A stretch of DNA of 64,000 bases from the NCBI GenBank assembly GCA_964593805.1, contig CAZQHP010000001.1, forward strand, positions 517,283-581,282. The letters are read 5' to 3'. Source of the DNA: an uncultured Candidatus Saccharibacteria bacterium (GTDB lineage Bacteria > Patescibacteriota > Saccharimonadia > Saccharimonadales > JBBQAJ01). Shown one piece after another: positions 1 through 64,000 of this stretch. Numbering within the stretch: the first letter of the stretch is position 1; the number at the start of each line of letters is the position of its first letter. The notes below the pieces were generated by a model. The model saw only the letters and a program-made list of their open reading frames with translations, did not search any database and was not told the DNA's origin. The position numbers and the translations under genes are program-made.

Positions 1-86
1 TTATGTTCGCTATCTTTTTCATGATTATCATCACGGCGGCGGACTTTGTATTGGACAAATTATTTAAACAATTGATACTGAAATAG
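1..86 (+). CDS. secE: SecE translocase subunit, C-terminal fragment (gene begins upstream of the window)
   Basis: Frame 3 reads MFAIFFMIIITAADFVLDKLFKQLILK* (a TM helix, stop TAG 84-86) directly upstream of nusG. The secE-nusG pairing is conserved. Confidence 0.5.
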   Translation, partial: MFAIFFMIIITAADFVLDKLFKQLILK

Positions 87-97
87 GAGTAATTTTT

Positions 98-640
98 ATG
101 GTAAAGCGCTACGACGCCACAAAGCAATGGTACGCCATTCACACCTACAGCGGCTACGAAGAAAAAGTAGCCGAAAGTATCCGCCAGCGTACCGAAAGCC
201 TGGACATGAAAGACAAAATCATCCAGGTACTGGTGCCCAAAGAAAAAATGATTGAAGTCAAAAACGGCAAGCGCAAGGTAGTGGAAAAGCGGATTTTCCA
301 GGGCTACGTGCTGGTCCAGATCAAAATGACCGAAGACGCCTGGTACATCGTGCGTAACACGCCGTCCGTAACAGGCTTTGTGGGCAGTGGCACTGAACCT
401 ACGCCAATTAGCGCTGACGAAATAGACAAAATCATGAAGCGCATGGGCCGTGACGAACCAAAACACAAGATTGATTACAAGATTGGCGAAGTCGTGAATA
501 TAATTGATGGACCGTTCAAAGGTTTTGACGGCAGCATCAACGAAGTAGACCAGACCAAAGGCAAGCTAAAAGTCCTGGTAAACATGTTCGGCCGTGAAAC
601 CCCAGTGGAACTTGACAGCCTTCAAGTTAAAAGAGTTTAA
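98..640 (+). CDS. nusG: Transcription termination/antitermination factor NusG
   Basis: 180 aa. The N-terminal NGN region (WYAIHTYSGYEEKV) and C-terminal KOW region (GEVVNIIDGPFKGFDGSI) are present, and GGAG precedes the ATG. Confidence 0.95.
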   Translation: MVKRYDATKQWYAIHTYSGYEEKVAESIRQRTESLDMKDKIIQVLVPKEKMIEVKNGKRKVVEKRIFQGYVLVQIKMTEDAWYIVRNTPSVTGFVGSGTEPTPISADEIDKIMKRMGRDEPKHKIDYKIGEVVNIIDGPFKGFDGSINEVDQTKGKLKVLVNMFGRETPVELDSLQVKRV

Positions 641-642
641 CA

Positions 643-948
643 ATGTTTGAAATTGATCAAGTTTGTCATGCCATTGAGTCTTGGCAGCCCTACGAGACTA
701 CCGATGCAGTATCAGACTTGTACTATCGGGTCGTTGACCTAGCGACCAAACCAAGTCCAACAGCTGATGATTTCAGACGATTAGGGATTGCCCGACTCGA
801 TTTGTCTCTCGAAGAAGATGATATTACTAAATGCGTTGAGTCGAGAGACGATTGGTATAGAGAAGGAAGTCTGGTTGTGGCGTTTTTCAGTTCACTCAGT
901 CAAATAGACGAGATAATTGCTGGACAACAGTGGTCGGAGAGAGTATAA
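643..948 (+). CDS. Hypothetical acidic 101-aa protein intercalated between nusG and rplK
   Basis: The ORF starts 2 nt after the nusG stop. I recognise no motif, and the RBS is weak. Confidence 0.4.
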   Translation: MFEIDQVCHAIESWQPYETTDAVSDLYYRVVDLATKPSPTADDFRRLGIARLDLSLEEDDITKCVESRDDWYREGSLVVAFFSSLSQIDEIIAGQQWSERV

Positions 949-983
949 TACAGTAGTTACGCACTCCTAAAGGAGTATTTTTT

Positions 984-1409
984 ATGGCAAAAAAAGTTAC
1001 AGCAAATTTGAAAATGAAAATCAAAGGCGGGCAAGCCTCAGCAGCACCGCCGGTTGGAAGTACCCTCGGCCAATACGGCGTGAATATGATGGATTTCATA
1101 GGTCCGTTCAATGAAGCCACCAAAGACCAGATGGGGCAAGACCTAACTGTACATATTGCAATCTACGAAGACCGCACCATGGATTTTAGAACAGTAGGCG
1201 TACCAACAGATGACCTAATCCGTAAAGCTTTGGGCATCCAAAAGGGTTCCGGCAAACCAAACACTGAAAAAATTTCCAAAAAACTAACAGACGCGCAGTT
1301 GACCGAAATCTCTGAAACTAAAGCAGGCGATATGAACACAGACAACATCCTCGCAGTTAAAAAAATCGTAGCCGGTACCGCCCGCAGCATGGGCGTGGAG
1401 GTTGAATAA
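984..1409 (+). CDS. rplK: 50S ribosomal protein L11
   Basis: 141 aa with the typical L11 N-terminus (KGGQASAAPPVGSTLGQYGVNMMDF). An AAAGGAG RBS is present. Confidence 0.97.
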   Translation: MAKKVTANLKMKIKGGQASAAPPVGSTLGQYGVNMMDFIGPFNEATKDQMGQDLTVHIAIYEDRTMDFRTVGVPTDDLIRKALGIQKGSGKPNTEKISKKLTDAQLTEISETKAGDMNTDNILAVKKIVAGTARSMGVEVE

Positions 1410-1657
1410 TGGCGAGCCCAGAAACCTCCGCCGAAGCATTCCCTCGGCGTTTTGATTTAATTGCGGCCGCCACAAGGCTTGCAGACGCAAGAGACGCACT
1501 TGCATTGGCCAGTCTGGAGAGAATAGAGGCCGAGACAGCGTTTCGGGACAGTTTTTTTGCCCTGCCACACGAAGAGAGACTAGCTGTTACTAGAACGCCA
1601 ATTGTAGACAGGCAACTTGCCGACATCAATAACGGATATCGCTATACGGACAGATAG
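1409..1657 (+). CDS. Hypothetical 82-aa Ala/Arg/Asp-rich protein intercalated between rplK and rplA
   Basis: Its ATG overlaps the rplK stop in a TAATG arrangement, with GGAGG 8 nt upstream. I recognise no family. Confidence 0.4.
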   Translation: MASPETSAEAFPRRFDLIAAATRLADARDALALASLERIEAETAFRDSFFALPHEERLAVTRTPIVDRQLADINNGYRYTDR

Positions 1658-1714
1658 AAAATTAATACGTGGGAGGCCGTAAGAAAGCCGCACGCACCAC
1701 GAAAGGAGTCCTAA

Positions 1715-2677
1715 ATGACAGAAACTAAGACGAAAGCAGTTAAAAAGGCCAAAAAGCCTGTTAAGGAGGCGGAAGATGGGACTATTGAAAAAACTACTCC
1801 GCTTGCGGCTGAAACAGCTGAGGAATCAAAAGTAGCAAAGCCTGCCGCAAAGGCTGGTAAACGTAGCGAAAAGGCGCTCAAAGAAACCGAAGAAAAACAG
1901 GCCAAACAAGAGCGCAAGAGTGTTACGAAAGACACCACGGATGAAAATCCAACCAAAGCCAAACAAAAACCCAAAACTAGAACTGTACTGGAGCGCAAAA
2001 GTAAAAAGTTCCGAAAAGCCGCCGAACAGGTTGAGGCTGGCAAAACCTATAGTCTAAAGGACGCGCTTGAATTAGCGGTCAAAACCAGCCCGGTCAAATT
2101 TGATGCTACCGTTGAGCTGCACGTCCGTTTGGGGATTGACCCGCGCCAAGCCGACCAGAACCTGCGCGACACTATTGTTTTGCCAGCAGGCAGCGGCAAA
2201 TCGGTGCGGGTGGCTGTATTCGCAGATGCCGATCAAGTAGTTGCTGCCAAAAAGGCCGGCGCCGACGTAGCAGCCGCGGATGAGTTTTTGCAACAGCTAG
2301 AAAAGGGTGCGATTGATTTTGACATACTGATCACCACTCCCCAGCAAATGGCAAAATTGGGCAAATACGCCCGTTTGCTAGGCCCCAAAGGCCTGATGCC
2401 AAATCCCAAAAGCGGTACGGTAACCACAGACATCGCTAAAGCAGTAGCCGAAGCCAAAACCGGACGGGTTGAATACCGGGTGGACAGCACCGGAATTGTG
2501 CACGTAGGAATTGGCAAAGTCAGTTTTGGGGCTGACAAATTGCTCCAAAACGGCCAAGCACTGCTAAGTAGCATCAAAAACAACCGCCCCGCCAGCCTAA
2601 AAACTACTTATGTGAAGTCAATTTTTGCCACAACCAGCATGGGCCCAAGTATTTCTGTGGAAATAACAGAAATATAA
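1715..2677 (+). CDS. rplA: 50S ribosomal protein L1 with a ~90-aa Lys/Glu/Ala-rich N-terminal extension
   Basis: 320 aa. The canonical L1 core begins near [30 protein letters not shown] strong AAAGGAG RBS precedes the ATG at 1715, and I see no in-frame ATG/GTG/TTG start near the canonical L1 N-terminus. Confidence 0.93.
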
Positions 2678-2803
2678 TTTTCAAACCCTCAATTTTCAGA
2701 TGCCGAGGCTAGAAGTTTGATATTTGAAAATTGAAAATTATACCTGCGCATTCAGAATGTATTTAGCTTTAAGCATCAGCGTTTTCTCTGGTACAATACC
2801 CTT

Positions 2804-3559
2804 ATGATTATTTTAGGCATGACCGGACCGATTGGCCACGGCAAGACAACTTTTGCCGAAACCCTAACCGAGCTGGAACCTTCTACGGTGCACTTTGAGT
2901 CTTCGCTTATAATCGCGGAAGTCGGCAATGCGATGCAGGCGGCTTTAACGGACATACCGGACCCGTACAACGTGGAACGGCTAAATAATTGGTTGCGCAC
3001 CCTGCCGGCAATATTACTGGAAGTAACCCACGTGCATTGCACGTTTGAACAGGTAAAGTTAGACCAACTTTCCATGGAAGAACACCCGATTGAGTTTCAA
3101 AAACTAATCCTGCACGTTGAAAACCTGCAGCGCAAACCGGAACTTATGCGGCAGCAAATTACCAAAGAAAACAAAGAAAGCTACCGGCCGTTTTTGCAAT
3201 GGCTGGGCGGTTATTTGGTGCAGCGCATAGACAGCGGCATCTGGTATAACGAAATTGTGCGGCGCATCCGTCAGGCTAGTTCCGCCGGCGCCCAGCTGTG
3301 CATTGTGGGCGGTTTGCGCTACCCTACAGACGCGGCTATTTTGCGGGGAGCAGGCGCTTTAATTATCAAAGTCTATCGCCCGGGCCATTTGCAAAGCGAT
3401 TTGATGGATCCGACGGAGCGAGAACGGCAGAACATACAAGTAGACTGTACTATCATGAGCAACGGCACATTGGCGGACGTAAAACGGTTGGCACCTTTGT
3501 TTTATGCGGATCTAAAGGCCAACAAACTGAACGCTATTTACAGAACCGCTACAGTGTAA
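2804..3559 (+). CDS. P-loop NTPase/kinase (dNMP-kinase or dephospho-CoA-kinase-like)
   Basis: 251 aa with a Walker A motif at the extreme N-terminus (GMTGPIGHGKTT). It lies immediately upstream of dcd and tmk-thyX. Confidence 0.55.
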   Translation: MIILGMTGPIGHGKTTFAETLTELEPSTVHFESSLIIAEVGNAMQAALTDIPDPYNVERLNNWLRTLPAILLEVTHVHCTFEQVKLDQLSMEEHPIEFQKLILHVENLQRKPELMRQQITKENKESYRPFLQWLGGYLVQRIDSGIWYNEIVRRIRQASSAGAQLCIVGGLRYPTDAAILRGAGALIIKVYRPGHLQSDLMDPTERERQNIQVDCTIMSNGTLADVKRLAPLFYADLKANKLNAIYRTATV

Positions 3560-3646
3560 ACCATAAACAATTTGTTGTAAGACAATAATACAACAGTAAA
3601 GTCTAGTACTAGCCTGTTCTCACCCGTACAATAGGAGTGAGGATTT

Positions 3647-4348
3647 ATGTCGGTTTATAGCAATATCCAAATCAAAGACGCCATCAAGCGGGGACACATA
3701 GTCTTTCATCCTTACGCCGAGCCAAACATCGCTGGCAGTAGCATAGACGTGACGCTCGGCGAATGGTTTTACCGCACGGAGCGCCCCAGCGAGGGTGGTT
3801 TTTATAACCCGTTTGATCCGGATGCCGTCCAGAAATACTTTGGTGAACCCCTAAAAGCCGAAATACACGCCGAATGGGCGGAAAAACACGGCCGCAAACT
3901 GTTTGCAAACATACCGCCCGGCCACCCAATCATCGTGCTTCGCCCCAAAGAACGCATTTTGGGCCACACCCACGAATTTATAGGCATCAAAGCACCGGGG
4001 ACCAGCACCATGCAGGCCCGCAGTACCTGGGGAAGGAATGGCGTAGCCGTTTGTTTGGACGCCGGCTGGGGAGATCCTGGCTACATAAACCGCTGGACTA
4101 TGGAAATCTACAACATGAACGAGCACGAAAGCGTGGTTTTACCGGTAGGGGAGCGGATTGCGCAGATGGTGTTTTACGAAACTGGCCCGGTTGACAGCGA
4201 GTACAAAAAGCTCAGCGGCAAATATCAGTCGGCCGAAAGTGCCGACCTGCCGTCTATTATCGCAAATTGGCAGCCCGAACAAATGCTGCCGCGCGCCTAC
4301 AAAGACACGCGGAAACTACCGGAGCAGATCAAAGGTTTAAAAGCATGA
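3647..4348 (+). CDS. dcd: dCTP deaminase / dUTPase-superfamily protein
   Basis: 233 aa with a Dcd-like N-terminus (IKDAIKRGHIVFHPYAEPNIAGSSIDVTLG). The RBS is AGGAGTGAGG. Confidence 0.8.
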   Translation: MSVYSNIQIKDAIKRGHIVFHPYAEPNIAGSSIDVTLGEWFYRTERPSEGGFYNPFDPDAVQKYFGEPLKAEIHAEWAEKHGRKLFANIPPGHPIIVLRPKERILGHTHEFIGIKAPGTSTMQARSTWGRNGVAVCLDAGWGDPGYINRWTMEIYNMNEHESVVLPVGERIAQMVFYETGPVDSEYKKLSGKYQSAESADLPSIIANWQPEQMLPRAYKDTRKLPEQIKGLKA

Positions 4349-6714
4349 TGGGCAAGGACAGGCCCGTGGGCACAGGCACGTTTCTAGCCATAGAAGGCAC
4401 CGACGGCTCAGGCAAAGGCACCCAGTTTGCCAAGCTGGAGCAGCGGCTCAAAGGCGAGGGCTACGATGTCGCGACCTTTGATTTTCCTCGCTACGACGAG
4501 CCTTCGTCTTACTTTGTAAAACAATATTTGAACGGCCAATACGGTACCGCCGAACAGGTCGGACCGTATACTGGGTCGCTATTTTACGCGCTTGACCGCT
4601 ACCAGGCCGCCGAACAGATAAGACAGGCGCTGAGTGATGGCAAAATAGTTATCGCCAATCGTTTCACTGGCAGCAATATGGCGCACCAAGGCACCAAATT
4701 CAGGCATGCTGAGGAAAGGCGCGGGTTTTTCATATGGCTGGACAATCTGGAATTTGAAATGCTCAAAATCCCGCGGCCGGACCGGTCAATTGTTTTACGG
4801 GTACCGGCAGAAATTGCCCAAAAACTAGTTGACCAAAAGCAAACGCGCAGCTACACGGACAAAAAACGCGATTTGCACGAAGCTGACCTGGCTCACATGG
4901 AACAAGCCGTGGAAGTATATGATGACCTGTGCCAGCTGTTTCCAAAAGACTTTACCCGTCTCGACTGTGTGCGTGATGGCAAATTAATGGGTGTTGATGC
5001 CGTTGCCAAACTTCTGTGGCAGTCGGTCGAACCGCACCTGCCACCAAAGCCGAAGGGTGGAGGGCCCAGAGCAGACAACAGAGTCGCGGAGACCAAAGTC
5101 GAAAACCCAAAGACAAATGTCCAAAAAACAGACAATCCATATATTGAAAAAACCGCGACCGGCTACCAAGTAACCCCCGCAGGGCAGACATTTTTGGATC
5201 TGAGCGTTACCAATAGCCAGGACGACGTCTACGCCTTTAGCGAAAAACTCAGCCCGACCACCATTGCCGCCGCCATGGCGCGCCTGTCCCGCCGCGGTGA
5301 TGATATGCGTGTTACGCTTTTGGACGAATTCGCACATGCTATGGGCAAAGACCAAAAACTGCTACAACGCGTTATTTCAGCCTACGGCGACGATTCTGTC
5401 CAGCAGCTGGTCGGCCAGCACGTCGTGGTAGAAAACGCCAGTAATTTGCTAACCAAAAAGCTTGAATGGGGCCGTTTGGCCGCTTATTTGGAGCAATCCA
5501 CCCGCTATATATACTTTGATAAAAAAGATGAAAACGGCAAGTACAAATACTTCACGCCGAAACATTTTGACTCAAAAACCGCCAAAACCTATGAAACGGC
5601 TATGGATCAGATATTTGACCTGTATTCAGACATGGTTCACAAACTTACCACGTACGTGCGCGATAAATCTGACGTGCCAAAAGCCGAACAAGACATAGCC
5701 TGGCAAGGTGCCACGCGCGCTCAAGCCTGCGACGCCATACGCGCGGTTTTGCCTGTGGCTACCAAAGCAACCGTAGGTATTTATGCCTCGGGACAAGCTC
5801 TGGAAAGCCTAATTATGCACCTGATGGCGGACGATTTGCCCGAAGCCGTTCATGTAGGCAAACAGCTGCTTGCAGAAGCCCGCAAAGTCATACCCACGTT
5901 TTTAGAGCGAGCCGATAAACCAGAGCGCGGCGGCGCTACTATTGCTTACAGCGCCAATACTCGGCACGCTGTAAAAGAGCTTGCTGGCAAGTATTTGCCA
6001 GACAACCACGCCAGCACCGCGGACGAAGTACAACTGGTGTCTTATTGGCCCCGCAACGAACTGGATCTGGTTCCAGATATGCTGTATGAACACAGCAGCT
6101 TGCCGCTCAAAGATTTGCAAACCCAAACGGCCAAATGGTCGATTGCCAAAAAAGAGGAAGTTTTTTCAGCTTACGTTGGCGAAAGATTAAACCGCCGGCA
6201 CAAGCCGGGCAGAGCCATAGAAAAAGCGCACTACAGCTGGGATTTGGTGTGCGACTACGGGATTTTTCGCGACCTCCAGCGGCACCGCATGGTGGACGAC
6301 ATGAACTGGCAGCTTTTGACTCCGCGCTACGGCTATGAAGTGCCCAAGCTTGTTGAAGACGCTCAGTTGGCTGAAATGTTTGAAAAGTGTTTCGACCTAA
6401 GCCTAGAGTTGTACAGCGCTCTTCAGGCGGCTGGCTACGCGCTGGAGGCCCAGTACGCCACCCTGCTGGGGCACCGCATGCGCTGGAAAGTTACCTATAA
6501 TGCCCGCGAAGCTTTTCATTTCCATGAACTCCGAACCAGTCCGCAGGGTCACCCGGGATACCGTAAATTGGTACTTCAAATGCACGAAAAACTTGCCGAG
6601 GTGCACCCCATGATGAGTGAGGCCATGAAGTTCGTAAATCAAGACGAAGACCCGGAACTGACCCGCCTAGCCGCCGAACGCGCCACCCAGTTCAAGCTCC
6701 AGCAGCTAGATTAA
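4345..6714 (+). CDS. tmk-thyX: Fusion protein: thymidylate kinase (N-terminal) plus long-form flavin-dependent thymidylate synthase ThyX (C-terminal)
   Basis: The Tmk region contains FLAIEGTDGSGKGTQ and DRY. The C-terminal ~530 aa carries ThyX-type motifs (FRDLQRHRM, FHFHELRTSPQGHPGYRKL). The ATG at 4345 overlaps the dcd stop as ATGA, so the upstream ORF extension from 4267 was rejected. Confidence 0.8.
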   Translation: MMGKDRPVGTGTFLAIEGTDGSGKGTQFAKLEQRLKGEGYDVATFDFPRYDEPSSYFVKQYLNGQYGTAEQVGPYTGSLFYALDRYQAAEQIRQALSDGKIVIANRFTGSNMAHQGTKFRHAEERRGFFIWLDNLEFEMLKIPRPDRSIVLRVPAEIAQKLVDQKQTRSYTDKKRDLHEADLAHMEQAVEVYDDLCQLFPKDFTRLDCVRDGKLMGVDAVAKLLWQSVEPHLPPKPKGGGPRADNRVAETKVENPKTNVQKTDNPYIEKTATGYQVTPAGQTFLDLSVTNSQDDVYAFSEKLSPTTIAAAMARLSRRGDDMRVTLLDEFAHAMGKDQKLLQRVISAYGDDSVQQLVGQHVVVENASNLLTKKLEWGRLAAYLEQSTRYIYFDKKDENGKYKYFTPKHFDSKTAKTYETAMDQIFDLYSDMVHKLTTYVRDKSDVPKAEQDIAWQGATRAQACDAIRAVLPVATKATVGIYASGQALESLIMHLMADDLPEAVHVGKQLLAEARKVIPTFLERADKPERGGATIAYSANTRHAVKELAGKYLPDNHASTADEVQLVSYWPRNELDLVPDMLYEHSSLPLKDLQTQTAKWSIAKKEEVFSAYVGERLNRRHKPGRAIEKAHYSWDLVCDYGIFRDLQRHRMVDDMNWQLLTPRYGYEVPKLVEDAQLAEMFEKCFDLSLELYSALQAAGYALEAQYATLLGHRMRWKVTYNAREAFHFHELRTSPQGHPGYRKLVLQMHEKLAEVHPMMSEAMKFVNQDEDPELTRLAAERATQFKLQQLD

Positions 6715-6721
6715 CTTGGGT

Positions 6722-7153
6722 TCAGAAAATCACCGGGGCAGGAGACCCCAACTCTACAGCCGCATACCAAGCTAACTGCAGCTCTCCGGCAGCATCGCTC
6801 ACGCCTTTGCCGTAGAGTGCTGCTCTGCCCGCAACGGCCTGTAGCTGTGTCGCTTCAGTAAGCGGCATGAACTCTACTCCGACTAATGCTCGGAATGTAT
6901 CGTGCACTGTTTGGTGATACTCGTTCATATCGCGGTTGACAGAGTTAAATACAAAATGCCAAAGAAGTGGATTCTCGGCAGGCGAATCGCCAAAAAGCTT
7001 AAACTGGGCGTGCATCTTTTCTGCCCAACTCGTTGCATGCATGACTGGATTTTGGCGTATTTCTTGAGCCGACAACACGTGCACACGATGATCCGCACGT
7101 TCGTATTCTACGACTTTTTCTACGGCTGAACGTCTTTTTTGATTTATTGTCAT
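6722..7153 (-). CDS. Hypothetical protein
   Basis: The 162-aa ORF opens with TTG at 7210. The first ATG (MTINQKRR) at 7153 was chosen as the start. No motif was recognised. Confidence 0.4.
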   Translation of the reverse strand: MTINQKRRSAVEKVVEYERADHRVHVLSAQEIRQNPVMHATSWAEKMHAQFKLFGDSPAENPLLWHFVFNSVNRDMNEYHQTVHDTFRALVGVEFMPLTEATQLQAVAGRAALYGKGVSDAAGELQLAWYAAVELGSPAPVIF

Positions 7154-7203
7154 ATTTATCTCGCTGGTGTTTCTATAATTTGTTATACGCTTACGTTTAG
7201 GGC

Positions 7204-7377
7204 TTGTCAATAATGTTTTTTAGGTGTATGTTTATCAATTATGGGTACTCGACCAAAGCACAGTTTGCAACTCCTCCTCGGCCTTACAGGGCTGTGCTTC
7301 ACAATGGTTGAAGCCTGATCCGCCGCGGCGGACATTGCACAGCCCCGAGCATCAGGCTTCACCGCCTGATTTTTTTA
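7204..7377 (+). promoter_or_regulatory. Promoter plus ~135-nt structured leader with mutually exclusive terminator/antiterminator (riboswitch or attenuator candidate)
   Basis: The promoter is TTGTCA(7204-7209)-17 nt-TATGTT(7227-7232). A 9-bp helix pairs 7289-7297 with 7337-7345. The terminator pairs 7351-7357 with 7364-7370 and is followed by a T-run. A 10-bp alternative pairing joins 7310-7319 to 7351-7360. Confidence 0.5.
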
Positions 7378-7396
7378 ATATCTTGAGGAGTCTATT

Positions 7397-7615
7397 ATGT
7401 GCAGTGATGGCAGTTGTGTAGAAAGTGCTGAGTTTTTTATGGAAATCAATCCTAATCTTTATGCCGGGGCAATTGGCATTGCTAGCCGCGAAGAAGTGGC
7501 AAAAAAAATAGTCAGCGAAGTTGTGGTTCTTTTGCCATATGACGGGGCAGACGCAAACATGGGCCCGGCAAAAACGGCCGTTTCCACGGACACCAGAGCT
7601 AATTTGATCCCTTGA
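7397..7615 (+). CDS. Hypothetical 72-aa protein downstream of the structured leader
   Basis: A GAGGAG RBS lies 6-7 nt upstream of the ATG. No motif was recognised. Confidence 0.45.
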   Translation: MCSDGSCVESAEFFMEINPNLYAGAIGIASREEVAKKIVSEVVVLLPYDGADANMGPAKTAVSTDTRANLIP

Positions 7616-7640
7616 CCGCAAGAGTCTACTCTGGTAGAAT
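7612..7640 (+). promoter_or_regulatory. Sigma-70-type promoter of the rplJL operon
   Basis: TTGACC(7612-7617)-17 nt-TAGAAT(7635-7640). Confidence 0.6.
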
Positions 7641-7742
7641 CATCTCGTTACCAAAGACAGCGACGATCCGCCTAGGCGGACTTGATAATGTCGCCGAGGT
7701 GCAAGCCGACAATTTGTTTTTGTTTGTGAGCATGTTTTTAAG

Positions 7743-7766
7743 CCCCTGGTAACACCAGGGGTTTTT
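7743..7766 (+). terminator. Intrinsic terminator/attenuator inside the rplJ leader
   Basis: cccctggt/accagggg forms an 8-bp stem with a 3-nt loop, followed by TTTTT. Confidence 0.65.
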
Positions 7767-7794
7767 GGTACTAAACAACTTGTACGGTCGAAGC

Positions 7795-7906
7795 AAGTTG
7801 AATGATCAATAATCAAGTGTCAATGGTCAATGAATGTAGAAATGGTTTAATCATTTAATGCATTGACAATTCATTGAACAATGAGCATTGACGCATTGAA
7901 CATTAA
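7795..7906 (+). repeat. CATTGA-rich intergenic element, copy A (upstream of rplJ)
   Basis: It holds tandem imperfect CATTGA(A/C) units. The 3' part, ttcattgaacaatgagcattgacgcattgaacatta, is homologous to 20295-20357. Confidence 0.7.
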
Positions 7907-7923
7907 CCTCCAGAGGAGGACAG

Positions 7924-8448
7924 ATGGCCTTAACCAAAAATAAGAAGAATGAAGTCGTCACCGAAGTCAGCCAGCTTTTGGCTGATTCTAAGTTGACGGT
8001 TATTGCGGCCTATCAGGGTACTTCTGTGAAAGCACTGCAAGCACTGCGCAAAAGCGGCCGCGAAAATGGCACCACGCTCAAAGTTGTCAAAAACCGGCTG
8101 GTAGTCCAGGCTCTCAAAGCCAATGACACCACCAAAGACATTGATACCAGCGCGTTGACTGGCATGCTCCTGTATGCTTTTAACAGCCAGGACGAGGCAG
8201 CGCCAGCGCAAACTTTGGCAAATTTTGCTAAAACCCAGCCAACGCTGCAGTTTGTGGGCGCAATCACCGCCGAAGGCGCTTTTATGGCAGCCGACGAAGT
8301 AAAAGTATTTGCCGCGCTGCCGGGCAAAAATCAACTTATTGCTGGCATCATCAACACCCTTAATTCACCCGTGCGCGGTGTTATGGGAAGCTTGTCCGGC
8401 AATTTGCATGGAATTTTACAAGCCCTGGAAGCCAAAGCTGCTAATTAA
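7924..8448 (+). CDS. rplJ: 50S ribosomal protein L10
   Basis: 174 aa with L10-like sequence. A GGAGGA RBS is present, and rplL follows. Confidence 0.95.
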
Positions 8449-8465
8449 TTGAAAGGAATCACGAA

Positions 8466-8846
8466 ATGGCAACAGATCTAAAGAAATTCGCGGAACAGCT
8501 GGTAAATCTCAGCGTTCTCGAAGTAAATGAACTAGGAACAATCCTCAAAGACGAATATGGCATTGAACCAGCCGCCGCGGCTGTGGCCGTAGCTGCTCCA
8601 GCTGGTGGAGAGGCTGCTCCAGCCGCCGAAGAAAAATCTGAATACGACGTCGTCCTCAAAGACGCTGGCGCTCAGAAGGTAGCTGTTATCAAGGCAGTTA
8701 AGGATATAACCGGTCTGGGTCTTGGCGAAGCCAAGGCTGTAGTAGACGGCGCTCCAAAAACTGTTTTGGAAAAAGCCAAAAAAGAAGACGCCGAAAACGC
8801 CAAAAAAGTGCTTGAAGAAGCCGGCGCTACCGTAGAATTGTCATAA
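8466..8846 (+). CDS. rplL: 50S ribosomal protein L7/L12
   Basis: 126 aa with an Ala-rich hinge and the C-terminal domain sequence [28 protein letters not shown]. Confidence 0.97.
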
Positions 8847-8906
8847 TTCAACGGTTAGCCGGAGTCCGCTACAGCGGATCGGGCAATCCGAGCTTATGGA
8901 CTATCG

Positions 8907-8927
8907 CCGCCCTAGTAGGGCGGTTTT
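8907..8927 (+). terminator. Intrinsic terminator after rplL
   Basis: ccgccc-tagta-gggcgg forms a hairpin followed by TTTT. Confidence 0.7.
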
Positions 8928-9053
8928 AGTTTATGACGTCTAGCCAGCGACAATTGCCCTCTTTACACCATCTTCCGCATCACGTATCCTAAGTACAAGC
9001 GTTATTAACGCCGGTTATTTATATATATGAAACAAATAGAAGGTAAAGTCTAA

Positions 9054-11987
9054 ATGCCTAGGCTCCCGACCCCCGGTGGTGACAATGGAACATGGGGAGA
9101 TGTCCTCAATGAGTTCTTGAGCGTTGAGCATAATGCTGACGGTACCTTGAAGACTTCCGGTTCGCTGGCATCTAAGGCCGATGATAGCGCAGTTGTTAAA
9201 CTCACTGGCGCCCAAACCGTAGCTGGCGTTAAAACTTTTTCTAGCTCGCCGGTGGTACCGGCCCCAACCAGCGGCACAGACGCCGCCAACAAGACTTACG
9301 TAGACACCACAGCCTCCGCCGGTACCCCTGATGCTGACGCCACTACTAAAGGTAAGCTCCAACTAGCTGGCGACCTAGCCGGCACCGCAGCTAGTCCCCA
9401 AATAGCCACTGGCGTCATAGTTAACGCCGACATTAATGCTGCCGCAGCTATAGCCAAGTCCAAGTTGGCTAGTTTGGATATTGTAGATGCTGACGTCAAT
9501 GCCGCCGCTGCCATAGCCCAGTCTAAGATTGCAAGCCTAACTACCGACCTAAGCAACAAGCAACCTCTGGACTCTGACCTAACCACTATTGCAGCCATAG
9601 CTCCCACTAATGACGACGTTATCCAAAGAAAAGCCGGAGCCTGGACCAACCGGACAATGTCTCAGGTCAAAACAGACCTAGCCCTAGTTAAGGGTGATGT
9701 CGGGCTGGGGAGTGTGGACAATACGAGTGATGCTAGCAAAAACAGTGCGACAGCCACGCTTTCTAACAAAACATTAGACAACACCACTGTTGAAACAATC
9801 AAGGCTGGCAACCTCACCGTTCAGGACGACACGGATACTACCAAACAGGCGAAATTTGTGGCTTCCGGCATAACTACCGTTACCACGCGGTCCTATACTC
9901 TGCCTGATGCTACGACTACTTTAGTCGGTACGGACGCAACCCAAACGCTGACCAATAAAACCATCTCAGGTGCCAGCAATACAATTAACAATGTGAGTTT
10001 GGCAACTGGAGTTACTGGCAATTTGCCCGTAACAAACTTGAACTCGGGCACGGGCGCGTCAAGTTCTACTTTTTGGCGCGGAGACGGCGCCTGGTCCACG
10101 CCAGCTGGGGGCGGCGACGCCAGTACCAACACCGCAACTTCTGTAGATAGTGAAATAGTGTTATTTTCTGGAACCGCCGGCAAAACCCTCAAGCGCGCCA
10201 CCGGCTCCGGGATTGTTAAGTCTACCTCCGGCGTATTCTCGGTAGTAAGCGCGCCAAGCGGGGCGATCGTGGGCGACACAGACACCCAAACGCTTACAAA
10301 TAAAACCCTGACTTCACCGGTAATAAATACTCCCACCGGCATAGTCAAAGGCGATGTGGGGCTTGGGAACGTAGACAACACCAGTGACTTAAACAAGCCG
10401 GTCTCCACCGCTCAGCAAGCAGCGATAGATGCTGCCAAACAGGGGTTAGATGTCAAAGATAGTGTCAGGGCTGCAACTACGGCAGCCGGAACATTGGCTA
10501 CTAGCTTTGAAAACCTAGACGCAATTGATGGGGTGACACTTGCCACAGGCGACAGAATACTTATAAAAGATCAAGCTGCTGGCGCGGAAAATGGGATTTA
10601 TACTGTTAATGCCTCTGGAGCTCCAACTAGAGCTACAGATGCCAATATCAGTGCTGAAGTTACGGCCGGAATGTATGTTTTTGTTTCTGAGGGTACGGCC
10701 AATGGAAATAATGGTTTTGTACTTACGACCGATGACCCGATAACTCTAGGCACGACTGCTTTAGTATTTACCCAGTTCAGTGGCGCCGGTCAGATCACAG
10801 CTGGAGCGGGCCTTACCAAAACCGGAAACACGCTTGATGTTGGTGCTGGCAGCGGTATTAGCGTTGCGGCCGACGGCGTTGCTATAGATACGGCAGTTGT
10901 TGCAAGTAAAACAGATAACCTTTCGGTATTCGCGGCGACGACCTCGGCTCAACTGGCAGGGGTTGTGTCGGACGAAACAGGCACCGGGGCATTAGTGTTC
11001 GCTAATTCGCCAACCCTGGTTACGCCGGCTCTTGGCACGCCTGCTTCTGGAGTAGCCACAAACCTGACTGGAACCGCAGCCGGCCTAACCGCGGGCAACG
11101 TAACAACCAACGCTAACCTGACCGGCCCGATAACTTCTACTGGCAACGCCACGGCCGTGGCAGCCCAAACCGGTACCGGCTCGACGTTTGTCATGAATAC
11201 CTCGCCAACCCTGGTAACTCCAACACTGGGCGCGGCTACCGCCACTAGCATAAACAAAGTTGCCATTACCGCTCCTGCTATCGGATCGACACTGACTATC
11301 CCAGACGGAGTTACTCTGACTGGTCCTGCAACCAGCGGAACGGCCATGACTTTGGGTAATGCTGAAACTGTTACAGGCGTTAAGACTTTTGGCTCGGCTG
11401 GCGCTGTTGGCAAACTTCAGGTAGCTGGCACTACCAGTGGTGCGACCATATTGGATGCTACTGCCGCCGCCAGCGGCACGCTTACCCTGCCGGCTGCAAC
11501 TGATACTTTAGTAGGCCGGGCAACGACCGATACGCTGACCAATAAAACTCTGACAGCACCGGTCATTTCTACCATTTCAAACACCGGCACGCTGACACTG
11601 CCTACATCGACAGACACATTAGTTGGCAAAACCACCACCGATACGCTGACCAACAAAAGAATTACTCCTAGGGTAAGTTCCGAAGCTTCGTCGGCAACGC
11701 CGACGATCAACACCGACAACGTCGACGCGCACTCTATCACCGCGCTAGCCGTTGCCATTACTTCATTCACTACCAACTTATCCGGTACGCCAACCAACTT
11801 CCAAAAGCTTACCATCCGCATCAAAGACAACGCCACCGCCCGTGCGATTACCTGGGGCACCTCATTTGAGGCCAAGGGCGCTGCCTTACCAACCACTACA
11901 GTCGTGTCCAAAGTTCTGACCATTGGCTTTATTTACGACACCGTAACTAGCAAATGGGGCTGTGTAGCCACGGCCCAGGAGGCTTGA
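9054..11987 (+). CDS. Phage-tail-fibre-like protein 1 (977 aa)
   Basis: Its N-terminus, [22 protein letters not shown], is shared with the 13832 paralog. It has the fibre-shaft motif [27 protein letters not shown] and about five (T/S)L(T/S)NK(T/R) repeats. A central domain ([15 protein letters not shown]...RATD...LVFTQF) is typical of phage tail-fibre proteins. The composition is Ala/Thr/Gly-rich. Confidence 0.8.
9295..9740 (+). repeat. 446-bp direct repeat shared by the two fibre genes, copy 1
   Basis: It aligns without indels to 14034-14479 (offset 4739). The first 259 bp (9295-9553) are identical, and about 10 scattered substitutions follow. Confidence 0.95.
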
Positions 11988-11991
11988 GCCC

Positions 11992-13725
11992 GTGGCGAAT
12001 CGTTATTGGGTTGGCGGTACGGCATCTTGGGACGCCACGGCCGGTACAAAATGGGCAACTACTTCTGGTGGGGCAGGTGGCTCGGCTGTCCCTACAGCCG
12101 CCGACGACGTATTTCTAGATGGCCCCTCCGGAGCTGTAACGGTAACAATTAGTGGCTCACGAGTCTGCCGATCATTTACATGTACCGGCTTTACCGGCAC
12201 TCTTACGGGTACAAGCTCGCCAGTTTTATCAATTGGTGATGCCAGCGGCGGGGCTATGACACTAGTTGCTGGCATGACGGTTGGCACTGCGCCCACGCTG
12301 AATTTTGTGTCTACTTCCAACAACGGCGGGACCGGCTGGGCTATTACTACTGGCGGTCAGACTTTGAGCCATATGACATTTGACGGTGTCGGCGGCAAAT
12401 GGGTTTTGCAAGATACAGTCAGCCTTTTTTTTGGAGCTGTGACCCTGACTAACGGCACGCTTGATACGAACAGCAAAACCATGAACATACACAACTTTGC
12501 CAGCAGCAATTCCAATACCCGTACCCTAACACTTGGATCGTCTACCATTAACTGTGATCGCCTGCTTTCTGCCGGGGCTTTCTGGGAGACAACTACCACT
12601 ACCGGCCTGACCTTTAGCGGCGCGTCGTCTACGATAGTTTTGGGCCCGACAAGCAGCGGGCTGACTCGTAACTTTAATGGCGGCGGGTTAACCTACGGGA
12701 CACTATCCTATACGGCTACCGGTTCAACTGGCCGGATGGTAGTTGCCGGATCAAATACCTTTAACACCATCAATGTTGGTTCGGGTAGATCTATCGCTTT
12801 TACGGTCGGGACCACAAACACAGTCACTAACTGGAACGTAAACGGCGCTCTGTTTGAATATCAAAGAATATCCGGTACGTCAGGCGACTATATTTCAACG
12901 CCAGACTCGGCGGCCCTGTCAATAACCGGCGACATTACCATACTCACCAGGGTAGCCATGGATTCCTGGACGCCCTCATCATCAAAAATGTTCGTAGCCA
13001 AACGGGCCGTTACAGGCAACCAGCGCAGTTATCACTGGAATATATCTGGTACTGGTTTTATGGCATTTGTAATTTCCACTGATGGCACCGCTGTGATTGC
13101 AGCGACAGCTGATGCTGCTACCGGCTTCGCTGCCGGCAGTACCAACTGGGTGCTAGTATCTAGGCGCTCTTCCGACGGCCGAGTCCAGTTTTATAAAGCC
13201 GACGGCTCGCTGACAAATCCCGCAGCTTCAGACTTTACGCAGATTGGGACGGACCAGACTCCTGCAGCTGGAGCAATTTTTGACGGCACCGCTCCGCTGG
13301 AGGTAGGCTCTTCGGACTTAGGCACGGTTCAGCCAGCTCCATGCAACGTCTACAGAACAATTGTCTACAACGGGCTGTTTTCTACCGCCGCGTTTGGCGG
13401 TACAATTCAGTTTGACGCCGACTTCACCAGAAAAAAGTTCGGAGACAATACGTTTACCGAGTCATCAGCCAACGCCGCCACAGTTACCATGAACGGCTCA
13501 ACTATTTACGGCGATGGTAGAGTAGATGTAGACTCAGATACTGTGGGTTCACATTTTCTAACCAAGGCTACGGCCGGTGTTTTCGCTAGTGATTACCTAG
13601 TAGTGACGCGTTCCGTGGCTTCGGGCGGTACTTGGTACGCTGGAGGCCATTCTGTTGACGGAACAGCCAACTCCGGCTGGATATTTCAAACATACGGCGA
13701 CGGACGGTTTTTGAGCATGTTTTAG
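11992..13725 (+). CDS. Secreted/structural protein with a C-terminal LamG (concanavalin-A-like lectin) type domain
   Basis: 577 aa with a GTG start and AGGAGG 8 nt upstream. The N-terminal motif is RYWVGGTASWDATAGTKWATTSGGAGGSAVPTAADDVFLD. The C-terminal region (SGDYISTPDSAALSITGDITIL..WVLVSRRSSDGRVQFYKADG) resembles LamG/Laminin_G_3. Confidence 0.65.
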   Translation: MANRYWVGGTASWDATAGTKWATTSGGAGGSAVPTAADDVFLDGPSGAVTVTISGSRVCRSFTCTGFTGTLTGTSSPVLSIGDASGGAMTLVAGMTVGTAPTLNFVSTSNNGGTGWAITTGGQTLSHMTFDGVGGKWVLQDTVSLFFGAVTLTNGTLDTNSKTMNIHNFASSNSNTRTLTLGSSTINCDRLLSAGAFWETTTTTGLTFSGASSTIVLGPTSSGLTRNFNGGGLTYGTLSYTATGSTGRMVVAGSNTFNTINVGSGRSIAFTVGTTNTVTNWNVNGALFEYQRISGTSGDYISTPDSAALSITGDITILTRVAMDSWTPSSSKMFVAKRAVTGNQRSYHWNISGTGFMAFVISTDGTAVIAATADAATGFAAGSTNWVLVSRRSSDGRVQFYKADGSLTNPAASDFTQIGTDQTPAAGAIFDGTAPLEVGSSDLGTVQPAPCNVYRTIVYNGLFSTAAFGGTIQFDADFTRKKFGDNTFTESSANAATVTMNGSTIYGDGRVDVDSDTVGSHFLTKATAGVFASDYLVVTRSVASGGTWYAGGHSVDGTANSGWIFQTYGDGRFLSMF

Positions 13726-13831
13726 GCGCTAAACACTATACAACCCCCCGCCAATCCGGTATATTTAGACACAAGCGGTAACAGTTTTGGATAGACTGAT
13801 ATGAAAAACATAAAATCAAAGGTACTTATAA

Positions 13832-15922
13832 ATGCCTAGGCTCCCAACCCCCGGCGGCGACAATGGAACGTGGGGAGATGTCCTCAACGAATTTTTAGGT
13901 GTCTCTCATGAAACTGACGGCACCCTAAAAGCCTCTGCCAAAGCAGATAAAGTCTCCAAATCCGGCGACACCATGACCGGGGCTCTGACTCTTCCCGGTG
14001 ACCCAACCTCCGGGCTTCATGCAGCTACAAAATCTTACGTAGACACCACAGCCTCCGCCGGTACCCCTGATGCTGACGCCACTACTAAAGGTAAGCTCCA
14101 ACTAGCTGGCGACCTAGCCGGCACCGCAGCTAGTCCCCAAATAGCCACTGGCGTCATAGTTAACGCCGACATTAATGCTGCCGCAGCTATAGCCAAGTCC
14201 AAGTTGGCTAGTTTGGATATTGTAGATGCTGACGTCAATGCCGCCGCTGCCATAGCCCAGTCTAAGATTGCAAGCCTAACTACCGACCTAAGTAACAAGC
14301 AACCTCTGGACTCTGACCTAACCGCCATTGCAGCCCTAGCTCCCACTAATGACGACGTTATCCAAAGAAAAGCCGGAGCTTGGACCAACCGCACCATGGC
14401 TCAGGTCAAAACAGACCTAGCCCTAGTCAAGGGTGATGTTGGGCTGGGGAGTGTGGACAATACGAGTGATGCTAGCAAACCGGTGTCAACGGCCACCCAA
14501 ACGGCGTTGGATCTAAAAGCTAACGACAGTGCGGTTGTAAAGTTGACTGGCGACCAGACCGTCGCGGGGATCAAGACGTTTTCGTCTTCGCCGATTGTCC
14601 CGGTACCGACAACTTCAACTCAAGCGGCCCAAAAAAATACCGTTGACACTGCCATATCAGCACTGAGAACAGCCAACGATGGCTATGGTACAGCCGTAAA
14701 TACCGCCACTGCGGGCGTTTTTAAGATTGATCAAGTTATTGACGTACAGACTTTTACGACAACAGGTGCGTATAACTGGGTACCGCCAACTTGGGCTGCC
14801 TCAACGTCTACTGTTGAAGTAGAAGTAGTTGGCGCTGGTGGGGGCGGTGGGGGCGCTCGGCGAGGTGCTACTGGTACTATTCGCGGCGGAGGTGGCGGCG
14901 GAGCCTCTGGCAATCACTCGATTAAAACATTTTTATACGGAGACTTAACCCTGCCGAACGGTATTTGGATAAGTGGCAATGTCGGGGCTGGCGGAACGGC
15001 TGGTGCAGGAGCCTCGGCAGATAGTACAGATGGAAGTGACGGGGGAGATGGTGGTGCATCATATTTTGGTATTTATCTTTACGCTTCAGGCGGGGGTGGT
15101 GGGAAAAAAGGCACCAGTACCGACGGTGGGGCAGGCGGTGTAGTTGGATCGAGAGGCATGTTCCCAGGCCTACCAGGAGCAAAAGGCGGTGGTCTAACTA
15201 CTGCGGCTTCGCTGGCTACATACGGGCTATTTGACAATTCCTACGGCGAAGTTACGCAAGCCACCAGCAAATCGACTGGCGTAACGCTAAATTCCCGAAC
15301 TGGGCAAATAACTATGAATAACGCGTCATTGGCCGCTACAACAAGCGTTAGCTTTACGCTGACCAACTCGGCAATACTTATAAACGATGATGTTGAGGTC
15401 AATATTGCCAGCGCGGCAACCACCAATTCATATTCCGTTACGGTGGATTTGGTTGCAAACGGGTCATGTCGAATACATGTGCGCAACGTGACAGCGGGCG
15501 CACTTGGCGAAGCGCTAGTACTAAACTTTAACGTAATCAAAGCCATGAACGCTTTTGGTTCGGCGCAGGTGGCAAGTGGCGCTGGTGGCGGAGGTGAGGG
15601 GCTTACAGCCGCAAATGCGTCAGCAACAGGCTCGGACGGCGGAGCTGCAAACGGCTATACCGACGGCTCCACTGCAGGCGGTATTCACGGGGTTATCTTA
15701 TCTAATGTCGCTGCAGCTGGAACGACCGCCGGACCATTCATAGCATCTGGCGGCGGTGGCGGACAGCGTGGTTCCGGCGCCGGGCTTGGAGGCGGAGCCG
15801 GTGGCGCAGGCGGTTCGCCGGGCGGCGGTGGTGGCGGCGGTGGCTGTAACAGCAATGGATCTGCTAGTGGTGCTGGTGGTGTCGGTGGCGCCGGAAAGGT
15901 TAGAATTGTTACTCGGCCATGA
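13832..15922 (+). CDS. Phage-tail-fibre-like protein 2 with a glycine-rich C-terminal region (696 aa)
   Basis: It shares the N-terminus of the 9054 protein. The motif SKSGDTMTGALTLPGDPTSGLHAATKSYVD matches the phage tail-fibre repeat (GDTMTG type). The C-terminal half carries G6-G8 runs, as in actinophage minor-tail/glycine-rich proteins. Confidence 0.8.
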   Translation: MPRLPTPGGDNGTWGDVLNEFLGVSHETDGTLKASAKADKVSKSGDTMTGALTLPGDPTSGLHAATKSYVDTTASAGTPDADATTKGKLQLAGDLAGTAASPQIATGVIVNADINAAAAIAKSKLASLDIVDADVNAAAAIAQSKIASLTTDLSNKQPLDSDLTAIAALAPTNDDVIQRKAGAWTNRTMAQVKTDLALVKGDVGLGSVDNTSDASKPVSTATQTALDLKANDSAVVKLTGDQTVAGIKTFSSSPIVPVPTTSTQAAQKNTVDTAISALRTANDGYGTAVNTATAGVFKIDQVIDVQTFTTTGAYNWVPPTWAASTSTVEVEVVGAGGGGGGARRGATGTIRGGGGGGASGNHSIKTFLYGDLTLPNGIWISGNVGAGGTAGAGASADSTDGSDGGDGGASYFGIYLYASGGGGGKKGTSTDGGAGGVVGSRGMFPGLPGAKGGGLTTAASLATYGLFDNSYGEVTQATSKSTGVTLNSRTGQITMNNASLAATTSVSFTLTNSAILINDDVEVNIASAATTNSYSVTVDLVANGSCRIHVRNVTAGALGEALVLNFNVIKAMNAFGSAQVASGAGGGGEGLTAANASATGSDGGAANGYTDGSTAGGIHGVILSNVAAAGTTAGPFIASGGGGGQRGSGAGLGGGAGGAGGSPGGGGGGGGCNSNGSASGAGGVGGAGKVRIVTRP
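14034..14479 (+). repeat. 446-bp direct repeat shared by the two fibre genes, copy 2
   Basis: See 9295-9740. Confidence 0.95.
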
Positions 15923-16737
15923 GCATAGCCGTAGCCGCCAGAGTTTCATCCTACAGAGTTGTTTTTGACGGGCAGTCCCTAAATTCATACGGATCCCCCA
16001 ACCATTATCCTGCGAAACTAATGTCTGGGAGAGGCATACCCTGGATTGATGTTGCTATAGCAGGCTATGCTTGGCTCCAGCTGAAAACAATGCTAGACAA
16101 CAGAGTAACGCCCCACCTTGTACGTGGTTCAATCACAATACTGATTGGTGTGGGGGGAACAACAGATTACGCACTAAACCAGACCGGCCAAAACGTTTAC
16201 GATTCTGAGGTTACCTGGGCTACAAATGCCCGAGCAGCCGGTGCCGACTACATTATTCAAACAACCACAACCCCGTCTACATCCTTTGGCGCCAACACAA
16301 CCGTCGCTTCTGGCTCAAATGGTGTTAATACCAATACTTTCGCTGGTTCGGGAACACTAAATGTAGCTAGTACTACCGATGCACCTTCGTCAGGTACAAT
16401 TATCGTTGCCACTGGCGGCACGCCAGCCACCATTACTTACACCGGTACAACATCTACAACTTTTACTGGTTGCAATACGACGTCAGGCGGTGGCGTTATG
16501 AGCACAAACGGTACGGTTAGGAACATTATATATTCCCGGTTTTACGACGGCAATGCGCTGGTGATGGCTGACGCTTCAGCCGCCTTTGACTACAAGGTAG
16601 ATTTGGCTGGTGATTCTCGCTTAGCAGATCCAACTAACACAACTTATTACATAGATGGCACCCACCCCACCAATGCCGGCAGGCAAGTCATGGCCGACCT
16701 AGTCGCGCCTGCCCTGAACGCGATTCTCGCACTGTAG
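15919..16737 (+). CDS. SGNH/GDSL-family hydrolase-like protein (putative esterase)
   Basis: 272 aa, with its ATG overlapping the previous stop as ATGA. Block I is FDGQSLN near the N-terminus and block V is DGTHPT near the C-terminus. A Thr/Gly/Ser-rich insertion is present. Confidence 0.55.
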   Translation: MSIAVAARVSSYRVVFDGQSLNSYGSPNHYPAKLMSGRGIPWIDVAIAGYAWLQLKTMLDNRVTPHLVRGSITILIGVGGTTDYALNQTGQNVYDSEVTWATNARAAGADYIIQTTTTPSTSFGANTTVASGSNGVNTNTFAGSGTLNVASTTDAPSSGTIIVATGGTPATITYTGTTSTTFTGCNTTSGGGVMSTNGTVRNIIYSRFYDGNALVMADASAAFDYKVDLAGDSRLADPTNTTYYIDGTHPTNAGRQVMADLVAPALNAILAL

Positions 16738-16866
16738 AAAGAACTGGGATTTTCTCTAGTCGCACGGTCCTACTTTATCCACAGCCCTTTTGACTTGAGC
16801 GCTGCATCGTGGTACGGTAAGTTCAGAAGTGTACCAAATAAACACTTACCAAAAGAGACTTAAGAA

Positions 16867-17376
16867 ATGTCAGATGTACCAGAAAAACAAATCAAACGGT
16901 TAAAATCCTTGATTCAAGAGGCGGAGACTAGCTTGGCAGCAGCCAAGGAGTTGCTGATGAGCCTGGTTGGCGAGGATCCGGTTGTAGCCGCGGCTATCGC
17001 CGAAGAACCGCTGGGCAAAATTATAGAGGGCGTTTTTGACGGCCAAACCATGGTGGGTTCTGACGCCAAAAACTACCCCGTACCGGCAAACTACGCTAGT
17101 AAATCTAAGCTCGTCCAGGGTGACATATTGAAGCTGACAATTGCCGATGACGGTTCGTTTTTGTACAAACAGATTGGCCCGGTTCCCCGCAAGCAAGTGG
17201 TGGGCATGCTCAAACTGGAAAACGGCCACTACTTTGTAGACGTTGGCGGCAAACAGTACCGCGTGCTACTGGCCAGCGTCACCTATTTCAAAGCCAAGCC
17301 CGGCGACCAAGTCAGCGTGAACGTTCCAGAAGACGACACCCACGCCGAATGGGCCGCCCTTGAAGCTGCCCTTTAA
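16867..17376 (+). CDS. Hypothetical protein
   Basis: 169-aa ORF with an N-terminal helical region. No motif was recognised. Confidence 0.5.
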   Translation: MSDVPEKQIKRLKSLIQEAETSLAAAKELLMSLVGEDPVVAAAIAEEPLGKIIEGVFDGQTMVGSDAKNYPVPANYASKSKLVQGDILKLTIADDGSFLYKQIGPVPRKQVVGMLKLENGHYFVDVGGKQYRVLLASVTYFKAKPGDQVSVNVPEDDTHAEWAALEAAL

Positions 17377-17476
17377 AAAGCTAACGGCATACAGCTTACA
17401 GTAAACAGTTTGTAGCTTCAAAAAAACTAAACTTCCTCTGTCAGCCGTCAGCTGTCTGCTGTATACTTATTGGACT

Positions 17477-18922
17477 ATGGGCAAAGCACTATACCGGAAA
17501 CACCGGCCTAAAAAACTATCTGAAATTATCGGCCAACAGCACATCACCGATACGTTAGAACGCGCCCTAAAACAGGGAACTGTTAGCCATGCTTACCTGC
17601 TTACCGGCCCGCGCGGAGTCGGCAAAACCAGTATTGCTAGAATCCTGGCCTACGAAGTCAACGGCCTGCCTTATGACGAAGAAGCTACTCACCTGGACAT
17701 TATAGAAATAGACGCTGCCAGCAACCGCCGGATAGACGAAATCCGCGAGCTCAAAGATCGCGTAAACATTGCGCCCACAAGCGCCAAGTACAAGGTCTAC
17801 ATAATTGACGAAGTCCACATGCTTACCAAAGAGGCTTTTAACGCGCTGCTAAAAACGCTCGAAGAGCCGCCAGAACACGCCATATTTATCCTGGCCACCA
17901 CCGAAGCCCACAAAGTGCCGGCCACCATCACCAGTCGCACCCAGCGTTTTACCCTTAAGCCCATAGAGACCGACAAAGTAGTGTCTCACCTCAAAGAAAT
18001 TGCCCAAGCCGAAAAAATCACGATTGACGGGGCTGCCCTGGAACTCGTAGCCGCTCACGGCGAAGGAAGTTTCCGAGATAGCATCAGCCTGCTAGACCAA
18101 ATAAGGCACGCCAGTGGCCATATTGGACTAAAAGATGTCCAGCAAGCGATTGGACAGGCTCCAGACGAGTTGTTAAATGACTTGCTGAACGCCGTTAGCA
18201 GCCGCGATGTCCAGGCGGTTGGCGCCAGCCTGGCCGCACTGCGCTCGCACGGCGTCCAGGCCGCCCAAATCGCCCACCAACTATCCAAGCTACTGCGCCG
18301 GGGCTTGCTGGACAACGAACTACAGTTGCCGGCCGAGCAAACCCTGCGGCTCCTGGGAGAACTGCTGCACATACCAGCCGCCCATGATCCTGCCGTAGCA
18401 CTTGAGCTGGCTCTTTACAGCACCGCCTTGTCAGACAAACATCATGAGTCCCTAGACATGAGCCCTGAGCAAATGCCCGCAAATCCAAAGAAAAAAGAAG
18501 AAAAGGTCGAAGAGCAAACGCCAGCAAAAAGTCCACCAGAAGATGAAAAGACCCCCGCCTATCACGACTCAACGGGCGTTCTTGATGCCGAGTCTTGGCA
18601 AGAGGTTCTGGCCGCCGTCAAAGCCAAGTACAACACTTTGTATGGTATCGCGCGGATGGCGTCGCCTAGTTTTAGTAAAGACAAACTAACTTTGGCTTTT
18701 GTGTTTGCCTTCCATCAGAAAAAACTGGGTGACAGCAAAAACCGGCAACTGCTGCAAGACATAATTGCCCAGGTCACCGGAGCCAATGTAAGCGTGGAGT
18801 GCGTGCTTGATAAAACGGCCGAACCAGCGCCAGCTATAACCAAACCAGAGATAAAACTAGCCAGTGCCGTCAATCTGGAAACCATAAGCAATATCTTTGG
18901 CGGCGCAGAAATAGTAGAGTAG
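17477..18922 (+). CDS. dnaX: DNA polymerase III subunit gamma/tau
   Basis: 481 aa containing AYLLTGPRGVGKTS (Walker A), IIDEVHML and SRTQRF. Confidence 0.93.
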   Translation: MGKALYRKHRPKKLSEIIGQQHITDTLERALKQGTVSHAYLLTGPRGVGKTSIARILAYEVNGLPYDEEATHLDIIEIDAASNRRIDEIRELKDRVNIAPTSAKYKVYIIDEVHMLTKEAFNALLKTLEEPPEHAIFILATTEAHKVPATITSRTQRFTLKPIETDKVVSHLKEIAQAEKITIDGAALELVAAHGEGSFRDSISLLDQIRHASGHIGLKDVQQAIGQAPDELLNDLLNAVSSRDVQAVGASLAALRSHGVQAAQIAHQLSKLLRRGLLDNELQLPAEQTLRLLGELLHIPAAHDPAVALELALYSTALSDKHHESLDMSPEQMPANPKKKEEKVEEQTPAKSPPEDEKTPAYHDSTGVLDAESWQEVLAAVKAKYNTLYGIARMASPSFSKDKLTLAFVFAFHQKKLGDSKNRQLLQDIIAQVTGANVSVECVLDKTAEPAPAITKPEIKLASAVNLETISNIFGGAEIVE

Positions 18923-18926
18923 TTAG

Positions 18927-20285
18927 ATGGATTCAAAAGCACCGCTGGTGCCGCCCCAAAATACCGATGCCGAGGCCTCGCTGTTAGGCGCCATACTGAT
19001 TGACACCGACGCGCTGGTCAAAATTGCCGATCGTATTGATTCTTATGACTTTTACGATGAAAAACACCGCTACATCTATGAAGCCGTTACCCAGTTGTAC
19101 GACAAGCACAGCCCCATAGACGTTCTGACGCTGTCTGACCAGATGAAAGCCAACACCACGCTGGAAGCCATCGGCGGCTCGTCATATTTGGCGGAACTAA
19201 CCAACTTTGTGCCTACCGCGGCGCATGTGGAGCAATACGCCGAAATCGTGGCCCAAAAGGCCTTGCGCCGGCGGCTTATCAAAGCCGCGCAAGACATCAC
19301 TACCATGGGCTTCAACGAAACAAACCAGCTTCAGGAACTGATTGAAGAGGCCGAAACCCGTTTGTTTGAAGTGAGCCAAAAACACGTCAAACAGGACATT
19401 ACCAGCCTGGAGACAATATTGAGCGAAAGTTTTGAACGGCTGGACGAGCTGCACAAAGACAAGGGCAAAATTCGGGGTATCCCAACTGGCTTCAAAGACA
19501 TGGACAACATTCTGGCCGGTTTGCAAAAATCTGACCTGATTGTTCTGGCGGCGCGGCCATCTATGGGCAAAACCGCTCTGGCGCTCAACCTCGCCCACAA
19601 TGTAGCCGTAGAATCCAAGCAATCAGTTCTGCTGTTTAGCCTGGAAATGAGCAAAGAACAGCTGGTGGACCGCATGCTGGCCAGAGAATCAGGCGTGGAC
19701 GCCTGGGCTCTAAGAACCGGCAACCTCACGGACGCTGATTTTGAAAAAATCGGTCAAGCCATGGGCGCGCTTTCGGAAGCCCCAATCTACATTGATGACA
19801 GCCCGAGCATTACCGTCAGCGAACTTCGCACCAAAGCCCGCCGCGAAGCCCACAACCGCGAACTCGGCCTGATTGTAGTCGATTATCTCCAGCTCATGAG
19901 CGGCGGCGCCAAATTTGGCGGCGACGGCAACCGCGTACAGGAAATCAGCGAAATATCCCGCGGCCTCAAAGGCGTTGCCCGTGAACTGAACGTACCGGTT
20001 TTGGCCCTCAGTCAGCTGAGTCGTTCCGTAGAAAGCCGCAGCCCGCAAATACCGCAGCTAGCCGACCTGCGCGAATCCGGTTCTATTGAGCAAGACGCCG
20101 ACGTAGTCGCCTTCATTTACCGCGAAGATTACTACAACCCGGACACCGATAGGCGCAACATTACGGATATTTTCGTTAAAAAGCATCGTAACGGCCCTAC
20201 CGGGTCGCTAGAATTGTATTTTGACAGAGAAAAACAGCGTTTCCGCACGTTGGACACCAAGCACACCCAGCCGTTTGAAAGCTAA
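18927..20285 (+). CDS. dnaB: Replicative DNA helicase DnaB
   Basis: 452 aa containing PPQNTDAEASLLGAIL, ARPSMGKTALALN and IVVDYLQLM. Confidence 0.95.
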   Translation: MDSKAPLVPPQNTDAEASLLGAILIDTDALVKIADRIDSYDFYDEKHRYIYEAVTQLYDKHSPIDVLTLSDQMKANTTLEAIGGSSYLAELTNFVPTAAHVEQYAEIVAQKALRRRLIKAAQDITTMGFNETNQLQELIEEAETRLFEVSQKHVKQDITSLETILSESFERLDELHKDKGKIRGIPTGFKDMDNILAGLQKSDLIVLAARPSMGKTALALNLAHNVAVESKQSVLLFSLEMSKEQLVDRMLARESGVDAWALRTGNLTDADFEKIGQAMGALSEAPIYIDDSPSITVSELRTKARREAHNRELGLIVVDYLQLMSGGAKFGGDGNRVQEISEISRGLKGVARELNVPVLALSQLSRSVESRSPQIPQLADLRESGSIEQDADVVAFIYREDYYNPDTDRRNITDIFVKKHRNGPTGSLELYFDREKQRFRTLDTKHTQPFES

Positions 20286-20294
20286 TCCAAAAAC

Positions 20295-20357
20295 ACATTG
20301 AATGATTGAGTCATTTTTACATTCATTGAGCATTGACACTTGAACATTGAACATTAG
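20295..20357 (+). repeat. CATTGA-rich intergenic element, copy B
   Basis: cacattgaatgattgag...attcattgagcattgacacttgaacattgaacatta is homologous to 7795-7906. It is followed by the extended -10 TGTATACT. Confidence 0.7.
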
Positions 20358-20382
20358 TTTCCTGTATACTAAACGGTAAGAG

Positions 20383-21585
20383 ATGAAACAATCCGGTAGC
20401 AAATTTAGAGAGTGGGTTTTCATGATGTGGCGGCCTATTTTGGCTTTTTTGGGCGTGGCGCTGGTGGTTAGCTCTATCTTGGGCTTTCGACTGGGAGCCC
20501 TGACACCCGCGGCCAGCGCCCCCGAGCAAAACTACATAGCCAGCGTTAATTCAGGCAAGGAACTGCTGAAACATCCTGTCTATGCGGTCCACAAAGTACC
20601 GGTATACGTGCTTTCTAAACTTCGCGTTAATCGGCTGGCCGCCTACCGGGCAGTCAGCGCGGCGTTCGCCAGCCTGGCGGTTGTGAGCTGTTTTTTTGTC
20701 CTCAGAGAGTGGTACACCAACCGCATCGCCGTCTTAGGCAGCTGGATATTTCTCAGCTCCGCCTGGGTTCTGCATACCGGCCGTCTGGCCACGCCCGAAG
20801 CTTCGTACTTGTTGCTTATGCCACTGCTATGGGCGGTCGTATGGCTGTATAACACCACTTTGCGCAAAACAGCCCTGTTGCTCCTCAGTTTCTTGTGCGC
20901 CGCCAGTTTTTACATCCCGGGCTTTGGCTGGCTGCTTATCATCATAGCCATCTGGCAGCACAAGCGCATCTGGGACGAGCTTAAGTTTGTGCCGTGGTGG
21001 TTTAGGGTCATCTGCGGGATAGTTATCGCGGTTGGGCTGGCGCCGCTGGTGTGGGCGGGGGTAGCGTCTCCGCGCGAACTACTGCTAGCCGGCGGTTTGC
21101 CAGAACATCTGCCCACCCTAAAAAGCCTCGCCCTCAATCTGCTGGGTATACCCGAACAGCTGTTCGCTCGCGGCCCCAACGACCCAGTTCGCTGGTTAGG
21201 CCGCCTGCCACTGCTGGACGTTTTCAGCACCGCCATGCTAGTACTCGGGATTTATAGCATACGCTACCACCTAAAACTCATTAGGATTCAGCTACTTGTA
21301 GGCAGTTCGCTGCTGCTAGCACTGCTTATTACGCTTGGCGGGCCACTGACAATTACCGTACTTATGCCAGCTGTGTATATTTTGATAGCCGGCGGCATGG
21401 CTTTTATGCTCCAGCAGTGGCTGGCGGTTTTTCCGCGCAATCCAATCGCCCGCACTATTGCCACCACTCTGTTGGCTGTCTCCGTGTTGCTCGTATCTTT
21501 TTATCACATAAACCACTATTTCATTGCCTGGCCGCAGGCACCGGCTACAAAAGCCGCTTTCTCTGGTAAAATAGTACAGAAGTAA
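20383..21585 (+). CDS. Polytopic membrane protein, possibly an ArnT/PMT-like (GT-C) glycosyltransferase
   Basis: 400 aa with at least 9 hydrophobic segments. The family assignment is tentative. Confidence 0.5.
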   Translation: MKQSGSKFREWVFMMWRPILAFLGVALVVSSILGFRLGALTPAASAPEQNYIASVNSGKELLKHPVYAVHKVPVYVLSKLRVNRLAAYRAVSAAFASLAVVSCFFVLREWYTNRIAVLGSWIFLSSAWVLHTGRLATPEASYLLLMPLLWAVVWLYNTTLRKTALLLLSFLCAASFYIPGFGWLLIIIAIWQHKRIWDELKFVPWWFRVICGIVIAVGLAPLVWAGVASPRELLLAGGLPEHLPTLKSLALNLLGIPEQLFARGPNDPVRWLGRLPLLDVFSTAMLVLGIYSIRYHLKLIRIQLLVGSSLLLALLITLGGPLTITVLMPAVYILIAGGMAFMLQQWLAVFPRNPIARTIATTLLAVSVLLVSFYHINHYFIAWPQAPATKAAFSGKIVQK

Positions 21586-21602
21586 TAAAGGGGCGAGGGA
21601 CT

Positions 21603-21896
21603 ATGAGTAAATTTGATCAAGCTAAAATGTTATTGAAAGTCAAAAAACTACAGAAAGAACTGCAGAAAATGGTCATAAAAGTAGAGAAGGGCGACGGAGC
21701 TGTCAGCGTGGAAATTACCGGCGAACAAAAAATCAAAAAAGTTCACATTGACCCGGAATACGTAGACCTTGACGATATTGGCCAGCTGGAACGCTGGGTT
21801 GAAGACGCTGTCAAAGAAGCCATCCAGGAAAGCCAAAAAATCGCCGCCGAAAAAATGCAGCCAATGATGGGCGCACTCAGCGAGCTTGGTCTGTAA
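21603..21896 (+). CDS. ybaB: Nucleoid-associated protein YbaB/EbfC
   Basis: 97 aa with a typical YbaB sequence. It sits upstream of recR. Confidence 0.85.
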   Translation: MSKFDQAKMLLKVKKLQKELQKMVIKVEKGDGAVSVEITGEQKIKKVHIDPEYVDLDDIGQLERWVEDAVKEAIQESQKIAAEKMQPMMGALSELGL

Positions 21897-21903
21897 TAAG
21901 CCT

Positions 21904-22509
21904 ATGGGAGTTTTGCCGCCCGCCCTGGAATCTGTGATTGAAGCGCTCGGCGCTTTGCCGGGTGTTGGCTCGCGCACAGCCGAACGCTATGCTTACTATT
22001 TGCTCAAAGCGGATCCGGCAGCGGCCCAGAAGATTGCCAATGACCTTGGTAAACTACACGCCGGCGTTGGATTTTGCCAAAAAACCTTCGCGCTCGTGCC
22101 AAAAGGCCAGAAGTTGTCTGATTTATACACCGACGCGAGACGAGACAAGCAATTAGTCGCTGTAGTCGCGGAGCCGTTCGACATATTGGCACTAGAAAAA
22201 ACCGGGCAGTTCAAAGGCACTTATCACGTCCTGGGCGGCTTGGTGTCTCCCATAGACGGCATTACGCCCGAACAACTTCACGTCAAAGAACTGCTGCAGA
22301 GGATTGACGATGACAAAGTCAAAGAAATCATCTTGGGCACAAATGCCAGCGTAGAAGGCGAATCAACCGCCCTGTACATCCAGCAGCAAATTGGCAGCCG
22401 CAAAGTCAAAATCACGCGTTTGGCGCGCGGCCTGCCAGTTGGAGTAGACCTGGAATATGCAGACCAAATTACGCTCGGCAGAGCCCTGGAAGGCAGGACA
22501 GTCCTATGA
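21904..22509 (+). CDS. recR: Recombination protein RecR (zinc-finger cysteines absent)
   Basis: The HhH motif (LPGVGSRTAERYAYYL) and the Toprim region (VAVVAEPFDILALEKTGQFKGTYHVLGG) are present. Only one Cys sits where CxxC-x8-CxxC is expected. Confidence 0.88.
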   Translation: MGVLPPALESVIEALGALPGVGSRTAERYAYYLLKADPAAAQKIANDLGKLHAGVGFCQKTFALVPKGQKLSDLYTDARRDKQLVAVVAEPFDILALEKTGQFKGTYHVLGGLVSPIDGITPEQLHVKELLQRIDDDKVKEIILGTNASVEGESTALYIQQQIGSRKVKITRLARGLPVGVDLEYADQITLGRALEGRTVL

Positions 22510-23540
22510 GCGCGAGCCAACAGATTAGTGAGATTCTGAACACCGCGCAGAAAATAGTTATTTTGCAAGCCGACAATCCAGACGCCGATAGTTTGGGAAG
22601 TGCTTTGGCACTGGAAGCCATACTGGCAGAACAGGGCAAGGATGTATCTTTGTACTGCGCGGTGGACATGCCCGACTACTTGAAATACCTGGAGGGCTGG
22701 AGCCGGGTAAACAAAGATTTGCCGTCACAATTTGATGCCAGCGTCGTAGTAGACGCTTCTACTTTAGATTTATTTGAACGGCTCAAAGATTCCGGCAATA
22801 CGTCCTGGCTGGCGGCCAAACCGTGCATAGTGCTGGATCACCACGCCGAATCGTCCAACAACATAGACTTCGCGACCGCCACACACAACGATCACGATGC
22901 TTCTTCAACCTGCGAAGTCATTTACGCCATAAGCAAAGAGTTTGGCTGGAAATTGCCCACAGACGCTCTTCCGTATCTTCTTACAGGTATTTTGGGCGAT
23001 ACCCAAGGCTTGTCCAACCAGTTAACGCGCGCTGAAACCTATCACATTGTAGGGGAGCTGGTAGAACAAGGCGTGGATCGGCCGGCTCTGGAAGAGCTGC
23101 GCCGGGCTTCCAGCAAAATGCCGGAATCAGTCTTTCGCTACAAAGCCAAACTGATTGAACGAACGGAGCTTTTCGCCGACGGCCGCTTGGCCATAGTAAC
23201 CATTCCGCAGGATGAAATCATCAGCTACAGCCCGCTGTACAACCCCGGGCCGCTTATTCAGACGGATATGTTGCAGATAGCCGGCGTGCTAGTAGGAGTT
23301 GTCTGCAAAGTCTACGACACCGGCCGCGTCACTGGTATGATCCGCTGCAACCCGCCCGGCGGCATTGGCGGCGACCTAGCGGCAGCGCTAGGCGGCGGTG
23401 GCCACGCCTTCGCAGCTGGTTTCAAAGTCCAAGACGGCCGCCCATTTGCAGAAATAAAAGACGAATGCATAGCCAAGGCCACCGAATTGTTAGACAATTT
23501 GAACAGGAAAGATTTTGATGAAGCTATACAACACGCTTAG
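22506..23540 (+). CDS. nrnA: DHH/DHHA1 phosphoesterase (NrnA-like oligoribonuclease/pAp phosphatase)
   Basis: Contains DNPDADSLGS, VLDHH and GGGGHAFAAG motifs. Confidence 0.8.
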   Translation: MSASQQISEILNTAQKIVILQADNPDADSLGSALALEAILAEQGKDVSLYCAVDMPDYLKYLEGWSRVNKDLPSQFDASVVVDASTLDLFERLKDSGNTSWLAAKPCIVLDHHAESSNNIDFATATHNDHDASSTCEVIYAISKEFGWKLPTDALPYLLTGILGDTQGLSNQLTRAETYHIVGELVEQGVDRPALEELRRASSKMPESVFRYKAKLIERTELFADGRLAIVTIPQDEIISYSPLYNPGPLIQTDMLQIAGVLVGVVCKVYDTGRVTGMIRCNPPGGIGGDLAAALGGGGHAFAAGFKVQDGRPFAEIKDECIAKATELLDNLNRKDFDEAIQHA

Positions 23541-24948
23541 CCGCAAAGTTGAGGAATTTAAACCCGCAAACGGCAAAAGTGCCAGCTTGTATACTTGCGG
23601 GCCAACGGTTTATGACTATTACCATATTGGCAACCTGCGCAACGCTGTTTTCAACGACACCTTGCGGCGCACGCTGGAAGCCAGCGATTACGACGTAAAA
23701 CACGTTATGAACATAACCGACGTGGGACATCTGGTCTCTGATGCCGACGAAGGCGAAGACAAACTAGAAAAAGGCGCCGCGCGCGAGGGCAAAACCGTCT
23801 GGGAAGTGGCAGAACATTATACCGACGCCTTCAAAGCCGACATGGCCGCCATGAACGTCCTGCCGCCAAACGCCTACAAAAACTCCAAACATCACGACAA
23901 CTATGCCAGGGCAACCGATTTTATAGACGAACAGATTGAAATGGTAAAGCTGCTGGTAGACAAAGGCTTTGCTTACCAAACCAAACAAGCGATTTATTTT
24001 GACGTCACCAAACTGCCGGACTACGGCGTGCTGACCGGACAACGCCTGGCGGACAAAGAAGTCGGCGCCCGCCGCGACGTGGTAACCGACCCAGACAAAC
24101 AAAATCCCCACGATTTTGCGGTTTGGTTTTTTGCCGTGGGGCATTTTGCCAACCACACCATGCAGTGGGAGAGCCCGTGGGGCAATGGTTTCCCAGGCTG
24201 GCATTTGGAATGCTCAGCCATCGTTCACGCTACGCTCGGCGACCCCATAGACATCCACACTGGCGGCACAGACCACATTGGCACGCACCACCCCAACGAA
24301 ATGGCCCAAACCGAAGCGGCCTTTGGCCACCCGCTAGCACGCTTTTGGGTGCACAACGAATTTATCCTGGTAGACGGCGCCAAAATGTCCAAATCCAAAC
24401 ACAACAGCTTTACCTTAAAAGACGTCACCGACCGCGGCTTTGACCCGCTGGCTCTCCGACTTTTGTACCTGCAAGCCCACTACCGCACAGAACTAAATTT
24501 CAGCTGGGAAAACCTAGAAGCCGCCCAAAACCGCTTGCAGGAACTGCGAGCCTTAGCGGACTTACGCTGGCAGCCTAAAAAAGAAACTATGCATCTCACT
24601 TATTACGACACGTACACCGAGTCAATATTGGAGCATATTCAGAACGACCTGAACACTCCTATGGTCTTAGCTGTTGTAAGCGGGCTCACGAATGATCTTG
24701 AGGAAGCAGTGCCTCCAGAAAACATCGACGAGTTTATGTCACTACTCCAACTAATTGATGACGTGCTGGGCCTAGAACTCCTTTCTTCAAAGGATCTATC
24801 AAACGTACAAAAAGAGGCTCTGGGTGAACGCCAAAAGGCTAGAGAGGATAAAAACTTCACCGAATCAGATCAATTGCGGGATCAACTTAAAGAGCAGGGA
24901 ATAGGCGTCCGAGACACCGACCAAGGTCAAATCTGGTACAGGCTTTAG
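23518..24948 (+). CDS. cysS: Cysteine--tRNA ligase
   Basis: Contains the HIGN and KMSKS motifs. The ATG at 23518 was preferred over the TTG at 23515. Confidence 0.95.
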   Translation: MKLYNTLSRKVEEFKPANGKSASLYTCGPTVYDYYHIGNLRNAVFNDTLRRTLEASDYDVKHVMNITDVGHLVSDADEGEDKLEKGAAREGKTVWEVAEHYTDAFKADMAAMNVLPPNAYKNSKHHDNYARATDFIDEQIEMVKLLVDKGFAYQTKQAIYFDVTKLPDYGVLTGQRLADKEVGARRDVVTDPDKQNPHDFAVWFFAVGHFANHTMQWESPWGNGFPGWHLECSAIVHATLGDPIDIHTGGTDHIGTHHPNEMAQTEAAFGHPLARFWVHNEFILVDGAKMSKSKHNSFTLKDVTDRGFDPLALRLLYLQAHYRTELNFSWENLEAAQNRLQELRALADLRWQPKKETMHLTYYDTYTESILEHIQNDLNTPMVLAVVSGLTNDLEEAVPPENIDEFMSLLQLIDDVLGLELLSSKDLSNVQKEALGERQKAREDKNFTESDQLRDQLKEQGIGVRDTDQGQIWYRL

Positions 24949-26060
24949 GCTTCGGTGATTGATTGTCTGGCTTCGGCTTTGCTCAGCAGTTTTCGGCTGG
25001 TCAGGTAATCCAGTATCAAAATTCTCACGCAGCCCGCCACGGGGATAGCGACCAGTCCGCCAAATAAACCGCCAAAATTGACCCCGATAATAACAGAGCT
25101 AAACACCAGTAGCGGCGACATATTGGTGGAGTTTGACTGGATTTTGGGCTGCAATACGTAATTTTCAATCTGTTGGTAGGTAATATAGTAGATCAAAACG
25201 CCGATGGCTGAGGCGGGGGAATGGAACAGCGCCACGGTACTGACAATAATTGCGCCGATGGTATGCCCCACCAGCGGAATCAACCCGCAGATAAACACAA
25301 TCACCATCAGGGCAATCGGATAGCTGACCTGGAACGCGAACAGCGGGATCAGAATAAGCAGGGCGGCCAGGGCGGCCAGCGTGACCTGTCCGTTCACAAA
25401 ACCAGTTATGACTTTGTACATATCCCTGGTAAGCCGCTCAAAATGGGGCTGCTTGGCGTCTGGTACAAGCCGTCTAGCAAAAGCCAGCCAGCGCGGGCCT
25501 TCGATCAGCATCATAAAAGTCAGCACCAGCAGTGTCAGCGTAGAAAAAATACTGCTCGTGATGCGCGTAAAAGTAGACACCGCCGCACCGCTGACGTTGC
25601 TCAGGCGATCAGATAGTTCACCCGACAGTTTATCTGTTTGATCCTGCAAATTATATTTGCGCACAAACCGCCCCAAACCGCTGTCTTCACTGCGCACGTC
25701 TTCCACCAAGCCCGGCGCAACTTCTATAAAGTCGCGTGTCTGGCGAATCAGGGGCGGAACAATACTGGCCAAAAAACCCGCCAGCACCACGATGATAATA
25801 AAAAACGACAGGCTCGTGGCCAGCGTCCGATTGCCTTTGCGCTTGCCTGGTATAGCTTCTGCCAGCCACCGGACCGGCCCGTTCAGCGCCAAGGCCAGGA
25901 AAAATGCCGTAAAGATCAAAATCAGCGCGTGAGAAGCTTTTTGCAGGGCGGCCAGGAAAAGAAACGACGCGATTGTCAGCAACAGCACCCGGATGACCGT
26001 GGGGTTAGAGATAGTGATTTCTACTGCGTCTTCTTTGTTTCTGCGCCCAAAGCTAAACAT
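24945..26060 (-). CDS. AI-2E family transporter (PerM-like permease)
   Basis: 371 aa with multiple TM segments and a PerM-like pattern. Confidence 0.7.
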   Translation of the reverse strand: MFSFGRRNKEDAVEITISNPTVIRVLLLTIASFLFLAALQKASHALILIFTAFFLALALNGPVRWLAEAIPGKRKGNRTLATSLSFFIIIVVLAGFLASIVPPLIRQTRDFIEVAPGLVEDVRSEDSGLGRFVRKYNLQDQTDKLSGELSDRLSNVSGAAVSTFTRITSSIFSTLTLLVLTFMMLIEGPRWLAFARRLVPDAKQPHFERLTRDMYKVITGFVNGQVTLAALAALLILIPLFAFQVSYPIALMVIVFICGLIPLVGHTIGAIIVSTVALFHSPASAIGVLIYYITYQQIENYVLQPKIQSNSTNMSPLLVFSSVIIGVNFGGLFGGLVAIPVAGCVRILILDYLTSRKLLSKAEARQSITEA

Positions 26061-26067
26061 GAATTCA

Positions 26068-27201
26068 TTATCTCATTTCTTGCCGTCTTTGCAACAGAGC
26101 TTCCGCGTACAGCTTCATAATTTGCCCGCCAACGATGTCAACATCGTACTGCCTGACCGCGGCCTGCTGCTGGGCGTGCAGCCGTGCCCGCAATTTTTCG
26201 TCTTCCAAAAACGCGCGCAAACGCCTGCCAAAAGCCCTGTTGTCGCGCGGGTTGAACAGGACTTTGGGCCAGGCGGCCAGCACGCTTTGGTAGCCAGGAT
26301 TGTTGCCGCCCAGCACCACCCCCGCGCCGGCCGCCATGGCTTCTATAAGTACAATTCCAAAACTTTCGCCGCCCAGCGACGGAAAAACCGCCAGCTGCGC
26401 CGAAGCTAGCAAATCGCGTTTGTGCCGTTCGTCTATATAGCCAAGAAAAACTACTTGCCGCAGTTTGTGGCGACCAGCGAATTTTTCCAGTTTTTGGCGC
26501 TCCGGGCCATCGCCGGCAATTAGCACCTCCAAATTGTTTCGCAGCGGCTCAGGCAGTTCCAAAACGGCCCACAGAAGCTCTGCGCAGCCTTTGCGCGGAA
26601 CCAGCCGGCCCAAAAAAACAATCCGGCCGGCGTGCGGATGCATCGCGCTGTGCCACGCCGGGGCGTCTATCATGTTTGGTATAACTCTGCTGGCCAGCCC
26701 GTAGTGGGTCTTGGCAAATTTCTGGGCTGGCGCGGACACGCTACATATAGCGTCCAGGCGCCGTAATTGGCGTTTTTGTACCAGCCCTAGCGCCCGGTTG
26801 CCATAGCGCTGCAGGCCGCCAATGGGCAAAATGTGAAACGTCCCGACCACTGCCGTCCCCATAGACGCCAGCCGGATAACTTTGCCCGCCATCAGCGGGC
26901 TGTAGGGCATCTGGATATGCAAAACGTCGTACTTTTCCCGGGCCAGCAGCGTTTTGATAGCCCTGGCGCTGGCCGGAAGGGGCATACTCAAGCGGTTGCC
27001 GTTAAACTTCACGCCGATGTTGCGGCTCAGGCTATGCACGGCCTTGCCGCCGCTGCGGGTTTGCCCTGCCAGAAAGTGGACGGTGTGGCCCTGGCGCACG
27101 AGCCAGGCGCCGAGCGAACGCACGTATTGCTGAACGCCGTCGTTTCTGTCCAGGCTATCATCTAAAACCAACCCGATTTTAAGCTTTGTAGAGTGCTTCA
27201 T
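26068..27201 (-). CDS. Glycosyltransferase family 4
   Basis: 377 aa with a GT-B C-terminal motif (GGESFGIVLIEAMAAGAGVV). Confidence 0.8.
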   Translation of the reverse strand: MKHSTKLKIGLVLDDSLDRNDGVQQYVRSLGAWLVRQGHTVHFLAGQTRSGGKAVHSLSRNIGVKFNGNRLSMPLPASARAIKTLLAREKYDVLHIQMPYSPLMAGKVIRLASMGTAVVGTFHILPIGGLQRYGNRALGLVQKRQLRRLDAICSVSAPAQKFAKTHYGLASRVIPNMIDAPAWHSAMHPHAGRIVFLGRLVPRKGCAELLWAVLELPEPLRNNLEVLIAGDGPERQKLEKFAGRHKLRQVVFLGYIDERHKRDLLASAQLAVFPSLGGESFGIVLIEAMAAGAGVVLGGNNPGYQSVLAAWPKVLFNPRDNRAFGRRLRAFLEDEKLRARLHAQQQAAVRQYDVDIVGGQIMKLYAEALLQRRQEMR

Positions 27202-28294
27202 ATTGGTCGACTATGTTTTTGTACTGATACTGCTGGACACTTTTGGCGGCCCACGCCTGCCACGCCTGCCTTACTGGCTGGTCGTTCATCATGAGATCCA
27301 GTTTGCGTGTAAATTCCGGGGCATCGCGAGGATCAACCAGCGACAAACGCCCGGTTCCGCGCAGCACGGTGGCGTAGCCGGGGTTGTCCCCCGCCACAAT
27401 AGGCAGGCTCGAAGCCATGGCCTCCAGCAGCACAATCCCGAAACTTTCGCCGTAACGGGCAGGCGAGCAAAAAACTCGCGCCTCACGTAGCTCCCGCAAC
27501 TTTTCAGCTTCGCTGATCGCGCCCAAAAATTCCACGCGGATGCCGCGTTCACGGGCGTAGCGTTCCAATGATTGGCGGTCTGGCCCGTCGCCGGCTATGC
27601 GCAGTAACACCTCCGGATTTGTGCTTTGCAGCCGTTTGGCGGCGTTTAGCAAAAACTTCACGCCCTTGCGCTTTTCCAGGCGCCCAACGTAAAAAATCGT
27701 CTGAGCTGAGAGTTTAGAGTTTTTGACTCTGGACGCTGTGCTCCGTACTCTGTACTTCTCAAGATCTATGCCGTTTGGCACGATTTCTATTTTGGCAGCA
27801 GTGAGTGTCCGCACGTAGGTGGCCGCGGCATCGGATACTGCCGTCATGGTGGAAAAGTATTTGAGTAAAGATTTGGTATACGGCGTAATCACTTTTTCTA
27901 TGGTACGGCTCATCACGGTGTCTGGCAGTTTGGCGTGAAAAGTGGCTATATTCCTAGCCTTACTTCGTAGCAGTAGTTGACGGGAAAGCAGCGGCACCCA
28001 CGGTTCGTGAAAATGTAAAACGTCAAACTGCTCACTCTCCAGCAGTTCGTCCACTTCGTTGGTGTCTACGCTTACGGAAATCTGCGCGGTGGTGTGGAAG
28101 GGAGACTTTATGTCTGTCGCCGTGCCCAGCAAACGAATAAAATCAGGTACGTGATTGGGCCGTCCCCTGAGCTTCGGCGCAACAATGAGTACCTCGTGGC
28201 CGCGCCGGCCAAGTTCTGCCTGCACAGCCAACACGCATTCCTGCACGCCGCCGCCCTTGAACAAGTCGTAGGGACAAACCAAACCTATTTTCAT
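27179..28294 (-). CDS. Glycosyltransferase family 4
   Basis: 371 aa containing YGESFGIVLLEAMASSLPIV. It overlaps the downstream GT4 gene by 23 nt. Confidence 0.8.
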   Translation of the reverse strand: MKIGLVCPYDLFKGGGVQECVLAVQAELGRRGHEVLIVAPKLRGRPNHVPDFIRLLGTATDIKSPFHTTAQISVSVDTNEVDELLESEQFDVLHFHEPWVPLLSRQLLLRSKARNIATFHAKLPDTVMSRTIEKVITPYTKSLLKYFSTMTAVSDAAATYVRTLTAAKIEIVPNGIDLEKYRVRSTASRVKNSKLSAQTIFYVGRLEKRKGVKFLLNAAKRLQSTNPEVLLRIAGDGPDRQSLERYARERGIRVEFLGAISEAEKLRELREARVFCSPARYGESFGIVLLEAMASSLPIVAGDNPGYATVLRGTGRLSLVDPRDAPEFTRKLDLMMNDQPVRQAWQAWAAKSVQQYQYKNIVDQYEALYKA

Positions 28295-28316
28295 GCTGCT
28301 AACAGTATAGCCTATC

Positions 28317-29249
28317 TTAGACGCGTTCCGAGAGTAATGCGCGGATCTTGGCGGGCGTAAAGGGGCGGGCTTCGGCTTTGCTGAGGATAATGCTTGGGGC
28401 GTGGTTGTTCATTTTGGACTTTACGGAGTGGAAATCTTCAAACACCACCCGCATATGTTGTTCCACTCGGTGGCTGTCTAGATACCTGTCGGCATCTACC
28501 TCAATATGCCAGACCGGCAGGTTGACCCGTTTTTGGCAATTATCCAGGGTCAGAAATGCGGCGGCGGTGGCCATGTAGGTACGGACGTCGTTGCTGTGCC
28601 ACAGATGTATTTCAAAATTCATGATGTCGCGGTGTTCAGCCCGGGTAAGTCCGGCAAACTTTTCGCGGGCGTTGTTGGTTCGGCTGTAGGCAAGCCGCAA
28701 GATAGTGGGGTTTAAGCACACGTTTTGAAAGAAAACCGCCGGCCAGTGGCGCTTGAAAATACGCGCCGCCAACAAATACATACCGTGGCGCCGAGGCGTA
28801 AAGCTAAAGTCGTCATGATGCGTAAAACCGACCGCGCTAATCAACAAGTCAACTTTTTTGGCCAGGTCGGGGTAGCGCTGCAGCATGCGAGTGGCAATCA
28901 CGAATCCCAGACTGAAACCGATGATGGTCAAGTGCTTGCGCCGGTAACGCAGTTTTATAAAACTAGCCAAATAGTCAGCAAAGTTATCAAGCGTCGGTTC
29001 TTTTCCAACCTTGTAAAAACTGTCCATGCCGCCGAAACCAGGCAGGTCGGGCATGGTAACCGCGCCGTAGTCGTTCATGTCTTCCATGATGCCCCAATAG
29101 CGCTCCAGCGAAGCATGGTGGCCATAGACAAACAAAATTTCGCGCTTTTTGCCTGCCGGAGCAGGGATGTGCAGCATGCGCCCCTGCATGCCGTTTATGT
29201 ACAGCGGCGTTATGTAGTCCGCCGGTTTTTGTTGTGAGGTATTTGCCAT
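28317..29249 (-). CDS. Alpha/beta-fold hydrolase
   Basis: 310 aa with a nucleophile-elbow-like motif GFSLG. Confidence 0.6.
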   Translation of the reverse strand: MANTSQQKPADYITPLYINGMQGRMLHIPAPAGKKREILFVYGHHASLERYWGIMEDMNDYGAVTMPDLPGFGGMDSFYKVGKEPTLDNFADYLASFIKLRYRRKHLTIIGFSLGFVIATRMLQRYPDLAKKVDLLISAVGFTHHDDFSFTPRRHGMYLLAARIFKRHWPAVFFQNVCLNPTILRLAYSRTNNAREKFAGLTRAEHRDIMNFEIHLWHSNDVRTYMATAAAFLTLDNCQKRVNLPVWHIEVDADRYLDSHRVEQHMRVVFEDFHSVKSKMNNHAPSIILSKAEARPFTPAKIRALLSERV

Positions 29250-29294
29250 GAGTCTCTACACTCTACCCGTTCAGAGGTGGTTTAGGCAAATAAT

Positions 29295-30563
29295 TCAGTA
29301 TTTCAAATATCCGCCCCCGTGGCGCAAACGCCAAAGCGCCGACCGGGTGGCAATGGCTTCGGCGGCCACTAGCGGCACTTTGTATTCCATGTCGCCCGCA
29401 TGCAGTGTTAGCGTGCCCAACTCATCTCCTGCCGACACCTGGGCGCGCAAAGGTGCCATGCTGAATTCCGCGCGCATGGTTTGCGCCGCCCAGCTCACCA
29501 CAGCTACCCCTTGTTGCGCCACAATCGGCACACTGCTTCCGCCGGGCTGGGAAACCAGGCCGATAATCTGATTGGTTTCTACCGGTTTGGTAACTTTGAA
29601 ATTTTTGAAGGCTTCGTCCAGCAAAGGCAGGGTATCTTTCATAGCTATTACCAAATTTGGGGCGCCCATGACGGCACCGACTACCGTAACGCTGTTTGAA
29701 GCATCTAGCTGTCGCTTGGCCGCGAACAAGTAGCAGCCGCCGGCTTCGTCGGTGTTGCCGGTTTTTATGCCCACAATTCCCGCGCTGCCCAGCTGATAAT
29801 TGACGTTGTACACCGTGCCAGCAACCGGCAGGTCGGCTTGGGGCTGGACTACGATTTCGGCGATTACCGGTTGATTCATGGCTATTTCGGCCAGTTTGGC
29901 CAGGTCTGCCGCCGTGCTGGCTGTTTGGGCGGAAAAACCGCTGGCATCGGCAATCTGCGTATTGCTCAGGCCCAGCGTATCTACAAACGGATTGGCAAAG
30001 GTCAGGTAGTCTTGGGCCGACCCAAAAGCCCAGCGCACCAGCACGTCGGCCATGTTGTTGGCAGAGGGCAGCAGCAGAGCCTGCAGGGCTTGGTATTCCG
30101 TCAACTGCTCGCCGACTTCTACCTCTACCACAGATTGGCCTTCGGCTAAGTACTGGTTATAGGTGGCCACATCTTGTTTAGTAATTGTCATAGTCTCGCC
30201 CTGAGTGCCAGGCTGGATGGGATGGACTTTGAGCACCGCCAGCGCCGTGATTACTTTTGCCACGCTGGCCATGGGCAGCGGCTTTTGTTCGCCGTTTTGG
30301 GCCAGCAAGCCGTATCCGACCGCGCCAATAGCCGCCTGGCCGTAGCCTGGCCACGGCAAGCTCACCGTAACGGCCGCCGGTAGTTTGGGCTCATTCATCC
30401 GTGCCTGCAGCGCAGGCAAGGGGACAACCAGCGCCGCCACGACATACACGGCCAAAATCAGGCATATAAATGGCGCGGCCGACCGCTTACGGCGTTTGGT
30501 TTTTTGCTTTTTGGCGCGTTTGTGCCGCCGCTTTTCCAACTCTTTAGCCTCTAAAACGCGCAT
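29295..30563 (-). CDS. Serine-type D-Ala-D-Ala carboxypeptidase (PBP5/S11-like)
   Basis: It has an N-terminal membrane anchor, an SxxK motif (ASVAK), and a PSANN motif that matches SxN. Confidence 0.8.
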   Translation of the reverse strand: MRVLEAKELEKRRHKRAKKQKTKRRKRSAAPFICLILAVYVVAALVVPLPALQARMNEPKLPAAVTVSLPWPGYGQAAIGAVGYGLLAQNGEQKPLPMASVAKVITALAVLKVHPIQPGTQGETMTITKQDVATYNQYLAEGQSVVEVEVGEQLTEYQALQALLLPSANNMADVLVRWAFGSAQDYLTFANPFVDTLGLSNTQIADASGFSAQTASTAADLAKLAEIAMNQPVIAEIVVQPQADLPVAGTVYNVNYQLGSAGIVGIKTGNTDEAGGCYLFAAKRQLDASNSVTVVGAVMGAPNLVIAMKDTLPLLDEAFKNFKVTKPVETNQIIGLVSQPGGSSVPIVAQQGVAVVSWAAQTMRAEFSMAPLRAQVSAGDELGTLTLHAGDMEYKVPLVAAEAIATRSALWRLRHGGGYLKY

Positions 30564-30690
30564 ATACTTCTAATTATAGTGCTTATGCTGCCCACGGCTT
30601 ATTGTAAAAAATACTTGACTAACTATGTATGCCGGAGTATACCAATGATATTAAGCAAATAAAGATTAAATAATCTAGAAAGCAATACAA

Positions 30691-30933
30691 ATGCAACGGG
30701 GATCAGGATTAAAAAGAGAGCAATTAACAGAAGCTCGTAAAATTGCATATTTGTCAGTTATAGAAGGTCGTAGTGGTGACCCAGGCGTTAGAGAAGAGCA
30801 GTTTTTACAGGCACTAATAGGGAATTTACCAACTGAGCAAGCCGAAAGAGCACTATATGCTTTTCGTAAAAGCATACTACCCGCTGAACAACGAGGAATA
30901 CCGGTTGGAAGAATCGCTGTCGAAGCCGAATGA
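30691..30933 (+). CDS. Hypothetical 80-aa protein
   Basis: ORF only. A promoter-like TTGACT-17-TATACC lies upstream. Confidence 0.3.
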   Translation: MQRGSGLKREQLTEARKIAYLSVIEGRSGDPGVREEQFLQALIGNLPTEQAERALYAFRKSILPAEQRGIPVGRIAVEAE

Positions 30934-31007
30934 TTGTTATATCCACCTAAGATTGTTCAAATCAGTAATATGAGCTAAAATCTAATCTGTTACCAATCTG
31001 AATATAT

Positions 31008-31082
31008 TGGGGGTTGGCCAAGTGGTAAGGCACCAGTTTTTGGTACTGGCATTCGCAGGTTCGAATCCTGCACCCCCAGCCA
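31008..31082 (+). tRNA. tRNA-Gln (anticodon UUG), CCA encoded
   Basis: I folded the cloverleaf manually. The acceptor stem pairs tgggggt with accccca. The anticodon arm is ccagt-TTTTGGT-actgg, and the T arm is gcagg-ttcgaat-cctgc. The sequence is closely similar to E. coli tRNA-Gln. Confidence 0.93.
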
Positions 31083-31128
31083 AAGGAATTATATTGACAA
31101 TAGGTTTATCTTAAGTTAAACTTTAATT

Positions 31129-31362
31129 ATGAAAACAACGAGCTCTAGTAACACGGTCAGCCTAAAAGATCTACGGGAAAGATTTCCCGAATATATTGAC
31201 GCCATAGCTAAGGGGCAAAGTTTTACGGTGGTTAAGCGCTCTAAGCCCATCTTTCAAATCAACCCAATTAGTGACGAAGGAAATTGGCAAACAATTGCAG
31301 ACTTCACGCAAATCAGTGAGCACGGAATTCCAGCTGATGAAATTCTCAATGCGCTAAGTTAA
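31129..31362 (+). CDS. Type II antitoxin (Phd/YefM- or RelB-like)
   Basis: 77 aa located 8 nt upstream of a RelE/ParE-like toxin. The pattern LKDLRERFPEYIDAIAKGQSFTVVKRSKP is antitoxin-like. Confidence 0.6.
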   Translation: MKTTSSSNTVSLKDLRERFPEYIDAIAKGQSFTVVKRSKPIFQINPISDEGNWQTIADFTQISEHGIPADEILNALS

Positions 31363-31370
31363 CATTCGTT

Positions 31371-31616
31371 ATGGCAGATAAGATTAAAAAAATTCTAGCC
31401 AAGTTATCCAAACAAGAGCTCGAAATAGTTAAACTTCTTATACTCAGAATTAAGCTAGACGACACTTCAGGTCTTGATATTAAACATTTGAAAGGCCACA
31501 AGGACTTATTTCGAGTCAAAAAAGGCAGGCTAAGAATTGTATACCGAAAGACCACGCATAGCTTTCTGATACTCAGGATTGATCGTAGAAACGAAAAGAC
31601 ATACAAAGACCTGTAG
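31371..31616 (+). CDS. Type II toxin, RelE/ParE family
   Basis: 81 aa. The C-terminal pattern FRVKKGRLRIVYRKTTHSFLILRIDRRNEKTY matches the RelE/ParE consensus. Confidence 0.65.
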   Translation: MADKIKKILAKLSKQELEIVKLLILRIKLDDTSGLDIKHLKGHKDLFRVKKGRLRIVYRKTTHSFLILRIDRRNEKTYKDL

Positions 31617-31704
31617 TTGCTCAAGTAGCGGCACGGTTCAGATCCCTCCTCTCCGGCCAAATGCGGCACAACACGGATTTAAGCAAACCGAGTACAATAG
31701 ACTT

Positions 31705-32925
31705 ATGGTTAAAAGACAGGGTGGATTCGCCCATCCGGGGCTTACACTTATTCTATTGGTAGTTTTAGCTGCCATTGGTTTAGCTGGTCGTCAAGTCTGG
31801 CAAGCCAAGCATACCGCCAAAAATCAACCGGCTAATTCCGGGCTTGAAAACGCCCAATCAGACGCATTATCCAAGTGCACAAACGGCCCGCTGTTTGACC
31901 ATATACCAATGGCCTTGGGCGATTTCAAGGCCTTTCGGCCGCTTGGTTTCGTGAGTATTCCAATTCATATCTTCGGCGCCAAACACTCCAACTTCGCTAT
32001 TAACTTGCCGAACGAGCACATCAGTGGAAAGCCAGTGGAATTCCCCGGCGACGCCGTAGTTACCAGTCTCATTTCCACCGCCAGCACTAGCGGTAACGGT
32101 TATCAAATAGTTTTCTACCCTTGCCGCGAGTTCAAATCCTACTTAACGCACCTGGGGACGATTTCAGATAGGCTAAAAACGGAGTTTTCTAAGGCCTCGC
32201 CAAAATGCCAGGATTTTGTCTTTGATAGTAGTGGCAAAACTACCAAATGTACGGCCGCCATGAATATAAAAGTAAGCTCCGGCGAGCTGGCGGGCACCAA
32301 CGACGGGTTTGGCGGGGTAGATTGGGGAGCTGTTGACTACCGTTTGTCCGCTGAATACGCTAACCCTAGCCGCTACGATGGGGACTATCCGCACTACACC
32401 TCACCGATACTCTATCTGCGCAAGGATCTGAAAGCCACGATAATGGACAAGTTGGGTAGCTGGGACGGCGAGGTTAAACGGACCGCTGAACCGCGAACTG
32501 GAAGCTTGAATCAAGATGTCAAAGGTACCGCACAAGGCAACTGGTTCATAGGGGATAAAAATTTTTATAACACGCAAGATTTTAATCCCTTCATGGCGTT
32601 ACTTCACGATTACATAGACCCGGCCCAGCCGGAATTTTCGATGGGGACGTCAGTAAAAGGTTTGGCGGCCGGTATATACAGCTTCCGGGTAAGCAACAGC
32701 GGACTAAAAAACCGCGATTTTAATGATGTTAAGCCCGATGGTAACATTTACTGTTACGACGCTTGGATTTCGGGCCGCTCAACTGGCCATCTGCCCCTGA
32801 CCACTCCCAGCGGAGTAATTCTGTTAAAAATGTCTGATGGCCAGACCCTTCAGGTGGAGCATCAAAGCGGCTCCTGTGCGACGGCGCATTCTGTTACTGC
32901 TGCGGCAACTATTTTTAAACGCTAA
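31705..32925 (+). CDS. Hypothetical secreted/membrane-anchored protein
   Basis: The ATG at 31705 is followed by a signal anchor (GLTLILLVVLAAIGLAG). The upstream part of the ORF overlaps the toxin gene. Confidence 0.55.
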   Translation: MVKRQGGFAHPGLTLILLVVLAAIGLAGRQVWQAKHTAKNQPANSGLENAQSDALSKCTNGPLFDHIPMALGDFKAFRPLGFVSIPIHIFGAKHSNFAINLPNEHISGKPVEFPGDAVVTSLISTASTSGNGYQIVFYPCREFKSYLTHLGTISDRLKTEFSKASPKCQDFVFDSSGKTTKCTAAMNIKVSSGELAGTNDGFGGVDWGAVDYRLSAEYANPSRYDGDYPHYTSPILYLRKDLKATIMDKLGSWDGEVKRTAEPRTGSLNQDVKGTAQGNWFIGDKNFYNTQDFNPFMALLHDYIDPAQPEFSMGTSVKGLAAGIYSFRVSNSGLKNRDFNDVKPDGNIYCYDAWISGRSTGHLPLTTPSGVILLKMSDGQTLQVEHQSGSCATAHSVTAAATIFKR

Positions 32926-33175
32926 AAGAACTTCAGTTCCGAATTGAGGAGGCTAAGCCATACCAAACTCAAGAGTAAGTTAGAAACCTCAGAGCCTAGC
33001 ACGCCAACAAACATGGCTATAATGCCTCAGAGGGTTCCAAACCCGTACGCTCAGCCAAGTTGATTTGTAAAATTATATATTGTTAGAAAACTACAGCTTT
33101 TGTGCTTTTCCTGATTTGACTTCGGCATAAACATGACCATAATGGGTTGCGGACTATTTAACGCAAAGGATTAGT

Positions 33176-33886
33176 ATGAAATTGAATGAAAATGGCTCGC
33201 TGTCGTTAATAATTATTAGTATTGTTGCTGGCCTTTTTGTAACAAGCACCGGAGTGGTTGTTGCGGCCAATGGCAGCAAACCCGGAGATACACTTTATAG
33301 CATTGACCGAAAGGCAGAAACGGTGCAGTTGGCTCTTGCCATCACGGATGGTATTAGGAAGGAAACCCATAAAACCATTGCCGAGGAACGGCTCCTGGAG
33401 CTCCAGGCGCTATTTGCCGAAAAAGACCTGGACGTACCCGGCATTGCCAATGCACTTAACAGTTTTGAAGAACATAAATCTAAAGCGGACGATTTATTGG
33501 ACGATGATGGCGATATTGATGAAAATGAGCAGAAAATAAAAAATGAATTAGAAGATAAAAAATCCAGGATAGATAAACTGTTCGAAGCCCAACAGAAAAC
33601 TATGGAAAATCAGCGCGAAAGCCTGAAAAAGCAATACGAACAAGCTGTAAAAGACGGCAATACTGCCCTGGCAGCCTCTTTGCAAGCTCAAATTGACAGC
33701 TACGAAACTTTACTTAAAGACGCTGAAAACATGCGTGAAGACCAAAAGCAAGAAGCAGAAATCCAGCAAGAAACAGAAAAGAAGGCCGCCGAAGAGCAGT
33801 CTGAGGCTGAAAAACAAGCGGCAGAAGCCGCCAAAAAAGCTGCCGAACAACAGGCCGAGGCAGAAAAAAAAGCTGCCGAACAGTAA
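33176..33886 (+). CDS. Membrane-anchored coiled-coil protein (DUF5667-like N-terminus) with a Lys/Glu/Ala repeat tail
   Basis: It has a signal anchor, the motif PGDTLYSIDRKAETVQLAL, and C-terminal AAEQQAEAEKKAAEQ repeats. Confidence 0.6.
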   Translation: MKLNENGSLSLIIISIVAGLFVTSTGVVVAANGSKPGDTLYSIDRKAETVQLALAITDGIRKETHKTIAEERLLELQALFAEKDLDVPGIANALNSFEEHKSKADDLLDDDGDIDENEQKIKNELEDKKSRIDKLFEAQQKTMENQRESLKKQYEQAVKDGNTALAASLQAQIDSYETLLKDAENMREDQKQEAEIQQETEKKAAEEQSEAEKQAAEAAKKAAEQQAEAEKKAAEQ

Positions 33887-33947
33887 TACCTACAGGAACG
33901 TCCTTAATCTAAATCTACGTGTTATAAATCCTAATTCTCCGGTCAAT

Positions 33948-34505
33948 CTACACAAGCGGGACGAACATAAAGCCCGGGTGCGTTTTGGTTTCATAATCGC
34001 CGCCCTTGTTTTTAGTAATTTCTAAAACGTCATCTATGACGGGAATTACCAGTTTGCCGCCGACTTTTAGCTGGCCAAGTAGTTCTTCGGGCAGCTTTTG
34101 GGCGGCTGCGCTTACCAATATGCGGTCGTATGGCGAGTGCTTTGGCAGGCCGTAGCTTTGCCCGGCTTGAAAAAATTGAACATTCTGCGCCCCGGCTTTT
34201 AGGCAGTTGCTCCTGCCCAATTCCACTAACTCTGGGATTCTTTCAACGGCATACACCTTGCCCCTGGAACCAACGATTTGCGATAGCAGCGCCGAAGTCC
34301 ACCCCGACCCGGACCCAACATCAAGCACCCTGTCGCCGGGCTGAGGCTCAAGCCACTCCAGCATCATACGTACGGTGCTGGGCTGGCTAATGGTCTGGCC
34401 AAAACCTATGGGCAGGGGGGCATCAATGTTTACTTGGCCGCGCAGGCTTTCGTGTACAAAATCTTCGCGGCGGACTTTGCTAAAGGCCTTCTCTACTGTG
34501 TCCAT
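33948..34505 (-). CDS. pcm: Protein-L-isoaspartate O-methyltransferase
   Basis: Contains GQTISQPSTVRMML and the SAM-binding motif VLDVGSGSGW. Confidence 0.88.
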   Translation of the reverse strand: MDTVEKAFSKVRREDFVHESLRGQVNIDAPLPIGFGQTISQPSTVRMMLEWLEPQPGDRVLDVGSGSGWTSALLSQIVGSRGKVYAVERIPELVELGRSNCLKAGAQNVQFFQAGQSYGLPKHSPYDRILVSAAAQKLPEELLGQLKVGGKLVIPVIDDVLEITKNKGGDYETKTHPGFMFVPLV

Positions 34506-34556
34506 AACACTAATTATAGTCCAGCGGCTCCCAGACCCGCACGATCAGCTATTGAT

Positions 34557-34698
34557 TTGAACGTTTATGAGGGGCGTGGTATAACAATTGCATGGCTAAA
34601 CACATAATTAGCATTCAAATTATTAGCAGGAGTTGCTCCGCGTAGTTTGATTTGTCAAAAATTAGGTAACTAGCGGAGGCAAACAGGCCTCCGTTTTT
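34557..34698 (+). ncRNA. Candidate ~105-nt small RNA or terminator-containing leader
   Basis: The promoter is TTGAAC(34557-34562)-17 nt-TATAAC(34580-34585). The terminator is cggaggc-aaacag-gcctccg followed by TTTTT (34674-34698). It contains a 17-codon ORF, MAKHIISIQIISRSCSA. Confidence 0.4.
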
Positions 34699-34714
34699 GA
34701 TTGAAAAGGAAACC

Positions 34715-34996
34715 ATGGAAGCTAAACCAAGTTTTACATTTAGCGATTACTGGCGATTGTACGAAACAGCCGGTGAAATGGGCATAAAGCCCCTCGCCGA
34801 GCATAAAATAGGCGACCTGCACCGTAAAACCGTCGGCGGGGCGCGCCGGCAGGTGAACGGTAGTGAGTATTTAGAAAGTTGCGGCTTTGAGCCGACAGCG
34901 GCCAAAGAGGTAGCCGACCGCTTCAAAACCACGCTAGAACTCCTGCAGTCGCTGGCCGTGGGCACGACAGTCAATCCAGGCAATCGCTATAACTAG
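34715..34996 (+). CDS. Hypothetical 93-aa protein
   Basis: An AAGGAAA RBS precedes the ATG at 34715. No motif was recognised. Confidence 0.45.
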   Translation: MEAKPSFTFSDYWRLYETAGEMGIKPLAEHKIGDLHRKTVGGARRQVNGSEYLESCGFEPTAAKEVADRFKTTLELLQSLAVGTTVNPGNRYN

Positions 34997-35889
34997 TTGT
35001 TTTGGTGTTCTTTGTAGGCGATGAAATAGATGCTTGTCAGGGCGATGACAGAACCAATCAGTTTTTCGAACGAATACGGTTCAGACAGAATCAGCACCCC
35101 GGCAAGAGCCGAAAAGAATATCTGCATATTGTTGAGCACGATTGTGTTATTAGCGTTTATCAGATACACCGCCCGGGCAAACGTTTTCATACACAGCCAA
35201 TAGAACAAACCAGCCAGGACAGCAAAGGGCAAAAGGCTACGCACCAGCGCCAGGTCGTTTATGATAAACGGAGAGGCTGCAAGGGCAATGACGCCGCCAA
35301 TCGCCAGCCGTACATCTGGGACCAACCGAGCACCACCCATCTGTTTCATTACAACCCGCGAATAGGCATTGCCAAAGCCAAAAAACAGCGCCGAGCCTAA
35401 GATAATGGCATCGCCCTTATGTAGGGCCAGAGATCTAAATCCAACCACCCCGATGTATAAACCTACAAACAAAGCAACAATCCAAACGTACTGCGTTTTG
35501 TGGTGTCGTTCCTTCAAAAGCAGGTGGGAGAAAAAACCAGTTGCCACAATTGTAGCCGTCATAAGTAGTGAAGCATTGACTGCCGAAGTATAGCGCTGTC
35601 CAACCACAAATATGGCTACGGCCATGGTGCCGGCAACTCCGACTGCCAACAATGGCTTAAAATTTTGCTTAATCAGTGTCGTGTTTTCCGCGTTACGCTG
35701 AAACTGCAGGGAAATCAGTGCAAAAAATGCACCGAATATAGCAAATATCAAACTGTACTCGAGGGCACTGATGTCATAGTGCGTATAAATGTATTTGTTG
35801 GTCGTTACATAGCCAGCAACAAAAACGGCCGACAGAATACCACATAGCAGACCTAGGGTTTTTTCTGGTAGGTTGTGTCGATTCATCAA
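34993..35889 (-). CDS. EamA/DMT-family transporter
   Basis: 298 aa with about 10 TM segments and a duplicated EamA-like architecture. Confidence 0.7.
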   Translation of the reverse strand: MMNRHNLPEKTLGLLCGILSAVFVAGYVTTNKYIYTHYDISALEYSLIFAIFGAFFALISLQFQRNAENTTLIKQNFKPLLAVGVAGTMAVAIFVVGQRYTSAVNASLLMTATIVATGFFSHLLLKERHHKTQYVWIVALFVGLYIGVVGFRSLALHKGDAIILGSALFFGFGNAYSRVVMKQMGGARLVPDVRLAIGGVIALAASPFIINDLALVRSLLPFAVLAGLFYWLCMKTFARAVYLINANNTIVLNNMQIFFSALAGVLILSEPYSFEKLIGSVIALTSIYFIAYKEHQNN

Positions 35890-35898
35890 TTATGGCAC

Positions 35899-36315
35899 TC
35901 AGTCTAGAACAACGTCTTCGGTCTGTCCTGGTGGTTTTAGGATGTTGTCTACCAAAATATCTAGCTGGTCGTTGGTGAGGTTTGATTTCATGGCGTAGCC
36001 TTCAATCCCAAGGTTTCGCAAGCCTTCTGGGGCGTCGGCTTCGCTGAGGGCGGAAAGCACTAGAACCGGGATGTTTTTGCCCCAACTGCTGGCGCGCATA
36101 ATTTTGAGTATTTGATCGCCGGCGATTACCGGCACCATCAGGTCCAAAAGTACCAAATTTGGCAGTTCTTTTTCTATCAGCGCCAGGGCCGTTTTGCCAT
36201 CAAACGCCGTAAAACATTTGTAACCCAAAAGCTCCAGTCTGGTTTTATAAATTTCAGAAAGGTTGGCTTTGTCTTCTACAATAACAATTTTTTGAGCCGT
36301 GCCGAATTTGTCCAT
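35899..36315 (-). CDS. Stand-alone response-regulator receiver domain (CheY-like)
   Basis: 138 aa with a phospho-acceptor context (LVLLDLMVP) and a conserved Lys region. There is no output domain, and no kinase lies nearby. Confidence 0.8.
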   Translation of the reverse strand: MDKFGTAQKIVIVEDKANLSEIYKTRLELLGYKCFTAFDGKTALALIEKELPNLVLLDLMVPVIAGDQILKIMRASSWGKNIPVLVLSALSEADAPEGLRNLGIEGYAMKSNLTNDQLDILVDNILKPPGQTEDVVLD

Positions 36316-36388
36316 ATGCCTACAATTCTAACCCAACTTGCCAATTTCAACCATTTACACTTCTGTTTTGATGTATAATGCTTGCTAT

Positions 36389-36634
36389 ATGAGGGAAGAT
36401 GAGTTTACTAAACTATTCAAATACATGCAGAAAGAGTTCAAGGTTATTAACGACCGTCTTGAACAAACTGCAACCAAAGATGAGTTAGGTCGTCTTACTA
36501 ACGCTATTGACGCGTACGCAAAACAAACCGAAACCTACATGCAGGAAATGTTGGCACTCGGGAACAAAGTTGACCGCCTTGAACAGTGGATTCTGAAGGT
36601 TGCCGAGGCAACGGGCGTAAAGCTAGCAACCTGA
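36389..36634 (+). CDS. Hypothetical coiled-coil protein (81 aa)
   Basis: The ATG at 36389 lies about 9 nt downstream of a perfect TATAAT (36374-36379), so the transcript may be leaderless. Confidence 0.45.
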   Translation: MREDEFTKLFKYMQKEFKVINDRLEQTATKDELGRLTNAIDAYAKQTETYMQEMLALGNKVDRLEQWILKVAEATGVKLAT

Positions 36635-36668
36635 AAACTGTTCGTATAACCGAACTTTGCCCACGCAG

Positions 36669-36711
36669 CTATTGTGCTCATGGTTGCATTTGTTAGTTGT
36701 AAATGTATTAC
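36669..36711 (+). promoter_or_regulatory. Conserved promoter-like element, copy 1 (divergent)
   Basis: ctattgtgctcatggttgcat-16 nt-tattac, upstream of plsC. Confidence 0.5.
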
Positions 36712-36720
36712 TGTTTGTCA

Positions 36721-37470
36721 ATGAACAGGCCAGAATTAGTACCAGGAAACCACGAAGCTATTTTTGAGTTTTACAGGGCTTTTGAGCCAAATCAGAAAAT
36801 ACAGCGCTTTGGCTTTGCGCTAATGCACGCGGTGTACCGGAGCGAAGTTCATTACGACGCCGATGCAGCAAGCGCGATAAGGGAGCACCTAGAGGGTGGC
36901 GGCAGTTTGATTGTGGCGCCCAATCACCAGTCCAACGCCGACACCCCAACCATAGGCGGTCTTATTTACGAAGACGCTTTTGCTCTGCTAAGGGACAACG
37001 TGATAGCGCCAGGCAAGGCGTCACTATTCCGGTGGCCCATTCTGGGGAAATTTCTTGAACACATGGGAGTGCATCCTACCTTTAGGGGTAAAGATTATCA
37101 GGACGACGAAGAGGGCCAATTACTTAGAAAAACCGTTGCTGATTCTGTGGTAGGCCTAAACATTGACTATGTAAACAACGGCGGCAGCATAGCAATCTTC
37201 CCAGAAGGCACGCGCAACCGTGGGAACCCCCTAGAAATTCAAAAACTCAGAACCGGAATCGGCAACATAGCCGTGGGAGTAGAAGACCCGGCAAATGTTC
37301 TGATTGTGCCTATGGGATTTGCCTACAGATGGCAGCATGTCAAACTGAGCCCGGTTGTAGTTGTAAATGAACCATTTAGCCCTGAGAGTATGACGCGAGA
37401 CCAAGTTTTGGCCGAAACGCAAACAAGAATACAATCCGCCACAATAGAAGCATTCGACCTAGCAGCGTAG
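36721..37470 (+). CDS. plsC: 1-acyl-sn-glycerol-3-phosphate acyltransferase family protein
   Basis: Contains the HX4D motif (NHQSNAD) and FPEGTRNRG. The ATG at 36721 was chosen because 36703 lies inside the promoter element. Confidence 0.8.
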   Translation: MNRPELVPGNHEAIFEFYRAFEPNQKIQRFGFALMHAVYRSEVHYDADAASAIREHLEGGGSLIVAPNHQSNADTPTIGGLIYEDAFALLRDNVIAPGKASLFRWPILGKFLEHMGVHPTFRGKDYQDDEEGQLLRKTVADSVVGLNIDYVNNGGSIAIFPEGTRNRGNPLEIQKLRTGIGNIAVGVEDPANVLIVPMGFAYRWQHVKLSPVVVVNEPFSPESMTRDQVLAETQTRIQSATIEAFDLAA

Positions 37471-37525
37471 CCGCTGGCGTACTGAGAAACAGGGACAAGT
37501 GGACTGTCCCCCAGCTGCTTTAAAT

Positions 37526-37840
37526 TCATGCGTCCAGTGTTTCTAGCTCTTCAAGAATGTCTGTGAGCGAGTCGGGATTTTCAAGAATACGGTCAACATA
37601 CTCGGGCGGAAGTTCAGCGACAAGGCCATCTATAATTTCTGCAGGGTCGCCAAAAACTCGACCCATTGAAGCAACCATGGCGCTTAGGTCGTGATCTACG
37701 TCTATCCCACTTGCACTCATTCGTTCTCGAACTTGTTCGTCAGTTTCACGAGCCGTAGGGTCATCTAAATCAACCTCCCAATAGGAATTTGGCAGAGATT
37801 CGGCAGAATCAGGTATGTGCGGAAAATGTTGTTCTAACAT
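37526..37840 (-). CDS. Hypothetical highly acidic 104-aa protein
   Basis: ORF only. Confidence 0.45.
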   Translation of the reverse strand: MLEQHFPHIPDSAESLPNSYWEVDLDDPTARETDEQVRERMSASGIDVDHDLSAMVASMGRVFGDPAEIIDGLVAELPPEYVDRILENPDSLTDILEELETLDA

Positions 37841-37858
37841 AGCTCCATTATACAGTAC

Positions 37859-37901
37859 CTATTTTGCTCATGCTTGCCTTTTTCTAACAGAGGCGTATAA
37901 G
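37859..37901 (+). promoter_or_regulatory. Conserved promoter-like element, copy 2
   Basis: ctattttgctcatgcttgcct-16 nt-tataag. Confidence 0.6.
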
Positions 37902-37928
37902 TGTAGGTAATTATTTGAAGGAGACGTT

Positions 37929-38855
37929 ATGGCTGAGCAAGCAGAAAGACAAATTATTATTGAAGGGTTACCACCTGTTTTTGACGAAGTTGTAAATGAT
38001 TTTATCGATGCGCGTCATCCAGACCACTTTATTAACAAAGATGTAAGCGTAAGATTAGGAGGAGTTGCAACTGTCGGTGGTCTGGCTGCAGTAATTGGCA
38101 CATGGGATTTTGCAGCTACCAGTATTGGTAATATAGGCTTCTCAAAGGACACTCGGCGTGATGAAGTTACGACTTCAATGGGCGAAAGGATTGATTCAAT
38201 CGAAGATCAGTTAAGCCGTCATCCATATGAAATCTCGGTATGCCGAGAGTCGTCATATGGCGTTTGTCAACAATCTGAGGTTTATGATGTAAGAACTGAG
38301 CAAGGTGTGGTGGCTTTTTTGGATGATGATATCAGCCCGACGGATTCGCCTTCTACTGAAGACCAGGTACTCTTATCTGGGCTGCCAGCTGAAACTAATG
38401 GCCAGCGTACAGCTTCGTTTGACGAAACAATAATCAACGGCTTAAACGCAAAAACAGAAGAATATGTGGGAACAATCCCGGATACCAAGCCAGAAACTAC
38501 CAGCACTTTCACCGGTGAGTTTATAGAGTTTGGTGGTTCTGTAGCAATTATATTCGCAGGTTTAGCTGCGTTTTTATTCAAGAGATACGAACATCAGGCC
38601 AAGCGTTTAGCGACAGCGACTGATAAGTTAACCGATTATAAAAAGTACCAGGAAGTAGGTGACGTGCCGCGAAGTGGCCGTTTAGATGCCACTTCTATAA
38701 AAGAATCGGCTGCCTGGAAGCCCGGATATGCGTGGCAAGGTAATCAAAAGCTAGTCCCACTGCCTAGAAAAGGTGGCAAAAAAGCAAGGCTTGAATTACG
38801 CAGTTCAGTGCACAGACTGGTGGAAGCTCAGTTGGATCGCCAAGAAGCAGGTTAA
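37929..38855 (+). CDS. Hypothetical protein with two predicted TM segments
   Basis: 308 aa with an AGGAGA RBS. The hydrophobic segments are GGVATVGGLAAVIG and GGSVAIIFAGLAAFLF. Confidence 0.55.
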   Translation: MAEQAERQIIIEGLPPVFDEVVNDFIDARHPDHFINKDVSVRLGGVATVGGLAAVIGTWDFAATSIGNIGFSKDTRRDEVTTSMGERIDSIEDQLSRHPYEISVCRESSYGVCQQSEVYDVRTEQGVVAFLDDDISPTDSPSTEDQVLLSGLPAETNGQRTASFDETIINGLNAKTEEYVGTIPDTKPETTSTFTGEFIEFGGSVAIIFAGLAAFLFKRYEHQAKRLATATDKLTDYKKYQEVGDVPRSGRLDATSIKESAAWKPGYAWQGNQKLVPLPRKGGKKARLELRSSVHRLVEAQLDRQEAG

Positions 38856-38896
38856 AATCTGCTCGTGCTTGCGTTTTTATAACAGAGGTGTATAAA
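38854..38896 (+). promoter_or_regulatory. Conserved promoter-like element, copy 3
   Basis: aaaatctgctcgtgcttgcgt-16 nt-tataaa. It begins at the stop codon of the preceding gene. Confidence 0.6.
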
Positions 38897-38920
38897 TGTA
38901 AACAATTTTGGAGATATCTA

Positions 38921-39466
38921 ATGGCTAATTTGATGGAAGTACAACTTGGGCACTATGGTCAAGAAAGAATTGACCCAGAAATCTATGCCAGCATCTTCGA
39001 GACCGATGAAGCCCTCGCCGTTCAAGAGAAAGTAGCACAAGCTAGGGGCGCAGTAAGTGCATTAATGCAGAAAACTGGGTTAGTGCTTGTGCGCAGCGCA
39101 TCATTCGATCTACCAACAGAAGCCGCTATAGCAACAAAATATAAAGTATGGCTACCCCGAGATGTTTTTCACAAGTATGACGAGCCCTACGTGACTGGTG
39201 CTTCTCAAATTGACGGTCAAGTAAATGGGATGATTCGTATGAAATTGGATCCAGCCGAGGATTTTAACGTTTCTTTTAGTGGGACTCGGAGTGGCGGGAA
39301 CTCATCTGGTAGGTTTGAGACAGCAATTCCAAGTTCGGCAGAGACTAACAGAATACCTGCCAGGCCTGTAAGTAAAAACAAAGCACGTTTAACGATTCTT
39401 GGCCTAGCTGCAGCCGCTGAGTATGCACGAAGCTGGAATTTGGACGAAGCGTTCCAAGAAGTTTAG
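38921..39466 (+). CDS. Hypothetical protein (181 aa)
   Basis: The ATG at 38921 has a GGAGA RBS. The 38888 start lies inside the promoter element. Confidence 0.5.
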   Translation: MANLMEVQLGHYGQERIDPEIYASIFETDEALAVQEKVAQARGAVSALMQKTGLVLVRSASFDLPTEAAIATKYKVWLPRDVFHKYDEPYVTGASQIDGQVNGMIRMKLDPAEDFNVSFSGTRSGGNSSGRFETAIPSSAETNRIPARPVSKNKARLTILGLAAAAEYARSWNLDEAFQEV

Positions 39467-39547
39467 GAGAATATTATTCACACACATAAGGCCTACTAAT
39501 GCCTAGGTCAAGAATATGAGGTTAGAGTTGATATAACTTCTGTGGTA

Positions 39548-39592
39548 CTACATTTTGCTCACGCTTGAATTAGTGTTTCGTGGGTGTATGCT
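39548..39592 (+). promoter_or_regulatory. Conserved promoter-like element, copy 4
   Basis: ctacattttgctcacgcttgaat-16 nt-tatgct. The ATG at 39599 is only 6 nt downstream, which implies a leaderless transcript. Confidence 0.55.
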
Positions 39593-39598
39593 TAGTCT

Positions 39599-39859
39599 AT
39601 GAAGCGACCTGAATCAACGGAACAAAAACCCAGAGTCCAGCAATTCGAAAGGTCGGAAGCTAGAACTTTCGGGGCAATTGCAGTACAAGGGAGGCTCACA
39701 GAAGCGTCTACCCCGTCAGCATATGATGATAGAGATGTTCCAGGGCAAAGAACTATATTAGTAACCGGAATTGATTTTGCTCCAAAACGAACACAATACG
39801 ATAGTTTTGGTTTAATTGCTTATCACGAAGAACAACAGAGAACTAGTAAAAAGCAGTAG
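39599..39859 (+). CDS. Hypothetical 86-aa protein
   Basis: ORF only, with a possibly leaderless start. Confidence 0.4.
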   Translation: MKRPESTEQKPRVQQFERSEARTFGAIAVQGRLTEASTPSAYDDRDVPGQRTILVTGIDFAPKRTQYDSFGLIAYHEEQQRTSKKQ

Positions 39860-39884
39860 CTACCGTATTATTGTGCGGAGGGTG

Positions 39885-39913
39885 CTATTTTGCTCATGCT
39901 TGCGTTTTTGTAG
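39885..39913 (+). promoter_or_regulatory. Conserved promoter-like element, copy 5 (upstream half only)
   Basis: ctattttgctcatgcttgcgtttttgtag. No obvious -10 sits at the usual spacing. Confidence 0.45.
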
Positions 39914-39979
39914 AACCCGGCCGCGCTTTTTAATTCTTATGTTTATGCTATCCTTAAATCAATAACTAGGGGGAGTTTT

Positions 39980-40672
39980 ATGGACAAGCCAGCGGAATCA
40001 ACAGACGCAATACAACCTGCAAAACCAACTGAAACGGCACAGCCAACAAAACCAGGCAAAAAAAATCGCGGCAAAACCATACAACTAGCTCTGTTAATTG
40101 CGGTCTTGGTGCTGGCGGCCGCGGGAACTGCCTACTGGTGGCGCAACAAAACCGCCAACCAAGCCGAAAAGAAACAAGCTGCCACCATAACTGCTTTGCA
40201 GCAAACAACGGCGAGCTTGGAAAAACAACTGGCCGAAGAAAAAGACAAAAACGCAAAACCTGCCGGCGCGCCCGCTCCAGCGCCTTGTACCGCTAAAGCA
40301 CCTACCGCGGCGGTAATTGAAAACATTGAAGCGTCTATAACGTCTGGCAACACCGCCGCGCTGGAAGGCTACATGGCGGCGAGTGTAAACGTAATTATTG
40401 CCGCTTCCGAGGGGCTTGGCGCCAAAACGCCCACCCAGGCGGTTGCTAGCATCACCGATTTTATTTCCAGCGATACTGCGTCTTGGGACTATGATTTTTC
40501 ACTGCCGGCTCCCACGCTAACTTCTTACGCCAAAGGCAGTTACGCCCAGTATTTCCCAAGCATTGCGGTTGTGGGAAAAGCCTCCAACAAAAAAGTTATT
40601 TCGTTTTCGTTTGATTGCAACGCCAAAATCAGCACGGTGTTTTTGGCTGCCAACGAAGACCTCCTAAAATAG
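39980..40672 (+). CDS. Hypothetical membrane-anchored exported protein
   Basis: 230 aa with a GGGGGAG RBS and a single N-terminal TM segment (IQLALLIAVLVLAAAGTAYWW). Confidence 0.6.
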   Translation: MDKPAESTDAIQPAKPTETAQPTKPGKKNRGKTIQLALLIAVLVLAAAGTAYWWRNKTANQAEKKQAATITALQQTTASLEKQLAEEKDKNAKPAGAPAPAPCTAKAPTAAVIENIEASITSGNTAALEGYMAASVNVIIAASEGLGAKTPTQAVASITDFISSDTASWDYDFSLPAPTLTSYAKGSYAQYFPSIAVVGKASNKKVISFSFDCNAKISTVFLAANEDLLK

Positions 40673-40713
40673 CAGTCTCTACGGCGCAAACGCCGCTTCT
40701 TCCTTTCTGCTAG

Positions 40714-41124
40714 CTAATACTGGTCAAACCGCGTGTGCCGGCGGCGCCAAGTTAGAATCGCCCACAAAATTGCCAGCGAAATCAAAAGTATAGAAAAACC
40801 AATAGCGCCGATTTTCCAAAATGACAAGGTTTTGGCCGAATCGGGCGCCACGGAGCTGGCTGGCGTGCTTGACTGATCTGTTTGTGAGGGATCACTGGAA
40901 GTAGATGGTTCATCAATCACTGGGGTAGCGGGTGCTGCGGTATCTCCAGAAGCGCTGCTGCCCGCACCGGCGGGGGATTGGGTGCAGTTGTTATTGTATG
41001 TGCCAGCACCATACGTGCCGCAGCCGTAAGTAGCGGCAAAAGCCGGGCTGGCGATTGCTAGGACAAATAAAACTGACGCTAAGCTAACTTTTATAATCTG
41101 TTTTATTTGCCTAAACGTAGACAT
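40714..41124 (-). CDS. Hypothetical surface protein with a signal peptide and a C-terminal TM anchor plus basic tail
   Basis: The signal peptide ends at AFA. A Ser/Pro/Thr-rich linker follows. The C-terminus is IGAIGFSILLISLAILWAILTWRRRH. Confidence 0.55.
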   Translation of the reverse strand: MSTFRQIKQIIKVSLASVLFVLAIASPAFAATYGCGTYGAGTYNNNCTQSPAGAGSSASGDTAAPATPVIDEPSTSSDPSQTDQSSTPASSVAPDSAKTLSFWKIGAIGFSILLISLAILWAILTWRRRHTRFDQY

Positions 41125-41194
41125 TATTACAAAATTCCGTTCTTTGAGGGTTATGTTATACTTATTCTAGCAACTTTAATAAGCGAGGGAAAGC

Positions 41195-41359
41195 ATGGGT
41201 AAGACAGAAGAGCTCTTAATAATCCTTGTCATCATACTGCTTTTGTTCGGGGCAAAAAAGTTACCCGAACTGGCACGCGGTCTAGGCGAATCAGTCAAAG
41301 AAGTCCGCAAAGGCTTTAGCGAAGACACAGACAATAAAAAAGAGAAAAAAACCAGCTAG
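41195..41359 (+). CDS. tatA: Twin-arginine translocase subunit TatA/E (54 aa; below the ORF-track cutoff)
   Basis: My manual translation is MGKTEELLIILVIILLLFGAKKLPELARGLGESVKEVRKGFSEDTDNKKEKKTS. It has a GAGGGA RBS and sits directly upstream of tatC. Confidence 0.85.
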   Translation: MGKTEELLIILVIILLLFGAKKLPELARGLGESVKEVRKGFSEDTDNKKEKKTS

Positions 41360-41368
41360 GCACCAGCA

Positions 41369-42277
41369 ATGGCCCTGCGTAAAAATAAAAAACTGGCCAA
41401 CCCAAACAAACCGCTAACATTACTGGATCATTTGCACGAATTGCGTTTCCGGGTGGCATGTTCCGCCGCAGCCTTTCTGGCTGGAGGCGCCGTTGGCTAT
41501 GTATTCCACCTCCAGATAATTGAGTGGGTACGGCGGCCCCTGCACCAAACCCTGTACTTCAACACGCCGGCCGGCAATTTTAACTTTATCATGAGCATTT
41601 GCATGCTGACGGGACTGATAGCGGCTATCCCCGTGATAGCCTACAACCTAATCGCGTTTATCCAGCCCGCCCTCCCCAGCGCCGTGCTTGGCAAAAAAAT
41701 CCGCCGTATGACGCTGTTTTCTTTCGTGCTAGCCATGTGCGGCATGTTTTTTGCTTATTTTGTGATTATACCAGCATCTCTACGCTTTTTCTTGGGCTTT
41801 AACATCGCTGGCATTGAAGCGATTATAACGGCCGACAGCTACCTGCAGTTTATAATTAGCAGCCTGATATCTTTTATGGTTATTTTTCAAATACCGCTTA
41901 TTATGACCATAATAGACCGCATCAAACCCATCCCACCCAGCAAACTTATCAAAAAAGAGCGGCACGTGGTTGTTGGATCGCTGGTAATAGCGCTGGCGCA
42001 GCCTTTTACCTATGACCCGCTAACGATGTTTCTGATTGCCGCGCCCATGATTGTCCTATACAACCTGTCAATTATTATGCTTTACCTGGCGCACCGCAAG
42101 CGGCCGGCAGGCCTGCCAATGCAGACGCCGCTTTTCCGCCCGGCCACCAAACTTTCCATGGTGCCTTCCCAGGCGTTGCCCCAGCTTTCTTTCATAACAA
42201 CTTCCGCCGCCAAACCAACGCTCATACAAGATGTTGTCAGGCAGACGGAACAGCCAAGTTTGCATTACCAAATGTAA
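41369..42277 (+). CDS. tatC: Twin-arginine translocase subunit TatC
   Basis: 302 aa with the N-terminal motif LLDHLHELRFRV and 6 TM segments. Confidence 0.88.
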   Translation: MALRKNKKLANPNKPLTLLDHLHELRFRVACSAAAFLAGGAVGYVFHLQIIEWVRRPLHQTLYFNTPAGNFNFIMSICMLTGLIAAIPVIAYNLIAFIQPALPSAVLGKKIRRMTLFSFVLAMCGMFFAYFVIIPASLRFFLGFNIAGIEAIITADSYLQFIISSLISFMVIFQIPLIMTIIDRIKPIPPSKLIKKERHVVVGSLVIALAQPFTYDPLTMFLIAAPMIVLYNLSIIMLYLAHRKRPAGLPMQTPLFRPATKLSMVPSQALPQLSFITTSAAKPTLIQDVVRQTEQPSLHYQM

Positions 42278-42319
42278 TGCCTTAAAATAAAACATAACCA
42301 ATAAAGCGCAGTCATAAAA

Positions 42320-42520
42320 ATGCAAAATATATTCCAAAAAGAAATGAGCCGGCAGGATTTTTTCCGTTATGTGGGATCTATAATCCTTGGTGTTATAGGG
42401 GTAACCCACCTGATAACTACGCTCAACCGGCACGGTTTGGGCAGCCAGCGTTCCTCTAATGCCGGGGTTGGCTATGGCGGCAGTCCTTACGGCGGGCCCA
42501 AAAAAGCCAAATTACTCTAG
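42320..42520 (+). CDS. Small hypothetical protein with a degenerate Tat-like signal (SRQDFFRYV plus a hydrophobic stretch)
   Basis: 66 aa immediately downstream of tatC. The motif has RQ in place of RR. Confidence 0.35.
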   Translation: MQNIFQKEMSRQDFFRYVGSIILGVIGVTHLITTLNRHGLGSQRSSNAGVGYGGSPYGGPKKAKLL

Positions 42521-42533
42521 TATCTGACTTTAT

Positions 42534-43010
42534 CTACTCTAAAATAGAACGCTCGGCGGCTGGAATTTGATCCAGCAGAGCTGTGATCGGCTTCTTAGTG
42601 CGAGGATCTATCAAGTCTTGGCATAGGTCGCAGAGGGGACGCAGCACAAAATCACGCTCGGCAAAACGGGGGTGGGGAAGTGTCAAGTCCGGTTTCTCCG
42701 CCACAATATCATCGTAGAATATAATGTCTATGTCTATTTCGCGCGGACCCCAGCGAAAGCGCTTTATCCTGCCCAATTCTAGCTCCACTTTTTTGACAAA
42801 CTTCAACAATTCCTTGGGAGCGAGCTCTGTCTGTCCGCAAACCACCGTATTCAAAAAATCCGCCTGATTGGTGTGACCCACGGCTTTGGTGGTATACAGA
42901 GGCGCACTCACGGCGCAGTCCAGGACTTTTTGCAGTTCTTCCTGCGCCGCGGTGACATGCCCAAGGGTATTGCCGACATTTGAACCCAACGCCAGATATA
43001 CAACAGCCAT
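42534..43010 (-). CDS. folK: 2-amino-4-hydroxy-6-hydroxymethyldihydropteridine diphosphokinase (HPPK)
   Basis: Contains VYLALGSNVGN and RWGPREIDIDII, both characteristic of HPPK. Confidence 0.85.
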   Translation of the reverse strand: MAVVYLALGSNVGNTLGHVTAAQEELQKVLDCAVSAPLYTTKAVGHTNQADFLNTVVCGQTELAPKELLKFVKKVELELGRIKRFRWGPREIDIDIIFYDDIVAEKPDLTLPHPRFAERDFVLRPLCDLCQDLIDPRTKKPITALLDQIPAAERSILE

Positions 43011-43076
43011 AAATTGATAGTAGCACAATCCTGTTTTGACTGCGACAGATTGATGCGCCTATACTTAGAACGTATC

Positions 43077-43670
43077 ATGAAAAGCATACCTTGGCCCTCG
43101 GACAAACTACTAAAACGAGTAAACCACGCACTCCTGGCCAGCATTATTTTGACCAATGGTTATGTCCTGCTGATGCCTTTGTTGCCAAAGGTGAATTACG
43201 AACTCAAACAGCGTATTACAAAGCCCGTAAAAGTCAATCCGGCGGATTCCAACAGCGTAGGTAGCATTGACCGGTCGCGCGACCACCTGATATTGCCAAC
43301 CATGCAGCTGGATGAGCCGGTTTATTTTGGCACCAATGCCTCGCTAGTCCACAGGGGCATCTGGCAGCGCCCACAGACAAATACGCCAGACAAAGGAGGC
43401 AATACCGTGCTGGTAGGCCACCGCTTTACCTACGCCGGAGCGGCGGTGTTTTATAACCTGGACAAACTAAAGACTGGCGACGACGTCTACTTTGCGTACA
43501 ACCAAAAAATTTATCATTACAAAGTAACCAGCTCTGCCATAGTGCCGCCGACGGCTGTGGAAGTAGAAGCACCTAGCCATGAAACCAAACTCACGCTCTA
43601 CACCTGCGCGCCGCTTTTAACTGCCAAAGACCGTTTGGTATATGTAGCCGAACTAAAGGAAATCTTATGA
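43077..43670 (+). CDS. Sortase family transpeptidase
   Basis: It has an N-terminal TM anchor, the catalytic His context VLVGHRF, and the TLxTC motif (LTLYTCAP). The promoter is TTGACT-18-TATACT upstream of the ATG at 43077. Confidence 0.8.
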   Translation: MKSIPWPSDKLLKRVNHALLASIILTNGYVLLMPLLPKVNYELKQRITKPVKVNPADSNSVGSIDRSRDHLILPTMQLDEPVYFGTNASLVHRGIWQRPQTNTPDKGGNTVLVGHRFTYAGAAVFYNLDKLKTGDDVYFAYNQKIYHYKVTSSAIVPPTAVEVEAPSHETKLTLYTCAPLLTAKDRLVYVAELKEIL

Positions 43671-43777
43671 GTGAAAGAAAGCGGTTTGTAGTCTTACTGG
43701 TATTAGCGGCGGCGAGCGTCGCGCTGTTGCTATACGTGCGCCATAGCGTTGGCGCGAATTTTACGAACCAGTTTTAG
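43667..43777 (+). CDS. Possible 36-aa membrane peptide coupled to the sortase gene
   Basis: It shares an ATGA overlap with the sortase stop. The translation is MSERKRFVVLLVLAAASVALLLYVRHSVGANFTNQF. This is speculative. Confidence 0.25.
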   Translation: MSERKRFVVLLVLAAASVALLLYVRHSVGANFTNQF

Positions 43778-44448
43778 TTCTGGTTAGCGCGCCTAACAAC
43801 CAGGTAGTAGTAGCCTGCCGCTAACAGTGCTGCCAGGCCGCCGGCGTACCACCAATTGCTGGTTTTTGAGCCGTCATCGGTTTTTTTGGTTTCCGCGCCC
43901 AGGACATCCTTCTTGTCTTTGTCAGTGCTAGCGGCTTGGTCGTCCACTACGCCATCACCGTTAGTATCGCCAGCCACAGCGCCAGCAGTTTGGCCGCCCG
44001 TAGCCGTGCCAGCTGTACCGGCTCCTTGGCCGCCAGCACCAGTGTTGGTAAACACCGTCGTAACGGTTGGCTGTGGTGCATTAGTAATCTGGACGCTTAC
44101 CGTTTTGCTGGGTTTTGTGCTTTCACCGTCCCCATGGTTTGTGGATTGGACGTAGTAGCTATATGTTCCGGTTGCCGGCAGGGAGATACTGAATACCCCT
44201 GAGTTGCCGTTGTTGTGAGTAACTTCTTGCGTTCCTTTTGAGAGGCTGTTTTCAAATAACTCTACTTTGAAATCGTCTTCTGGGATTGTAGAAGTCACGC
44301 CGTAAGCAATGTTTAGGGTTCGGTTTGAGGTAGCCGCTGGCTCAGATATATCAACATTTACATATCGTTGCAAAACCGCGTAAGCGGGAACAGTAAGTAC
44401 TACAAGACTTACTAGAGTAATGATTGCCGTGGTAATTAGACGCTTCAT
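43774..44448 (-). CDS. Secreted Ig/FN3-like protein with a Gly/Thr/Ala linker and a C-terminal TM anchor, coupled to the giant adhesin
   Basis: The ATG at 44448 overlaps the adhesin stop as ATGA, with AGGAGG upstream. The signal peptide is MKRLITTAIITLVSLVVLTVPAYA, and the C-terminus is GGLAALLAAGYYYLVVRRANQN. Confidence 0.65.
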   Translation of the reverse strand: MKRLITTAIITLVSLVVLTVPAYAVLQRYVNVDISEPAATSNRTLNIAYGVTSTIPEDDFKVELFENSLSKGTQEVTHNNGNSGVFSISLPATGTYSYYVQSTNHGDGESTKPSKTVSVQITNAPQPTVTTVFTNTGAGGQGAGTAGTATGGQTAGAVAGDTNGDGVVDDQAASTDKDKKDVLGAETKKTDDGSKTSNWWYAGGLAALLAAGYYYLVVRRANQN

Positions 44449-47400
44449 TTTGCACCTCCTTTCACGGGGTTGCGGCGCTTGGCAGTGGCGACTCCTAGCA
44501 CCATGAGAATCATGGCAGTAATCGCATAACCTAGGGCTATTGGCGAACCGGTGTTTACCAGTACTGTGGTAGAAGCGCCCAGAACTTGGGGCGATTTTAC
44601 GGTTACTTGCGTGGCAACGAACGGATTGTCCGCAAAGTGTACGTTGCTGAGTACGACTTCTTCGTCTGGGCAACCTTCGTATGGCGGCAGAGCACAGCCT
44701 TGGGCAAAGGCAACGTCTGGGTAAGTGCCATCACTGACGCTTGCGGCAATCTTGGCCAGGTAGGTCAGCGTTACGACTTCACCAGGAAGCATATCTCCCA
44801 AAATCCAAGTACCAGGCGAACTATAGGTTGGTTCGGTGGTAATGCTAGCGGCTTTCAGGTCGCCGCGGAAGTTGGATACGGCCGTCCAGCTGCCAGGTAC
44901 GTAGTTGAAACCGGCTGGCGGCAGGTCGGTAACGGTGGCGTCAAACAGCGCGCCACTCTGTTCGCTCAGGCTGGCAACCAACGTGTAGGTAACCGTGTCG
45001 CCAACAGTAGTCGGGTTAGGCCGGTTGTTGCTCTTGGTCAGGGTAAGCTCAACGTCATGGTAGTTGCCCACAAAGCACTCCACGGTTTCGCCCGGCTCAG
45101 CGTACACATAGTACTCGTCTTCCACTAGTATTCCGCGCTCATCGCCATTGCAGTGAATGTTTGACAAGTGCCAGCCGTCTTGCGGTGTTTCGCTCAGCTC
45201 GTGGCCTATGCCCGGCTTAATGTCCGTGAAGGTGGTTATACCGTCCTCACCAGTTGTTTGAGTCTGGTCGTAGTCGTACTCTTGGCAGGAGTTTTCTGAT
45301 ATGACTTCGATCAGGAACTCTAGAAAATCAACTTGTTCGCAGTTCTGGTGGCCGTTCAGGTTGAACTCCCAGCCAGGCAAGGGTGGTTCTGGCAGCGCAG
45401 TTTCACCTGGGTCATACTGGCCATTGCGGTTGAAGTCGTTGTATTTGGTAACTATTACAGTAGCGCGCTCGGTATTGGTGATTACACAAGTTACATTAGC
45501 GCCCTCACTCATACGGATTTGATTGTTTAGGCCATCGTCACCGTGGGAGAATACGCCGGCAGAACTAGTACATTCCCATTCACTTGCATCAAATGTACCG
45601 TCAGAGTTGTTCACTTCGCTTAAGGTGTACGTCATATGGGACACAGCTTCTTCTTCATCCACGCCGTCTTCGCCGTTACCGCTAATAGAATCACCGGTTG
45701 TTGGGGTAGCTGTCAGAGTCCAGTCAGATGCCTGGTGAGCGGGATTGACACTGTCGACTTCTTTTTTAAGTGTCAGAACGGGAGCAATGTCATCGTTGGT
45801 GATGGTGCAGGTTTTGGTTTCGCCGATGGCAATGGTGCCACTACAATCGGAGCTAAGTGACTTGGTGTAACCGTCGTCAGCTAATTCATCCACGGCGTAG
45901 CTGCCTTCGTTTAGAAGCACGGTTGTGCCGGGAGATTCTTCACCAGGGAAGTCTTTTACAACTTGAGAATTGCCGCCTACCGTCATGGTAAAGTCATCGG
46001 CATTTTTTTCACCGCCGTTGTCGTTTATGACGTGTTTGATGACAATGAGTTTTGGCTGGATGGCCGTGTTGGTGATGGTACAGGTATATGACCCGCCCAA
46101 ATTTAGCACAATGCTGATGATGTCATCGTCCAGGGTGCAGTCGCCGTCTATGCCGGTAAATTCGTAGCCGGTTTGCTGAGTTTCGCTAATCGTGTAGCTG
46201 CCAGCGTCAAACTGCGTGGTTGAAACGCCGCTGGTTACGGAAGTGCTATCTACAAACAGAGGGAAGGCCGAAGCCAGTAGCGGGTTGCCGAACGGATTTA
46301 GCACTAGCTTTGTAACTGTCAAAGTTGGCGCAATATCAGTATTAGTGATAGTACAAACTGTGGTTTGACCGTTAGTAAGCGCAATCTGGCTGTTTGTGAC
46401 AGTAACGTTGTTTGTGCAAGTCCAGAGACTAGCAGAATAGCCTTCTGGACCGGTGCTTTCACTTAGCGTGTAGGTACCGGCCGAAAAGTCTGAACCGCTG
46501 ACTACGTCCGTATCACCGGTTGCACCAGCGCCAGAAAGAGGCGTTGGGCCAGTGGCGGTTAGCGTCCAGTCGCTTTCTGCTGCGTCGCCGCCATGCGTGT
46601 TGCTGACAAGCTTGTTCAGAGTCAGGCTGGGGGCTTGGTCGTCGTTGGTGATGGTACAAGTGGCAGATTCGCCTAAACCAAGCATGACAGTATCACTATC
46701 ATCCTGAGTACCGCCTTCGCAGTCCCAATCACTGGCCGTGTAGCCGGCAGTGCCGCCAGATTCAGACAGGTCGTAAGTGCCAGCGTCAAAGGAAGCGCCA
46801 TTGGAAACCGAAGGACCGGCACCGCTAAAGCCGGTTGGGCCAGTGGCGGTTAGCGTCCAAGCAGATGCGTCCGCTGTGCCACCGTTATCGTTAACTACCT
46901 CTTTTACCAAAGTAAGAGAAGGGGCATCGTCGTCATTGGTAATGGTACAAGTAGTGGACTGACCGTTAGTTAGAGTTATCTGGTTGTTGGTGACCGTTAC
47001 TTGGTTATCACAACCCCAGGTGCCTTCGGTGTAATCACTGGGGCCGGATTCATCAAGTGTGTATGTGTCAGCTTTGAAGTCAGAACCAGAGGTTGCTCCG
47101 CCGGCCCCGCTCAGGTTAGTCGGCGACTGTGAGCCGCCGGTAGCTGTCAGCGTCCATTCGCTGGCAACACGCTGGCCGCCGTTATCGTTGGTAACTGTCT
47201 TAACTAATGTAAGTGATGGAGCATCGTCATCGTTAGTGATGGTGCAAGTCTTGGTTTCGCCCAGGGCTACAGTTACGGTTGCGTCCTCGGCACAATCGCC
47301 GCCCCAGGCTCCAGCCGTATAGCCGGGTAGGCTGGCTTCACCTGCAGTGTGAGTACCAGGGTTAACCGGGTAGGCTACTTCGTCTAGTACGGCGTTGCTA

Positions 47401-49628
47401 TCAACAGTCAGGCTGAAGTCGTCGGCAACGGCTGAACCGCCGTTATCGTTTACGACTGTTTTGTCTACAATTATGTAGGCTTGCTGGTCGTCGTTGGTGA
47501 TGGTGCAGATTACAACTTCACCCAAACTTAGCGTGAGATCGCTGCCCACTAGAGTGCCGCCGTCACAGCTCCAAGTGCTAGGAGTGTACCCGTCTGGGCC
47601 AAGTTCGCTCAAGGTGTAGGTAAGTCCTGCCGTTGCCTCAGCAGTACCGGTCAGGGCAGTTTCCCCGCCATCGCTGCTAGTACCTTGTTCGTCAATTATC
47701 GGGGTGTCGCTGCCGCTTTGCGCGGTTAGAGTCCACTCATCGGCCAAAAATGTACCGCCATCGTCGTTTATAACCTGCTTCATCAGTTGCAGAACTGGCG
47801 CAATATCAGTATTAGTAATGGTACAAACGGTGGTTTGGCCATTGGCTAGAGTAATCTGGGCGTTTGTGACAGTAACGTTGTTTGTGCAAGTCCAGAGACT
47901 AGCAGAATAGCCTTCTGGACCGGTGCTTTCACTTAGCGTGTAGGTACCGGCCGAAAAGTCTGAACCGCTGACTACGTCCGTATCACCGGTTGCACCAGCG
48001 CCAGAAAGAGGCGTTGGGCCAGTGGCGGTTAGCGTCCAGTCGCTTTCTGCTGCGTCGCCGCCATGCGTGTTGCTGACAAGCTTGTTCAGAGTCAGGCTGG
48101 GGGCTTGGTCGTCGTTGGTGATGGTGCAGTATTTGTGTTCCCCGATGGCAATACTGCCTGAACAGTTAGCGCCAAGCGTCTTGGCATAGCCATCAACAGC
48201 GTCTTCATCAACCGAATAGCTCCCAGCATCTAAAGTAATGGTTGTTCCGGATTCATCGCCGGGGAAGGAACTGTCGCTTGGGTTTGTTGCCGTAACGTTC
48301 ATAGTGAAATCACCTGCCGCGGCGCCACCGCCGTTATCGGTAACAACATGCTTGGTTACGGTCAGCTGGGGAGCAATGTCATCGTTGGTGATGGTGCAAG
48401 TTATATTCTGTCCGTTGGCAAGCGTGACATTTCCGCCAAGCTGGGCAGGACAACCAGTACCAGTGATATTTACAAAACTGTAGCCAGTTAGACCAGCTTC
48501 ATTGATAGCGTACGAACCCGGTGCGAGCGTCAAAGTTTGTCCGGACGTTACAGACGTACCGCCGGTAGTCAGTCCAAAATCATTTGCGCCGGCCGTGCCA
48601 CCGTTGTTGTTTACAACGCTTTTTATGAGGGTAATAGTGCCTGTTTGTCTGGTGTTTGTGATCGTACAGACAACGTCCGCGTCTTCTGCCAGTGTGAAGC
48701 TAAGTTGCCTGGAAGTTGTGCCAGTCGGCGAAGCACTGCCTATAATTGAACCTGTACCGTTCAAATCTCGGCACACAATCGTGGTGTCATAACTTGAAAG
48801 CGCCGTGCTTGTGCCAGCTGTCTCTTTCACAATTACGGTGCCTTTTTTAACTACACGCTCGCCAGTAGTTCCACCGTCACCTTGGTTATTAACGGTAATG
48901 GTATCACTTGCTTCTGGGCCATCAATTATTAAATTAAAGAGTCCCGTATCGGAATTGGGGACTATGTCTTTGATAAGTTCTACTTTGCCAAAATCTTCAC
49001 GGGCAATCACACAATCTGAAGGGTCAGAGTTTGGCTGAGCCGATGGGAACGAACATACGTCAATAAGTTTAGCTGCTGCACCGCCAACAGTTGAAAGTTG
49101 AATAGTACAAGCACCTTGAGTATCTACTGGCGAACCATTCCCGGTAGGAAATGGGTCGGTACTTTGCTGGCTAACTGAACAGCTGGTTGTGCCGCTTGAA
49201 ATAACTGCCGCGGTAGAGGTACAGCGGTCAATTTTGGCATCTCCACAAGAATAAGTAGTCAGGGTTTGCAAAGTAGCTGGAGTATTTTCTGTAGTAACAC
49301 AGACCGCGTAATTGATATTGCCGTCTCCGTCCGTATCAAAAAGATTACATGCGTCCAAAGTATTCGCGCCGCTAGTTCCCAGATCGTCCCAGTTCCAGGT
49401 GGTCGCCACGGTAGTTGGCACTCCCGCGTAGTCAACACATAGTTTGGTCAGGTCTTTTTGGCCGGGTTCGTCATTGGCACCAGCAGTATCAGATACACAA
49501 ATTGGAGCGGCGGCGGCTTTTTGTAGTGATAAAAAAGGGCCAGATGCGGTGGCAACCTGGCCTGTGGCGATAACTAATATAAGAAACAAGCTTCTAAGTT
49601 TGTTTATAAATCCGCGAAACCTTTTCAT
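44445..49628 (-). CDS. Giant cell-surface adhesin-like protein (1727 aa) with 12 tandem Ig-like repeats, a DUF11-like domain and an LVNTG sorting signal
   Basis: A signal peptide is present. There are twelve ~100-110-aa repeats, each ending in C(T/V)ITN(D/T), with SpaA/Cna-B-like G.Y.L.E....GY cores. A C-terminal DUF11-like region (VGDTVTYTLV...VTDLPPAGFNYV) follows. The protein ends with LVNTG, a TM segment and KRRN. Confidence 0.9.
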   Translation of the reverse strand: MKRFRGFINKLRSLFLILVIATGQVATASGPFLSLQKAAAAPICVSDTAGANDEPGQKDLTKLCVDYAGVPTTVATTWNWDDLGTSGANTLDACNLFDTDGDGNINYAVCVTTENTPATLQTLTTYSCGDAKIDRCTSTAAVISSGTTSCSVSQQSTDPFPTGNGSPVDTQGACTIQLSTVGGAAAKLIDVCSFPSAQPNSDPSDCVIAREDFGKVELIKDIVPNSDTGLFNLIIDGPEASDTITVNNQGDGGTTGERVVKKGTVIVKETAGTSTALSSYDTTIVCRDLNGTGSIIGSASPTGTTSRQLSFTLAEDADVVCTITNTRQTGTITLIKSVVNNNGGTAGANDFGLTTGGTSVTSGQTLTLAPGSYAINEAGLTGYSFVNITGTGCPAQLGGNVTLANGQNITCTITNDDIAPQLTVTKHVVTDNGGGAAAGDFTMNVTATNPSDSSFPGDESGTTITLDAGSYSVDEDAVDGYAKTLGANCSGSIAIGEHKYCTITNDDQAPSLTLNKLVSNTHGGDAAESDWTLTATGPTPLSGAGATGDTDVVSGSDFSAGTYTLSESTGPEGYSASLWTCTNNVTVTNAQITLANGQTTVCTITNTDIAPVLQLMKQVINDDGGTFLADEWTLTAQSGSDTPIIDEQGTSSDGGETALTGTAEATAGLTYTLSELGPDGYTPSTWSCDGGTLVGSDLTLSLGEVVICTITNDDQQAYIIVDKTVVNDNGGSAVADDFSLTVDSNAVLDEVAYPVNPGTHTAGEASLPGYTAGAWGGDCAEDATVTVALGETKTCTITNDDDAPSLTLVKTVTNDNGGQRVASEWTLTATGGSQSPTNLSGAGGATSGSDFKADTYTLDESGPSDYTEGTWGCDNQVTVTNNQITLTNGQSTTCTITNDDDAPSLTLVKEVVNDNGGTADASAWTLTATGPTGFSGAGPSVSNGASFDAGTYDLSESGGTAGYTASDWDCEGGTQDDSDTVMLGLGESATCTITNDDQAPSLTLNKLVSNTHGGDAAESDWTLTATGPTPLSGAGATGDTDVVSGSDFSAGTYTLSESTGPEGYSASLWTCTNNVTVTNSQIALTNGQTTVCTITNTDIAPTLTVTKLVLNPFGNPLLASAFPLFVDSTSVTSGVSTTQFDAGSYTISETQQTGYEFTGIDGDCTLDDDIISIVLNLGGSYTCTITNTAIQPKLIVIKHVINDNGGEKNADDFTMTVGGNSQVVKDFPGEESPGTTVLLNEGSYAVDELADDGYTKSLSSDCSGTIAIGETKTCTITNDDIAPVLTLKKEVDSVNPAHQASDWTLTATPTTGDSISGNGEDGVDEEEAVSHMTYTLSEVNNSDGTFDASEWECTSSAGVFSHGDDGLNNQIRMSEGANVTCVITNTERATVIVTKYNDFNRNGQYDPGETALPEPPLPGWEFNLNGHQNCEQVDFLEFLIEVISENSCQEYDYDQTQTTGEDGITTFTDIKPGIGHELSETPQDGWHLSNIHCNGDERGILVEDEYYVYAEPGETVECFVGNYHDVELTLTKSNNRPNPTTVGDTVTYTLVASLSEQSGALFDATVTDLPPAGFNYVPGSWTAVSNFRGDLKAASITTEPTYSSPGTWILGDMLPGEVVTLTYLAKIAASVSDGTYPDVAFAQGCALPPYEGCPDEEVVLSNVHFADNPFVATQVTVKSPQVLGASTTVLVNTGSPIALGYAITAMILMVLGVATAKRRNPVKGGAK
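44448..44561 (-). other. Cell-wall sorting signal of the giant protein (LVNTG, hydrophobic segment, basic tail)
   Basis: The LVNTG codons lie at 44547-44561 (ctggtaaacaccggt on the minus strand). They are followed by SPIALGYAITAMILMVLGVATA and KRRNPVKGGAK. Confidence 0.7.
46326..46655 (-). repeat. Intragenic 330-bp direct repeat, copy 1
   Basis: It aligns to 47796-48125 (offset 1470 bp, or 490 codons). The segment 46392-46655 is 100% identical to 47862-48125 (264 bp). Confidence 0.95.
47796..48125 (-). repeat. Intragenic 330-bp direct repeat, copy 2
   Basis: See 46326-46655. Confidence 0.95.
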
Positions 49629-49832
49629 ACCAACGCTCCTTGTTGTTTATGGAAATTGGTTGGGTTCGCTACTCCTAGGCTCCACACTGTTCAAGCGACA
49701 CTAATACAAACAGTGTTTCATCGCCCCCCAATGTCCCCTAAGCCGTTTTTAAGCTCTTTGTTCTGAAAAGCATTATCACCCTGTTTTAATAAAAATGCAA
49801 GACCATAATACCAATTTAATGACAAAAACCAC

Positions 49833-49853
49833 CCCGGAGGATGGCTTTTGCTG
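49833..49853 (-). terminator. Intrinsic terminator after the 49869-50402 gene (minus strand)
   Basis: On the minus strand, ccatcc-tccg-ggggtgg forms a hairpin followed by TTTTT. Confidence 0.55.
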
Positions 49854-49868
49854 TTTACGAACTGTGTT

Positions 49869-50402
49869 TTAAACTGTTGGTGTTGTTGGTGTAGCTGTTT
49901 TGCCGCCAAATTTTTCCCGGACTTGGAAAAGCAAGTAAAAGGCTATGGCAGAGCCGATTAGGCTGCCAACAAAACTGCCGACGCCGCGGTTAAACGTAAA
50001 GATCTGAATCACGCCGTAGCCTAGGTTGATCAGTGACGCCAAGAACAACAAATCCCAGCCGCTGCGCAGCCGTTTTTGCAGCTTTGGAAACGCCATCAGC
50101 AAAATCACCGCGTCTACCGCCAGCAGGGCAATGCCCAAGTAGATTACTGTCTTGTCAAACCCAGACGGGCCAGCCGCGTACCCGGCGTAATAAACGGACA
50201 ACGAATTGGCCACGTCAGTCACGCGGTCTGCCCAATTAGCTAGATTCCACAAAGCAAGCGCCGCGAACAGTTGCAGCACGCCGCCAATCAGCGCCAGCCA
50301 TGGCCAAACTTTTGCCAAGCCTTCTTTGGTGCTGTCTGGCAACGACGGCAAATCTTTAAAAACTTTTTCCAGACTTGTTTCTGCCTTTTGTAATGCCCCC
50401 AT
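49869..50402 (-). CDS. Hypothetical integral membrane protein
   Basis: The ATG at 50402 (MGALQKAETS) was chosen as the start. The protein has 4 TM segments. Confidence 0.55.
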   Translation of the reverse strand: MGALQKAETSLEKVFKDLPSLPDSTKEGLAKVWPWLALIGGVLQLFAALALWNLANWADRVTDVANSLSVYYAGYAAGPSGFDKTVIYLGIALLAVDAVILLMAFPKLQKRLRSGWDLLFLASLINLGYGVIQIFTFNRGVGSFVGSLIGSAIAFYLLFQVREKFGGKTATPTTPTV

Positions 50403-50474
50403 ACGAACTCCTTTGGTTAATAGTTTAAGAATAAACCCCCGACACCCCGAACGCAAGCAAGGTACAATGTACCT

Positions 50475-53400
50475 GTGCAAAACTTTGAGACTGAGTACAG
50501 CAAACTGAACGATCAACAGAAACTAGCGGTCGATGAAATTGACGGGCCGGTACTGGTAGTGGCCGGCCCCGGCACTGGCAAAACTCAGCTGCTCAGCGCC
50601 CGCGTGGCCAACATCTTGAAACGCACCGACACCGACCCATCGAGCATCCTCTGCCTGACTTTCACCAACAAAGCCGCGCTCAACATGCGCCAGCGCCTGA
50701 ACAAACTCATCGGGCCGGATAGCCGATTCGTGGTGGTCAAGACGTTTCACAGCTTTGCGGCCGAGCTGATGAACAATTATCCGGACTATTTCTGGAACGG
50801 TGCTAGTTTGAGCGTAGCGCCAGAAGCCGTTCAGCTGGAAATAATTCAGAACATCCTGGCCGGCCTGCCGCTGGATAACCCGCTTAGCAGTACCTTTGCC
50901 GGCGCTTTCACGCAGCTGCCTGACGTCAAACAGGCCCTGAAACTCGCCAAAGAAGCCGGCCTGACTCCAGACGACCTGCGCACTGCCATAAAACACAATC
51001 TAGACTACCTGGACAAACTAGAACCAACCATGGTTGATTTGCTGTCGCCGCCGTTAAGCGGCAAACAACTTCCAGTTCTGGAAGCCAAAATCTCCAAGCT
51101 GCCGCTGCACAAAACTCTCCCCGCCAGGCTTATCCTGCCTCTAAACCAAGTTATCGCTGAGAGCCTACGGCTCGCCATAGAGCAAGACGAGCCAACTGGC
51201 AAAACCACCAGCACTGGCAAATGGAAAAAACGCTGGATTCAAACTGTCGACGGCCAAAAGGGCATGTTTGACGAACGCCGGCGCAATCAGTGGTGGCTGG
51301 CCGTTGCCGACGTGTATGAAAACTACCGAGACCAGCTGCACCAGCGCGGTTTCTATGACTATGCAGACATGATGATAGAAGTTATCGAGCAGCTATCCCA
51401 AAACGCGGACATGCGCGCCGATGTCCAGGAAAGGTTCTTGTACGTGCTGATAGACGAATTTCAGGACACCAATGCCGCCCAACTGCGGCTGGCTCATCTG
51501 GTTGCCGATCATTACACCGCCAACAACCGGCCGAACCTGATGACAGTTGGCGATGACGATCAGTCCATCTTTGCCTTTAACGGCGCCGAGCTAAACAACA
51601 TGCTCGAGTTTCGGCGCAGCTACCCTGACACCAAACTGATAGTGCTGCAGAAAAACTACCGCTCGTCACAAAAAGTCCTGGACAGCGCTACAGACATTAT
51701 CACTCAGGCCGAAGACCGCCTGGTAAACCGTGAACCAGACATTACCAAGCAGCTGTCGGCCGAAAACGAGCCTAAATCCAAAAGCGTGATTCAGCATTTG
51801 TCCTACCCGACCCGCCAGCACCAGCAGCTAAACGTCGCGCGGCGAGTTAAAGAGCTATGGGAAAACGGCAACGACAGCGTAGCGGTGCTAGCCCGTACCC
51901 ACGATAGTTTGCGGCAGCTGGCCGGCATATTGTCTGCTGAACAGGTGGACATCAGCTACGAGCGGCGCAGCAACGTACTGGAACATTCAGCCGTGTTAGA
52001 CGTCTACACCATGGCAGCGGCTGCTCTAGCCATAAGCAGCGGCGACAAAACCCAAACCAACCTGCTACTAGCCAAACTGCTGCGTCACCCCATGTGGGAC
52101 ATCAGCCCAAAGGCGCTTTGGAAACTGGCAACCGACAACTACAGCTCGCCGGACTGGCTGGGCAGCCTGCATGAAAGTGCCGACTCCAAACTGAGTAACA
52201 TTGCTTTGTGGCTTGGCTGGCTGGGGCGCAGCAGCGCCGAACAACCGCTCGGGATCACCCTGGAGTACTTGCTGGGACTTAGAGAAGGCGAATACCTGGA
52301 AAGCCCTTTCCGGAATTATCATCTCTCTCAGCGCACCCTGACCGCTGAATACCTGGAGTGTTTGTCGGCAGTCGAACAGCTGCGCAACCTGGCTCAGGAG
52401 TTTTCGACTCAGCCCAACCCTACGCTGGAAGACTTTGTACGCTTTATAGAGCTCAACCACCGCACCGGGCAGGTGATAGCCGACGAATCGTGGTTTAACA
52501 GCGGCGAAAAAGCCGTCGAGCTGCTGACTATATATAAAGCCAAGGGTCTGGAGTTTGATCACGTCTTTGTGATTGACGCCATAGAGGATATGTGGAAACC
52601 GCGAACAGCTCGGCGTAAGTCTCCGGCCAACCTGCGGTTAGAGTCCTACGGCGAAAAATATGACGACTACGTCCGACTGTTGTACGTGGCGGCGTCTCGT
52701 GCCAAAAGCACTCTGACAGTCAGCAGTTACCGTAGTAGCGATAACGGCACGGACTTGCTGCCTTCGCCACTGCTTTCTGCCTTGCCGCTGAAAACCATAG
52801 ATGAACCGGCTGAACAGCCGCAAGAAGTCCTGGAGGCAGATTTGCGCTGGCCACGCCTGCACATAACGGATGAAAAAGCGCTGCTGGCCGGCCGCATGGA
52901 GGACTTTTACCTCAGCCCCACCAGTTTGACGGACTTTCTGGACGTTACCCAAGCCGGACCGGCGGTGTTTATGGAACGGCATTTACTGCGACTGCCCCGC
53001 GCTAGCTCGCCATCCGGCGGTTATGGCACCGCCATCCACGCCGCCCTAGAAACCGCCCTGCGGCTTGTCAACACCGTAAAGCTAAACCTAGACACCGTGT
53101 TAGACAGGTTTGAGACCAGCCTAACCGAGCAGCGGCTAGCACCAGCCGACTTTGAACTGTACAAAAACAAAGGCCGCGGACTACTGACTGAACTTATCCG
53201 CGGCAAACAGCTGATACTGCCCAAAGGCAGCCTGGCCGAACAGTCTATAAATGACGTGCTGATTGGCGAAGCCAGACTAGGCGGCAAACTGGACCGTCTG
53301 GACTTGCCGGACAAAAACACGCTCATCATCTCTGATTACAAAACCGGCAAAGCCCTGAGTAGCTTTGATACCAAAGACAAAACCAAAGAGCACAAAGCCT

Positions 53401-53684
53401 GGCGCAGCCGCTACCAGTTGCTGTTTTACTGCTTACTGGCAAGAAACAGCAGCCGCTACGGCAAAATCTCCAACGTATCTGGCAAAATCATCTACGTCGA
53501 AGCCCCGCATCCAGATGCTACGGCTCTCACGCTAGTACCAACGGAGCAGGAACTAGAGGAATTATCCCGCCTAGTCCAAGTAGTCTGGCAGCACATCGTA
53601 AACCTAGACTTCCCAGACATCTCTGCCTACACCCCCGACCTAACCGGCATCCAAGCCTTCACCACCACCATCCTCAAGAAGTAA
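50475..53684 (+). CDS. UvrD/PcrA-family SF1 helicase fused to a C-terminal PD-(D/E)XK (RecB/AddA-type) nuclease domain
   Basis: It has a GTG start, a Walker A motif (VVAGPGTGKTQ), LIDEFQDTN and YRS motifs. The C-terminal sequence GGKLDRLD...IISDYKTGK is the RecB-family nuclease signature. Confidence 0.85.
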   Translation: MQNFETEYSKLNDQQKLAVDEIDGPVLVVAGPGTGKTQLLSARVANILKRTDTDPSSILCLTFTNKAALNMRQRLNKLIGPDSRFVVVKTFHSFAAELMNNYPDYFWNGASLSVAPEAVQLEIIQNILAGLPLDNPLSSTFAGAFTQLPDVKQALKLAKEAGLTPDDLRTAIKHNLDYLDKLEPTMVDLLSPPLSGKQLPVLEAKISKLPLHKTLPARLILPLNQVIAESLRLAIEQDEPTGKTTSTGKWKKRWIQTVDGQKGMFDERRRNQWWLAVADVYENYRDQLHQRGFYDYADMMIEVIEQLSQNADMRADVQERFLYVLIDEFQDTNAAQLRLAHLVADHYTANNRPNLMTVGDDDQSIFAFNGAELNNMLEFRRSYPDTKLIVLQKNYRSSQKVLDSATDIITQAEDRLVNREPDITKQLSAENEPKSKSVIQHLSYPTRQHQQLNVARRVKELWENGNDSVAVLARTHDSLRQLAGILSAEQVDISYERRSNVLEHSAVLDVYTMAAAALAISSGDKTQTNLLLAKLLRHPMWDISPKALWKLATDNYSSPDWLGSLHESADSKLSNIALWLGWLGRSSAEQPLGITLEYLLGLREGEYLESPFRNYHLSQRTLTAEYLECLSAVEQLRNLAQEFSTQPNPTLEDFVRFIELNHRTGQVIADESWFNSGEKAVELLTIYKAKGLEFDHVFVIDAIEDMWKPRTARRKSPANLRLESYGEKYDDYVRLLYVAASRAKSTLTVSSYRSSDNGTDLLPSPLLSALPLKTIDEPAEQPQEVLEADLRWPRLHITDEKALLAGRMEDFYLSPTSLTDFLDVTQAGPAVFMERHLLRLPRASSPSGGYGTAIHAALETALRLVNTVKLNLDTVLDRFETSLTEQRLAPADFELYKNKGRGLLTELIRGKQLILPKGSLAEQSINDVLIGEARLGGKLDRLDLPDKNTLIISDYKTGKALSSFDTKDKTKEHKAWRSRYQLLFYCLLARNSSRYGKISNVSGKIIYVEAPHPDATALTLVPTEQELEELSRLVQVVWQHIVNLDFPDISAYTPDLTGIQAFTTTILKK

Positions 53685-53696
53685 CCATTCAAAAAC
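53671..53696 (+). repeat. 26-bp direct repeat (helicase 3' end and stop), left copy
   Basis: tcctcaagaagtaaccattcaaaaac is identical to 54427-54452. Confidence 0.95.
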
Positions 53697-53724
53697 CCCT
53701 CTAAAAGTGCTATGCTCCTATGCA

Positions 53725-54375
53725 ATGAGTGAGTTAATCGGAGATGACATCAAGGCTGTTCTTTTTGATCATGATGACACACTGGTTGGAACTATCGAGG
53801 CAAAATGGGCTGCACACAAACATGTAGCAAAAACTCATTACAACAAAGAACTTCTCGATGAGGAGATTCGGCAACACTGGGGCAAGCCTCTGAGTACGTT
53901 AGTGGGGTTGCTTTACGAGACTAACGACATTGATACTGCTTTGAAGCGTGAAATGGCTACGCACCCGGATTTCCCAAAGCGTCTGTTTGAGTCAACCATC
54001 GGCGTGTTGGAGCGTATAAGGCAGCTAGGAAAATTCGTGGGCCTAGTAACGGCAACAAGTCGTAGATCCTTTGTATATGATTTAGATACATTGGGTATCC
54101 CACTGGCCTTGTTTGATTACACTCATACAGAGGACGACGCAGTATTTCATAAACCCGACTCACGAGTCTTTGAGCCGGCTAAACAATGGCTGGCACAGCA
54201 TGACATTGTTGCAGAAGAGGCCATGTATGTCGGTGACGGTCTTCATGACAAAAGAGCGGCTGAAGACGCTGGGTTTAATTTTGTCGGAGTGGCCACCGGG
54301 CTAGTTACAGTTGAAGAGTTTAGAAAAGCCGGCGCAAAAGCTGTCGCCTCGCTTGAAGACCTCCTACCAAAATAA
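53725..54375 (+). CDS. HAD-superfamily hydrolase (subfamily IA-like phosphatase)
   Basis: Contains motif I (LFDHDDTLV), motif II (VTATS) and motif IV (VGDGLHD). Confidence 0.8.
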   Translation: MSELIGDDIKAVLFDHDDTLVGTIEAKWAAHKHVAKTHYNKELLDEEIRQHWGKPLSTLVGLLYETNDIDTALKREMATHPDFPKRLFESTIGVLERIRQLGKFVGLVTATSRRSFVYDLDTLGIPLALFDYTHTEDDAVFHKPDSRVFEPAKQWLAQHDIVAEEAMYVGDGLHDKRAAEDAGFNFVGVATGLVTVEEFRKAGAKAVASLEDLLPK

Positions 54376-54426
54376 GTTCAAAAACCCCTCTAGAGGCGCG
54401 GCACGTACAGGCCACCAATCGCACCC

Positions 54427-54452
54427 TCCTCAAGAAGTAACCATTCAAAAAC
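54427..54452 (+). repeat. 26-bp direct repeat, right copy
   Basis: This exact copy of 53671-53696 lies in the intergenic DNA after the HAD gene. A second shared 16-mer, ttcaaaaacccctcta, occurs at 53688-53703 and 54377-54392. Confidence 0.95.
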
Positions 54453-54479
54453 AGAGGCTATAATGTTATCCTAGGACAT

Positions 54480-55385
54480 ATGGCAAACGGGGTAACAATA
54501 GAAAAACCTAGGAGTGTGGTTAGGACTAAACCGGCTAAAAAAACGGTTACTAGTTCAAAAGATAAATTACTCTCAAATCTGAAACAGAAGCCGTTTTTTG
54601 CAGCCAAGGACTTCGTACTTTACGAAGGTGACAGTATTGAACTACTCAAACAGTTGCCAGAGAACTCCATTGATATGATCTTTGCTGATCCACCTTACAA
54701 TTTGTCTAATGGCGGCTTTACAGTTCACGCAGGAAAACGCGTAAGCGTAAACAAAGGTAAGTGGGATGTAAGCAAGGGACTGAAAGAAGATTTCAATTTT
54801 CACCTAAAATGGATTGAAGCCTGTCGCAGAGTTTTGAAACCCGAAGGAACAATCTGGGTAAGCGGAACATATCATTCTATTTATGCATGCGGCTTTGCCC
54901 TGCAAGTAGCTAAGTTCCACATTTTAAATGATATTAGCTGGTTCAAGCCCAACGGATCGCCGAATTTGAGCGGGCGATATTTCACGGCAAGCCACGAAAC
55001 TTTAATATGGGCACGTAAGGATTCTAAGGCGAAGCACAACTTCAATTACAAATTGATGAAAGAAGGTTCGTGGCCAGAAGACAAAATGAAAAAACCCGGG
55101 CTTCAAATGCGGTCAGTCTGGTCTCTAAATACTCCGAAAAAAGACGAAAAAAAATTTGGCAAACATCCTACACAAAAACCTCTTGATTTACTTAATCGCA
55201 TAGTTTTAGCAAGCACCAAGCCAGGTGATATCATCGTTGATCCGTTTAGCGGCAGTAGTACAACGGGGATTGCTGCCGTTGCGCACAACCGTAAATTTAT
55301 CGGGTTTGATTTAGAAAAAGAATATTTAGATCTGTCTATTAAAAGGTACACTGCCACACAAAATGAGCTTAAATTTACTAGCTAA
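54480..55385 (+). CDS. Type II DNA methyltransferase (beta-class N6A/N4C; DPPY motif)
   Basis: Motif IV is IFADPPYN and motif I is DPFSGSSTTG, in that order. The gene is AT-rich. Confidence 0.85.
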   Translation: MANGVTIEKPRSVVRTKPAKKTVTSSKDKLLSNLKQKPFFAAKDFVLYEGDSIELLKQLPENSIDMIFADPPYNLSNGGFTVHAGKRVSVNKGKWDVSKGLKEDFNFHLKWIEACRRVLKPEGTIWVSGTYHSIYACGFALQVAKFHILNDISWFKPNGSPNLSGRYFTASHETLIWARKDSKAKHNFNYKLMKEGSWPEDKMKKPGLQMRSVWSLNTPKKDEKKFGKHPTQKPLDLLNRIVLASTKPGDIIVDPFSGSSTTGIAAVAHNRKFIGFDLEKEYLDLSIKRYTATQNELKFTS

Positions 55386-55959
55386 ACCATCGGTCGTAAG
55401 TTGGTGCTATCGTCCCGCAACGGCGGATTCATTGATTAATACAAGCGATCCAAAAAAACTAAAAGTTGCAAACCAAGTTGAAAAAGACTGGGCTCGGTCG
55501 ATTTTGGGCGGTGCTGGCAATCAATGGACAACCCAATTATGCCAGGAAATCGTTCGCGAAGTACTAATTGCAATAGGTAGAAAAAATGTCAGAAATGGTA
55601 GTTTAACTAAGGGTTCGTTTGGCAAAAAAAGCTATCAACCTGATCTTGAATCTGATGAATTTGTTTACGAAGTCAAAGGGAGAAGTTGGACAACACCTGG
55701 AACAGCCGGTGAAAAAATCCTAGGCGTCCCTTTGAAGTACGGGGAGTTACCAGAGTTATTACACAAACCACTTCGGATAATTCTAGTGGGCTACCAAGAA
55801 TTCGAAGCACGAAATCACTACGCGTTCGGGGATTTATTAGACGAGGCTAATCAGACCAAGCAATTGAACGACAGCTTAAATTACTTTAGTGAGCACAAAA
55901 TTCAATATATAGGACTCACGGACCTTCTAAAGACAGTCAATCAACGCCTCAAAACCTGA
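55363..55959 (+). CDS. Putative type II restriction endonuclease (PD-(D/E)XK)
   Basis: 198 aa overlapping the methyltransferase gene by 23 nt. The candidate catalytic motif is YQPDLESDEFVYEVKG. Confidence 0.55.
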   Translation: MSLNLLAKPSVVSWCYRPATADSLINTSDPKKLKVANQVEKDWARSILGGAGNQWTTQLCQEIVREVLIAIGRKNVRNGSLTKGSFGKKSYQPDLESDEFVYEVKGRSWTTPGTAGEKILGVPLKYGELPELLHKPLRIILVGYQEFEARNHYAFGDLLDEANQTKQLNDSLNYFSEHKIQYIGLTDLLKTVNQRLKT

Positions 55960-56089
55960 CTTTGTAACGTTCTTGAACGAAAATAGACTAAACAGCCTCA
56001 AACACACCTACTGCCTCCATCCACCCCTAACAGATGATTAATTTTACTTTCCACTGAAGATAATAACAAGAACTGCCGGGCAGACTTAG

Positions 56090-56668
56090 CTAAGTTTTAT
56101 TCATCTTTATGTATGTTGGGGGTTCTGGAAGTCGAATTCGATACTTAGGCCATGGGTGGAGTGAGTAGCCGAGATAGAAGTAATATATTTCCTTTTTAGC
56201 TCGACTTATATTAATCTTTGCCCGCGCAGCACTAATACTTTTCGGAGAAATAACTTTCATATTCCTAGCTCCTACATACATAGAGTTTTCTCTCAATTCT
56301 TTATCTTTTCCCGCGTTTTTGTTTCCTTCCAAAATGAACGCAACTCTATGCCTTCGCAATATCGTGACTCTATCCTTTGAACCAAATTTTACCTTATGAT
56401 TAACCAAATCGTCTTGGAGCTTACCATTTGGATGATCATGGTGATGGTCGTCAATCATTCGCGCTTTAGAGGCCTCTTCAAGCGCAAGTAGCGCGAGCAA
56501 GTTTGCTCTCGCAAATTTCTTATGACCATATAGAAGCCGTGCTTCTTCCACTAGGCTGATAGAATTCATCAAAGCTTCTCGAACTATTTTGCCAGGCTTA
56601 ACAATTGCTAAGGTAGCCATTTGTGTCTTCGCGGGGAAGTCTGTTATATAGCTTAAGCCTCTTTTCAT
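56090..56668 (-). CDS. HEPN-domain protein, AbiV-like (abortive-infection candidate)
   Basis: 192 aa. The helical N-terminal region (EEARLLYGHKKFARANLLALLALEEASKARMIDDH) contains an Rx4H HEPN-type motif. The gene is AT-rich and adjacent to the R-M pair. Confidence 0.4.
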   Translation of the reverse strand: MKRGLSYITDFPAKTQMATLAIVKPGKIVREALMNSISLVEEARLLYGHKKFARANLLALLALEEASKARMIDDHHHDHPNGKLQDDLVNHKVKFGSKDRVTILRRHRVAFILEGNKNAGKDKELRENSMYVGARNMKVISPKSISAARAKINISRAKKEIYYFYLGYSLHPWPKYRIRLPEPPTYIKMNKT

Positions 56669-56863
56669 AAATTAAGTCTACCAGAGCTGAGGACTGCATC
56701 CTACAAGCACTAACACCTCGCAACACCTAAATTGAAAAGCTGGCTTGATTCTGCAAGTATCTATTTGCGTTTGGACGCTTTGGCGGGGAGGGGTGGACTC
56801 TGCTAGTTTTTTTGTTCTATAATATGCAGAAATTCAAGTATTTAGCACACAAAGGAGAGCATT

Positions 56864-57454
56864 ATGGGCGGAACCGAAATAACAGGTAGTGGATCAGACC
56901 ATGGAAATGTAATCCGCATTTTTCCGGATGCAGACGCAATAGTAGGTGAACCAGCCCCGAATCGCCATTGGCCATTGAGGTTAGGTGTAGGCTTGGGAGT
57001 TTTAGGCCTAACAGCTGCTGGGTTATTTGTGGCCGCACGCGGTGGTGACATCCCAGAGCCAGAATTCCTACTCAGCGGGCCCATACCGGGTGCCAACCCA
57101 GACGCCGATGTAGAAGGCGCTGTAGACCTGGACTGTATTCGAAGCGGCGATCGTGCCGTAGTAAATGCCACCGTCTTTTTAGTTACCGACAGAGCTGGTG
57201 AAAGTGGCGGCGATAGAGGAAGAATAGTCCAATCACAAGAGATTTTTGACAATGAAACTTGTGCCGATGCCGTAGCCCAGGTGGAAGCTTATCCTACGCA
57301 TATAATCAACGACGTTGTGACTAGTGTGCACAGCGCCGTAACTGAGCGTGTTTTCGGTGACGGTAACTTTAATGCCGCAGATAAATACCAGGCCGCTATA
57401 GACGAAGCCCGCGAAGACGGCGTGCCCGAGATCAAAGTAGAAATGCGCGGCTAG
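56864..57454 (+). CDS. Hypothetical membrane-anchored protein
   Basis: 196 aa with an AAGGAGAG RBS and one TM segment (LGVGLGVLGLTAAGLFVAA). Confidence 0.5.
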   Translation: MGGTEITGSGSDHGNVIRIFPDADAIVGEPAPNRHWPLRLGVGLGVLGLTAAGLFVAARGGDIPEPEFLLSGPIPGANPDADVEGAVDLDCIRSGDRAVVNATVFLVTDRAGESGGDRGRIVQSQEIFDNETCADAVAQVEAYPTHIINDVVTSVHSAVTERVFGDGNFNAADKYQAAIDEAREDGVPEIKVEMRG

Positions 57455-57461
57455 CCAAAGA

Positions 57462-58109
57462 TTACTTGCGTTTGGAGGCTTTGGCTGGGGTGAAGAGCTG
57501 GACGTAGAGGTTCATGCCTATGATTGCCCCTAGTACCGGGCCAGCCGCATACGCGAAGCTCCAGGACTGAATGCCGAGGGCAACGGCTGGGTTCAGCACG
57601 CCATTGCTGGCAACAGAAGCAGCCAACATGCCAAGCCCCAAAGACGCGCCGGCGGTTGCGGCTAAGCGCAACCCTTTGTAACCCTGGAACAAAGCGGCCG
57701 CAAGGCCAAACGTGAAAATAAGCGTGCCCACGGTTTCCGCCGTAAAGACCCGCCAATCAAAGGCTTTATCTGCCAGAGATTTCAGCGGCCCATCCAGAAA
57801 ATACTCGTTTAGGCGCCACGCCGCGGCCGCGGCCAGAAACTGGACGGCTATGTAAACAACAGCAAACGTGGTCTCTATTTTACGCAGAGACCACAGCCCA
57901 AGCGTCACCGCCGGGTTGATGTGCGCTCCAGAAACCCGCCCAACCGTAAGTACAACCAGCCCAAACGCTACGCCAGCGGCGCTGGCAACAAACAGCGCTG
58001 GCAATCTTTCTAACAGCACGGCGTAAATCGCGCTGACCAAAACAAACGTACCAATAAACTCCGCCACAATTATGGCTAATTTCTTTCGCCCAAATAATGT
58101 TGAACTCAC
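57462..58109 (-). CDS. MIP-family channel (aquaporin/glycerol facilitator)
   Basis: Two NPA boxes are present (HINPAVTLG and VLNPAVALG). Confidence 0.9.
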   Translation of the reverse strand: MSSTLFGRKKLAIIVAEFIGTFVLVSAIYAVLLERLPALFVASAAGVAFGLVVLTVGRVSGAHINPAVTLGLWSLRKIETTFAVVYIAVQFLAAAAAWRLNEYFLDGPLKSLADKAFDWRVFTAETVGTLIFTFGLAAALFQGYKGLRLAATAGASLGLGMLAASVASNGVLNPAVALGIQSWSFAYAAGPVLGAIIGMNLYVQLFTPAKASKRK

Positions 58110-58172
58110 AAACCCTCCTTAGTTATAAGCTAAGGATAGCGCTTGCTCTGGGCATTTGTCAAACAGTGTACG

Positions 58173-59093
58173 TTAAGTTTGGGTAAAGCGTTGGTCTCGC
58201 GTAAGACCGTAGGCGATTGATATGTTGTAGGCATAGATGGCGTGGCGCATGAGATCAGCTTCCAACTTGTTACGGCTGAGCACATTAGCAATTTCATCAA
58301 CTGCACTTTTATCTAGCTGGAAGTAACGGATAGCAGTTGCGTCTCGGTTGTTGCTCTTCGATGGATCGGTATTGTGGTTGATAGCTTCAGCGCCGTGGCC
58401 ATGGCGGGTATTTTCCGCATCGCCAGGGATAACTACATCCTCAGCATCCAGCACTTCAACTACACCGCCCAACTTTAGGACTGTCTCCTGGGCTTTAGCG
58501 GCATTCCAGTCTCTGAAAAAGCCCGTTTCTTCAAGCCTCTGGGATCTGGCTACAATCTGGGCATATAAATCGGGGTCGAAATCATCGTTCATCACAGCGG
58601 CCACAATCGGTTGTAGCTCACTGGCTCCTAGCAGTGCCAAACGGGCATTGCCAGCCGCAGCACCATCCATAGCTCCACAATTAGTAGCTTCCCCTTGCGC
58701 ACGACTATCGGTATGCGCTCCTAGTTCAATTTTGCGCGTGGCCATTTCATCGGCCACAAAATCAAAAGTTTCATTTGCGGTCGGCTGTTCATCTTTAGCC
58801 GGAACGCTAGGCAATAGATACCAGTCAGCCAGGACTGCGGCTTCAAAACCGCTCATGGCGGCTCCGCCGGCCGTTTTGCGGCGTATGGCTTCAGCTCCGC
58901 CGGCGGCATGCCGCTCATCTATGCACACAATTGCCGCATCTTGAACCGGTTCTTGAGTTTTGGCAACCTCACGTGCAACCTGATCATCAGTGTAAGTCTC
59001 TGTCGGCGCAACAACCCCTTGGCCAAAGCCTGTAAGGTGGGTAACTTCAACTCTTCGGGTTTGTCCGGACATGGCTTCTAGTGATCCTCTCAT
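58173..59093 (-). CDS. Hypothetical protein (306 aa)
   Basis: A long ORF of unrecognised family. Confidence 0.5.
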   Translation of the reverse strand: MRGSLEAMSGQTRRVEVTHLTGFGQGVVAPTETYTDDQVAREVAKTQEPVQDAAIVCIDERHAAGGAEAIRRKTAGGAAMSGFEAAVLADWYLLPSVPAKDEQPTANETFDFVADEMATRKIELGAHTDSRAQGEATNCGAMDGAAAGNARLALLGASELQPIVAAVMNDDFDPDLYAQIVARSQRLEETGFFRDWNAAKAQETVLKLGGVVEVLDAEDVVIPGDAENTRHGHGAEAINHNTDPSKSNNRDATAIRYFQLDKSAVDEIANVLSRNKLEADLMRHAIYAYNISIAYGLTRDQRFTQT

Positions 59094-59242
59094 AGCTTAA
59101 TCTACAGTCCTTTTTTATTAACTAATACAGTGCGATATTATACCATACAATGTATTATTTCTGGCTTGGGTGAAGAGTGTGATATAAATCTCAGACAAGC
59201 ACCGGTTAAATTGCTACCATAGAGTCGTAAAAGGGAAGACCT

Positions 59243-59638
59243 ATGGTAACTCCAGAACATCCGCGAGTAGATTCTGATACAGCCGAACAAATCCGAGGTG
59301 CTGTTGTGCAAACAATGGCTGACCCGGAACTAAGCTTGCGAGCAGCCAAAGAAATTGCCACCGAACACCCTGATCAAGCAGTCGACGCTGCCCGCACTGC
59401 CTTTGAGCTATTCCCAGATGACCCCGCGAAACGTGATGCTTTTTTGAGTGGCACCGAGTACAAGCTGTTGCAAGAGCGCCAGGCCAGAGAAGCCGCTAAC
59501 TTACGCCTGGCCGTCGAAGGTCCGGAACCAGTCGTCTCAACACCGCAAAGACGGAAATGGCTTGGAACACGAGTAGCCTTGCTTGCGGTCGGTTTATTCA
59601 CAGAATCACGCAAGCCTAGCCCCGGCGGCGGCGTTTGA
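59243..59638 (+). CDS. Hypothetical protein with a C-terminal TM segment
   Basis: 131-aa ORF whose end overlaps the atpC 3' end convergently. Confidence 0.4.
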   Translation: MVTPEHPRVDSDTAEQIRGAVVQTMADPELSLRAAKEIATEHPDQAVDAARTAFELFPDDPAKRDAFLSGTEYKLLQERQAREAANLRLAVEGPEPVVSTPQRRKWLGTRVALLAVGLFTESRKPSPGGGV

Positions 59639-60041
59639 GGCCAGCTACTTGCAGGCGGACGGCGCTGCGGTCTATCATGCTCTGAGCGTGTTCTAGCGAC
59701 ACTTGGTCTTTGGCTTCTGACTTCATCTTTTGAGCCAGCTCAAAGGCTTTTTGGGCTTCAGCTTCGCTGATTTCGTCGGCGTGGTCGGCTTCGTCCACCA
59801 GTACGCGCAAGGTGTTGTCGGCCACTTCTATCACGCCACCACTGATGGCAAAAACATCCATCATGTCGTCTTTGTCGGCAGATTTATGGCGAACGCTTAC
59901 CACGCCATGGGTAGCGGCGCTAATCAGCGGCATGTGCCCGGGCAAAACGCCGATAATGCCATCCAGGGTAGGTAAAAGCACTTCATAAGCTTCCGTATCA
60001 AGCTTCACACCGTCTAAACTAACTAGCTGAAAATGAATCAT
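59616..60041 (-). CDS. atpC: F1 ATP synthase subunit epsilon
   Basis: The ATG at 60041 (MIHFQLVSLDGVKLDTEAYEVLLPTLDGIIGVLPGHMPL) has an AAGGAG RBS. Confidence 0.88.
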   Translation of the reverse strand: MIHFQLVSLDGVKLDTEAYEVLLPTLDGIIGVLPGHMPLISAATHGVVSVRHKSADKDDMMDVFAISGGVIEVADNTLRVLVDEADHADEISEAEAQKAFELAQKMKSEAKDQVSLEHAQSMIDRSAVRLQVAGLKRRRRG

Positions 60042-60464
60042 TGGGGAGCTCCTTTGGCGGTCGGCGACCCTTAAAAACATGCTGTTCATCGTGGGGAGTT
60101 GGCTGTGGCGCGCCACCAGCAGTTTCGGCGCCTGGGCTGGCATCTGAACCCAATGGCAAAACTTGATGCAAAAGGGCAATATCGGCTTTTACGTGCAACA
60201 ATGCCACGGCTTGGCGGCGCTCCAAGGTTTCGTAGCAGTGCGGGTCAGCGATGTTTTGGCTCATCCGGAAAGCTTGCTTGTTGGCAAGCCGACTCAGCTG
60301 GGCGTAGAAGTCTTTGCGCATGCGCTGATTGGCTATACGGATGATATGCTCGGCACTGACGTCCGGGTACTCACCCGCCAATTCCTGCACATGCCCACGA
60401 TGCTCAAGCCTTTGCTGTGACGTGCGGTTGTACAGAGCAGTCTCATTCACGTCAGTTTCGATCA

Positions 60465-60465
<1 letters not shown>
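60019..60465 (-). CDS. Hypothetical 148-aa protein intercalated between atpD and atpC
   Basis: Its ATG overlaps the atpD stop as TAATG, with AAGGAG upstream, and its 3' end overlaps the atpC start by 23 nt. Competing ORFs on the opposite strand lower the confidence. Confidence 0.4.
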
Positions 60466-62199
<1,734 letters not shown>

Positions 62200-62203
<4 letters not shown>

Positions 62204-63072
62204 TTCTGAATTGCCTCCGCTCCGCCGGTTATTTCGGCTAGTTCCTGAGTAATTGCCGCCTGGCGGGCGGTGTTGAATTCCAGTGTCAGGTCATCTATCA
62301 GGTCAGTCGCGTTGTCGGTGGCGCTTTTCATGGCCATCATGCGCATACTGTGTTCGGACGCCAGACTTTCCAGCAGGGCTTGCCAGACTTGCACCTCCAG
62401 CAGCCGCTCGGTCACACTGTCCAAAACCACTTCTATAGACGGTTCAAAGGTAGTGTTATCTAGCGCATGGGCGGATTCTTCGGTTTCTTCAAACCGAGCG
62501 GGCAATAGCGCCATGGCGGTGGCTTCCTGCACCAGGTTGGATTTGAACTGCGTGTACAGCACTTTGACGTCATCCGCATCTTGAGCTCGGTAAGATTCGA
62601 TTACGGTTTTGAGCACGGGACGGATGTCATTGGCGCTCGGATGATCTGGAAACTCCGTGTAGGCCGCCACCATGTCTACGCCAGACACGCGGCGGGCGAA
62701 TTTGGCGCCTTGCTTGCCAATGGCAATCACCTGGGTTTTCACGCCGGCTTTTTGGTCTTCCAGGATGGCGCGGGTCAGCATGCGTAGTATGTTGGCGTTG
62801 TAAGCGCCGGCTAGTGTGCCGTTGCTGGTGATGACCACGTACAAGCGCTGTTTGACAGGCCGCTGAACGAACAACGGGTGTTCGCTAACTTCCGTGATGG
62901 CGCTCAGGCGCGTCAGTAGTGAATAAGCAAATTCGCGGTATGTCCGGCCAGCCAAGGCGTATTCCTGAGCCCGGCGCATTTTGCTAGCGGCGACAAGTTC
63001 CATAGCCTTAGTAATCTGCTTGGTGTTTTTTACCGACCCAATCCGGCGCTTGAGGGTAATCGTATTAGCCAC
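62200..63072 (-). CDS. atpG: F1 ATP synthase subunit gamma
   Basis: 290 aa with the N-terminal motif RRIGSVKNTKQITKAMELVAASKMRRAQ. Confidence 0.93.
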
Positions 63073-63144
63073 GCGAAGGCACCTCCGGTGCCGAAGCGGG
63101 AAGTGTGGAGTGCGAAGTTATAGGAATTGCTGTTATTCTCACTC

Positions 63145-64000
63145 CTAACTCCTCTCTCCTCTCTTCGTAGAAACAGCTTCAGCCGTTTCTGCTGGACGGT
63201 AGGAAATGGCGATTTTGTTAGCAATGTCTATGATTTGCTTCTGGATCTTTTCGTCCGGTTCGTCGCCGGCATTAATCTTTTCCATCACTTTGCCGTGGTC
63301 GTGCTTGAGCTCAATCAGCAGGTTAGCCTGAGCGGTTTTGACTTTGTCTAGTGGGACGGCATCGAACGAGCCGTTGGATGCAGCCAGTAGCGTGGCGTAC
63401 ATCTGCCAGACGCTGTACGGACTGTACTGCGGCTGTTTGAGCAGTTCTGTCAGGCGCTGGCCGCGTTCAATCCGGTGGCGGGTTTCCGCATCCAGGTCGG
63501 TAGAAAACTGAGAAAAGGCCGCTAGTTCGCGGAACTGGGCCAGTTCTATACGCAAAGACTTGGCCACGGCTTTGACGGCTTTGGTCTGGGCGGAACTACC
63601 CACGCGGGAAACCGATAAACCAACCGATATGGCCGGACGAATGCCCTGGTAAAACAGATTGGTTTCCATGAAAATCTGGCCGTCGGTTATGGAAATTACG
63701 TTGGTTGGAATGTAGGCCGAAATATCACCGGCCTGCGTTTCAATGATAGGCAAGGCGGTCAGCGAACCAGCACCAAGCTTGTCGCTGAGTTTAGCGGCTC
63801 GTTCCAACAGGCGGGAGTGCAAATAGAACACGTCGCCCGGGTAGGCTTCGCGGCCCGGCGGGCGGCGTAGCAGGAGGGACATCTGGCGGTAGGCCGCGGC
63901 GTGTTTGGTCAGGTCATCGTAGATAATCAAAGCGTGCTGTTTGTTGTCCCGGAAATATTCGCCCATGGTGGCGCCGGCGTACGGTGCTAAGTATTGCAGG
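63145..64000 (-). CDS. atpA: F1 ATP synthase subunit alpha, C-terminal part (gene continues beyond the window)
   Basis: Contains [44 protein letters not shown]. The reading frame remains open to position 64000. Confidence 0.93.

Follow-up and report, generated by a model that had tools for sequence, protein, structure and literature searches.

At the two junctions of nusG-rplK-rplA, a highly conserved gene string, the genome studied here carries two small open reading frames (ORF1 and ORF2). The question raised by this locus is whether these ORFs are genes at all and, if they are, what kind of gene could occupy such positions. It was addressed on a window of 64,000 nucleotides, the whole stretch of DNA that was analysed, from a genome placed in the Saccharimonadales (TM7); genomes in this order are around 0.8 Mb. 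An earlier sequence-only reading had offered three options: new ribosome- or transcription-associated factors, passengers on core-operon expression, or expanded regulatory spacers. The passenger option fits best. In our view ORF1 and ORF2 are probably true accessory genes, translated and restricted to this lineage, that ride as coupled passengers in two insertion-tolerant, hypervariable slots. Slot 1 would extend from the nusG stop codon to a conserved rplK promoter, and slot 2 from the rplK stop codon to a conserved, predicted L1 operator abutting the rplA Shine-Dalgarno sequence. The coordinates previously given for both ORFs were all confirmed; the genes of the locus are:

98-640, + strand: nusG, 180 amino acids; Pfam NusG (5.8e-30) and a weak KOW match; upstream anchor of slot 1
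643-948, + strand: ORF1, 101 amino acids, pI 4.2, predicted all-helical; occupant of slot 1
984-1409, + strand: rplK (L11), 141 amino acids; Pfam Ribosomal_L11_N and Ribosomal_L11; anchor separating the two slots
1409-1657, + strand: ORF2, 82 amino acids, pI 5.0 (mildly acidic), predicted helical; occupant of slot 2
1715-2677, + strand: rplA (L1), 320 amino acids; Pfam Ribosomal_L1 (2e-56, residues 123-311)
1715-2029, + strand: N-terminal extension of L1, 105 amino acids, rich in Lys, Ala and Glu

Across 80 related species the anchors are well conserved (amino acid identity 80-99% for NusG and 76-92% for L11), and the proteins neighbouring the ORFs are basic (pI 8.8-9.7). The L1 extension measures around 85-140 amino acids in related species when counted from the rplA ATG 3' of the operator; the alternative count of 94-187 uses the earliest in-frame start, often one within the operator.

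A predicted promoter and leader lie between nusG and rplK

The sequence-only reading had treated nusG-rplK-rplA as one operon. The sequence instead indicates that the string is not a single uninterrupted operon, as a conserved, predicted rplK promoter and leader (921-983) intervenes:

921-949, + strand: predicted rplK promoter; -35 TGGACA (921-926), 17-nt spacer, -10 TATAAT (944-949)
956-983, + strand: rplK 5' leader, short form; +1 block GTTACGCAC, hairpin and U6 run before the ATG at 984

The promoter is the top sigma-70 match within positions 1-2900 (11 of 12 positions) and overlaps the 3' end of ORF1 (its final 9 codons plus the stop codon). Upstream of rplK the -35 region, (c)TAGACAACAGGGGT, and a -10 box are kept, and a strict regular expression matches 51 of 83 loci. 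In most loci this promoter block is retained together with the +1 sequence GTTACGCAC; a GTTAC-type block is found there in 74 of the 83 (GTTACRYA in 65). The leader hairpin ACUCC/GGAGU (963-976) includes the Shine-Dalgarno sequence AAGGAG (970-975) and, together with the U-run, was flagged as terminator-like. This short form of the leader, 29-33 nt, occurs in about a dozen species. The hairpin also resembles the 3' half of the L1 operator described below (repeat D4), and it is possible that a circularly permuted L1 operator precedes rplK in some species. With this promoter and leader inside the string, the secE-nusG unit would include ORF1 and the rplKA unit would include ORF2.

In E. coli, secE-nusG is followed by a separate promoter and leader and then by rplK-rplA, with translational coupling inside the unit. 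The gene order and the separate rplK promoter and leader are the same here. However, nusG is followed by an extra cistron whose 3' end overlaps the rplK promoter, another separates rplK from rplA, and the putative L1 control stands before rplA rather than before rplK.

Both ORFs are under coding selection

The ATG of ORF1 is 2 nt past the nusG TAA and its stop codon is at 946-948. Compared with an 80%-identical relative, 46 of the 75 nucleotide differences in ORF1 fall at codon position 3 (P = 6e-7); against relative L001 its dN/dS is 0.063, a single pairwise comparison with saturated dS. ORF2 begins on the rplK stop codon, its ATG sharing an A with TAA (TAATG), with GGAGG (1397-1401) 7 nt upstream, and it ends 11 nt before the operator. 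Against its relative L002 (87% amino acid identity by BLASTP), 33 of 53 differences are at codon position 3 (P = 1.5e-5) and dN/dS is 0.076, again one pairwise comparison with saturated dS. Since the corresponding start in L002 is TAGTG at the rplK stop, the coupling of ORF2 to rplK is kept there. For each ORF the annotated frame is the sole stop-free frame and has the lowest dN/dS of the six. Both ORFs are therefore under coding selection, which supports the sequence-only reading on this point: they show an excess of position-3 changes and no other frame is open.

Remote-homology searches, proposed along with that reading, returned no significant profile or fold match for either ORF. ORF1 matched nothing in Pfam, NCBIfam, PHROG, PADLOC, the PDB or Foldseek (best Foldseek E 0.42), and its AF2 model, with five helices, is poor (pLDDT 58). 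ORF2 had no match in Pfam, PDB sequences, Foldseek PDB/BFVD, phages or viral contigs, nor in NCBIfam, PHROG or PADLOC (best Foldseek E 1.7-8); its AF2 model (pLDDT 80) has a long helix (10-51) and two short helices. The protein search yielded a single known relative of ORF2, that in L002, and there is none in the 80 species representatives.

For ORF1, an exhaustive HMMER search found 12 further family representatives of 95-107 amino acids (E 1e-11 to 3e-4), 11 of which were retrieved and aligned. They are 29-40% identical with 12 invariant columns, and have the motif MLEIDxVRxAIE..YE..D..SD.Y...IDLATRP...AY...L.QVD, whose signature is an N-terminal M[LF]EIDxV..A[IF]E, then SD.Y...I.L.T and a C-terminal AY...L.Q[VI]D. 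In all four cases checked the gene is directly upstream of rplK, and it is 3' of nusG where the contig extends far enough; the family is known only from slot 1, and the L11 of its host genomes shares 72-92% identity with that of the window. Among the 80 species representatives only two have ORF1 relatives, L001 and, marginally, L028, in which the ORF1 profile barely detects the slot ORF despite 99% identity of NusG. These comparisons indicate that ORF1 is a member of a small, old, patchy, Saccharimonadales-specific and previously unnamed family.

Fixed landmarks and hypervariable cargo

In the 80 related species compared, each junction is expanded and holds + strand ORFs, around 60-140 amino acids long, that begin beside the upstream stop codon. 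Among relatives with comparable junctions (150-450 nt), the share of loci in which a single + strand ORF covers 80% or more of the gap is 85% for rplK-rplA (47 loci) and 69% for nusG-rplK (35 loci), against 1% of shuffled gaps. Overall the gaps span 9-2704 nt (nusG-rplK) and 8-2354 nt (rplK stop to operator). Slot 1 is occupied in 60 of 75 loci. In most of the 58 loci with slot 2 occupied, the ORF starts around 0-9 nt from the rplK stop and the last stop is 3-15 nt before the GUGG of the operator; around a quarter of loci have nothing in slot 2, and there the stop-to-operator distance is unchanged. The proposal that the phenomenon is lineage-specific was borne out, as it extends to most of the 80 Saccharimonadales species and to the atp operon of this genome, where the coupled, unannotatable ORF that had been reported is real:

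61874-62203, - strand: atp-junction ORF, 109 amino acids, pI 4.5, no Pfam match; overlaps atpG and atpD

It is clear that the contents of the slots differ greatly between species. By BLASTP and iterative jackhmmer (192 sequences searched, 151 clusters), 131 of around 170 slot ORFs are singletons, and nearly all are orphans in a search of 5.8 billion proteins; some that appear unrelated could be homologues which have diverged past detection. Those matching known families are seven sigma-70 proteins (PADLOC MzaA model). Further Pfam matches are few, single and weak, mostly to helix-turn-helix domains and none with E < 1e-5, and otherwise there was no Pfam, PADLOC or PHROG match apart from isolated ones at E > 0.001. 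The slot ORFs nevertheless have common properties. Their codon-position composition, pooled over 133 of them, is close to that of rplK and rplA (G at position 1 = 0.38), a pattern that antisense ORFs do not have, and 91% have a pI below 6, against 4% of random ORFs of equal composition and 42% of the long ORFs in the window. This acidity narrows their function only weakly because it is common among soluble cytosolic bacterial proteins.

The landmarks around the slots are fixed and the cargo is replaced in cassette-like fashion, with sharp breakpoints at the slot edges. DNA similarity to relatives breaks exactly at 640, 955-984, 1408 and 1659-1663. L001 has ORF1 and an empty slot 2, its operator lying 14 nt past the rplK stop, and L002 has ORF2 with a sigma factor in slot 1; thus each ORF is absent from a relative, as the sequence-only reading had envisaged under its case against the ORFs, but the spacing is not retained, the whole segment being gone or replaced. 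Between L080 and L082 rplK is 89% identical in nucleotide sequence while slot 2 has no similarity. Even among species pairs with L11 at least 95% identical, only 1 of 8 and 2 of 7 share a slot ORF.

A search for the route by which cargo enters found no donor sequences, flanking repeats or recombinase genes. Mobile elements such as homing endonuclease genes, insertion sequences or integron cassettes were considered for ORF1 and ORF2 and rejected; no nuclease or transposase Pfam domain occurs among 145 slot ORFs, and no direct or inverted repeats bracket either ORF.

A predicted L1 operator precedes rplA

The sequence-only reading had also placed a possible L1 autoregulatory site in the spacer 1658-1714. 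In substance this holds, and the elements of the spacer are:

1658-1714, + strand: rplK-rplA spacer, between the ORF2 stop and the rplA ATG
1658-1668, + strand: AT-rich linker AAAATTAATAC, from the ORF2 stop to the operator
1669-1700, + strand: predicted L1-binding operator, a mimic of 23S rRNA helices 77/78
1703-1708, + strand: rplA Shine-Dalgarno sequence AAGGAG, directly 3' of operator strand P1; start codon ATG at 1715-1717

The hairpin originally drawn, CGUG/CACG (1668-1694), has the wrong 3' strand and was discarded; phylogeny supports GUGG/CCAC enclosing GGC/GCC instead. In the window P1 is formed by GUGG (1669-1672) with CCAC (1697-1700) and followed by the bulge G1673 A1674; P2 pairs GGC (1675-1677) with GCC (1687-1689) around the loop 1678-1686, and the 3' joining strand is G1690 then CACGCA. 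The general layout is P1 GUGG/CCAC, a G-A bulge, P2 of 3-8 bp and a 3' strand G-N5-A. The element ends 2 nt before the rplA Shine-Dalgarno sequence and 14 nt before the ATG, and is in the same place before rplA in 82 of 83 loci. The consensus (A)ATTAATTT stands 5' of GUGGGA in most of the 78 loci aligned, the block ACCACGAAAGGAG-N5-9-ATG at the rplA start is conserved in the 78, and GUGG mostly begins 8-15 nt past the last upstream stop, with or without a slot ORF.

Covariation backs the structure. Across the 78 sequences 96.5% of cells pair, against 82% when shuffled, and none of 500 shuffles equalled the observed value; all four pairs of P2 show compensatory changes and P1 is invariant. Within 1409-1714, the region for which covariation analysis had been suggested, covariation thus supports a structured RNA at the operator; the ORF bodies proved to be coding rather than an RNA leader. 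An operator model (R1) has a single match in the window (E = 6e-15) and, including its mRNA flanks, no match in E. coli 23S. Rfam searches gave nothing relevant, either in 1-4000 (E up to 10) or, at the gathering score, across the whole window.

The operator shares GUGGGAGGC, GCCG and ACCAC with E. coli 23S rRNA (around nt 2114-2173), against which mimicry was judged, the organism's own 23S rRNA being outside the window. Among known systems it comes nearest to the L1-interacting autoregulatory mRNA structures, such as those of the E. coli L11-operon leader and the Methanococcus vannielii L1 mRNA. The available text of the bacterial survey by Fu et al. 2013 (PMC3616713) describes an L1-interacting RNA whose stem of 6-12 bp is interrupted by an internal bulge that leaves one A unpaired and could form a G-A pair, located between rplK and rplA in Actinobacteria, Cyanobacteria and Chloroflexi. 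Motif and position agree with that description: the present element is likewise a bulged stem with G-A and an unpaired A, directly before rplA and abutting the Shine-Dalgarno sequence. It differs in having no Rfam match, in its host, the Saccharimonadales, a lineage of the candidate phyla radiation (CPR) not named in that text, and in that an unrelated small ORF lies between rplK and the predicted operator in most species. From sequence, then, the spacer before rplA appears to be a conserved RNA mimic of the 23S rRNA site of L1, and we infer that L1 would bind it and repress rplA.

Discussion

How could such cargo be tolerated? Slot-ORF expression probably occurs through translational coupling. 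Since slot 1 would lie between the nusG stop and the rplK promoter, ORF1 would come last on the nusG transcript; ribosomes would re-initiate on it 2 nt past the nusG stop and terminate inside the rplK -10 box. ORF2 would be translated through UAAUG coupling to rplK, its ribosomes terminating 11 nt before the operator. In species whose slot 2 is empty, rplK ribosomes would terminate at the same distance from the operator as ORF2 ribosomes do here, so that rplK-to-rplA coupling and L1 feedback would be preserved whatever the cargo. Turnover may proceed by recombination anchored in the highly conserved flanking genes, by local gene birth, or both. The slot proteins are small, mostly soluble, acidic and helical, and their sequences matter within a clade yet are dispensable across clades; their role is therefore most likely that of species-specific accessories that ride on core-operon expression and are not part of the ribosome or transcription machinery.

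The same tight placement of starts and stops relative to the landmarks, with sequences left free, would also be expected of translated spacers, in which ribosome travel to the next landmark tunes coupling and the L11:L1 ratio and the peptides are by-products, selected for harmlessness (hence acidic and soluble) and born de novo from inserted or duplicated DNA. That nearly all slot ORFs are orphans among the proteins searched suits this idea, and a common composition (91% acidic) without a common sequence is what selection against toxicity would produce. We nonetheless regard it as unlikely. The dN/dS of 0.06-0.08, from single saturated comparisons, means that the amino acid sequence itself is conserved, the ORF1 family keeps its 12 invariant residues at 29-40% identity in genomes where L11 is only 72-75% identical, and the empty slot 2 of around a quarter of loci, at an unchanged stop-to-operator distance, shows that no spacer is needed for coupling. 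Regulatory spacers, as the sequence-only reading put it, are rejected for the ORF bodies on similar grounds, namely the periodicity of coding sequence, the low dN/dS and the conservation of a protein family. A stronger form, in which 1409-1714 and 643-983 are long structured RNA leaders for rplA and rplK and the ORFs are chance open frames, has next to no probability. It is true that 921-983 and 1663-1714 are regulatory RNA or DNA, but the position-3 substitutions, the frame-specific low dN/dS and the conserved family are signs of coding, Rfam has no match, at the DNA level relatives are similar only at the landmarks and not over the ORF bodies, and ORFs fill 69-85% of gaps against 1% of shuffles; for the ORF bodies this reading is refuted.

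Core-gene-flanked recombination hotspots and phage moron or anti-defence loci hold unrelated, small, often acidic cargo at one position, and such a pattern is a signature of phage anti-defence or accessory loci and of orphan immunity genes. The slots resemble them in their conserved anchors, sharp breakpoints, mosaic flanks and small, often acidic cargo. The cargo might thus be immunity, anti-defence or nucleic-acid-mimic inhibitors kept beside indispensable, highly expressed genes and turned over in an arms race with phages, hosts or competitors; it is hyperdiverse and swapped between near-identical flanks at a fixed position. This too seems improbable: beyond the seven sigma-factor proteins (MzaA) and isolated hits at E > 0.001 there is no PADLOC or PHROG match and no relative in phages or viral contigs, no partner toxin or regulator gene adjoins the slot ORFs, the ORF1 family is passed on at its own locus and does not move around, and the low dN/dS gives no sign of positive selection. 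The slots also differ from such loci in holding a single ORF of 60-140 amino acids, translationally coupled and fitted to within a few nucleotides inside a core translation operon, with no integrase, repeats or regulator and with families apparently inherited in place. Less probable still is a role for ORF1, ORF2 or both as new, lineage-specific partners of NusG, L11 or L1, such as acidic chaperones encoded next to a client like the Lys-rich extension of L1. The ORFs do adjoin and couple to these putative clients, they are acidic where their neighbours are basic, the ORF1 family is found only after nusG, and every species has the basic extension. Yet the clients are 75-99% conserved while the supposed partners are unrelated or absent between species, the extension is present with slot 2 full or empty, and a similar ORF sits in the atp operon. 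Conserved translation or transcription factors were likewise rejected, as neither presence nor sequence is kept across a lineage that shares the client genes, and the ribosome- or transcription-associated factors listed as one option at the outset are unlikely because slot contents are unrelated even where L11 is 95-99% identical.

The accessory-gene reading places the slot proteins among the orphan small proteins of CPR bacteria, which are likewise confined to narrow clades and without known domains. Here, in contrast, the orphans are tied to two (probably more) operon junctions common to the whole order, so that like can be compared with like across species. Two junctions of a highly conserved gene string hold a different small protein in nearly every species, and the slots are therefore a clean system for the birth, replacement and constraint of small proteins: one locus, a known expression context and hundreds of variants. 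As Saccharibacteria are now genetically manipulable, the slot genes can be tested. The region also calls for caution in annotation and in marker-gene phylogenomics of these lineages because it is a recombination mosaic, and the predicted L1 feedback operator would be extended to the CPR. Finally, we put forward, tentatively, that the Saccharimonadales, perhaps CPR bacteria generally, may keep coupled cargo slots (nusG/rplK, rplK/rplA, atpG/atpD) in their most conserved and most expressed operons, where small, soluble orphan proteins are born, exchanged and lost very fast while the landmarks stay fixed. If true, this would be an undescribed mode of holding an accessory genome in an ultra-small cell, and would provide hundreds of independent natural small-protein experiments at one locus.

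Results

Two small genes lie within the nusG-rplK-rplA operon

The coordinates that had been proposed from the sequence alone for the two small ORFs and the spacer were found to be right on re-checking. They are listed here together with nusG, rplK, rplA and the rplK promoter and leader; slot 1 is the nusG-rplK junction and slot 2 the rplK-rplA junction.

98-640, + strand: nusG (Pfam NusG)
643-948, + strand: ORF1, the 101-aa orphan of slot 1; its ATG is 2 nt past the nusG TAA; no Pfam match
921-949, + strand: rplK promoter TGGACA-17-TATAAT, the best sigma-70 match in the region (11/12)
956-983, + strand: rplK leader, short form; hairpin ACUCC/GGAGU (963-976) containing the SD, then U6 and AUG
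984-1409, + strand: rplK (Pfam L11)
1409-1657, + strand: ORF2, the 82-aa orphan of slot 2; TAATG overlap with rplK, GGAGG at 1397-1401; no Pfam match
1658-1714, + strand: spacer between the ORF2 stop and rplA
1715-2677, + strand: rplA (Pfam L1)

A word-indexed search of 5.8 billion proteins returned one relative for each ORF, both at the equivalent position in their loci: 80% identical to ORF1 (related Saccharimonadales locus L001) and 87% identical to ORF2 (locus L002). From one pairwise comparison per ORF, in which dS is saturated, dN/dS was 0.063 for ORF1 and 0.076 for ORF2, and codon position 3 held 46 of the 75 differences (P = 6e-7) and 33 of the 53 (P = 1.5e-5), respectively. For both ORFs the annotated frame was the only one of the six free of stops and gave the lowest ratio; the co-phased antisense frame contained stops and gave 0.23-0.25. 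An antisense gene at 1357-1629 (- strand) in place of ORF2 was rejected, as stops occur in its alignment and its dN/dS is 0.25 versus 0.076 for the + frame. The low dN/dS, the excess of differences at position 3 and the lone open frame agree with the original reading of both insets as ORFs. The signal that ORF1 and ORF2 encode proteins is strong, and is backed by evidence from the family and the population.

At 1530-1557 the ORF2 coding sequence contains a terminator-like hairpin, CCGAGACAGCGUUUCGG, with a U-rich run after it; it is probably due to chance, since the regional count of such matches equals that expected from shuffling.

Downstream, L1 carries a Lys/Ala/Glu-rich N-terminal extension of 105 aa (1715-2029) preceding the Pfam L1 domain; all 80 related loci encode one too, of about 85-140 aa when counted from the rplA ATG downstream of the operator. 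Between rplA and rplJ/rplL, nucleotide-metabolism genes (2804-7816) break the usual rplKA-rplJL string:

2804-3559: DNMK-like kinase
3647-4348: dCTP-deaminase-like gene
4267-6714: open frame of about 800 aa
7924-8448: rplJ
8466-8846: rplL

This arrangement is kept in L002, where the frame matching 4267-6714 has thymidylate-kinase and ThyX domains.

ORF1 has an old family

Exhaustive HMMER searching of 1.84 billion representatives with an ORF1 profile found 12 more proteins of 95-107 aa (E 1e-11 to 3e-4). Eleven of these were retrieved and aligned; their identity to ORF1 is 29-40%. The family has 12 invariant residues and the motifs MLEIDxVRxAIE, SD.Y...IDLATRP and AY...L.QVD. All four members that were located sit immediately before rplK, and immediately past nusG in both contigs that reach nusG. 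The L11 proteins of these four genomes are only 72-75% identical to that of the window; therefore, the family is old and stays in slot 1. Among the 80 closer species it is almost entirely missing, occurring in L001 and, marginally, in locus L028. The slot-2 ORFs of the ORF1-family genomes are all unlike ORF2, which has a single relative, that in L002.

The AF2 model of ORF1 has five helices at low confidence (pLDDT 58), and that of ORF2 one long and two short helices (pLDDT 80). Neither ORF gave a significant match among PDB sequence profiles or with Foldseek against PDB and BFVD, nor any match in Pfam or PADLOC, and ORF1 and its family had none in NCBIfam or PHROGs. IMG/VR contigs and GenBank phages yielded no relatives of ORF1 or ORF2.

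The two junctions are filled with small ORFs across Saccharimonadales

The rplK neighbourhoods of 80 species representatives were fetched from metagenome-assembled genomes of Candidatus Saccharimonadales / Saccharibacteria (TM7), with L11 76-92% identical to that of the window. In these loci 9-2704 nt separate nusG from rplK, and in the rplK-rplA gap 8-2354 nt lie between the rplK stop and the operator; the contents are + strand ORFs of roughly 60-140 aa. Where gaps measure 150-450 nt, a single ORF occupies at least 80% of the gap in 85% of loci for slot 2 and 69% for slot 1, compared with 1% after shuffling. Slot 1 is filled in 60/75 loci, with ORFs starting mostly 0-17 nt past the nusG stop. 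In slot 2 the first ORF usually begins 0-9 nt from the rplK stop, and the last stop falls 3-15 nt before the operator motif, which is the distance of the rplK stop when the slot is empty. Expanded, ORF-filled junctions occur lineage-wide among the 80 representatives, as the suggestion of a lineage-specific phenomenon had it.

Taken together, 133 small slot ORFs have the codon-position composition of genuine genes (G frequency at position 1 of 0.38, versus 0.39-0.41 in rplK/rplA), and antisense ORFs are flat. A pI below 6 was found for 91% of the small slot ORFs (median 4.8; ORF1 4.2, ORF2 5.0), compared with 4% for random ORFs matched in base composition and 11% for antisense ORFs; a membrane-like segment occurs in 20%. 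Soluble cytosolic proteins are typically acidic, and the low pI here therefore reads as soluble and not nucleic-acid-binding, rather than as a sign of one function. In locus L090 (1338-1982) the L11 frame extends about 70 codons into slot 2 to a total of 214 aa; either L11 and a slot ORF are naturally fused here, or the assembly contains a frameshift error.

Slot contents turn over at sharp boundaries

BLASTP followed by all-against-all jackhmmer (192 sequences searched, 151 clusters) left 131 of about 170 slot ORFs as singletons; the remainder comprised only pairs from the closest species, a 7-member slot-1 sigma-70 set and the ORF1 family. Comparison of 145 slot ORFs with Pfam and PADLOC recognised the 7 sigma-70 proteins and otherwise gave just a few isolated weak matches. 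Aligned with its relatives, the window loses DNA similarity exactly at 640, regains it at 955-984, loses it again at 1408 and regains it at 1659-1663. L001 has ORF1 and an empty slot 2, and L002 has ORF2 and a sigma factor in slot 1. Loci L080 and L082 share 89% nt identity over rplK and its leader, have nothing in common in slot 2 (ORFs of 83 aa and 87 aa) and are again 73% identical from the operator onwards; this pattern is one of replacement or mosaic recombination and not of divergence. Where two species have L11 at least 95% identical, a detectable slot ORF is shared in only 1/8 pairs for slot 1 and 2/7 for slot 2.

Other accounts of the slot contents were rejected. Against a single fast-evolving family of slot ORFs, the iterated ORF1 profile reached L028 only and jackhmmer left the 131 singletons. 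Insertion of mobile elements was likewise rejected, no flanking repeats being found. A complete sigma-70-family gene (about 330-420 aa) replaces the small slot-1 ORF in seven species (L002, at 6169-7194, and L011, L027, L031, L036, L043 and L056); its best PADLOC match is MzaA (5.6e-33), probably through common sigma domains. ORF1 as a remnant of this sigma factor was rejected at an hhalign probability of 0.15%.

A conserved promoter and a putative L1 operator border the slots

The stop codon of ORF1 (946-948) falls within the -10 box of the rplK promoter. A -35 block, (c)TAGACAACAGGGGT, a -10 box and a GTTAC-type +1 block (mostly GTTACGCAC) are present in 74/83 loci, and many slot-1 ORFs either stop at the TAG of the -35 box or cross that box reading ...QQG.

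Upstream of rplA, 82/83 loci have the element (A)AUUAAUUU-GUGGGA-hairpin-G-N5-A-CCAC-GAAAGGAG-N5-9-AUG, a putative L1-binding operator. Over a 78-sequence alignment the outer stem P1 (GUGG/CCAC) is invariant, and all four scored pairs of the inner stem P2 show compensatory changes (e.g. GGCC/GGCC, GUUC/GAAC, CCAU/AUGG). Paired cells amount to 96.5% versus 82% on shuffling (reached in 0/500) and 32-54% with the partners slid. Since the single-sequence folding z-score is only -1.0, the support for the operator comes from covariation and not from folding energy. The sequence-only reading had placed a small hairpin in this spacer; a minimum-free-energy stem does exist in the single sequence, as CGUGG/CCACG and not the CGUG/CACG then named. 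The 64-kb window contains a single copy of the motif (E = 6e-15). No relevant Rfam family was matched, whether the region was searched at E up to 10 or the entire window at the gathering score.

The operator strings GUGGGAGGC, GCCG and ACCAC are those of the E. coli 23S rRNA L1 stalk, whose string GGUGGGAGGC...GCCGACC..UACCACC was confirmed as 23S rRNA in all 5426 E. coli genomes. The operator covariance model did not match E. coli 23S rRNA, which says little, since the model includes mRNA-only flanks and short loops. In Fu et al. 2013 (PMC3616713) the L1-interacting RNA is a stem and a bulge with a G-A pair and an unpaired A, lying between rplK and rplA in several phyla; the window element (1669-1700) fits this account. 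The putative operator is a new addition to an established class of RNAs, and comes from a phylum in which that class had not previously been noted.

A longer rplK leader, GUUACGCA-CUAC|CUUC-loop-GUAG|GAAG-GA-covarying hairpin-G, was seen in 23/65 species versus 1.15 expected from shuffling; its hairpins covary (e.g. GAAC/GUUC, GAGUG/CACUC, GAGGC/GCCUC).

Position: about 60-100 nt upstream of rplK, near locus position 3900-4000
Loci include: L011, L014, L015, L018, L019, L025, L034, L045, L048, L050, L059
Further loci: L062-L064, L068, L075, L078, L079, L084 and others

It is built from the modules of the L1 operator (GUGG-GA-hairpin-G-UUAGCA-CCAC) arranged in a circular permutation, and may represent an additional, permuted site for L1 binding ahead of rplK. 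Only the truncated short form (956-976) is present in the window. Locus L062 (~4429-4432) is the sole related locus without the operator, its rplA ATG lying 2 nt past the rplK stop; its rplK leader is among those with the putative permuted site.

A similar ORF lies in the atp operon

Between atpG (62200-63072) and atpD (60465-61874) there is a 109-aa ORF (61874-62203, - strand; pI 4.5, no Pfam match) that shares 4 nt with the end of atpG and 1 nt with the start of atpD; the parallel with the atp operon had been drawn beforehand, and such a coupled orphan was found. Its single relative in 5.8 billion proteins is 63% identical and lies at the atpG-atpD junction of locus L092. It is an orphan of the same class as ORF1 and ORF2, and the phenomenon therefore extends beyond the nusG-rplKA region.

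Discussion

Taking as established the gene order, overlaps and distances, the selection on the proteins, the conserved promoter and operator, and the slot-edge breakpoints with cargo turnover, expression could be pictured as follows. ORF1 would be the last cistron of the secE-nusG transcript, translated by re-initiation, and ORF2 would be translated through UAAUG coupling to rplK. Ribosomes on ORF2, stopping 11 nt before P1, would transiently open the operator, as rplK ribosomes would when the slot is empty; free L1 bound to the operator would occlude the adjacent SD. Cargo could enter or change by recombination anchored in the extremely conserved flanks, by local gene birth, or by both.

Genomic hotspots and phage accessory loci already provide examples of variable cargo between conserved anchors. 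The present case is unusual in that the cargo sits inside a core translation operon and the atp operon, as single small ORFs packed to the nucleotide and apparently translationally coupled, and on the scale of about 130 unrelated ORFs in 80 species. No description of small ORFs at the nusG-rplK and rplK-rplA junctions of Saccharibacteria was found in the literature searched. We rank a species-specific accessory role highest, followed by a harmless translated spacer, then conflict-related cargo, and lastly a dedicated partner of NusG, L11 or L1.

The conserved genes themselves differ in similarity along the locus: nusG (1-640) is 90% nt identical between the window and L002 and rplK-rplA (982-2680) 79%, and between L080 and L082 the values are 89% for rplK and 73% for rplA. 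The region is a recombination mosaic with its junctions at the slots, which matters for the use of these genes as phylogenetic markers.

Follow-up and report, generated by a model that had tools for sequence, protein, structure and literature searches.

In T2- and T6-type phages (gp37 and gp38), in lambda (Stf and Tfa) and in Mu (S and U), the tail fibre is accompanied by a separately encoded protein that acts as its distal tip or assembly partner. Phage G7C carries an SGNH O-antigen deacetylase, gp63.1, together with gp66, and is a multi-RBP phage with enzymatic spikes. Tail-fibre genes are also found at a distance from the phage genes with which they belong: the stf and tfa genes of e14, Rac and Qin are remnants of cryptic prophages in the chromosome of E. 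coli K-12, and the ‘multilocus genome’ of RcGTA keeps its head-spike and tail-fibre loci outside the main structural cluster. We know of no GTA or tailocin from CPR bacteria.

The locus considered here occupies positions 9054-16737 of a 64-kb window, the whole stretch of DNA that was analysed, and its four ORFs, all on the + strand, are present exactly where an earlier note on this DNA had placed them. All four are real genes with homologues and not chance ORFs. The names of the homologues and the size of the genome indicate a small-genome CPR bacterium, probably a member of the Saccharimonadales. Upstream are rplJ (7924-8448) and rplL (8466-8846), and the terminator reported after rplL is a terminator-like hairpin on the + strand (GCCGCCCTAGTAGGGCGGT plus a T-run; 8906-8934) that forms the left edge of the slot. 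A promoter-like site, TTTACA-17-TATCCT (8962-8990, +; a consensus match only), lies ahead of ORF1 (9054-11987, +; ATG, 977 aa), which encodes a mosaic tail-fibre-like protein. ORF2 (11992-13725, +; GTG, 577 aa) starts after a gap of 4 nt, which is real, and its AGGAGG Shine-Dalgarno sequence lies within the end of ORF1. The second fibre gene, ORF3 (13832-15922, +; ATG, 696 aa), is joined by a genuine ATGA overlap to ORF4 (15919-16737, +; ATG, 272 aa), the predicted SGNH-fold esterase. The arrangement suggests two gene pairs, ORF1-ORF2 and ORF3-ORF4, each coupled in translation. Its description as a co-directional four-gene operon is right as to the four genes and the single strand, but a single operon is unproven, as promoter-like sites (13737-13816, +) lie in the 106-bp spacer between ORF2 and ORF3. 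The motif upstream of ORF3 is similar to that before ORF1, and the sites point to a second transcription unit. The right edge of the slot is the conserved promoter/leader of ORF5 (TTATCCACAG...TTGACTTGA...GTGGTACGGTA...AGAAGTGTACCAAATAAACACTTACC; 16780-16866, +), kept in relatives with and without the cassette. The flanks are core genes, as had been stated, but the locus does not abut dnaX (17477-18922): ORF5 (16867-17376, +), a conserved 169-aa core gene outside the cassette, intervenes between ORF4 and dnaX.

The cassette had been thought to sit where rpoBC normally follows rplJL. This is not the case, and the canonical rplKAJL-rpoBC order can be ruled out for the clade: rpoB lies directly downstream of rplL in none of 57 related contigs, all of which have the order rplL-ORF5-dnaX-dnaB. 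The block is therefore an insertion and rpoBC has not been displaced. More exactly, it is an insertion of ~8 kb into a variable intergenic slot that extends from the rplL terminator to the ORF5-dnaX-dnaB promoter. The spacer between rplL and ORF5 measures 125-277 bp in 42 of the 57 relatives and carries unrelated small genes in 15; in a close relative, L208, the slot is empty. At least two other genomes, strongly divergent in their core genes, carry the same cassette architecture in this slot, and pairs related to the cassette pairs are also found in other contexts (L082 and L290). In independent assemblies of this strain, contigs are interrupted at the ORF1/ORF3 repeat. An assembly artefact, which the earlier note had raised as a possible flaw, is ruled out because contiguous relatives show the matching order, rplL followed by an ORF1 homologue in L001, and ORF1-ORF2-fibre-SGNH-ORF5-dnaX in L079.

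The proposal that ORF1 and ORF3 are fibre-like paralogs is well borne out. Their first ~235 aa (9054-9758, +, in ORF1; 13832-14497, +, in ORF3) share 81% aa identity, including a 300-nt stretch, 9263-9562 in ORF1 and 14002-14301 in ORF3, in which the DNA is 95% identical. Both proteins open with an N-terminal adaptor motif (9054-9188, +, and 13832-13966) that occurs in 5206 cluster representatives, almost always at residues 1-45 of proteins ranging from 63 to 1218 aa. Sequences with this motif diverge after about 35 aa, and the adaptor of ORF1 and ORF3 is in this sense a conserved N-terminal attachment module with variable distal parts. It is also present in Streptomyces phage BRock and in proteins of many non-CPR phyla. 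Three other Saccharimonadales MAGs have solitary adaptor-bearing genes between housekeeping genes; these fit a function at the level of the cell at least as well as a particle.

Beyond the shared N-terminus, ORF1 has a central domain (aa ~440-650; 10371-11003, +; PHROG 30390/27782/2647/11518) that is widespread in phage virion proteins with tail fibre, head decoration and structural annotations and is also encoded in many prokaryotic genomes. Its phrog_3030-like C-terminal domain (aa ~815-977; 11496-11984, +) is the putative tip on which ORF2 would dock. ORF3 contains a Gly_rich_2 domain (aa 309-485; 35.7 bits against a cut-off of 24.3) and a beta domain (aa ~452-571) with counterparts in proteins of cyanophages and Acinetobacter phages; the GDTMTG sequence and the Gly-rich C-terminus noticed earlier are located at aa 45-50 and in a tail at aa 572-696, Gly making up 18% of the protein overall. 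ORF1 has 5494 homologues (E<=1e-3). The two proteins match PHROG tail-fibre, minor-tail and virion families with E down to 1.5e-41, the Pfam families BppL_N, DUF5907 and Gly_rich_2 (PF21722), and, in the PDB, the fibre gp28 of cyanophage P-SCSP1u (8i4m; E 1.3e-7). Modules of ORF1 recur in 413 cultured-phage records and those of ORF3 in 122. Judged by these sequence matches, ORF1 and ORF3 are phage-derived mosaic tail-fibre proteins. They do not lie inside a virion structural module, their flanks in the 64-kb window being rplL and ORF5-dnaX. Nor do they resemble targets of a diversity-generating retroelement: positions 8800-17000 hold no TR/VR-like repeat beyond the ORF1/ORF3 paralogy, and there is no RT family among the scanned proteins of the window.

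ORF2 is modelled by AF2 (pLDDT 94.3) as a beta-helix (aa 1-285; 11992-12846), a ConA/LamG/pentraxin-like lectin (aa ~290-480; 12859-13431) and a small C-terminal beta domain (13450-13722), all with approximate boundaries. The LamG/lectin-like C-terminus that had been claimed for it thus appears in the model as a beta-sandwich jelly-roll of the LamG/pentraxin/CBM40 type. Foldseek matches the lectin half to CBM40 (6er3), pentraxins (4pbp) and LamG (1qu0) in the PDB at TM (target) 0.6-0.69 and to BFVD entries annotated ‘Concanavalin A-like lectin/glucanases superfamily’; the best PDB match of ORF2, CBA120 TSP2 (6w4q, 5w6p), has a low TM-score of 0.20. The protein matches no Pfam family even at E<=10 and no PHROG family, and PF13385 is carried by only one of the listed homologues, P0229. 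Homologues number 3756 (E<=1e-3). Relatives are encoded in 342 viral contigs, where they sit among head, portal, terminase, tail and baseplate genes, and the comparison with cultured phages gave a single match, over 32% of the length of ORF2. Among full-length relatives the nearest (65-67%) are encoded in chromosomes; viral sequences match at 59% at best, and then over the N-terminal domain only.

The C-terminal domain of ORF1 and ORF2 form a conserved adjacent pair within the virion modules of uncultivated viral contigs. A homologue of this domain ends just upstream of an ORF2 homologue in 39 of 75 viral loci, and the same adjacency is seen in L079, L082 and the orphan cassette of L287. In L001 the ORF1 tip domain and the downstream partner gene have been replaced together. 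In 52 of 79 viral loci a small conserved gene of ~60 aa stands between the fibre-tip gene and the homologue of ORF2. No chromosomal cassette has this gene, so the chromosomal version is more than a simple copy of the phage arrangement.

The label of SGNH-esterase-like protein given to ORF4 is upheld by a predicted SGNH flavodoxin-like fold and by the invariance, across 41 homologues, of Ser20 in a GQSL motif (15976-15978, +), Asp246 (16654-16656, +) and His249 (16663-16665, +), the residues of blocks I and V. With regard to the oxyanion hole (block II Gly and block III Asn), Gly79 and Gly80 are nearly invariant in the same 41 homologues. There is no clear GxND motif; an invariant Thr116 and a nearly invariant Thr117 stand at the expected strand end, and the nearly invariant Asn212 comes after an inserted beta domain (aa ~125-202; 16291-16524, +). 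The AF2 model (pLDDT 94.8) matches 4ppy, 4iyj, 4rw0, 7pzg and TesA in the PDB with Foldseek probability 1.0 and TM (target) 0.7-0.8, and in structure comparison the fold is close to that of the sialate O-acetylesterases. ORF4 has 63 homologues (E<=1e-3), and although it has no Pfam match itself, several of them carry PF13472. On the model, ORF4 is predicted to be an SGNH-fold esterase. Fibre, lectin and esterase together are indeed the vocabulary of phage receptor binding, as had been proposed, given the PHROG, Pfam and PDB matches and the folds of ORF2 and ORF4.

It was also correct that no capsid, terminase, portal, tail-tube, baseplate, integrase or lysis family is encoded elsewhere in the 64-kb window. 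The hallmarks of a complete or remnant prophage are lacking around the cassette, there being no adjacent integrase, no packaging, head or tail-tube genes or their pseudogenes, and no flanking direct repeats that could be att sites; nor does the window contain sheath, tube, baseplate or capsid clusters of a tailocin, contractile injection system or GTA. The defence genes present elsewhere in the window are AbiV and a DNA methylase. None of ORF1-4 has a signal peptide, a Tat (twin-arginine) motif, a transmembrane segment or an LPXTG/sortase motif; their maximum 19-aa hydropathy is below 1.45 and no hydrophobic N-terminal region is found. As a positive control, the giant SpaA-repeat protein of the window, encoded beside a sortase, has both a signal peptide and a C-terminal anchor. 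The features of a Gram-positive-type surface adhesin, exported by Sec and anchored by sortase or in the membrane, are thus lacking in ORF1-4.

The overall GC of the block is backbone-like, and its GC3 is 0.46-0.51 against 0.56-0.66 in the neighbouring core genes. No other part of the window deviates as much in tetranucleotide usage, for which the abundance of Thr, Gly, Ala and Ser in the proteins is largely responsible. The cassette is kept by purifying selection: dN/dS is 0.068 for ORF1 against its L001 orthologue, 0.088 for ORF3 against L290, and 0.10 and 0.076 for ORF4 against L289 and L290, similar to the 0.047-0.11 of rplL and dnaX. The values for the cassette genes come from comparisons at dS 0.7-2; purifying selection could partly reflect earlier time in phage genomes before transfer. 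ORF4 is 90% identical to its L289 counterpart (dS 0.7), whereas identity falls to 54%, at saturated dS, in the flanking dnaX, and the comparison with L079 shows the reverse pattern. This conflict between the cassette and its flanking core genes points to lateral exchange of the cassette between lineages.

The reading that we tentatively prefer, at somewhat less than even chances, is that the cassette is a functional, phage-derived and exchangeable island of receptor-binding genes, the particle that carries its products being encoded elsewhere and the target being a surface glycan. ORF1 and ORF3 would use their near-identical N-termini to attach to a single shared docking partner. ORF2 would sit on the tip of ORF1 and bind the surface polysaccharide of a target cell, from which ORF4 may strip acyl or acetyl groups. 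In the cytoplasm the four proteins would be added to a phage-type particle, the rest of which is encoded beyond the window; this could be a resident phage, an infecting one or a domesticated particle. Such assembly seems the likeliest because export and anchor signals are lacking and the relatives are virion parts; as no particle or structural gene is found in the 64 kb, the proposed carrier is hypothetical. The island spreads and diversifies by lateral exchange, in which tip domain and partner gene are swapped as a unit; a plausible route is homologous recombination across its highly conserved flanks, in cells with natural competence. Saccharibacteria are documented to be naturally competent and to recombine DNA with flanks of ~1 kb (PMC10633639).

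The main hypothesis of the earlier note was domesticated surface adhesins. On this reading the cell would display the fibres, lectin and esterase to recognise and attach to a host or partner, and tip swaps would change its host range. Cultivated Saccharibacteria need adhesins for epibiotic growth (PMC10633639), and this idea would agree with strong purifying selection on genes intact in a ~0.77-Mb genome, with a laterally exchanged, tip-variable locus resembling an interaction determinant, with the solitary adaptor-bearing fibre-like genes of other Saccharimonadales MAGs and with chromosomal cassettes that lack the small phage-specific gene. Phages of Actinobacteria, the group of the known hosts, account for many of the ORF1/ORF3 module matches, although such phages are heavily over-represented in the database. 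It finds no direct support, however, from proteins without Sec/Tat signal, transmembrane segment or sortase motif in a window whose SpaA-repeat protein has both export and anchor signals, the N-terminal adaptor is common to phage proteins and many non-CPR phyla, and the cassette has no linked secretion gene. Exported adhesins thus seem less likely than a phage-type carrier, and we regard them as doubtful.

That the block is instead an inert prophage remnant, the undeleted tail-fibre end of a decayed prophage with no current function, we think improbable. Modules wholly of phage type with no other phage genes around them would suit a remnant, as would the low GC3, a slot that also gathers unrelated accessory genes, and the related pair in L082, which lies two genes from an endolysin-like gene. 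Yet all four ORFs are intact, dN/dS stays at 0.07-0.10 over dS 0.7-2, and the N-termini of ORF1 and ORF3 are conserved in concert; the architecture recurs in this slot in at least two genomes with strongly different core genes, and neither integrase, att repeats nor pseudogenes were found. Small CPR genomes are, moreover, generally regarded as prone to deletion, which would not favour the survival of an inert block. Very improbable, in our estimation, is a decoy function in which host fibres are built into the progeny of an infecting phage and mistarget them or block their assembly, so that kin are protected. A conserved adaptor with variable tips, cytoplasmic proteins without export signals, lateral exchange and the AbiV and methylase genes would all be compatible with such poison fibres, but the idea is pure inference, the cassette lies outside any defence island, and intact lectin and esterase partners favour real receptor engagement over poisoning.

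Set beside described systems, ORF1 and ORF3 have sequence modules in common with actinophage minor tail proteins and cyanophage fibres (Gly_rich_2, DUF5907 and BppL_N), but these are short. No phage record covers more than 21% of ORF1 or more than 17% of ORF3, and a full-length counterpart is absent from the cultured phages. The orphan state of fibre genes among core genes, with no capsid or packaging genes, and their potential as a recombination reservoir recall the stf/tfa genes of e14, Rac and Qin. Unlike these, the cassette has no integrase or other prophage debris, occupies a single intergenic slot across divergent genomes, and is under core-gene-like purifying selection in a ~0.77-Mb genome. 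RcGTA and tailocins show that the receptor-binding genes of a domesticated phage-like particle may lie away from the structural genes and be kept by selection at the level of the host, although here no structural cluster is seen in the 64-kb window and no link to a regulator is known.

As in the TSP1-4 set of CBA120 and in G7C, several receptor-binding proteins would join beta-helix, carbohydrate-binding and SGNH esterase functions, all predicted in the present case. The differences are that ORF4 stands alone as a 272-aa enzyme, carries an inserted beta domain and is no tailspike, that the resemblance of ORF2 to TSP2 is slight (TM-score 0.20), and that no baseplate or adaptor proteins are encoded near the cassette. 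Compared with gp38 and Tfa, ORF2 has no relationship in sequence or fold, being a 577-aa protein of beta-helix plus LamG outside any Pfam or PHROG family; its contact with ORF1 is inferred, and the pair resides in a chromosome without the rest of a phage. In gene organization, the cassette nonetheless resembles gp37-gp38, Stf-Tfa and Mu S-U, with a fibre gene followed by an apparently translationally coupled, tip-specific gene, and with tip and partner swapped together.

The cassette consists of four genes, all on the + strand: ORF1 (9054-11987, 977 aa), ORF2 (11992-13725, 577 aa, with a GTG start), ORF3 (13832-15922, 696 aa) and ORF4 (15919-16737, 272 aa). These are exactly the reading frames placed by the earlier note. 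On the 5' side lie rplJ, rplL and a good terminator-like hairpin at 8906-8934, and a promoter-like site is found 5' of ORF1. ORF2 starts 4 nt after the ORF1 stop, preceded by AGGAGG within the final ORF1 codons, and ORF3 and ORF4 share an ATGA overlap. More promoter-like sites lie in the 106-bp ORF2-ORF3 spacer that divides the block, so that two coupled pairs, ORF1-ORF2 and ORF3-ORF4, describe it better than the single four-gene operon of the earlier note. Homologues are numerous for each of the four genes; opposite-strand ORFs of 115-171 aa within ORF1 were taken as shadows of the coding strand. The GC content of the cassette is normal, and its deviant GC2, GC3 and tetranucleotide usage is mostly accounted for by the Thr/Gly/Ala/Ser-rich proteins encoded, so composition is ambiguous as to a foreign origin.

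The two tail-fibre-like proteins, ORF1 and ORF3, are 81% identical in aa sequence over their first ~235 residues, and 300 nt within this region are 95% identical. At this repeat, metagenome assemblies made independently from the same strain are interrupted (L292 ends in ORF1 at aa ~126, L205 begins in ORF3 at aa ~88, and there is also a 4.8-kb contig with P0121), so many MAGs probably contain the cassette in pieces or lack it altogether. An assembly chimera at the repeat is ruled out by the contiguous loci of relatives, L001 and L079, which uphold the gene order.

The genomic setting was surveyed in 80 related metagenome loci fetched with ORF5, the conserved gene on the 3' side, as a cassette-independent anchor. 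The order rplL, ORF5, dnaX, dnaB was found in all 57 loci showing both rplL and ORF5, and rpoB was present there in none of the 57. The earlier proposal that the cassette sits where rpoBC normally follows rplJL thus fails in this clade, and displacement of rpoBC by the cassette is ruled out. That rplJL precedes dnaX/dnaB here, not rpoBC, is relevant wherever rplJL-rpoBC synteny serves as a landmark. The rplL-ORF5 spacer is only 125-277 bp long, an empty slot, in 42 of the 57 loci; in the other 15 it measures 572-1331 bp and holds one unrelated small gene. These genes are diverse, including membrane proteins and winged-helix-like regulators (e.g. in L209, L285, L212 and L278), and the slot is an accessory-gene hotspot beside the ribosomal-protein operon. 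It is empty in L208, a close relative (ORF5 94% and RplL 91% identical). The right edge of the slot is the ORF5 promoter/leader, conserved with or without the cassette: the region 5' of the gene (16780-16866) shows strong conservation, TTATCCACAG...TTGACTTGA...GTGGTACGGTA, and contains a leader able to form a hairpin, AGAAGTGTACC AAATAA ACACTTACC. From the constant synteny, the empty slot in L208 and the conserved leader, the cassette is seen to be a lineage-specific insertion of ~8 kb in a permissive, variable slot. ORF5 itself (16867-17376, 169 aa) has no Pfam family and is 76-97% identical in >200 metagenome contigs, always between rplL and dnaX; the clade thus seems to have in it a core gene not recognized before.

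The same slot holds the cassette in at least two further genomes (L001 and L289; L079/L080). L001 and L289 come from one sample, SRR12983678; the former shows rplL followed by an ORF1 homologue, and the latter an ORF4 homologue followed by ORF5 and dnaX. L079/L080 carry an ORF1 C-terminus, an ORF2 homologue (67-68%), a 302-aa fibre with the same N-terminus as the cassette fibres, a 200-aa SGNH protein, ORF5 and dnaX. Parts of the cassette also occur in other contexts. In L082, a pair of ORF1 tip (the C-terminal domain of ORF1) and ORF2 is followed by a GT1 glycosyltransferase and a 174-aa endolysin-like protein (L082 3750-4274), a context closer to a prophage remnant than that of the window; L290 has VIT1 and a COX-related gene 3' of its ORF3/ORF4 pair. 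Site-specific integration is rejected for the cassette, which has neither flanking direct or inverted repeats, att-like repeats among them, nor an integrase. A role as a DGR target is likewise rejected, there being neither a repeat pair nor an RT.

ORF1 is a mosaic. A 45-aa N-terminal adaptor is followed by a BppL_N-like and DUF5907-like region common to ORF3, by repeat units of the form 'TLP..TDTLVG...TLTNKT', by a central domain (aa ~440-650) present in 413 cultured-phage records that annotate it as tail fibre, head decoration or virion protein, and by the tip (aa ~815-977), which matches phrog_3030; a PDB sequence search with ORF1 gave a chance match only. ORF3 begins as ORF1 does, matches the solved fibre gp28 of cyanophage P-SCSP1u over residues 80-337 (E 1.3e-7), and continues with a Gly_rich_2 domain, a beta domain with counterparts in proteins of cyanophages and Acinetobacter phages, and a tail rich in Gly. 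It contains the GDTMTG motif reported earlier. The lectin-like part previously assigned to ORF2 is recovered in its AF2 model (pLDDT 94.3) as a ConA/LamG/pentraxin/CBM40-like sandwich between an N-terminal beta-helix and a small C-terminal beta domain. Neither Pfam nor PHROG has a family for ORF2, and a PDB sequence search gave no match; structurally it comes closest to the CBA120 TSP2 tailspike, CBM40, pentraxins and LamG, together with BFVD models of uncultured Caudovirales proteins labelled ConA-like lectin or parallel beta-helix. The suggestion that ORF4 resembles an SGNH esterase is borne out by a model of SGNH-hydrolase fold (pLDDT 94.8) with invariant Ser20 (in GQSL), Asp246 and His249. 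Its nearest folds include acylhydrolases, sialate O-acetylesterases and TesA, and it carries a beta insert of ~80 aa, such as is found in about half of its homologues.

A single-protein scan of viral contigs gave no relatives of ORF4, and an ORF4 HMM run over all fetched loci matched only chromosomal cassettes and one Pirellulales MAG. ORF2 relatives were found on 342 IMG/VR contigs versus only one cultured phage; they make up a very large uncharacterized family of putative phage tip proteins, with thousands of members, almost absent from cultured phages. Among the viral contigs sampled, major head/protease, virion, tail and baseplate-wedge PHROGs surround the ORF2 homologue (L117, L111), and terminase, portal (SU10 or P22-type) and adaptor genes occur in further carriers (L286, L288). 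An ORF1-tip homologue ends just 5' of the ORF2 homologue in 39 of the 75 viral loci with enough upstream sequence. A 369-kb cellular contig (L287) has an orphan cassette of the same logic, in which a DUF5907 fibre with a phrog_3030 tip is followed by an ORF2-like protein, an SGNH-type esterase, a 109-aa gene and a minor-tail-like protein. The ORF1 homologue of L001 is collinear with ORF1 up to residue 831 and has a different C-terminal domain beyond, and the next gene is not ORF2-like. Together these observations indicate that tip domain and partner gene travel and are replaced together, from which we infer docking of ORF2 on the ORF1 tip. Tip gene and ORF2 homologue are separated in 52 of 79 viral loci by a short conserved ORF (~55-80 aa; consensus MKIDFEF.T.YG.F.DALYLPDDH.FT.EEI.AMKQERL.NW; IMG/VR loci L088-L161, e.g. 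L135 ~4606-4841). This ORF has no PHROG match and occurs neither in the window nor in any chromosomal cassette that was fetched.

The adaptor is present in 5206 cluster representatives, nearly always at residues 1-45 of proteins of 63-1218 aa, which diverge past ~35 residues into collagen-like, beta-helix and other domains, and in three other Saccharimonadales MAGs it occurs in solitary genes amid housekeeping genes. In Streptomyces phage BRock (L291, 8791-9738 and 781-2622), the motif heads a collagen-repeat protein which sits in a tRNA array, outside the tail module, and whose annotated start seems to lie 5' of the motif.

Pairwise dN/dS values, which are Nei-Gojobori approximations with dS near saturation for some, come to 0.068 for ORF1 compared with L001 and 0.088 for the C-terminus of ORF3 compared with L290, and ORF4 gives 0.10 with L289 and 0.076 with L290; rplL (0.047) and dnaX (0.11) span the same range. 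Compared with the L289 genome, ORF4 is 90% identical (dS 0.7), whereas dnaX is 54% and dnaB 81% identical with dS saturated; compared with L079, ORF2 is 67-68% and ORF4 41% identical, whereas dnaB is 94% and ORF5 97% identical. This discordance between cassette and flanks points to lateral exchange of the cassette or of its parts. Conservation is high in rplJL and ORF5-dnaB, which flank the cassette, and natural competence, with recombination through homology arms of ~1 kb, is documented in Saccharibacteria (PMC10633639), so homologous recombination across the flanks is a plausible route of exchange.

The window, part of a 773,622-bp NCBI contig, has its nearest named homologues in Candidatus Saccharimonadales and so probably belongs there. 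It runs from nusG through rplK, rplA, dNMP kinase, dcd, a tmk-thyX fusion, a 162-aa gene (minus strand), rplJ, rplL, the cassette, ORF5 and dnaX to dnaB, with YbaB, RecR, DHH and CysS just 3' of dnaB on the basis of relatives' annotation. The fused thymidylate kinase-ThyX ORF (4267-6714) is 815 aa long from a TTG start and 782-789 aa as called in other assemblies; with dcd and the dNMP kinase it forms a nucleotide-metabolism block between rplA and rplJ that is kept across relatives. A 101-aa ORF between nusG and rplK (643-948), without a Pfam match, recurs only in same-strain assemblies, and a 400-aa ORF 3' of dnaB (20383-21585), also without a Pfam match, has a same-position counterpart, 23-38% identical, in most relatives. 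Further along are glycosyltransferases, a DD-carboxypeptidase, TatC, AddA and a stretch of GC 0.41-0.45 (54480-56668) encoding an N6/N4 DNA methylase, a 198-aa unknown protein and an AbiV-type HEPN protein, which is probably a small defence island. On the - strand, a sortase (43014-43670) adjoins a 1727-aa SpaA-repeat protein (44445-49628) with about ten prealbumin-fold repeats; the two look like the organism's canonical route of surface display.

A classical signal peptide and a hydrophobic anchor at the C-terminus mark the SpaA-repeat protein, whereas signal peptide, Tat motif, transmembrane segment and LPXTG are all lacking from ORF1-4. Given this lack of export signals and the homology to virion proteins, the most economical reading is that ORF1-4 would be assembled in the cytoplasm and then mounted on a hypothetical phage-type carrier, a reading we hold tentatively and with slightly more doubt than belief. 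That the proteins instead serve as surface adhesins would suit the selection on the cassette in a minimal genome, the existence of solitary adaptor genes and the missing phage-specific small gene, but with no export signal whatever in ORF1-4 we regard it as rather unlikely.

No phage structural, integrase or lysis family occurs among the genes of the 64-kb window, PHROGs check included, just as the earlier note had it. This would agree with an inert remnant, yet intact ORFs, conserved architecture and selection do not fit one, and we consider it distinctly improbable. A decoy or defence role is speculative and seems to us very improbable indeed. The hallmarks of a prophage were sought at the locus and those of a surface adhesin in ORF1-4, and neither set was found; as defined by such features, the cassette falls outside both classes. 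Cytoplasmic assembly onto a carrier remains our preferred reading.

A wider interpretation, which we think unlikely, is that Saccharimonadales have co-opted phage receptor-binding modules as a chromosomal, exchangeable specificity cassette and that the tip/ORF2 pair represents a new class of tip complex. Fibres with a common N-terminal adaptor and swappable tip/lectin and esterase partners would then recognize other cells, presented through a non-classical pathway or carried on a domesticated particle, and tip swaps in the rplL-side recombination hotspot would re-programme which host surface glycan the epibiont or particle binds. If true, the ORF2 family, obligately paired with the phrog_3030 tip, would be a new receptor-binding tip-complex class of phages and CPR bacteria. 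The locus bears on the recognition of partner cells by CPR bacteria such as Saccharibacteria and on the phages with which these bacteria interact; the earliest report of a phage demonstrated to target a CPR bacterium dates only from 2026 (PMC13578794). Within a minimal genome it presents a concrete receptor-binding module, under selection and subject to lateral exchange, and the predictions that follow (ORF2 would dock on the tip of ORF1, the lectin would bind a glycan, the esterase would be active, and the N-termini would share a docking partner) are made testable by the natural transformability of Saccharibacteria (PMC10633639). Should the locus be a remnant or a phage accessory, it would be an ordinary outcome of phage-host gene flow.

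Such cassettes were not found described in the literature on Saccharibacteria/Patescibacteria tail fibres, DUF5907 and CPR host attachment. The cassette appears to share its logic with phage fibre-plus-tip-partner systems and with multi-RBP phages bearing enzymatic spikes; its genomic situation seems similar to that of the fibre remnants of cryptic prophages and the dispersed fibre loci of gene transfer agents. It is set apart from them as an orphan RBP island of a CPR chromosome, under selection and laterally exchanged, that centres on a very large, uncharacterized family of putative tip proteins and lies in a defined recombination slot.

What the first reader, a model, noticed from the sequence alone, without database searches (positions are those of the whole stretch)
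9295..14479. 446-bp direct repeat (259 bp perfect) shared by the two fibre genes gives a modular, recombination-ready architecture
Positions 9295-9740 and 14034-14479 align without indels, and the first 259 bp are identical. The first ~65 bp of both genes (9054-9120 and 13832-13898) are also about 90% identical. The shaft motif [21 protein letters not shown] occurs at different positions in the two proteins. The paralogs therefore share N-terminal and shaft modules but have unrelated C-terminal (putative receptor-binding) parts. Such a long identical tract inside otherwise diverged genes suggests recent gene conversion. Because the repeats are direct, homologous recombination between them would delete 4.7 kb and create a chimeric fibre. 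This could be a low-tech specificity-switching mechanism.
Basis: seen in the sequence. Interest (0 to 1): 0.6.

Follow-up and report, generated by a model that had tools for sequence, protein, structure and literature searches.

The report
Shared recombining module in two fibre genes
Two neighbouring phage-fibre-like genes in a small bacterial chromosome share a nearly identical 446-bp stretch that was recently homogenised by recombination; this is ordinary module shuffling in a hypervariable fibre locus, with no evidence of a programmed specificity switch.

Summary
The repeat is real. Positions 9295-9740 and 14034-14479 are 436/446 identical without indels, the first 259 bp are perfect, and both copies are in the same codon phase. 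The setting is a cellular chromosome, not a phage: rplJ-rplL lie upstream, dnaX-dnaB downstream, on a 773,622-bp contig that is probably Patescibacteria/CPR.

Recent gene conversion is well supported. There are 0 differences over about 67 synonymous sites in the left part, against dS of about 0.15 in the right 187 bp. The other shared motif is only 63% identical in DNA. The module is 97% identical to its paralog but 71% to its positional ortholog. The only difference from an independent assembly over about 21 kb lies inside the repeat.

The switch idea is not supported. The predicted deletion product would be 94% identical to gene B, so it removes fibre A and its lectin-like partner M without creating a new tip. 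The change is one-way. No chimeric allele was found, but no informative population data were available.

Relatives show that the rplL-dnaX interval is a hypervariable fibre island. One relative has a single "A-head/B-tail" gene, and another has different distal modules. This is a new member of a known kind. The CPR-chromosome setting is the more interesting part.

The parts
8466..8846 (+). rplL (ribosomal protein L7/L12), the conserved left flank of the fibre island
   Evidence: Pfam Ribosomal_L12 and L12_N. rplL also lies directly upstream of the first fibre gene in relatives L081 and L229.
8906..8924 (+). Terminator-like hairpin after rplL. A promoter-like site at 8962-8990 suggests that A has its own transcription start (inferred).
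   Evidence: Consensus scan only; sequence.
9054..11987 (+). Fibre gene A (977 aa). Order of parts: N-terminal motif, V motif, module S, long mosaic shaft, then a conserved C-terminal about 120 aa.
   Evidence: ORF and translation. PHROG tail-fibre and virion structural families. 4158 homologs with module-wise mosaic matches. Identical to P0001 on a 773,622-bp NCBI contig.
9054..9120 (+). Shared N-terminal motif [22 protein letters not shown], copy in A
   Evidence: 58/67 nt identical to 13832-13898. The motif recurs at the start of proteins in Saccharimonadales and other MAGs and in Rhodococcus phages at 41-44% identity.
9189..9263 (+). V motif ([24 protein letters not shown], BppL_N-like), copy in A, upstream of S
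   Evidence: Only about 63% nt identity to the B copy, so the divergence is old.
9295..9740 (+). Repeat copy 1, module S (A residues 81-229, DUF5907-type repeats). 9295-9553 is identical to copy 2. It ends in the junction motif [17 protein letters not shown].
9494..9494 (+). The only site that differs from the independent ENA assembly. The window has C, as does the B copy at 14233. The ENA A copy has T (GAC to GAT, synonymous).
11992..13725 (+). Gene M (577 aa), starting 5 nt after A's stop. Predicted beta-helix plus LamG/pentraxin-like lectin domain. Probably the glycan-binding partner of A's C-terminus.
   Evidence: AlphaFold model with pLDDT 93.4. Foldseek hits to the phage CBA120 tailspike TSP2, CBM40, pentraxins and LamG, and to uncultured Caudovirales ConA-like and parallel beta-helix proteins. 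The A-type C-terminus and an M ortholog co-occur in L163 and L165.
13832..15922 (+). Fibre gene B (696 aa). Order of parts: the same N-terminal 22 aa, an X segment (GDTMTG-type), module S, V motif, then a glycine-rich distal domain.
   Evidence: Pfam Gly_rich_2, DUF5907 and BppL_N. PHROG tail fibre and minor tail protein families. PDB 8i4m fibre. Identical to P0033 on the same 773,622-bp contig.
14034..14479 (+). Repeat copy 2, module S (B residues 68-216)
14531..14605 (+). V motif, copy in B, downstream of S
15919..16737 (+). Gene C272, whose ATG overlaps B's stop. A homolog follows the last fibre gene in relatives L163 and L229. Function unknown.
   Evidence: No Pfam or NCBIfam assignment.
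16867..18922 (+). Conserved right flank: a 169-aa protein (97% identical in L163) and dnaX

Best explanation
The window comes from a small bacterial chromosome, probably Patescibacteria/CPR. The interval between rplL and dnaX is a hypervariable island of phage-type fibre genes: A, its lectin-like partner M, B, and C272. These genes are built from interchangeable modules: an N-terminal motif, a V or X segment, a proximal shaft module S, and distal parts.

The 446-bp direct repeat is module S, present in both A and B. Its near-identity is a product of homologous recombination. An older shared copy survives in the right 187 bp, with dS of about 0.15. A more recent non-reciprocal exchange (gene conversion) homogenised the left 259 bp up to the edge of homology.

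The same homology makes deletion or duplication of the 4739-bp unit possible. That deletion would only remove fibre A's distal part and M, leaving a B-like fibre. The repeat is therefore best read as a footprint and substrate of ordinary module shuffling, not as a switching device.

Shown: the repeat, its divergence pattern, the chromosomal context, the mosaic family, and the structural variation of the locus among relatives. Inferred: the conversion mechanism (presumably RecA-type), the direction of events, the A-M partnership, and the function of the fibres.
For: Repeat and sharp borders.

Two-epoch divergence: all 10 mismatches fall in the right 187 bp. Six codons differ synonymously and 3 carry amino-acid changes. 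There are 0 differences over about 67 synonymous sites in the left 259 bp. The probability of a mismatch-free gap this long, if the mismatches were placed uniformly, is about 2e-3.

Old versus recent: the V motif copies share about 75% of residues but only 63% of nucleotides, whereas S is 97.8% identical in DNA.

Paralog closer than ortholog: S of A is 97% identical in protein to S of B, but 71% to S of P0002. P0002 is the positional ortholog after rplL, and its middle modules are 87-90% identical to A.

Independent assemblies of the same strain: L078, L079 and L080 all break in or at the repeat and otherwise match 100%. The single difference in about 21 kb is at 9494, inside the repeat, where the window's A copy carries B's base.

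Module combinations exist elsewhere. P0126/P0127 have an A-type head, the V motif and a B-type glycine-rich tail; P0126's contigs show it lying between rplL and a C272 homolog, with the start of a D169 homolog downstream on L229. P0008/P0009 have an X-S head with an A-type middle. L163, whose dnaB is 94% identical, has a different A middle, an M ortholog, and a 302-aa second fibre lacking both S and the Gly-rich domain.

Recombination genes in the window: recR and an AddA-like helicase-nuclease.

Similar long near-identical repeats occur in fibre loci of unrelated genomes such as L038, L056 and L137.
Against: No strain-level population data could be examined. Conversion is inferred from pattern and was not observed.

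The 9494 difference could be a polishing or consensus artefact, or within-population polymorphism, and not a fixed conversion event.

A very recent duplication or acquisition of the left part of S would give the same zero-divergence tract.

At DNA level the S region and the middle of A differ from ortholog L081 by similar amounts (72% versus 77%). The ortholog comparison is therefore much clearer for protein than for DNA.

The taxonomic assignment to CPR rests on genome size, gene content and the labels of relatives, not on a marker phylogeny.
Confidence: 0.7

Rival explanations
1. One reading: the direct repeats are a low-tech specificity switch. Homologous recombination deletes 4739 bp and creates a chimeric fibre with a new specificity.
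For: The repeats are direct, 446 bp long with 259 bp perfect, and in the same codon phase, so deletion would be in frame. A single-gene 'A-head/B-tail' form of the locus exists in a relative (P0126 in L229-L232). The locus differs greatly between close relatives.
Against: The deletion product (A 1-229 plus B 217-696, 709 aa) is 94% identical to B over its whole length, so no new distal domain arises. The event only loses A's distal part and M, and it cannot be reversed without an external copy. No A/B chimera at 90% identity or more was found: B's cluster has one member. The natural single-gene form lacks S entirely and corresponds to a junction at the V motif, not at S. It is only 73-79% identical, so it reflects evolutionary divergence and not a recent switch.
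Confidence: 0.08
2. The duplicate S arose from one recent acquisition event, not from conversion. For example, a circular or linear incoming cassette (B-type head, S, A distal, M) integrated by a single crossover within S, which automatically leaves direct repeats flanking the insert.
For: The 4739-bp unit, read circularly, contains a complete gene (B head, S, A distal), then M, then the B upstream region. Head-S-tail recombinants of that type exist (P0008/P0009). A relative has a single-fibre locus. Transformation was discovered and exploited in a Saccharibacterium (PMC10633639).
Against: A single crossover between diverged donor and resident modules would leave mismatches spread over the whole module. 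It would not produce the observed 259-bp perfect tract followed by a 5% diverged tract, so a later conversion step is still needed. No near-identical donor was found in the genome, metagenome or viral collections.
Confidence: 0.15
3. The perfect identity is an assembly or polishing artefact. Multi-mapping reads homogenised two similar but distinct copies.
For: The window's A copy carries B's base at 9494, whereas an independent k=139 assembly links T to A's right flank and C to B's right flank. Mis-polishing would cause exactly this kind of error.
Against: In the ENA assembly both copies are recovered separately, each linked to its own right flank, and they are identical to each other over repeat offsets 60-258 except at offset 199. 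ENA and Logan contigs break where a true long repeat would force them to. At most one site is affected.
Confidence: 0.05
4. Identity is maintained by selection. Both fibres must present the same proximal shaft, for example to dock onto one anchor or to co-assemble, so converted variants are favoured.
For: Both proteins also keep an identical 22-residue N-terminus. dN/dS in the diverged part of S is low, with about 3 replacement and about 6-7 synonymous changes.
Against: Selection on the protein cannot explain zero synonymous differences over 67 sites. Relatives have second fibres with no S at all (the L163 302-aa gene; P0126), so a shared S is not required. This could at most favour the fixation of conversion events.
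Confidence: 0.1

Closest known systems
Mosaic evolution of phage tail-fibre genes by recombination at conserved motifs, for example the T-even gp37/gp38 distal fibre locus and the P2/Mu/lambda side fibres (cited from my own knowledge: Sandmeier 1994; Tetart et al. 1998)
   Same: The fibre proteins are built from interchangeable modules bounded by short conserved motifs, here KGDVGLGxVDNTSD and AVVKLTG. Heads and tails are recombined in different combinations across genomes. Sequence homology to real phage fibres was confirmed.
   Different: Here the genes lie in the core chromosome of a small cellular genome, between rplL and dnaX, with no virion genes nearby. The shared module is duplicated in two tandem genes of one genome.
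Concerted evolution, that is gene conversion between paralogous genes in bacteria (for example tuf genes, rRNA operons, surface-protein paralogs)
   Same: A tract of perfect identity with sharp borders lies inside otherwise unalignable paralogs. The paralog is closer than the ortholog. Synonymous sites are homogenised.
   Different: Only one module of two mosaic genes is affected, and the rest of the genes are not homologous.
Antigenic or adhesin variation by recombination with repeated segments in reduced genomes, such as Mycoplasma genitalium mgpB/mgpC with MgPar and Neisseria pilE/pilS
   Same: This is a small, host-dependent genome in which repeated segments of surface-type protein genes act as recombination substrates.
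   Different: Both copies here are parts of complete genes, each with its own start and ribosome-binding site. Only two copies are seen in the window. The exchange homogenises a conserved shaft module and does not diversify a variable region.
Site-specific tail-fibre switches (Mu Gin, P1 Cin, R64 shufflon) and diversity-generating retroelements
   Same: They serve the same purpose as the one proposed, changing the specificity of a fibre or adhesin.
   Different: The repeats are direct, not inverted. No invertase, recombinase or reverse transcriptase was found among the window ORFs scanned. The mismatches are not adenine-specific: 3 of 10 have A in copy 1 and none have A in copy 2.

Membership tests
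Phage-type modular tail-fibre proteins (DUF5907 / BppL_N / Gly_rich_2 containing) | Sequence homology to experimentally established phage fibre proteins | tested here: met
   B residues 80-337 match the fibre gp28 of cyanophage P-SCSP1u (PDB 8i4m, E=1.3e-7). PHROG tail fibre and minor tail protein families match. tblastn hits 22 actinophage records. Pfam DUF5907 and Gly_rich_2 score above their cut-offs in B.
Phage-type modular tail-fibre proteins (DUF5907 / BppL_N / Gly_rich_2 containing) | Encoded within a phage or prophage next to other virion genes | tested here: not met
   The neighbours are rplJ, rplL, dnaX, dnaB, recR and cysS. No capsid, terminase, tail or integrase families were found in the ORFs scanned. 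Relatives of the family lie between secY and infA (L083) and next to tatAC (L082, L233).
Phage-type modular tail-fibre proteins (DUF5907 / BppL_N / Gly_rich_2 containing) | Elongated trimeric fibre structure with a distal receptor-binding domain | tested here: inconclusive
   The model of B residues 217-696 had pLDDT 53 and was not used. No multimer prediction was possible. The separate protein M gave a confident beta-helix plus lectin-like model.
Gene conversion / concerted evolution of paralogs | The paralogous tract is more similar within the genome than to the orthologous tract of a relative | tested here: met
   S(A) versus S(B) is 97% identical in protein. S(A) versus S of the positional ortholog P0002 is 71%, while the adjacent A modules are 87-90% identical to P0002. 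At DNA level the contrast with L081 is weak, 72% versus 77%.
Gene conversion / concerted evolution of paralogs | Sharp tract borders and heterogeneous synonymous divergence within the homologous region | tested here: met
   0 of about 67 synonymous sites differ in 9295-9553, against about 6-7 of about 45 in 9554-9740. The probability of such a gap under uniform placement is about 2e-3. Identity falls to chance outside 9295-9740.
Gene conversion / concerted evolution of paralogs | A conversion event directly seen between otherwise identical genomes | tested here: inconclusive
   There is one difference in about 21 kb, at 9494 inside the repeat, in the direction of homogenisation. An assembly or polishing artefact, or a polymorphism, cannot be excluded.
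   The predicted chimera is 94% identical to B along its whole length.
   No reads were available. Short-read contigs stop in the repeat. There is no near-identical strain in the JGI metagenome contigs. No chimera was found in the protein collection, but the strain is seen in only a few samples.
Site-specific inversion switches / shufflons | Inverted repeats flanking alternative C-terminal segments, plus an adjacent invertase | tested here: not met
   The repeats are direct. No recombinase family was found in the scanned ORFs.
Diversity-generating retroelement | A reverse transcriptase plus a template/variable repeat pair that differs at adenines | tested here: not met
   No RT was found among the scanned ORFs of the window. 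Mismatch types are mixed, and only 3 of 10 involve A. The repeat lies in a shaft module, not in a C-type lectin tip.
Silent-cassette antigenic variation (pilE/pilS, MgPar type) | Promoterless partial donor cassettes that recombine into one expression site | tested here: not met
   Both copies lie inside full-length ORFs, each with its own start codon and AAGGT-type ribosome-binding site. There are only two copies in the 64-kb window. The rest of the genome was not visible.

The most novel reading that the evidence does not exclude
A Patescibacteria/CPR bacterium carries phage-derived fibres in its own core chromosome and uses them as its host-recognition apparatus. The fibres include a tailspike/lectin-like tip protein (M) and have relatives in actinobacteriophages. 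The rplL-dnaX island would then be the organism's host-range determinant, rebuilt between close relatives by recombination at shared modules such as S and V, including shifts between one-fibre and two-fibre states.
Probability: 0.25. Interest if true: 0.75.

Novelty: new member of a known kind. Interest (0 to 1): 0.45.

Why it matters
For the repeat itself, this is a clean, quantifiable example of gene conversion and module exchange in fibre-type genes. It is useful but conceptually familiar.

The setting is less expected. Phage-type fibres and a tailspike/lectin-like partner sit in core operons of a very small, probably episymbiotic genome, and they are remodelled between relatives whose DnaB is 94% identical. 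If these proteins mediate attachment to host cells, the locus would give a concrete, testable handle on host specificity in Patescibacteria. In the papers I searched, I found adhesins mentioned but no description of this family.

There is also a practical lesson. Short-read assemblies break at this repeat and yield a 4.8-kb contig with overlapping ends, which could be mistaken for a circular element.

Tried and rejected
1. Phage or prophage origin of the window. Rejected: the genes are housekeeping, there is no megablast match to 50,697 phage records, and viral contigs show only distant module matches.
2. DGR. Rejected: no RT was found, and the mismatches are not adenine-specific.
3. Invertase switch. 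Rejected: the repeats are direct and there is no recombinase.
4. Search for the deletion or chimera allele. An exact look-up of A found nothing. B's 90% cluster has one member. Homolog searches with A and B returned no high-identity chimera. The scan of JGI metagenome contigs found nothing closer than 64%, so the test was uninformative, not negative.
5. Looking for two fibre genes with the N-terminal motif in one locus elsewhere. None of the 162 loci fetched by then had this, so concerted evolution could not be tested in other genomes. Long near-identical repeats in fibre loci do occur in unrelated taxa.
6. Structure of B's distal part. The model confidence was low, so it was not searched.
7. 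Pfam, NCBIfam and PHROG annotation of M, C272, D169 and the 400-aa ORF gave nothing.
8. Firm taxonomy was not achieved. The only labelled housekeeping match among fetched loci is a 'Woesebacteria' MAG (NusG 74%, RplA 59%). Fibre and M homologs with names are labelled Saccharimonadales.
9. Literature searches for this protein family in CPR found nothing specific.

Full report
**1. Observation**

At an offset of 4739 bp, window 9295-9740 and 14034-14479 align without gaps and are 436/446 identical. The first 259 bp (9295-9553) are identical (also family D1 and a 453-bp, 97.35% megablast hit).

Outside these limits, identity at the same offset is 25-39 per 100 nt, which is chance level, so both borders are sharp.

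- A: 9054-11987, 977 aa.
- B: 13832-15922, 696 aa.

The repeat encodes A residues 81-229 and B residues 68-216, in the same codon phase.

The two gene starts are 58/67 identical, and residues 1-22 are the same.

The AVVKLTG.QTVAG.KTFSSSP motif (here called V; it matches Pfam BppL_N) lies before the repeat in A, at residue 46. It lies after the repeat in B, at residue 234.

One nuance comes from an independent assembly and is described in section 3.

**2. What the genes are and where they lie**

The window is not a phage. Genes identified around the locus:

| Position relative to A-B | Genes |
|---|---|
| Upstream | nusG, rplK, rplA, a nucleotide-metabolism cluster, rplJ, rplL |
| Downstream | dnaX, dnaB, ybaB, recR, cysS, glycosyltransferases, a tRNA-Gln, tatC, a sortase with a 1727-aa SpaA-repeat protein, an AddA-like helicase-nuclease, ATP synthase subunits |

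A and B are identical to proteins P0001 and P0033. Both lie on one NCBI contig of 773,622 bp. This is a genome of the size typical of Patescibacteria/CPR.

Named relatives of the fibre and M proteins are labelled Saccharimonadales. The same strain occurs in an Ohio groundwater metagenome, SRR8863434 (PMC11549363 read). I did not obtain a marker-gene placement, so 'CPR, probably Saccharimonadia-like' is an inference.

A and B are fibre-like by homology:
- PHROG tail-fibre, minor-tail and virion structural families match.
- Pfam DUF5907, BppL_N and Gly_rich_2 match.
- The solved fibre gp28 of cyanophage P-SCSP1u matches (8i4m, E=1.3e-7).
- tblastn against 50,697 phage records hit only actinobacteriophages: Streptomyces 17, Rhodococcus 4, Mycobacterium 1. 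This includes the N-terminal 93 residues at 41-44% identity in Rhodococcus phages.

The family is very large and mosaic. There are 4158 and 1682 hits at E below 1e-10 for A and B, and each module of A finds its best match in a different protein.

Other members also sit in core operons of similar genomes: between secY and infA (L083) and beside tatAC (L082, L233).

Gene M (11992-13725) starts 5 nt after A's stop and has no Pfam, PHROG or NCBIfam match. It does have more than 3,700 homologs.
- With a 30-sequence alignment, AlphaFold gave a confident model (pLDDT 93.4, pTM 0.88).
- The model is a beta-helix followed by a LamG/pentraxin/CBM40-like jelly roll.
- Its best PDB match is the phage CBA120 tailspike TSP2. 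Its best viral matches are ConA-like and parallel beta-helix proteins of uncultured Caudovirales.
- In two other contigs (L163, L165) an A-type C-terminus (72-79% identical over about 115-120 residues) is followed directly by an M ortholog (65-67%). P0002 has a different C-terminus and is followed by a different gene.

From this I infer that A's C-terminus docks M and that M is the glycan-binding tip.

**3. Is the identity recent? Evidence for gene conversion**

*Mismatch pattern.* All ten mismatches lie in the right 187 bp. Six codons differ synonymously and three carry amino-acid changes, giving dS of about 0.15 with low dN/dS. The left 259 bp contains about 67 synonymous sites and has no difference. 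If ten mismatches were placed uniformly, the probability of a gap this long is about 2e-3.

*Contrast with the V motif.* The V copies are conserved in protein but only 80/126 identical in DNA. This is what long-separated homologs under selection look like.

The S module therefore has a two-step history:
1. An older shared copy.
2. A later homogenisation of its left part, ending exactly where homology ends (9295).

*Ortholog comparison.* L081 has rplL (85% identical) directly upstream of P0002, the positional ortholog of A.

| Comparison | Protein identity |
|---|---|
| P0002 vs A residues 230-815 | 87-90% |
| P0002 vs A module S | 71% |
| A module S vs B module S | 97% |

At DNA level the contrast with L081 is weaker, 72% versus 77%.

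*Independent assemblies of the same strain.*

| Locus | Source | Window span | Match |
|---|---|---|---|
| L078 | ENA ERZ27284378 contig | 14094-30285 | identical |
| L079 | ENA ERZ27284378 contig | 9355-14172 | one mismatch |
| L080 | Logan SRR8863434 contig | 9711-14063 | identical |

All three contigs end in or at the repeat, as expected if the repeat is real and longer than the assembler's k.

The one mismatch in about 21 kb is at 9494, a synonymous change (GAC/GAT). The ENA A copy has T. The window's A copy has C, which is the base of the B copy. In the k=139 assembly, T is linked to A's right flank and C to B's right flank.

This is either a conversion event or polymorphism separating near-identical genomes, or a polishing error in the window's assembly. 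Either way it is caused by the repeat. It also shows that the two copies are truly near-identical in an independent data set, which excludes a wholesale artefact.

**4. What recombination between the repeats would do**

Because S lies near the N-terminus of both genes, an S-S crossover gives A(1-229)+B(217-696). This protein is 709 aa long and 94% identical to B along its whole length.

No new distal domain is created. The event deletes A's 748 distal residues and M, and it is irreversible. The reciprocal product (B head, A distal) would arise only as a circle or a tandem duplication.

I found no such allele of this strain:
- B's 90% cluster has one member.
- No high-identity chimera appears in the homolog lists.
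- The metagenome scan had nothing closer than 64%.

The strain is rare in the collections and short reads cannot cross the repeat, so this absence says little.

**5. Comparative picture: a hypervariable fibre island**

The rplL-dnaX interval in four genomes:

| Locus | Gene order |
|---|---|
| Window | rplL / A-M-B-C272 / D169-dnaX |
| L163, L164 (DnaB 94%, D169 97%, DnaX 70% identical) | A' with an unrelated middle but A-type C-terminus, M', a 302-aa fibre with the same N-terminal motif but neither S nor a Gly-rich domain, a C272-like gene, D169, dnaX |
| L229-L232 (four samples; RplL 87%, seen on L229) | rplL, one 402-aa fibre (P0126), a C272-like gene, start of D169 (L229) |
| L081 | rplL, A-like P0002 with another C-terminus, an unrelated next gene |

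P0126 consists of an A-type head with the V motif (73% identical to A residues 1-88), joined directly to B's glycine-rich tail (79% and 62% identical).

P0008 and P0009 combine a B-type X-S head with an A-type middle.

However, they are diverged orthologous arrangements. The natural single-gene form corresponds to a junction at V, with no S.

This supports module shuffling by recombination at conserved motifs as the evolutionary mode of the locus. It does not support a within-population switch at S.

**6. Comparison with known systems**

The closest matches are:
- The classical mosaicism of phage tail-fibre genes, with recombination at conserved motifs (cited from my own knowledge).
- Gene conversion between bacterial paralogs.

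The locus is not an inversion switch or shufflon: the repeats are direct and no invertase was found. It is not a DGR: no RT was found among the ORFs scanned, and the mismatches are not A-specific.

It is not a silent-cassette system. Both copies lie in complete genes with their own starts and ribosome-binding sites, and there are only two copies in the window.

**7. Verdict**

- The repeat is a new member of a known kind.
- The more unusual aspect lies outside the original claim. Phage-type fibres with a tailspike/lectin-like partner are core-chromosomal and hypervariable in a probable CPR episymbiont. They are candidates for host-recognition structures, which remains speculative.

Noticed in passing
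window 44445-49628 (- strand); repeat 46326-46655 / 47796-48125; sortase at 43014-43670: A 1727-aa protein with about ten SpaA-type prealbumin-fold domains contains a second long near-identical direct repeat (330 bp, 96.4%, spacing 1470 bp, in frame). A sortase gene lies next to it. This repeat and the fibre repeat were the only long near-identical repeats the self-megablast reported in the window, and both lie in surface-type genes.
   Followed up: partly
window 2804-6714: The rplKA and rplJL clusters are separated by a nucleotide-metabolism block: a dNMP-kinase-like gene (Pfam DNMK), a dCTP-deaminase-like gene, and an 815-aa ORF that fuses thymidylate kinase with two ThyX-like stretches. rpoB/rpoC do not follow rplL, where they would be expected from the usual bacterial gene order (my own knowledge); the fibre island does.
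   Followed up: partly
window 11992-13725 (gene M) and homologs P0220-P0338: M belongs to a family of more than 3,700 proteins. Nearly all of the 120 listed hits have no Pfam domain (two carry one). M folds confidently as a beta-helix plus a LamG/pentraxin-like lectin. Orthologs follow an A-type C-terminus in L163 and L165, which suggests a conserved fibre-tip pair.
   Followed up: partly
L083 10001-13030; L082 10001-11782; L233 1549-3447: Other members of the fibre family lie inside core operons of similar small-genome contigs. One is between secY and infA in the ribosomal protein super-operon, and others are beside tatA/tatC. They appear to be cellular genes and not prophage cargo.
   Followed up: partly
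L163 2-2104 and 4854-5456: In a close relative the A-type fibre carries a different middle region. Its motifs (GINDAN, DGIHPND) look by eye like an SGNH/GDSL esterase. C272 of the window gave only a very weak NCBIfam hit to a GDSL lipase (E=0.016). This is a possible glycan-deacetylase module and was not tested.
   Followed up: no
window 9054-9800 used as query: All 22 phage records with protein similarity to the N-terminal 249 residues are phages of Actinobacteria (Streptomyces, Rhodococcus, Mycobacterium). Actinobacteria are the host phylum of cultivated Saccharibacteria (PMC10633639). The database is rich in actinophages, so the significance is uncertain.
   Followed up: no
L079 (window 9355-14172): The short-read contig between the repeats is 4818 nt long. 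Its last 139 nt are identical to the start of repeat copy 1 (window 9295-9433), which overlaps the contig's own start (window 9355) by about 79 nt. Such a contig could be misread as a circular element or excision product.
   Followed up: yes
window 16867-17376: A 169-aa protein with no family match is 97% identical in relative L163. This is more conserved than DnaB (94%) or DnaX (70%) in the same pair.
   Followed up: no
window 54480-55385 and 56090-56668 (- strand): An N6/N4 DNA methylase gene and an AbiV-type HEPN gene lie close together. They are possible phage-defence genes in this small genome.
   Followed up: no
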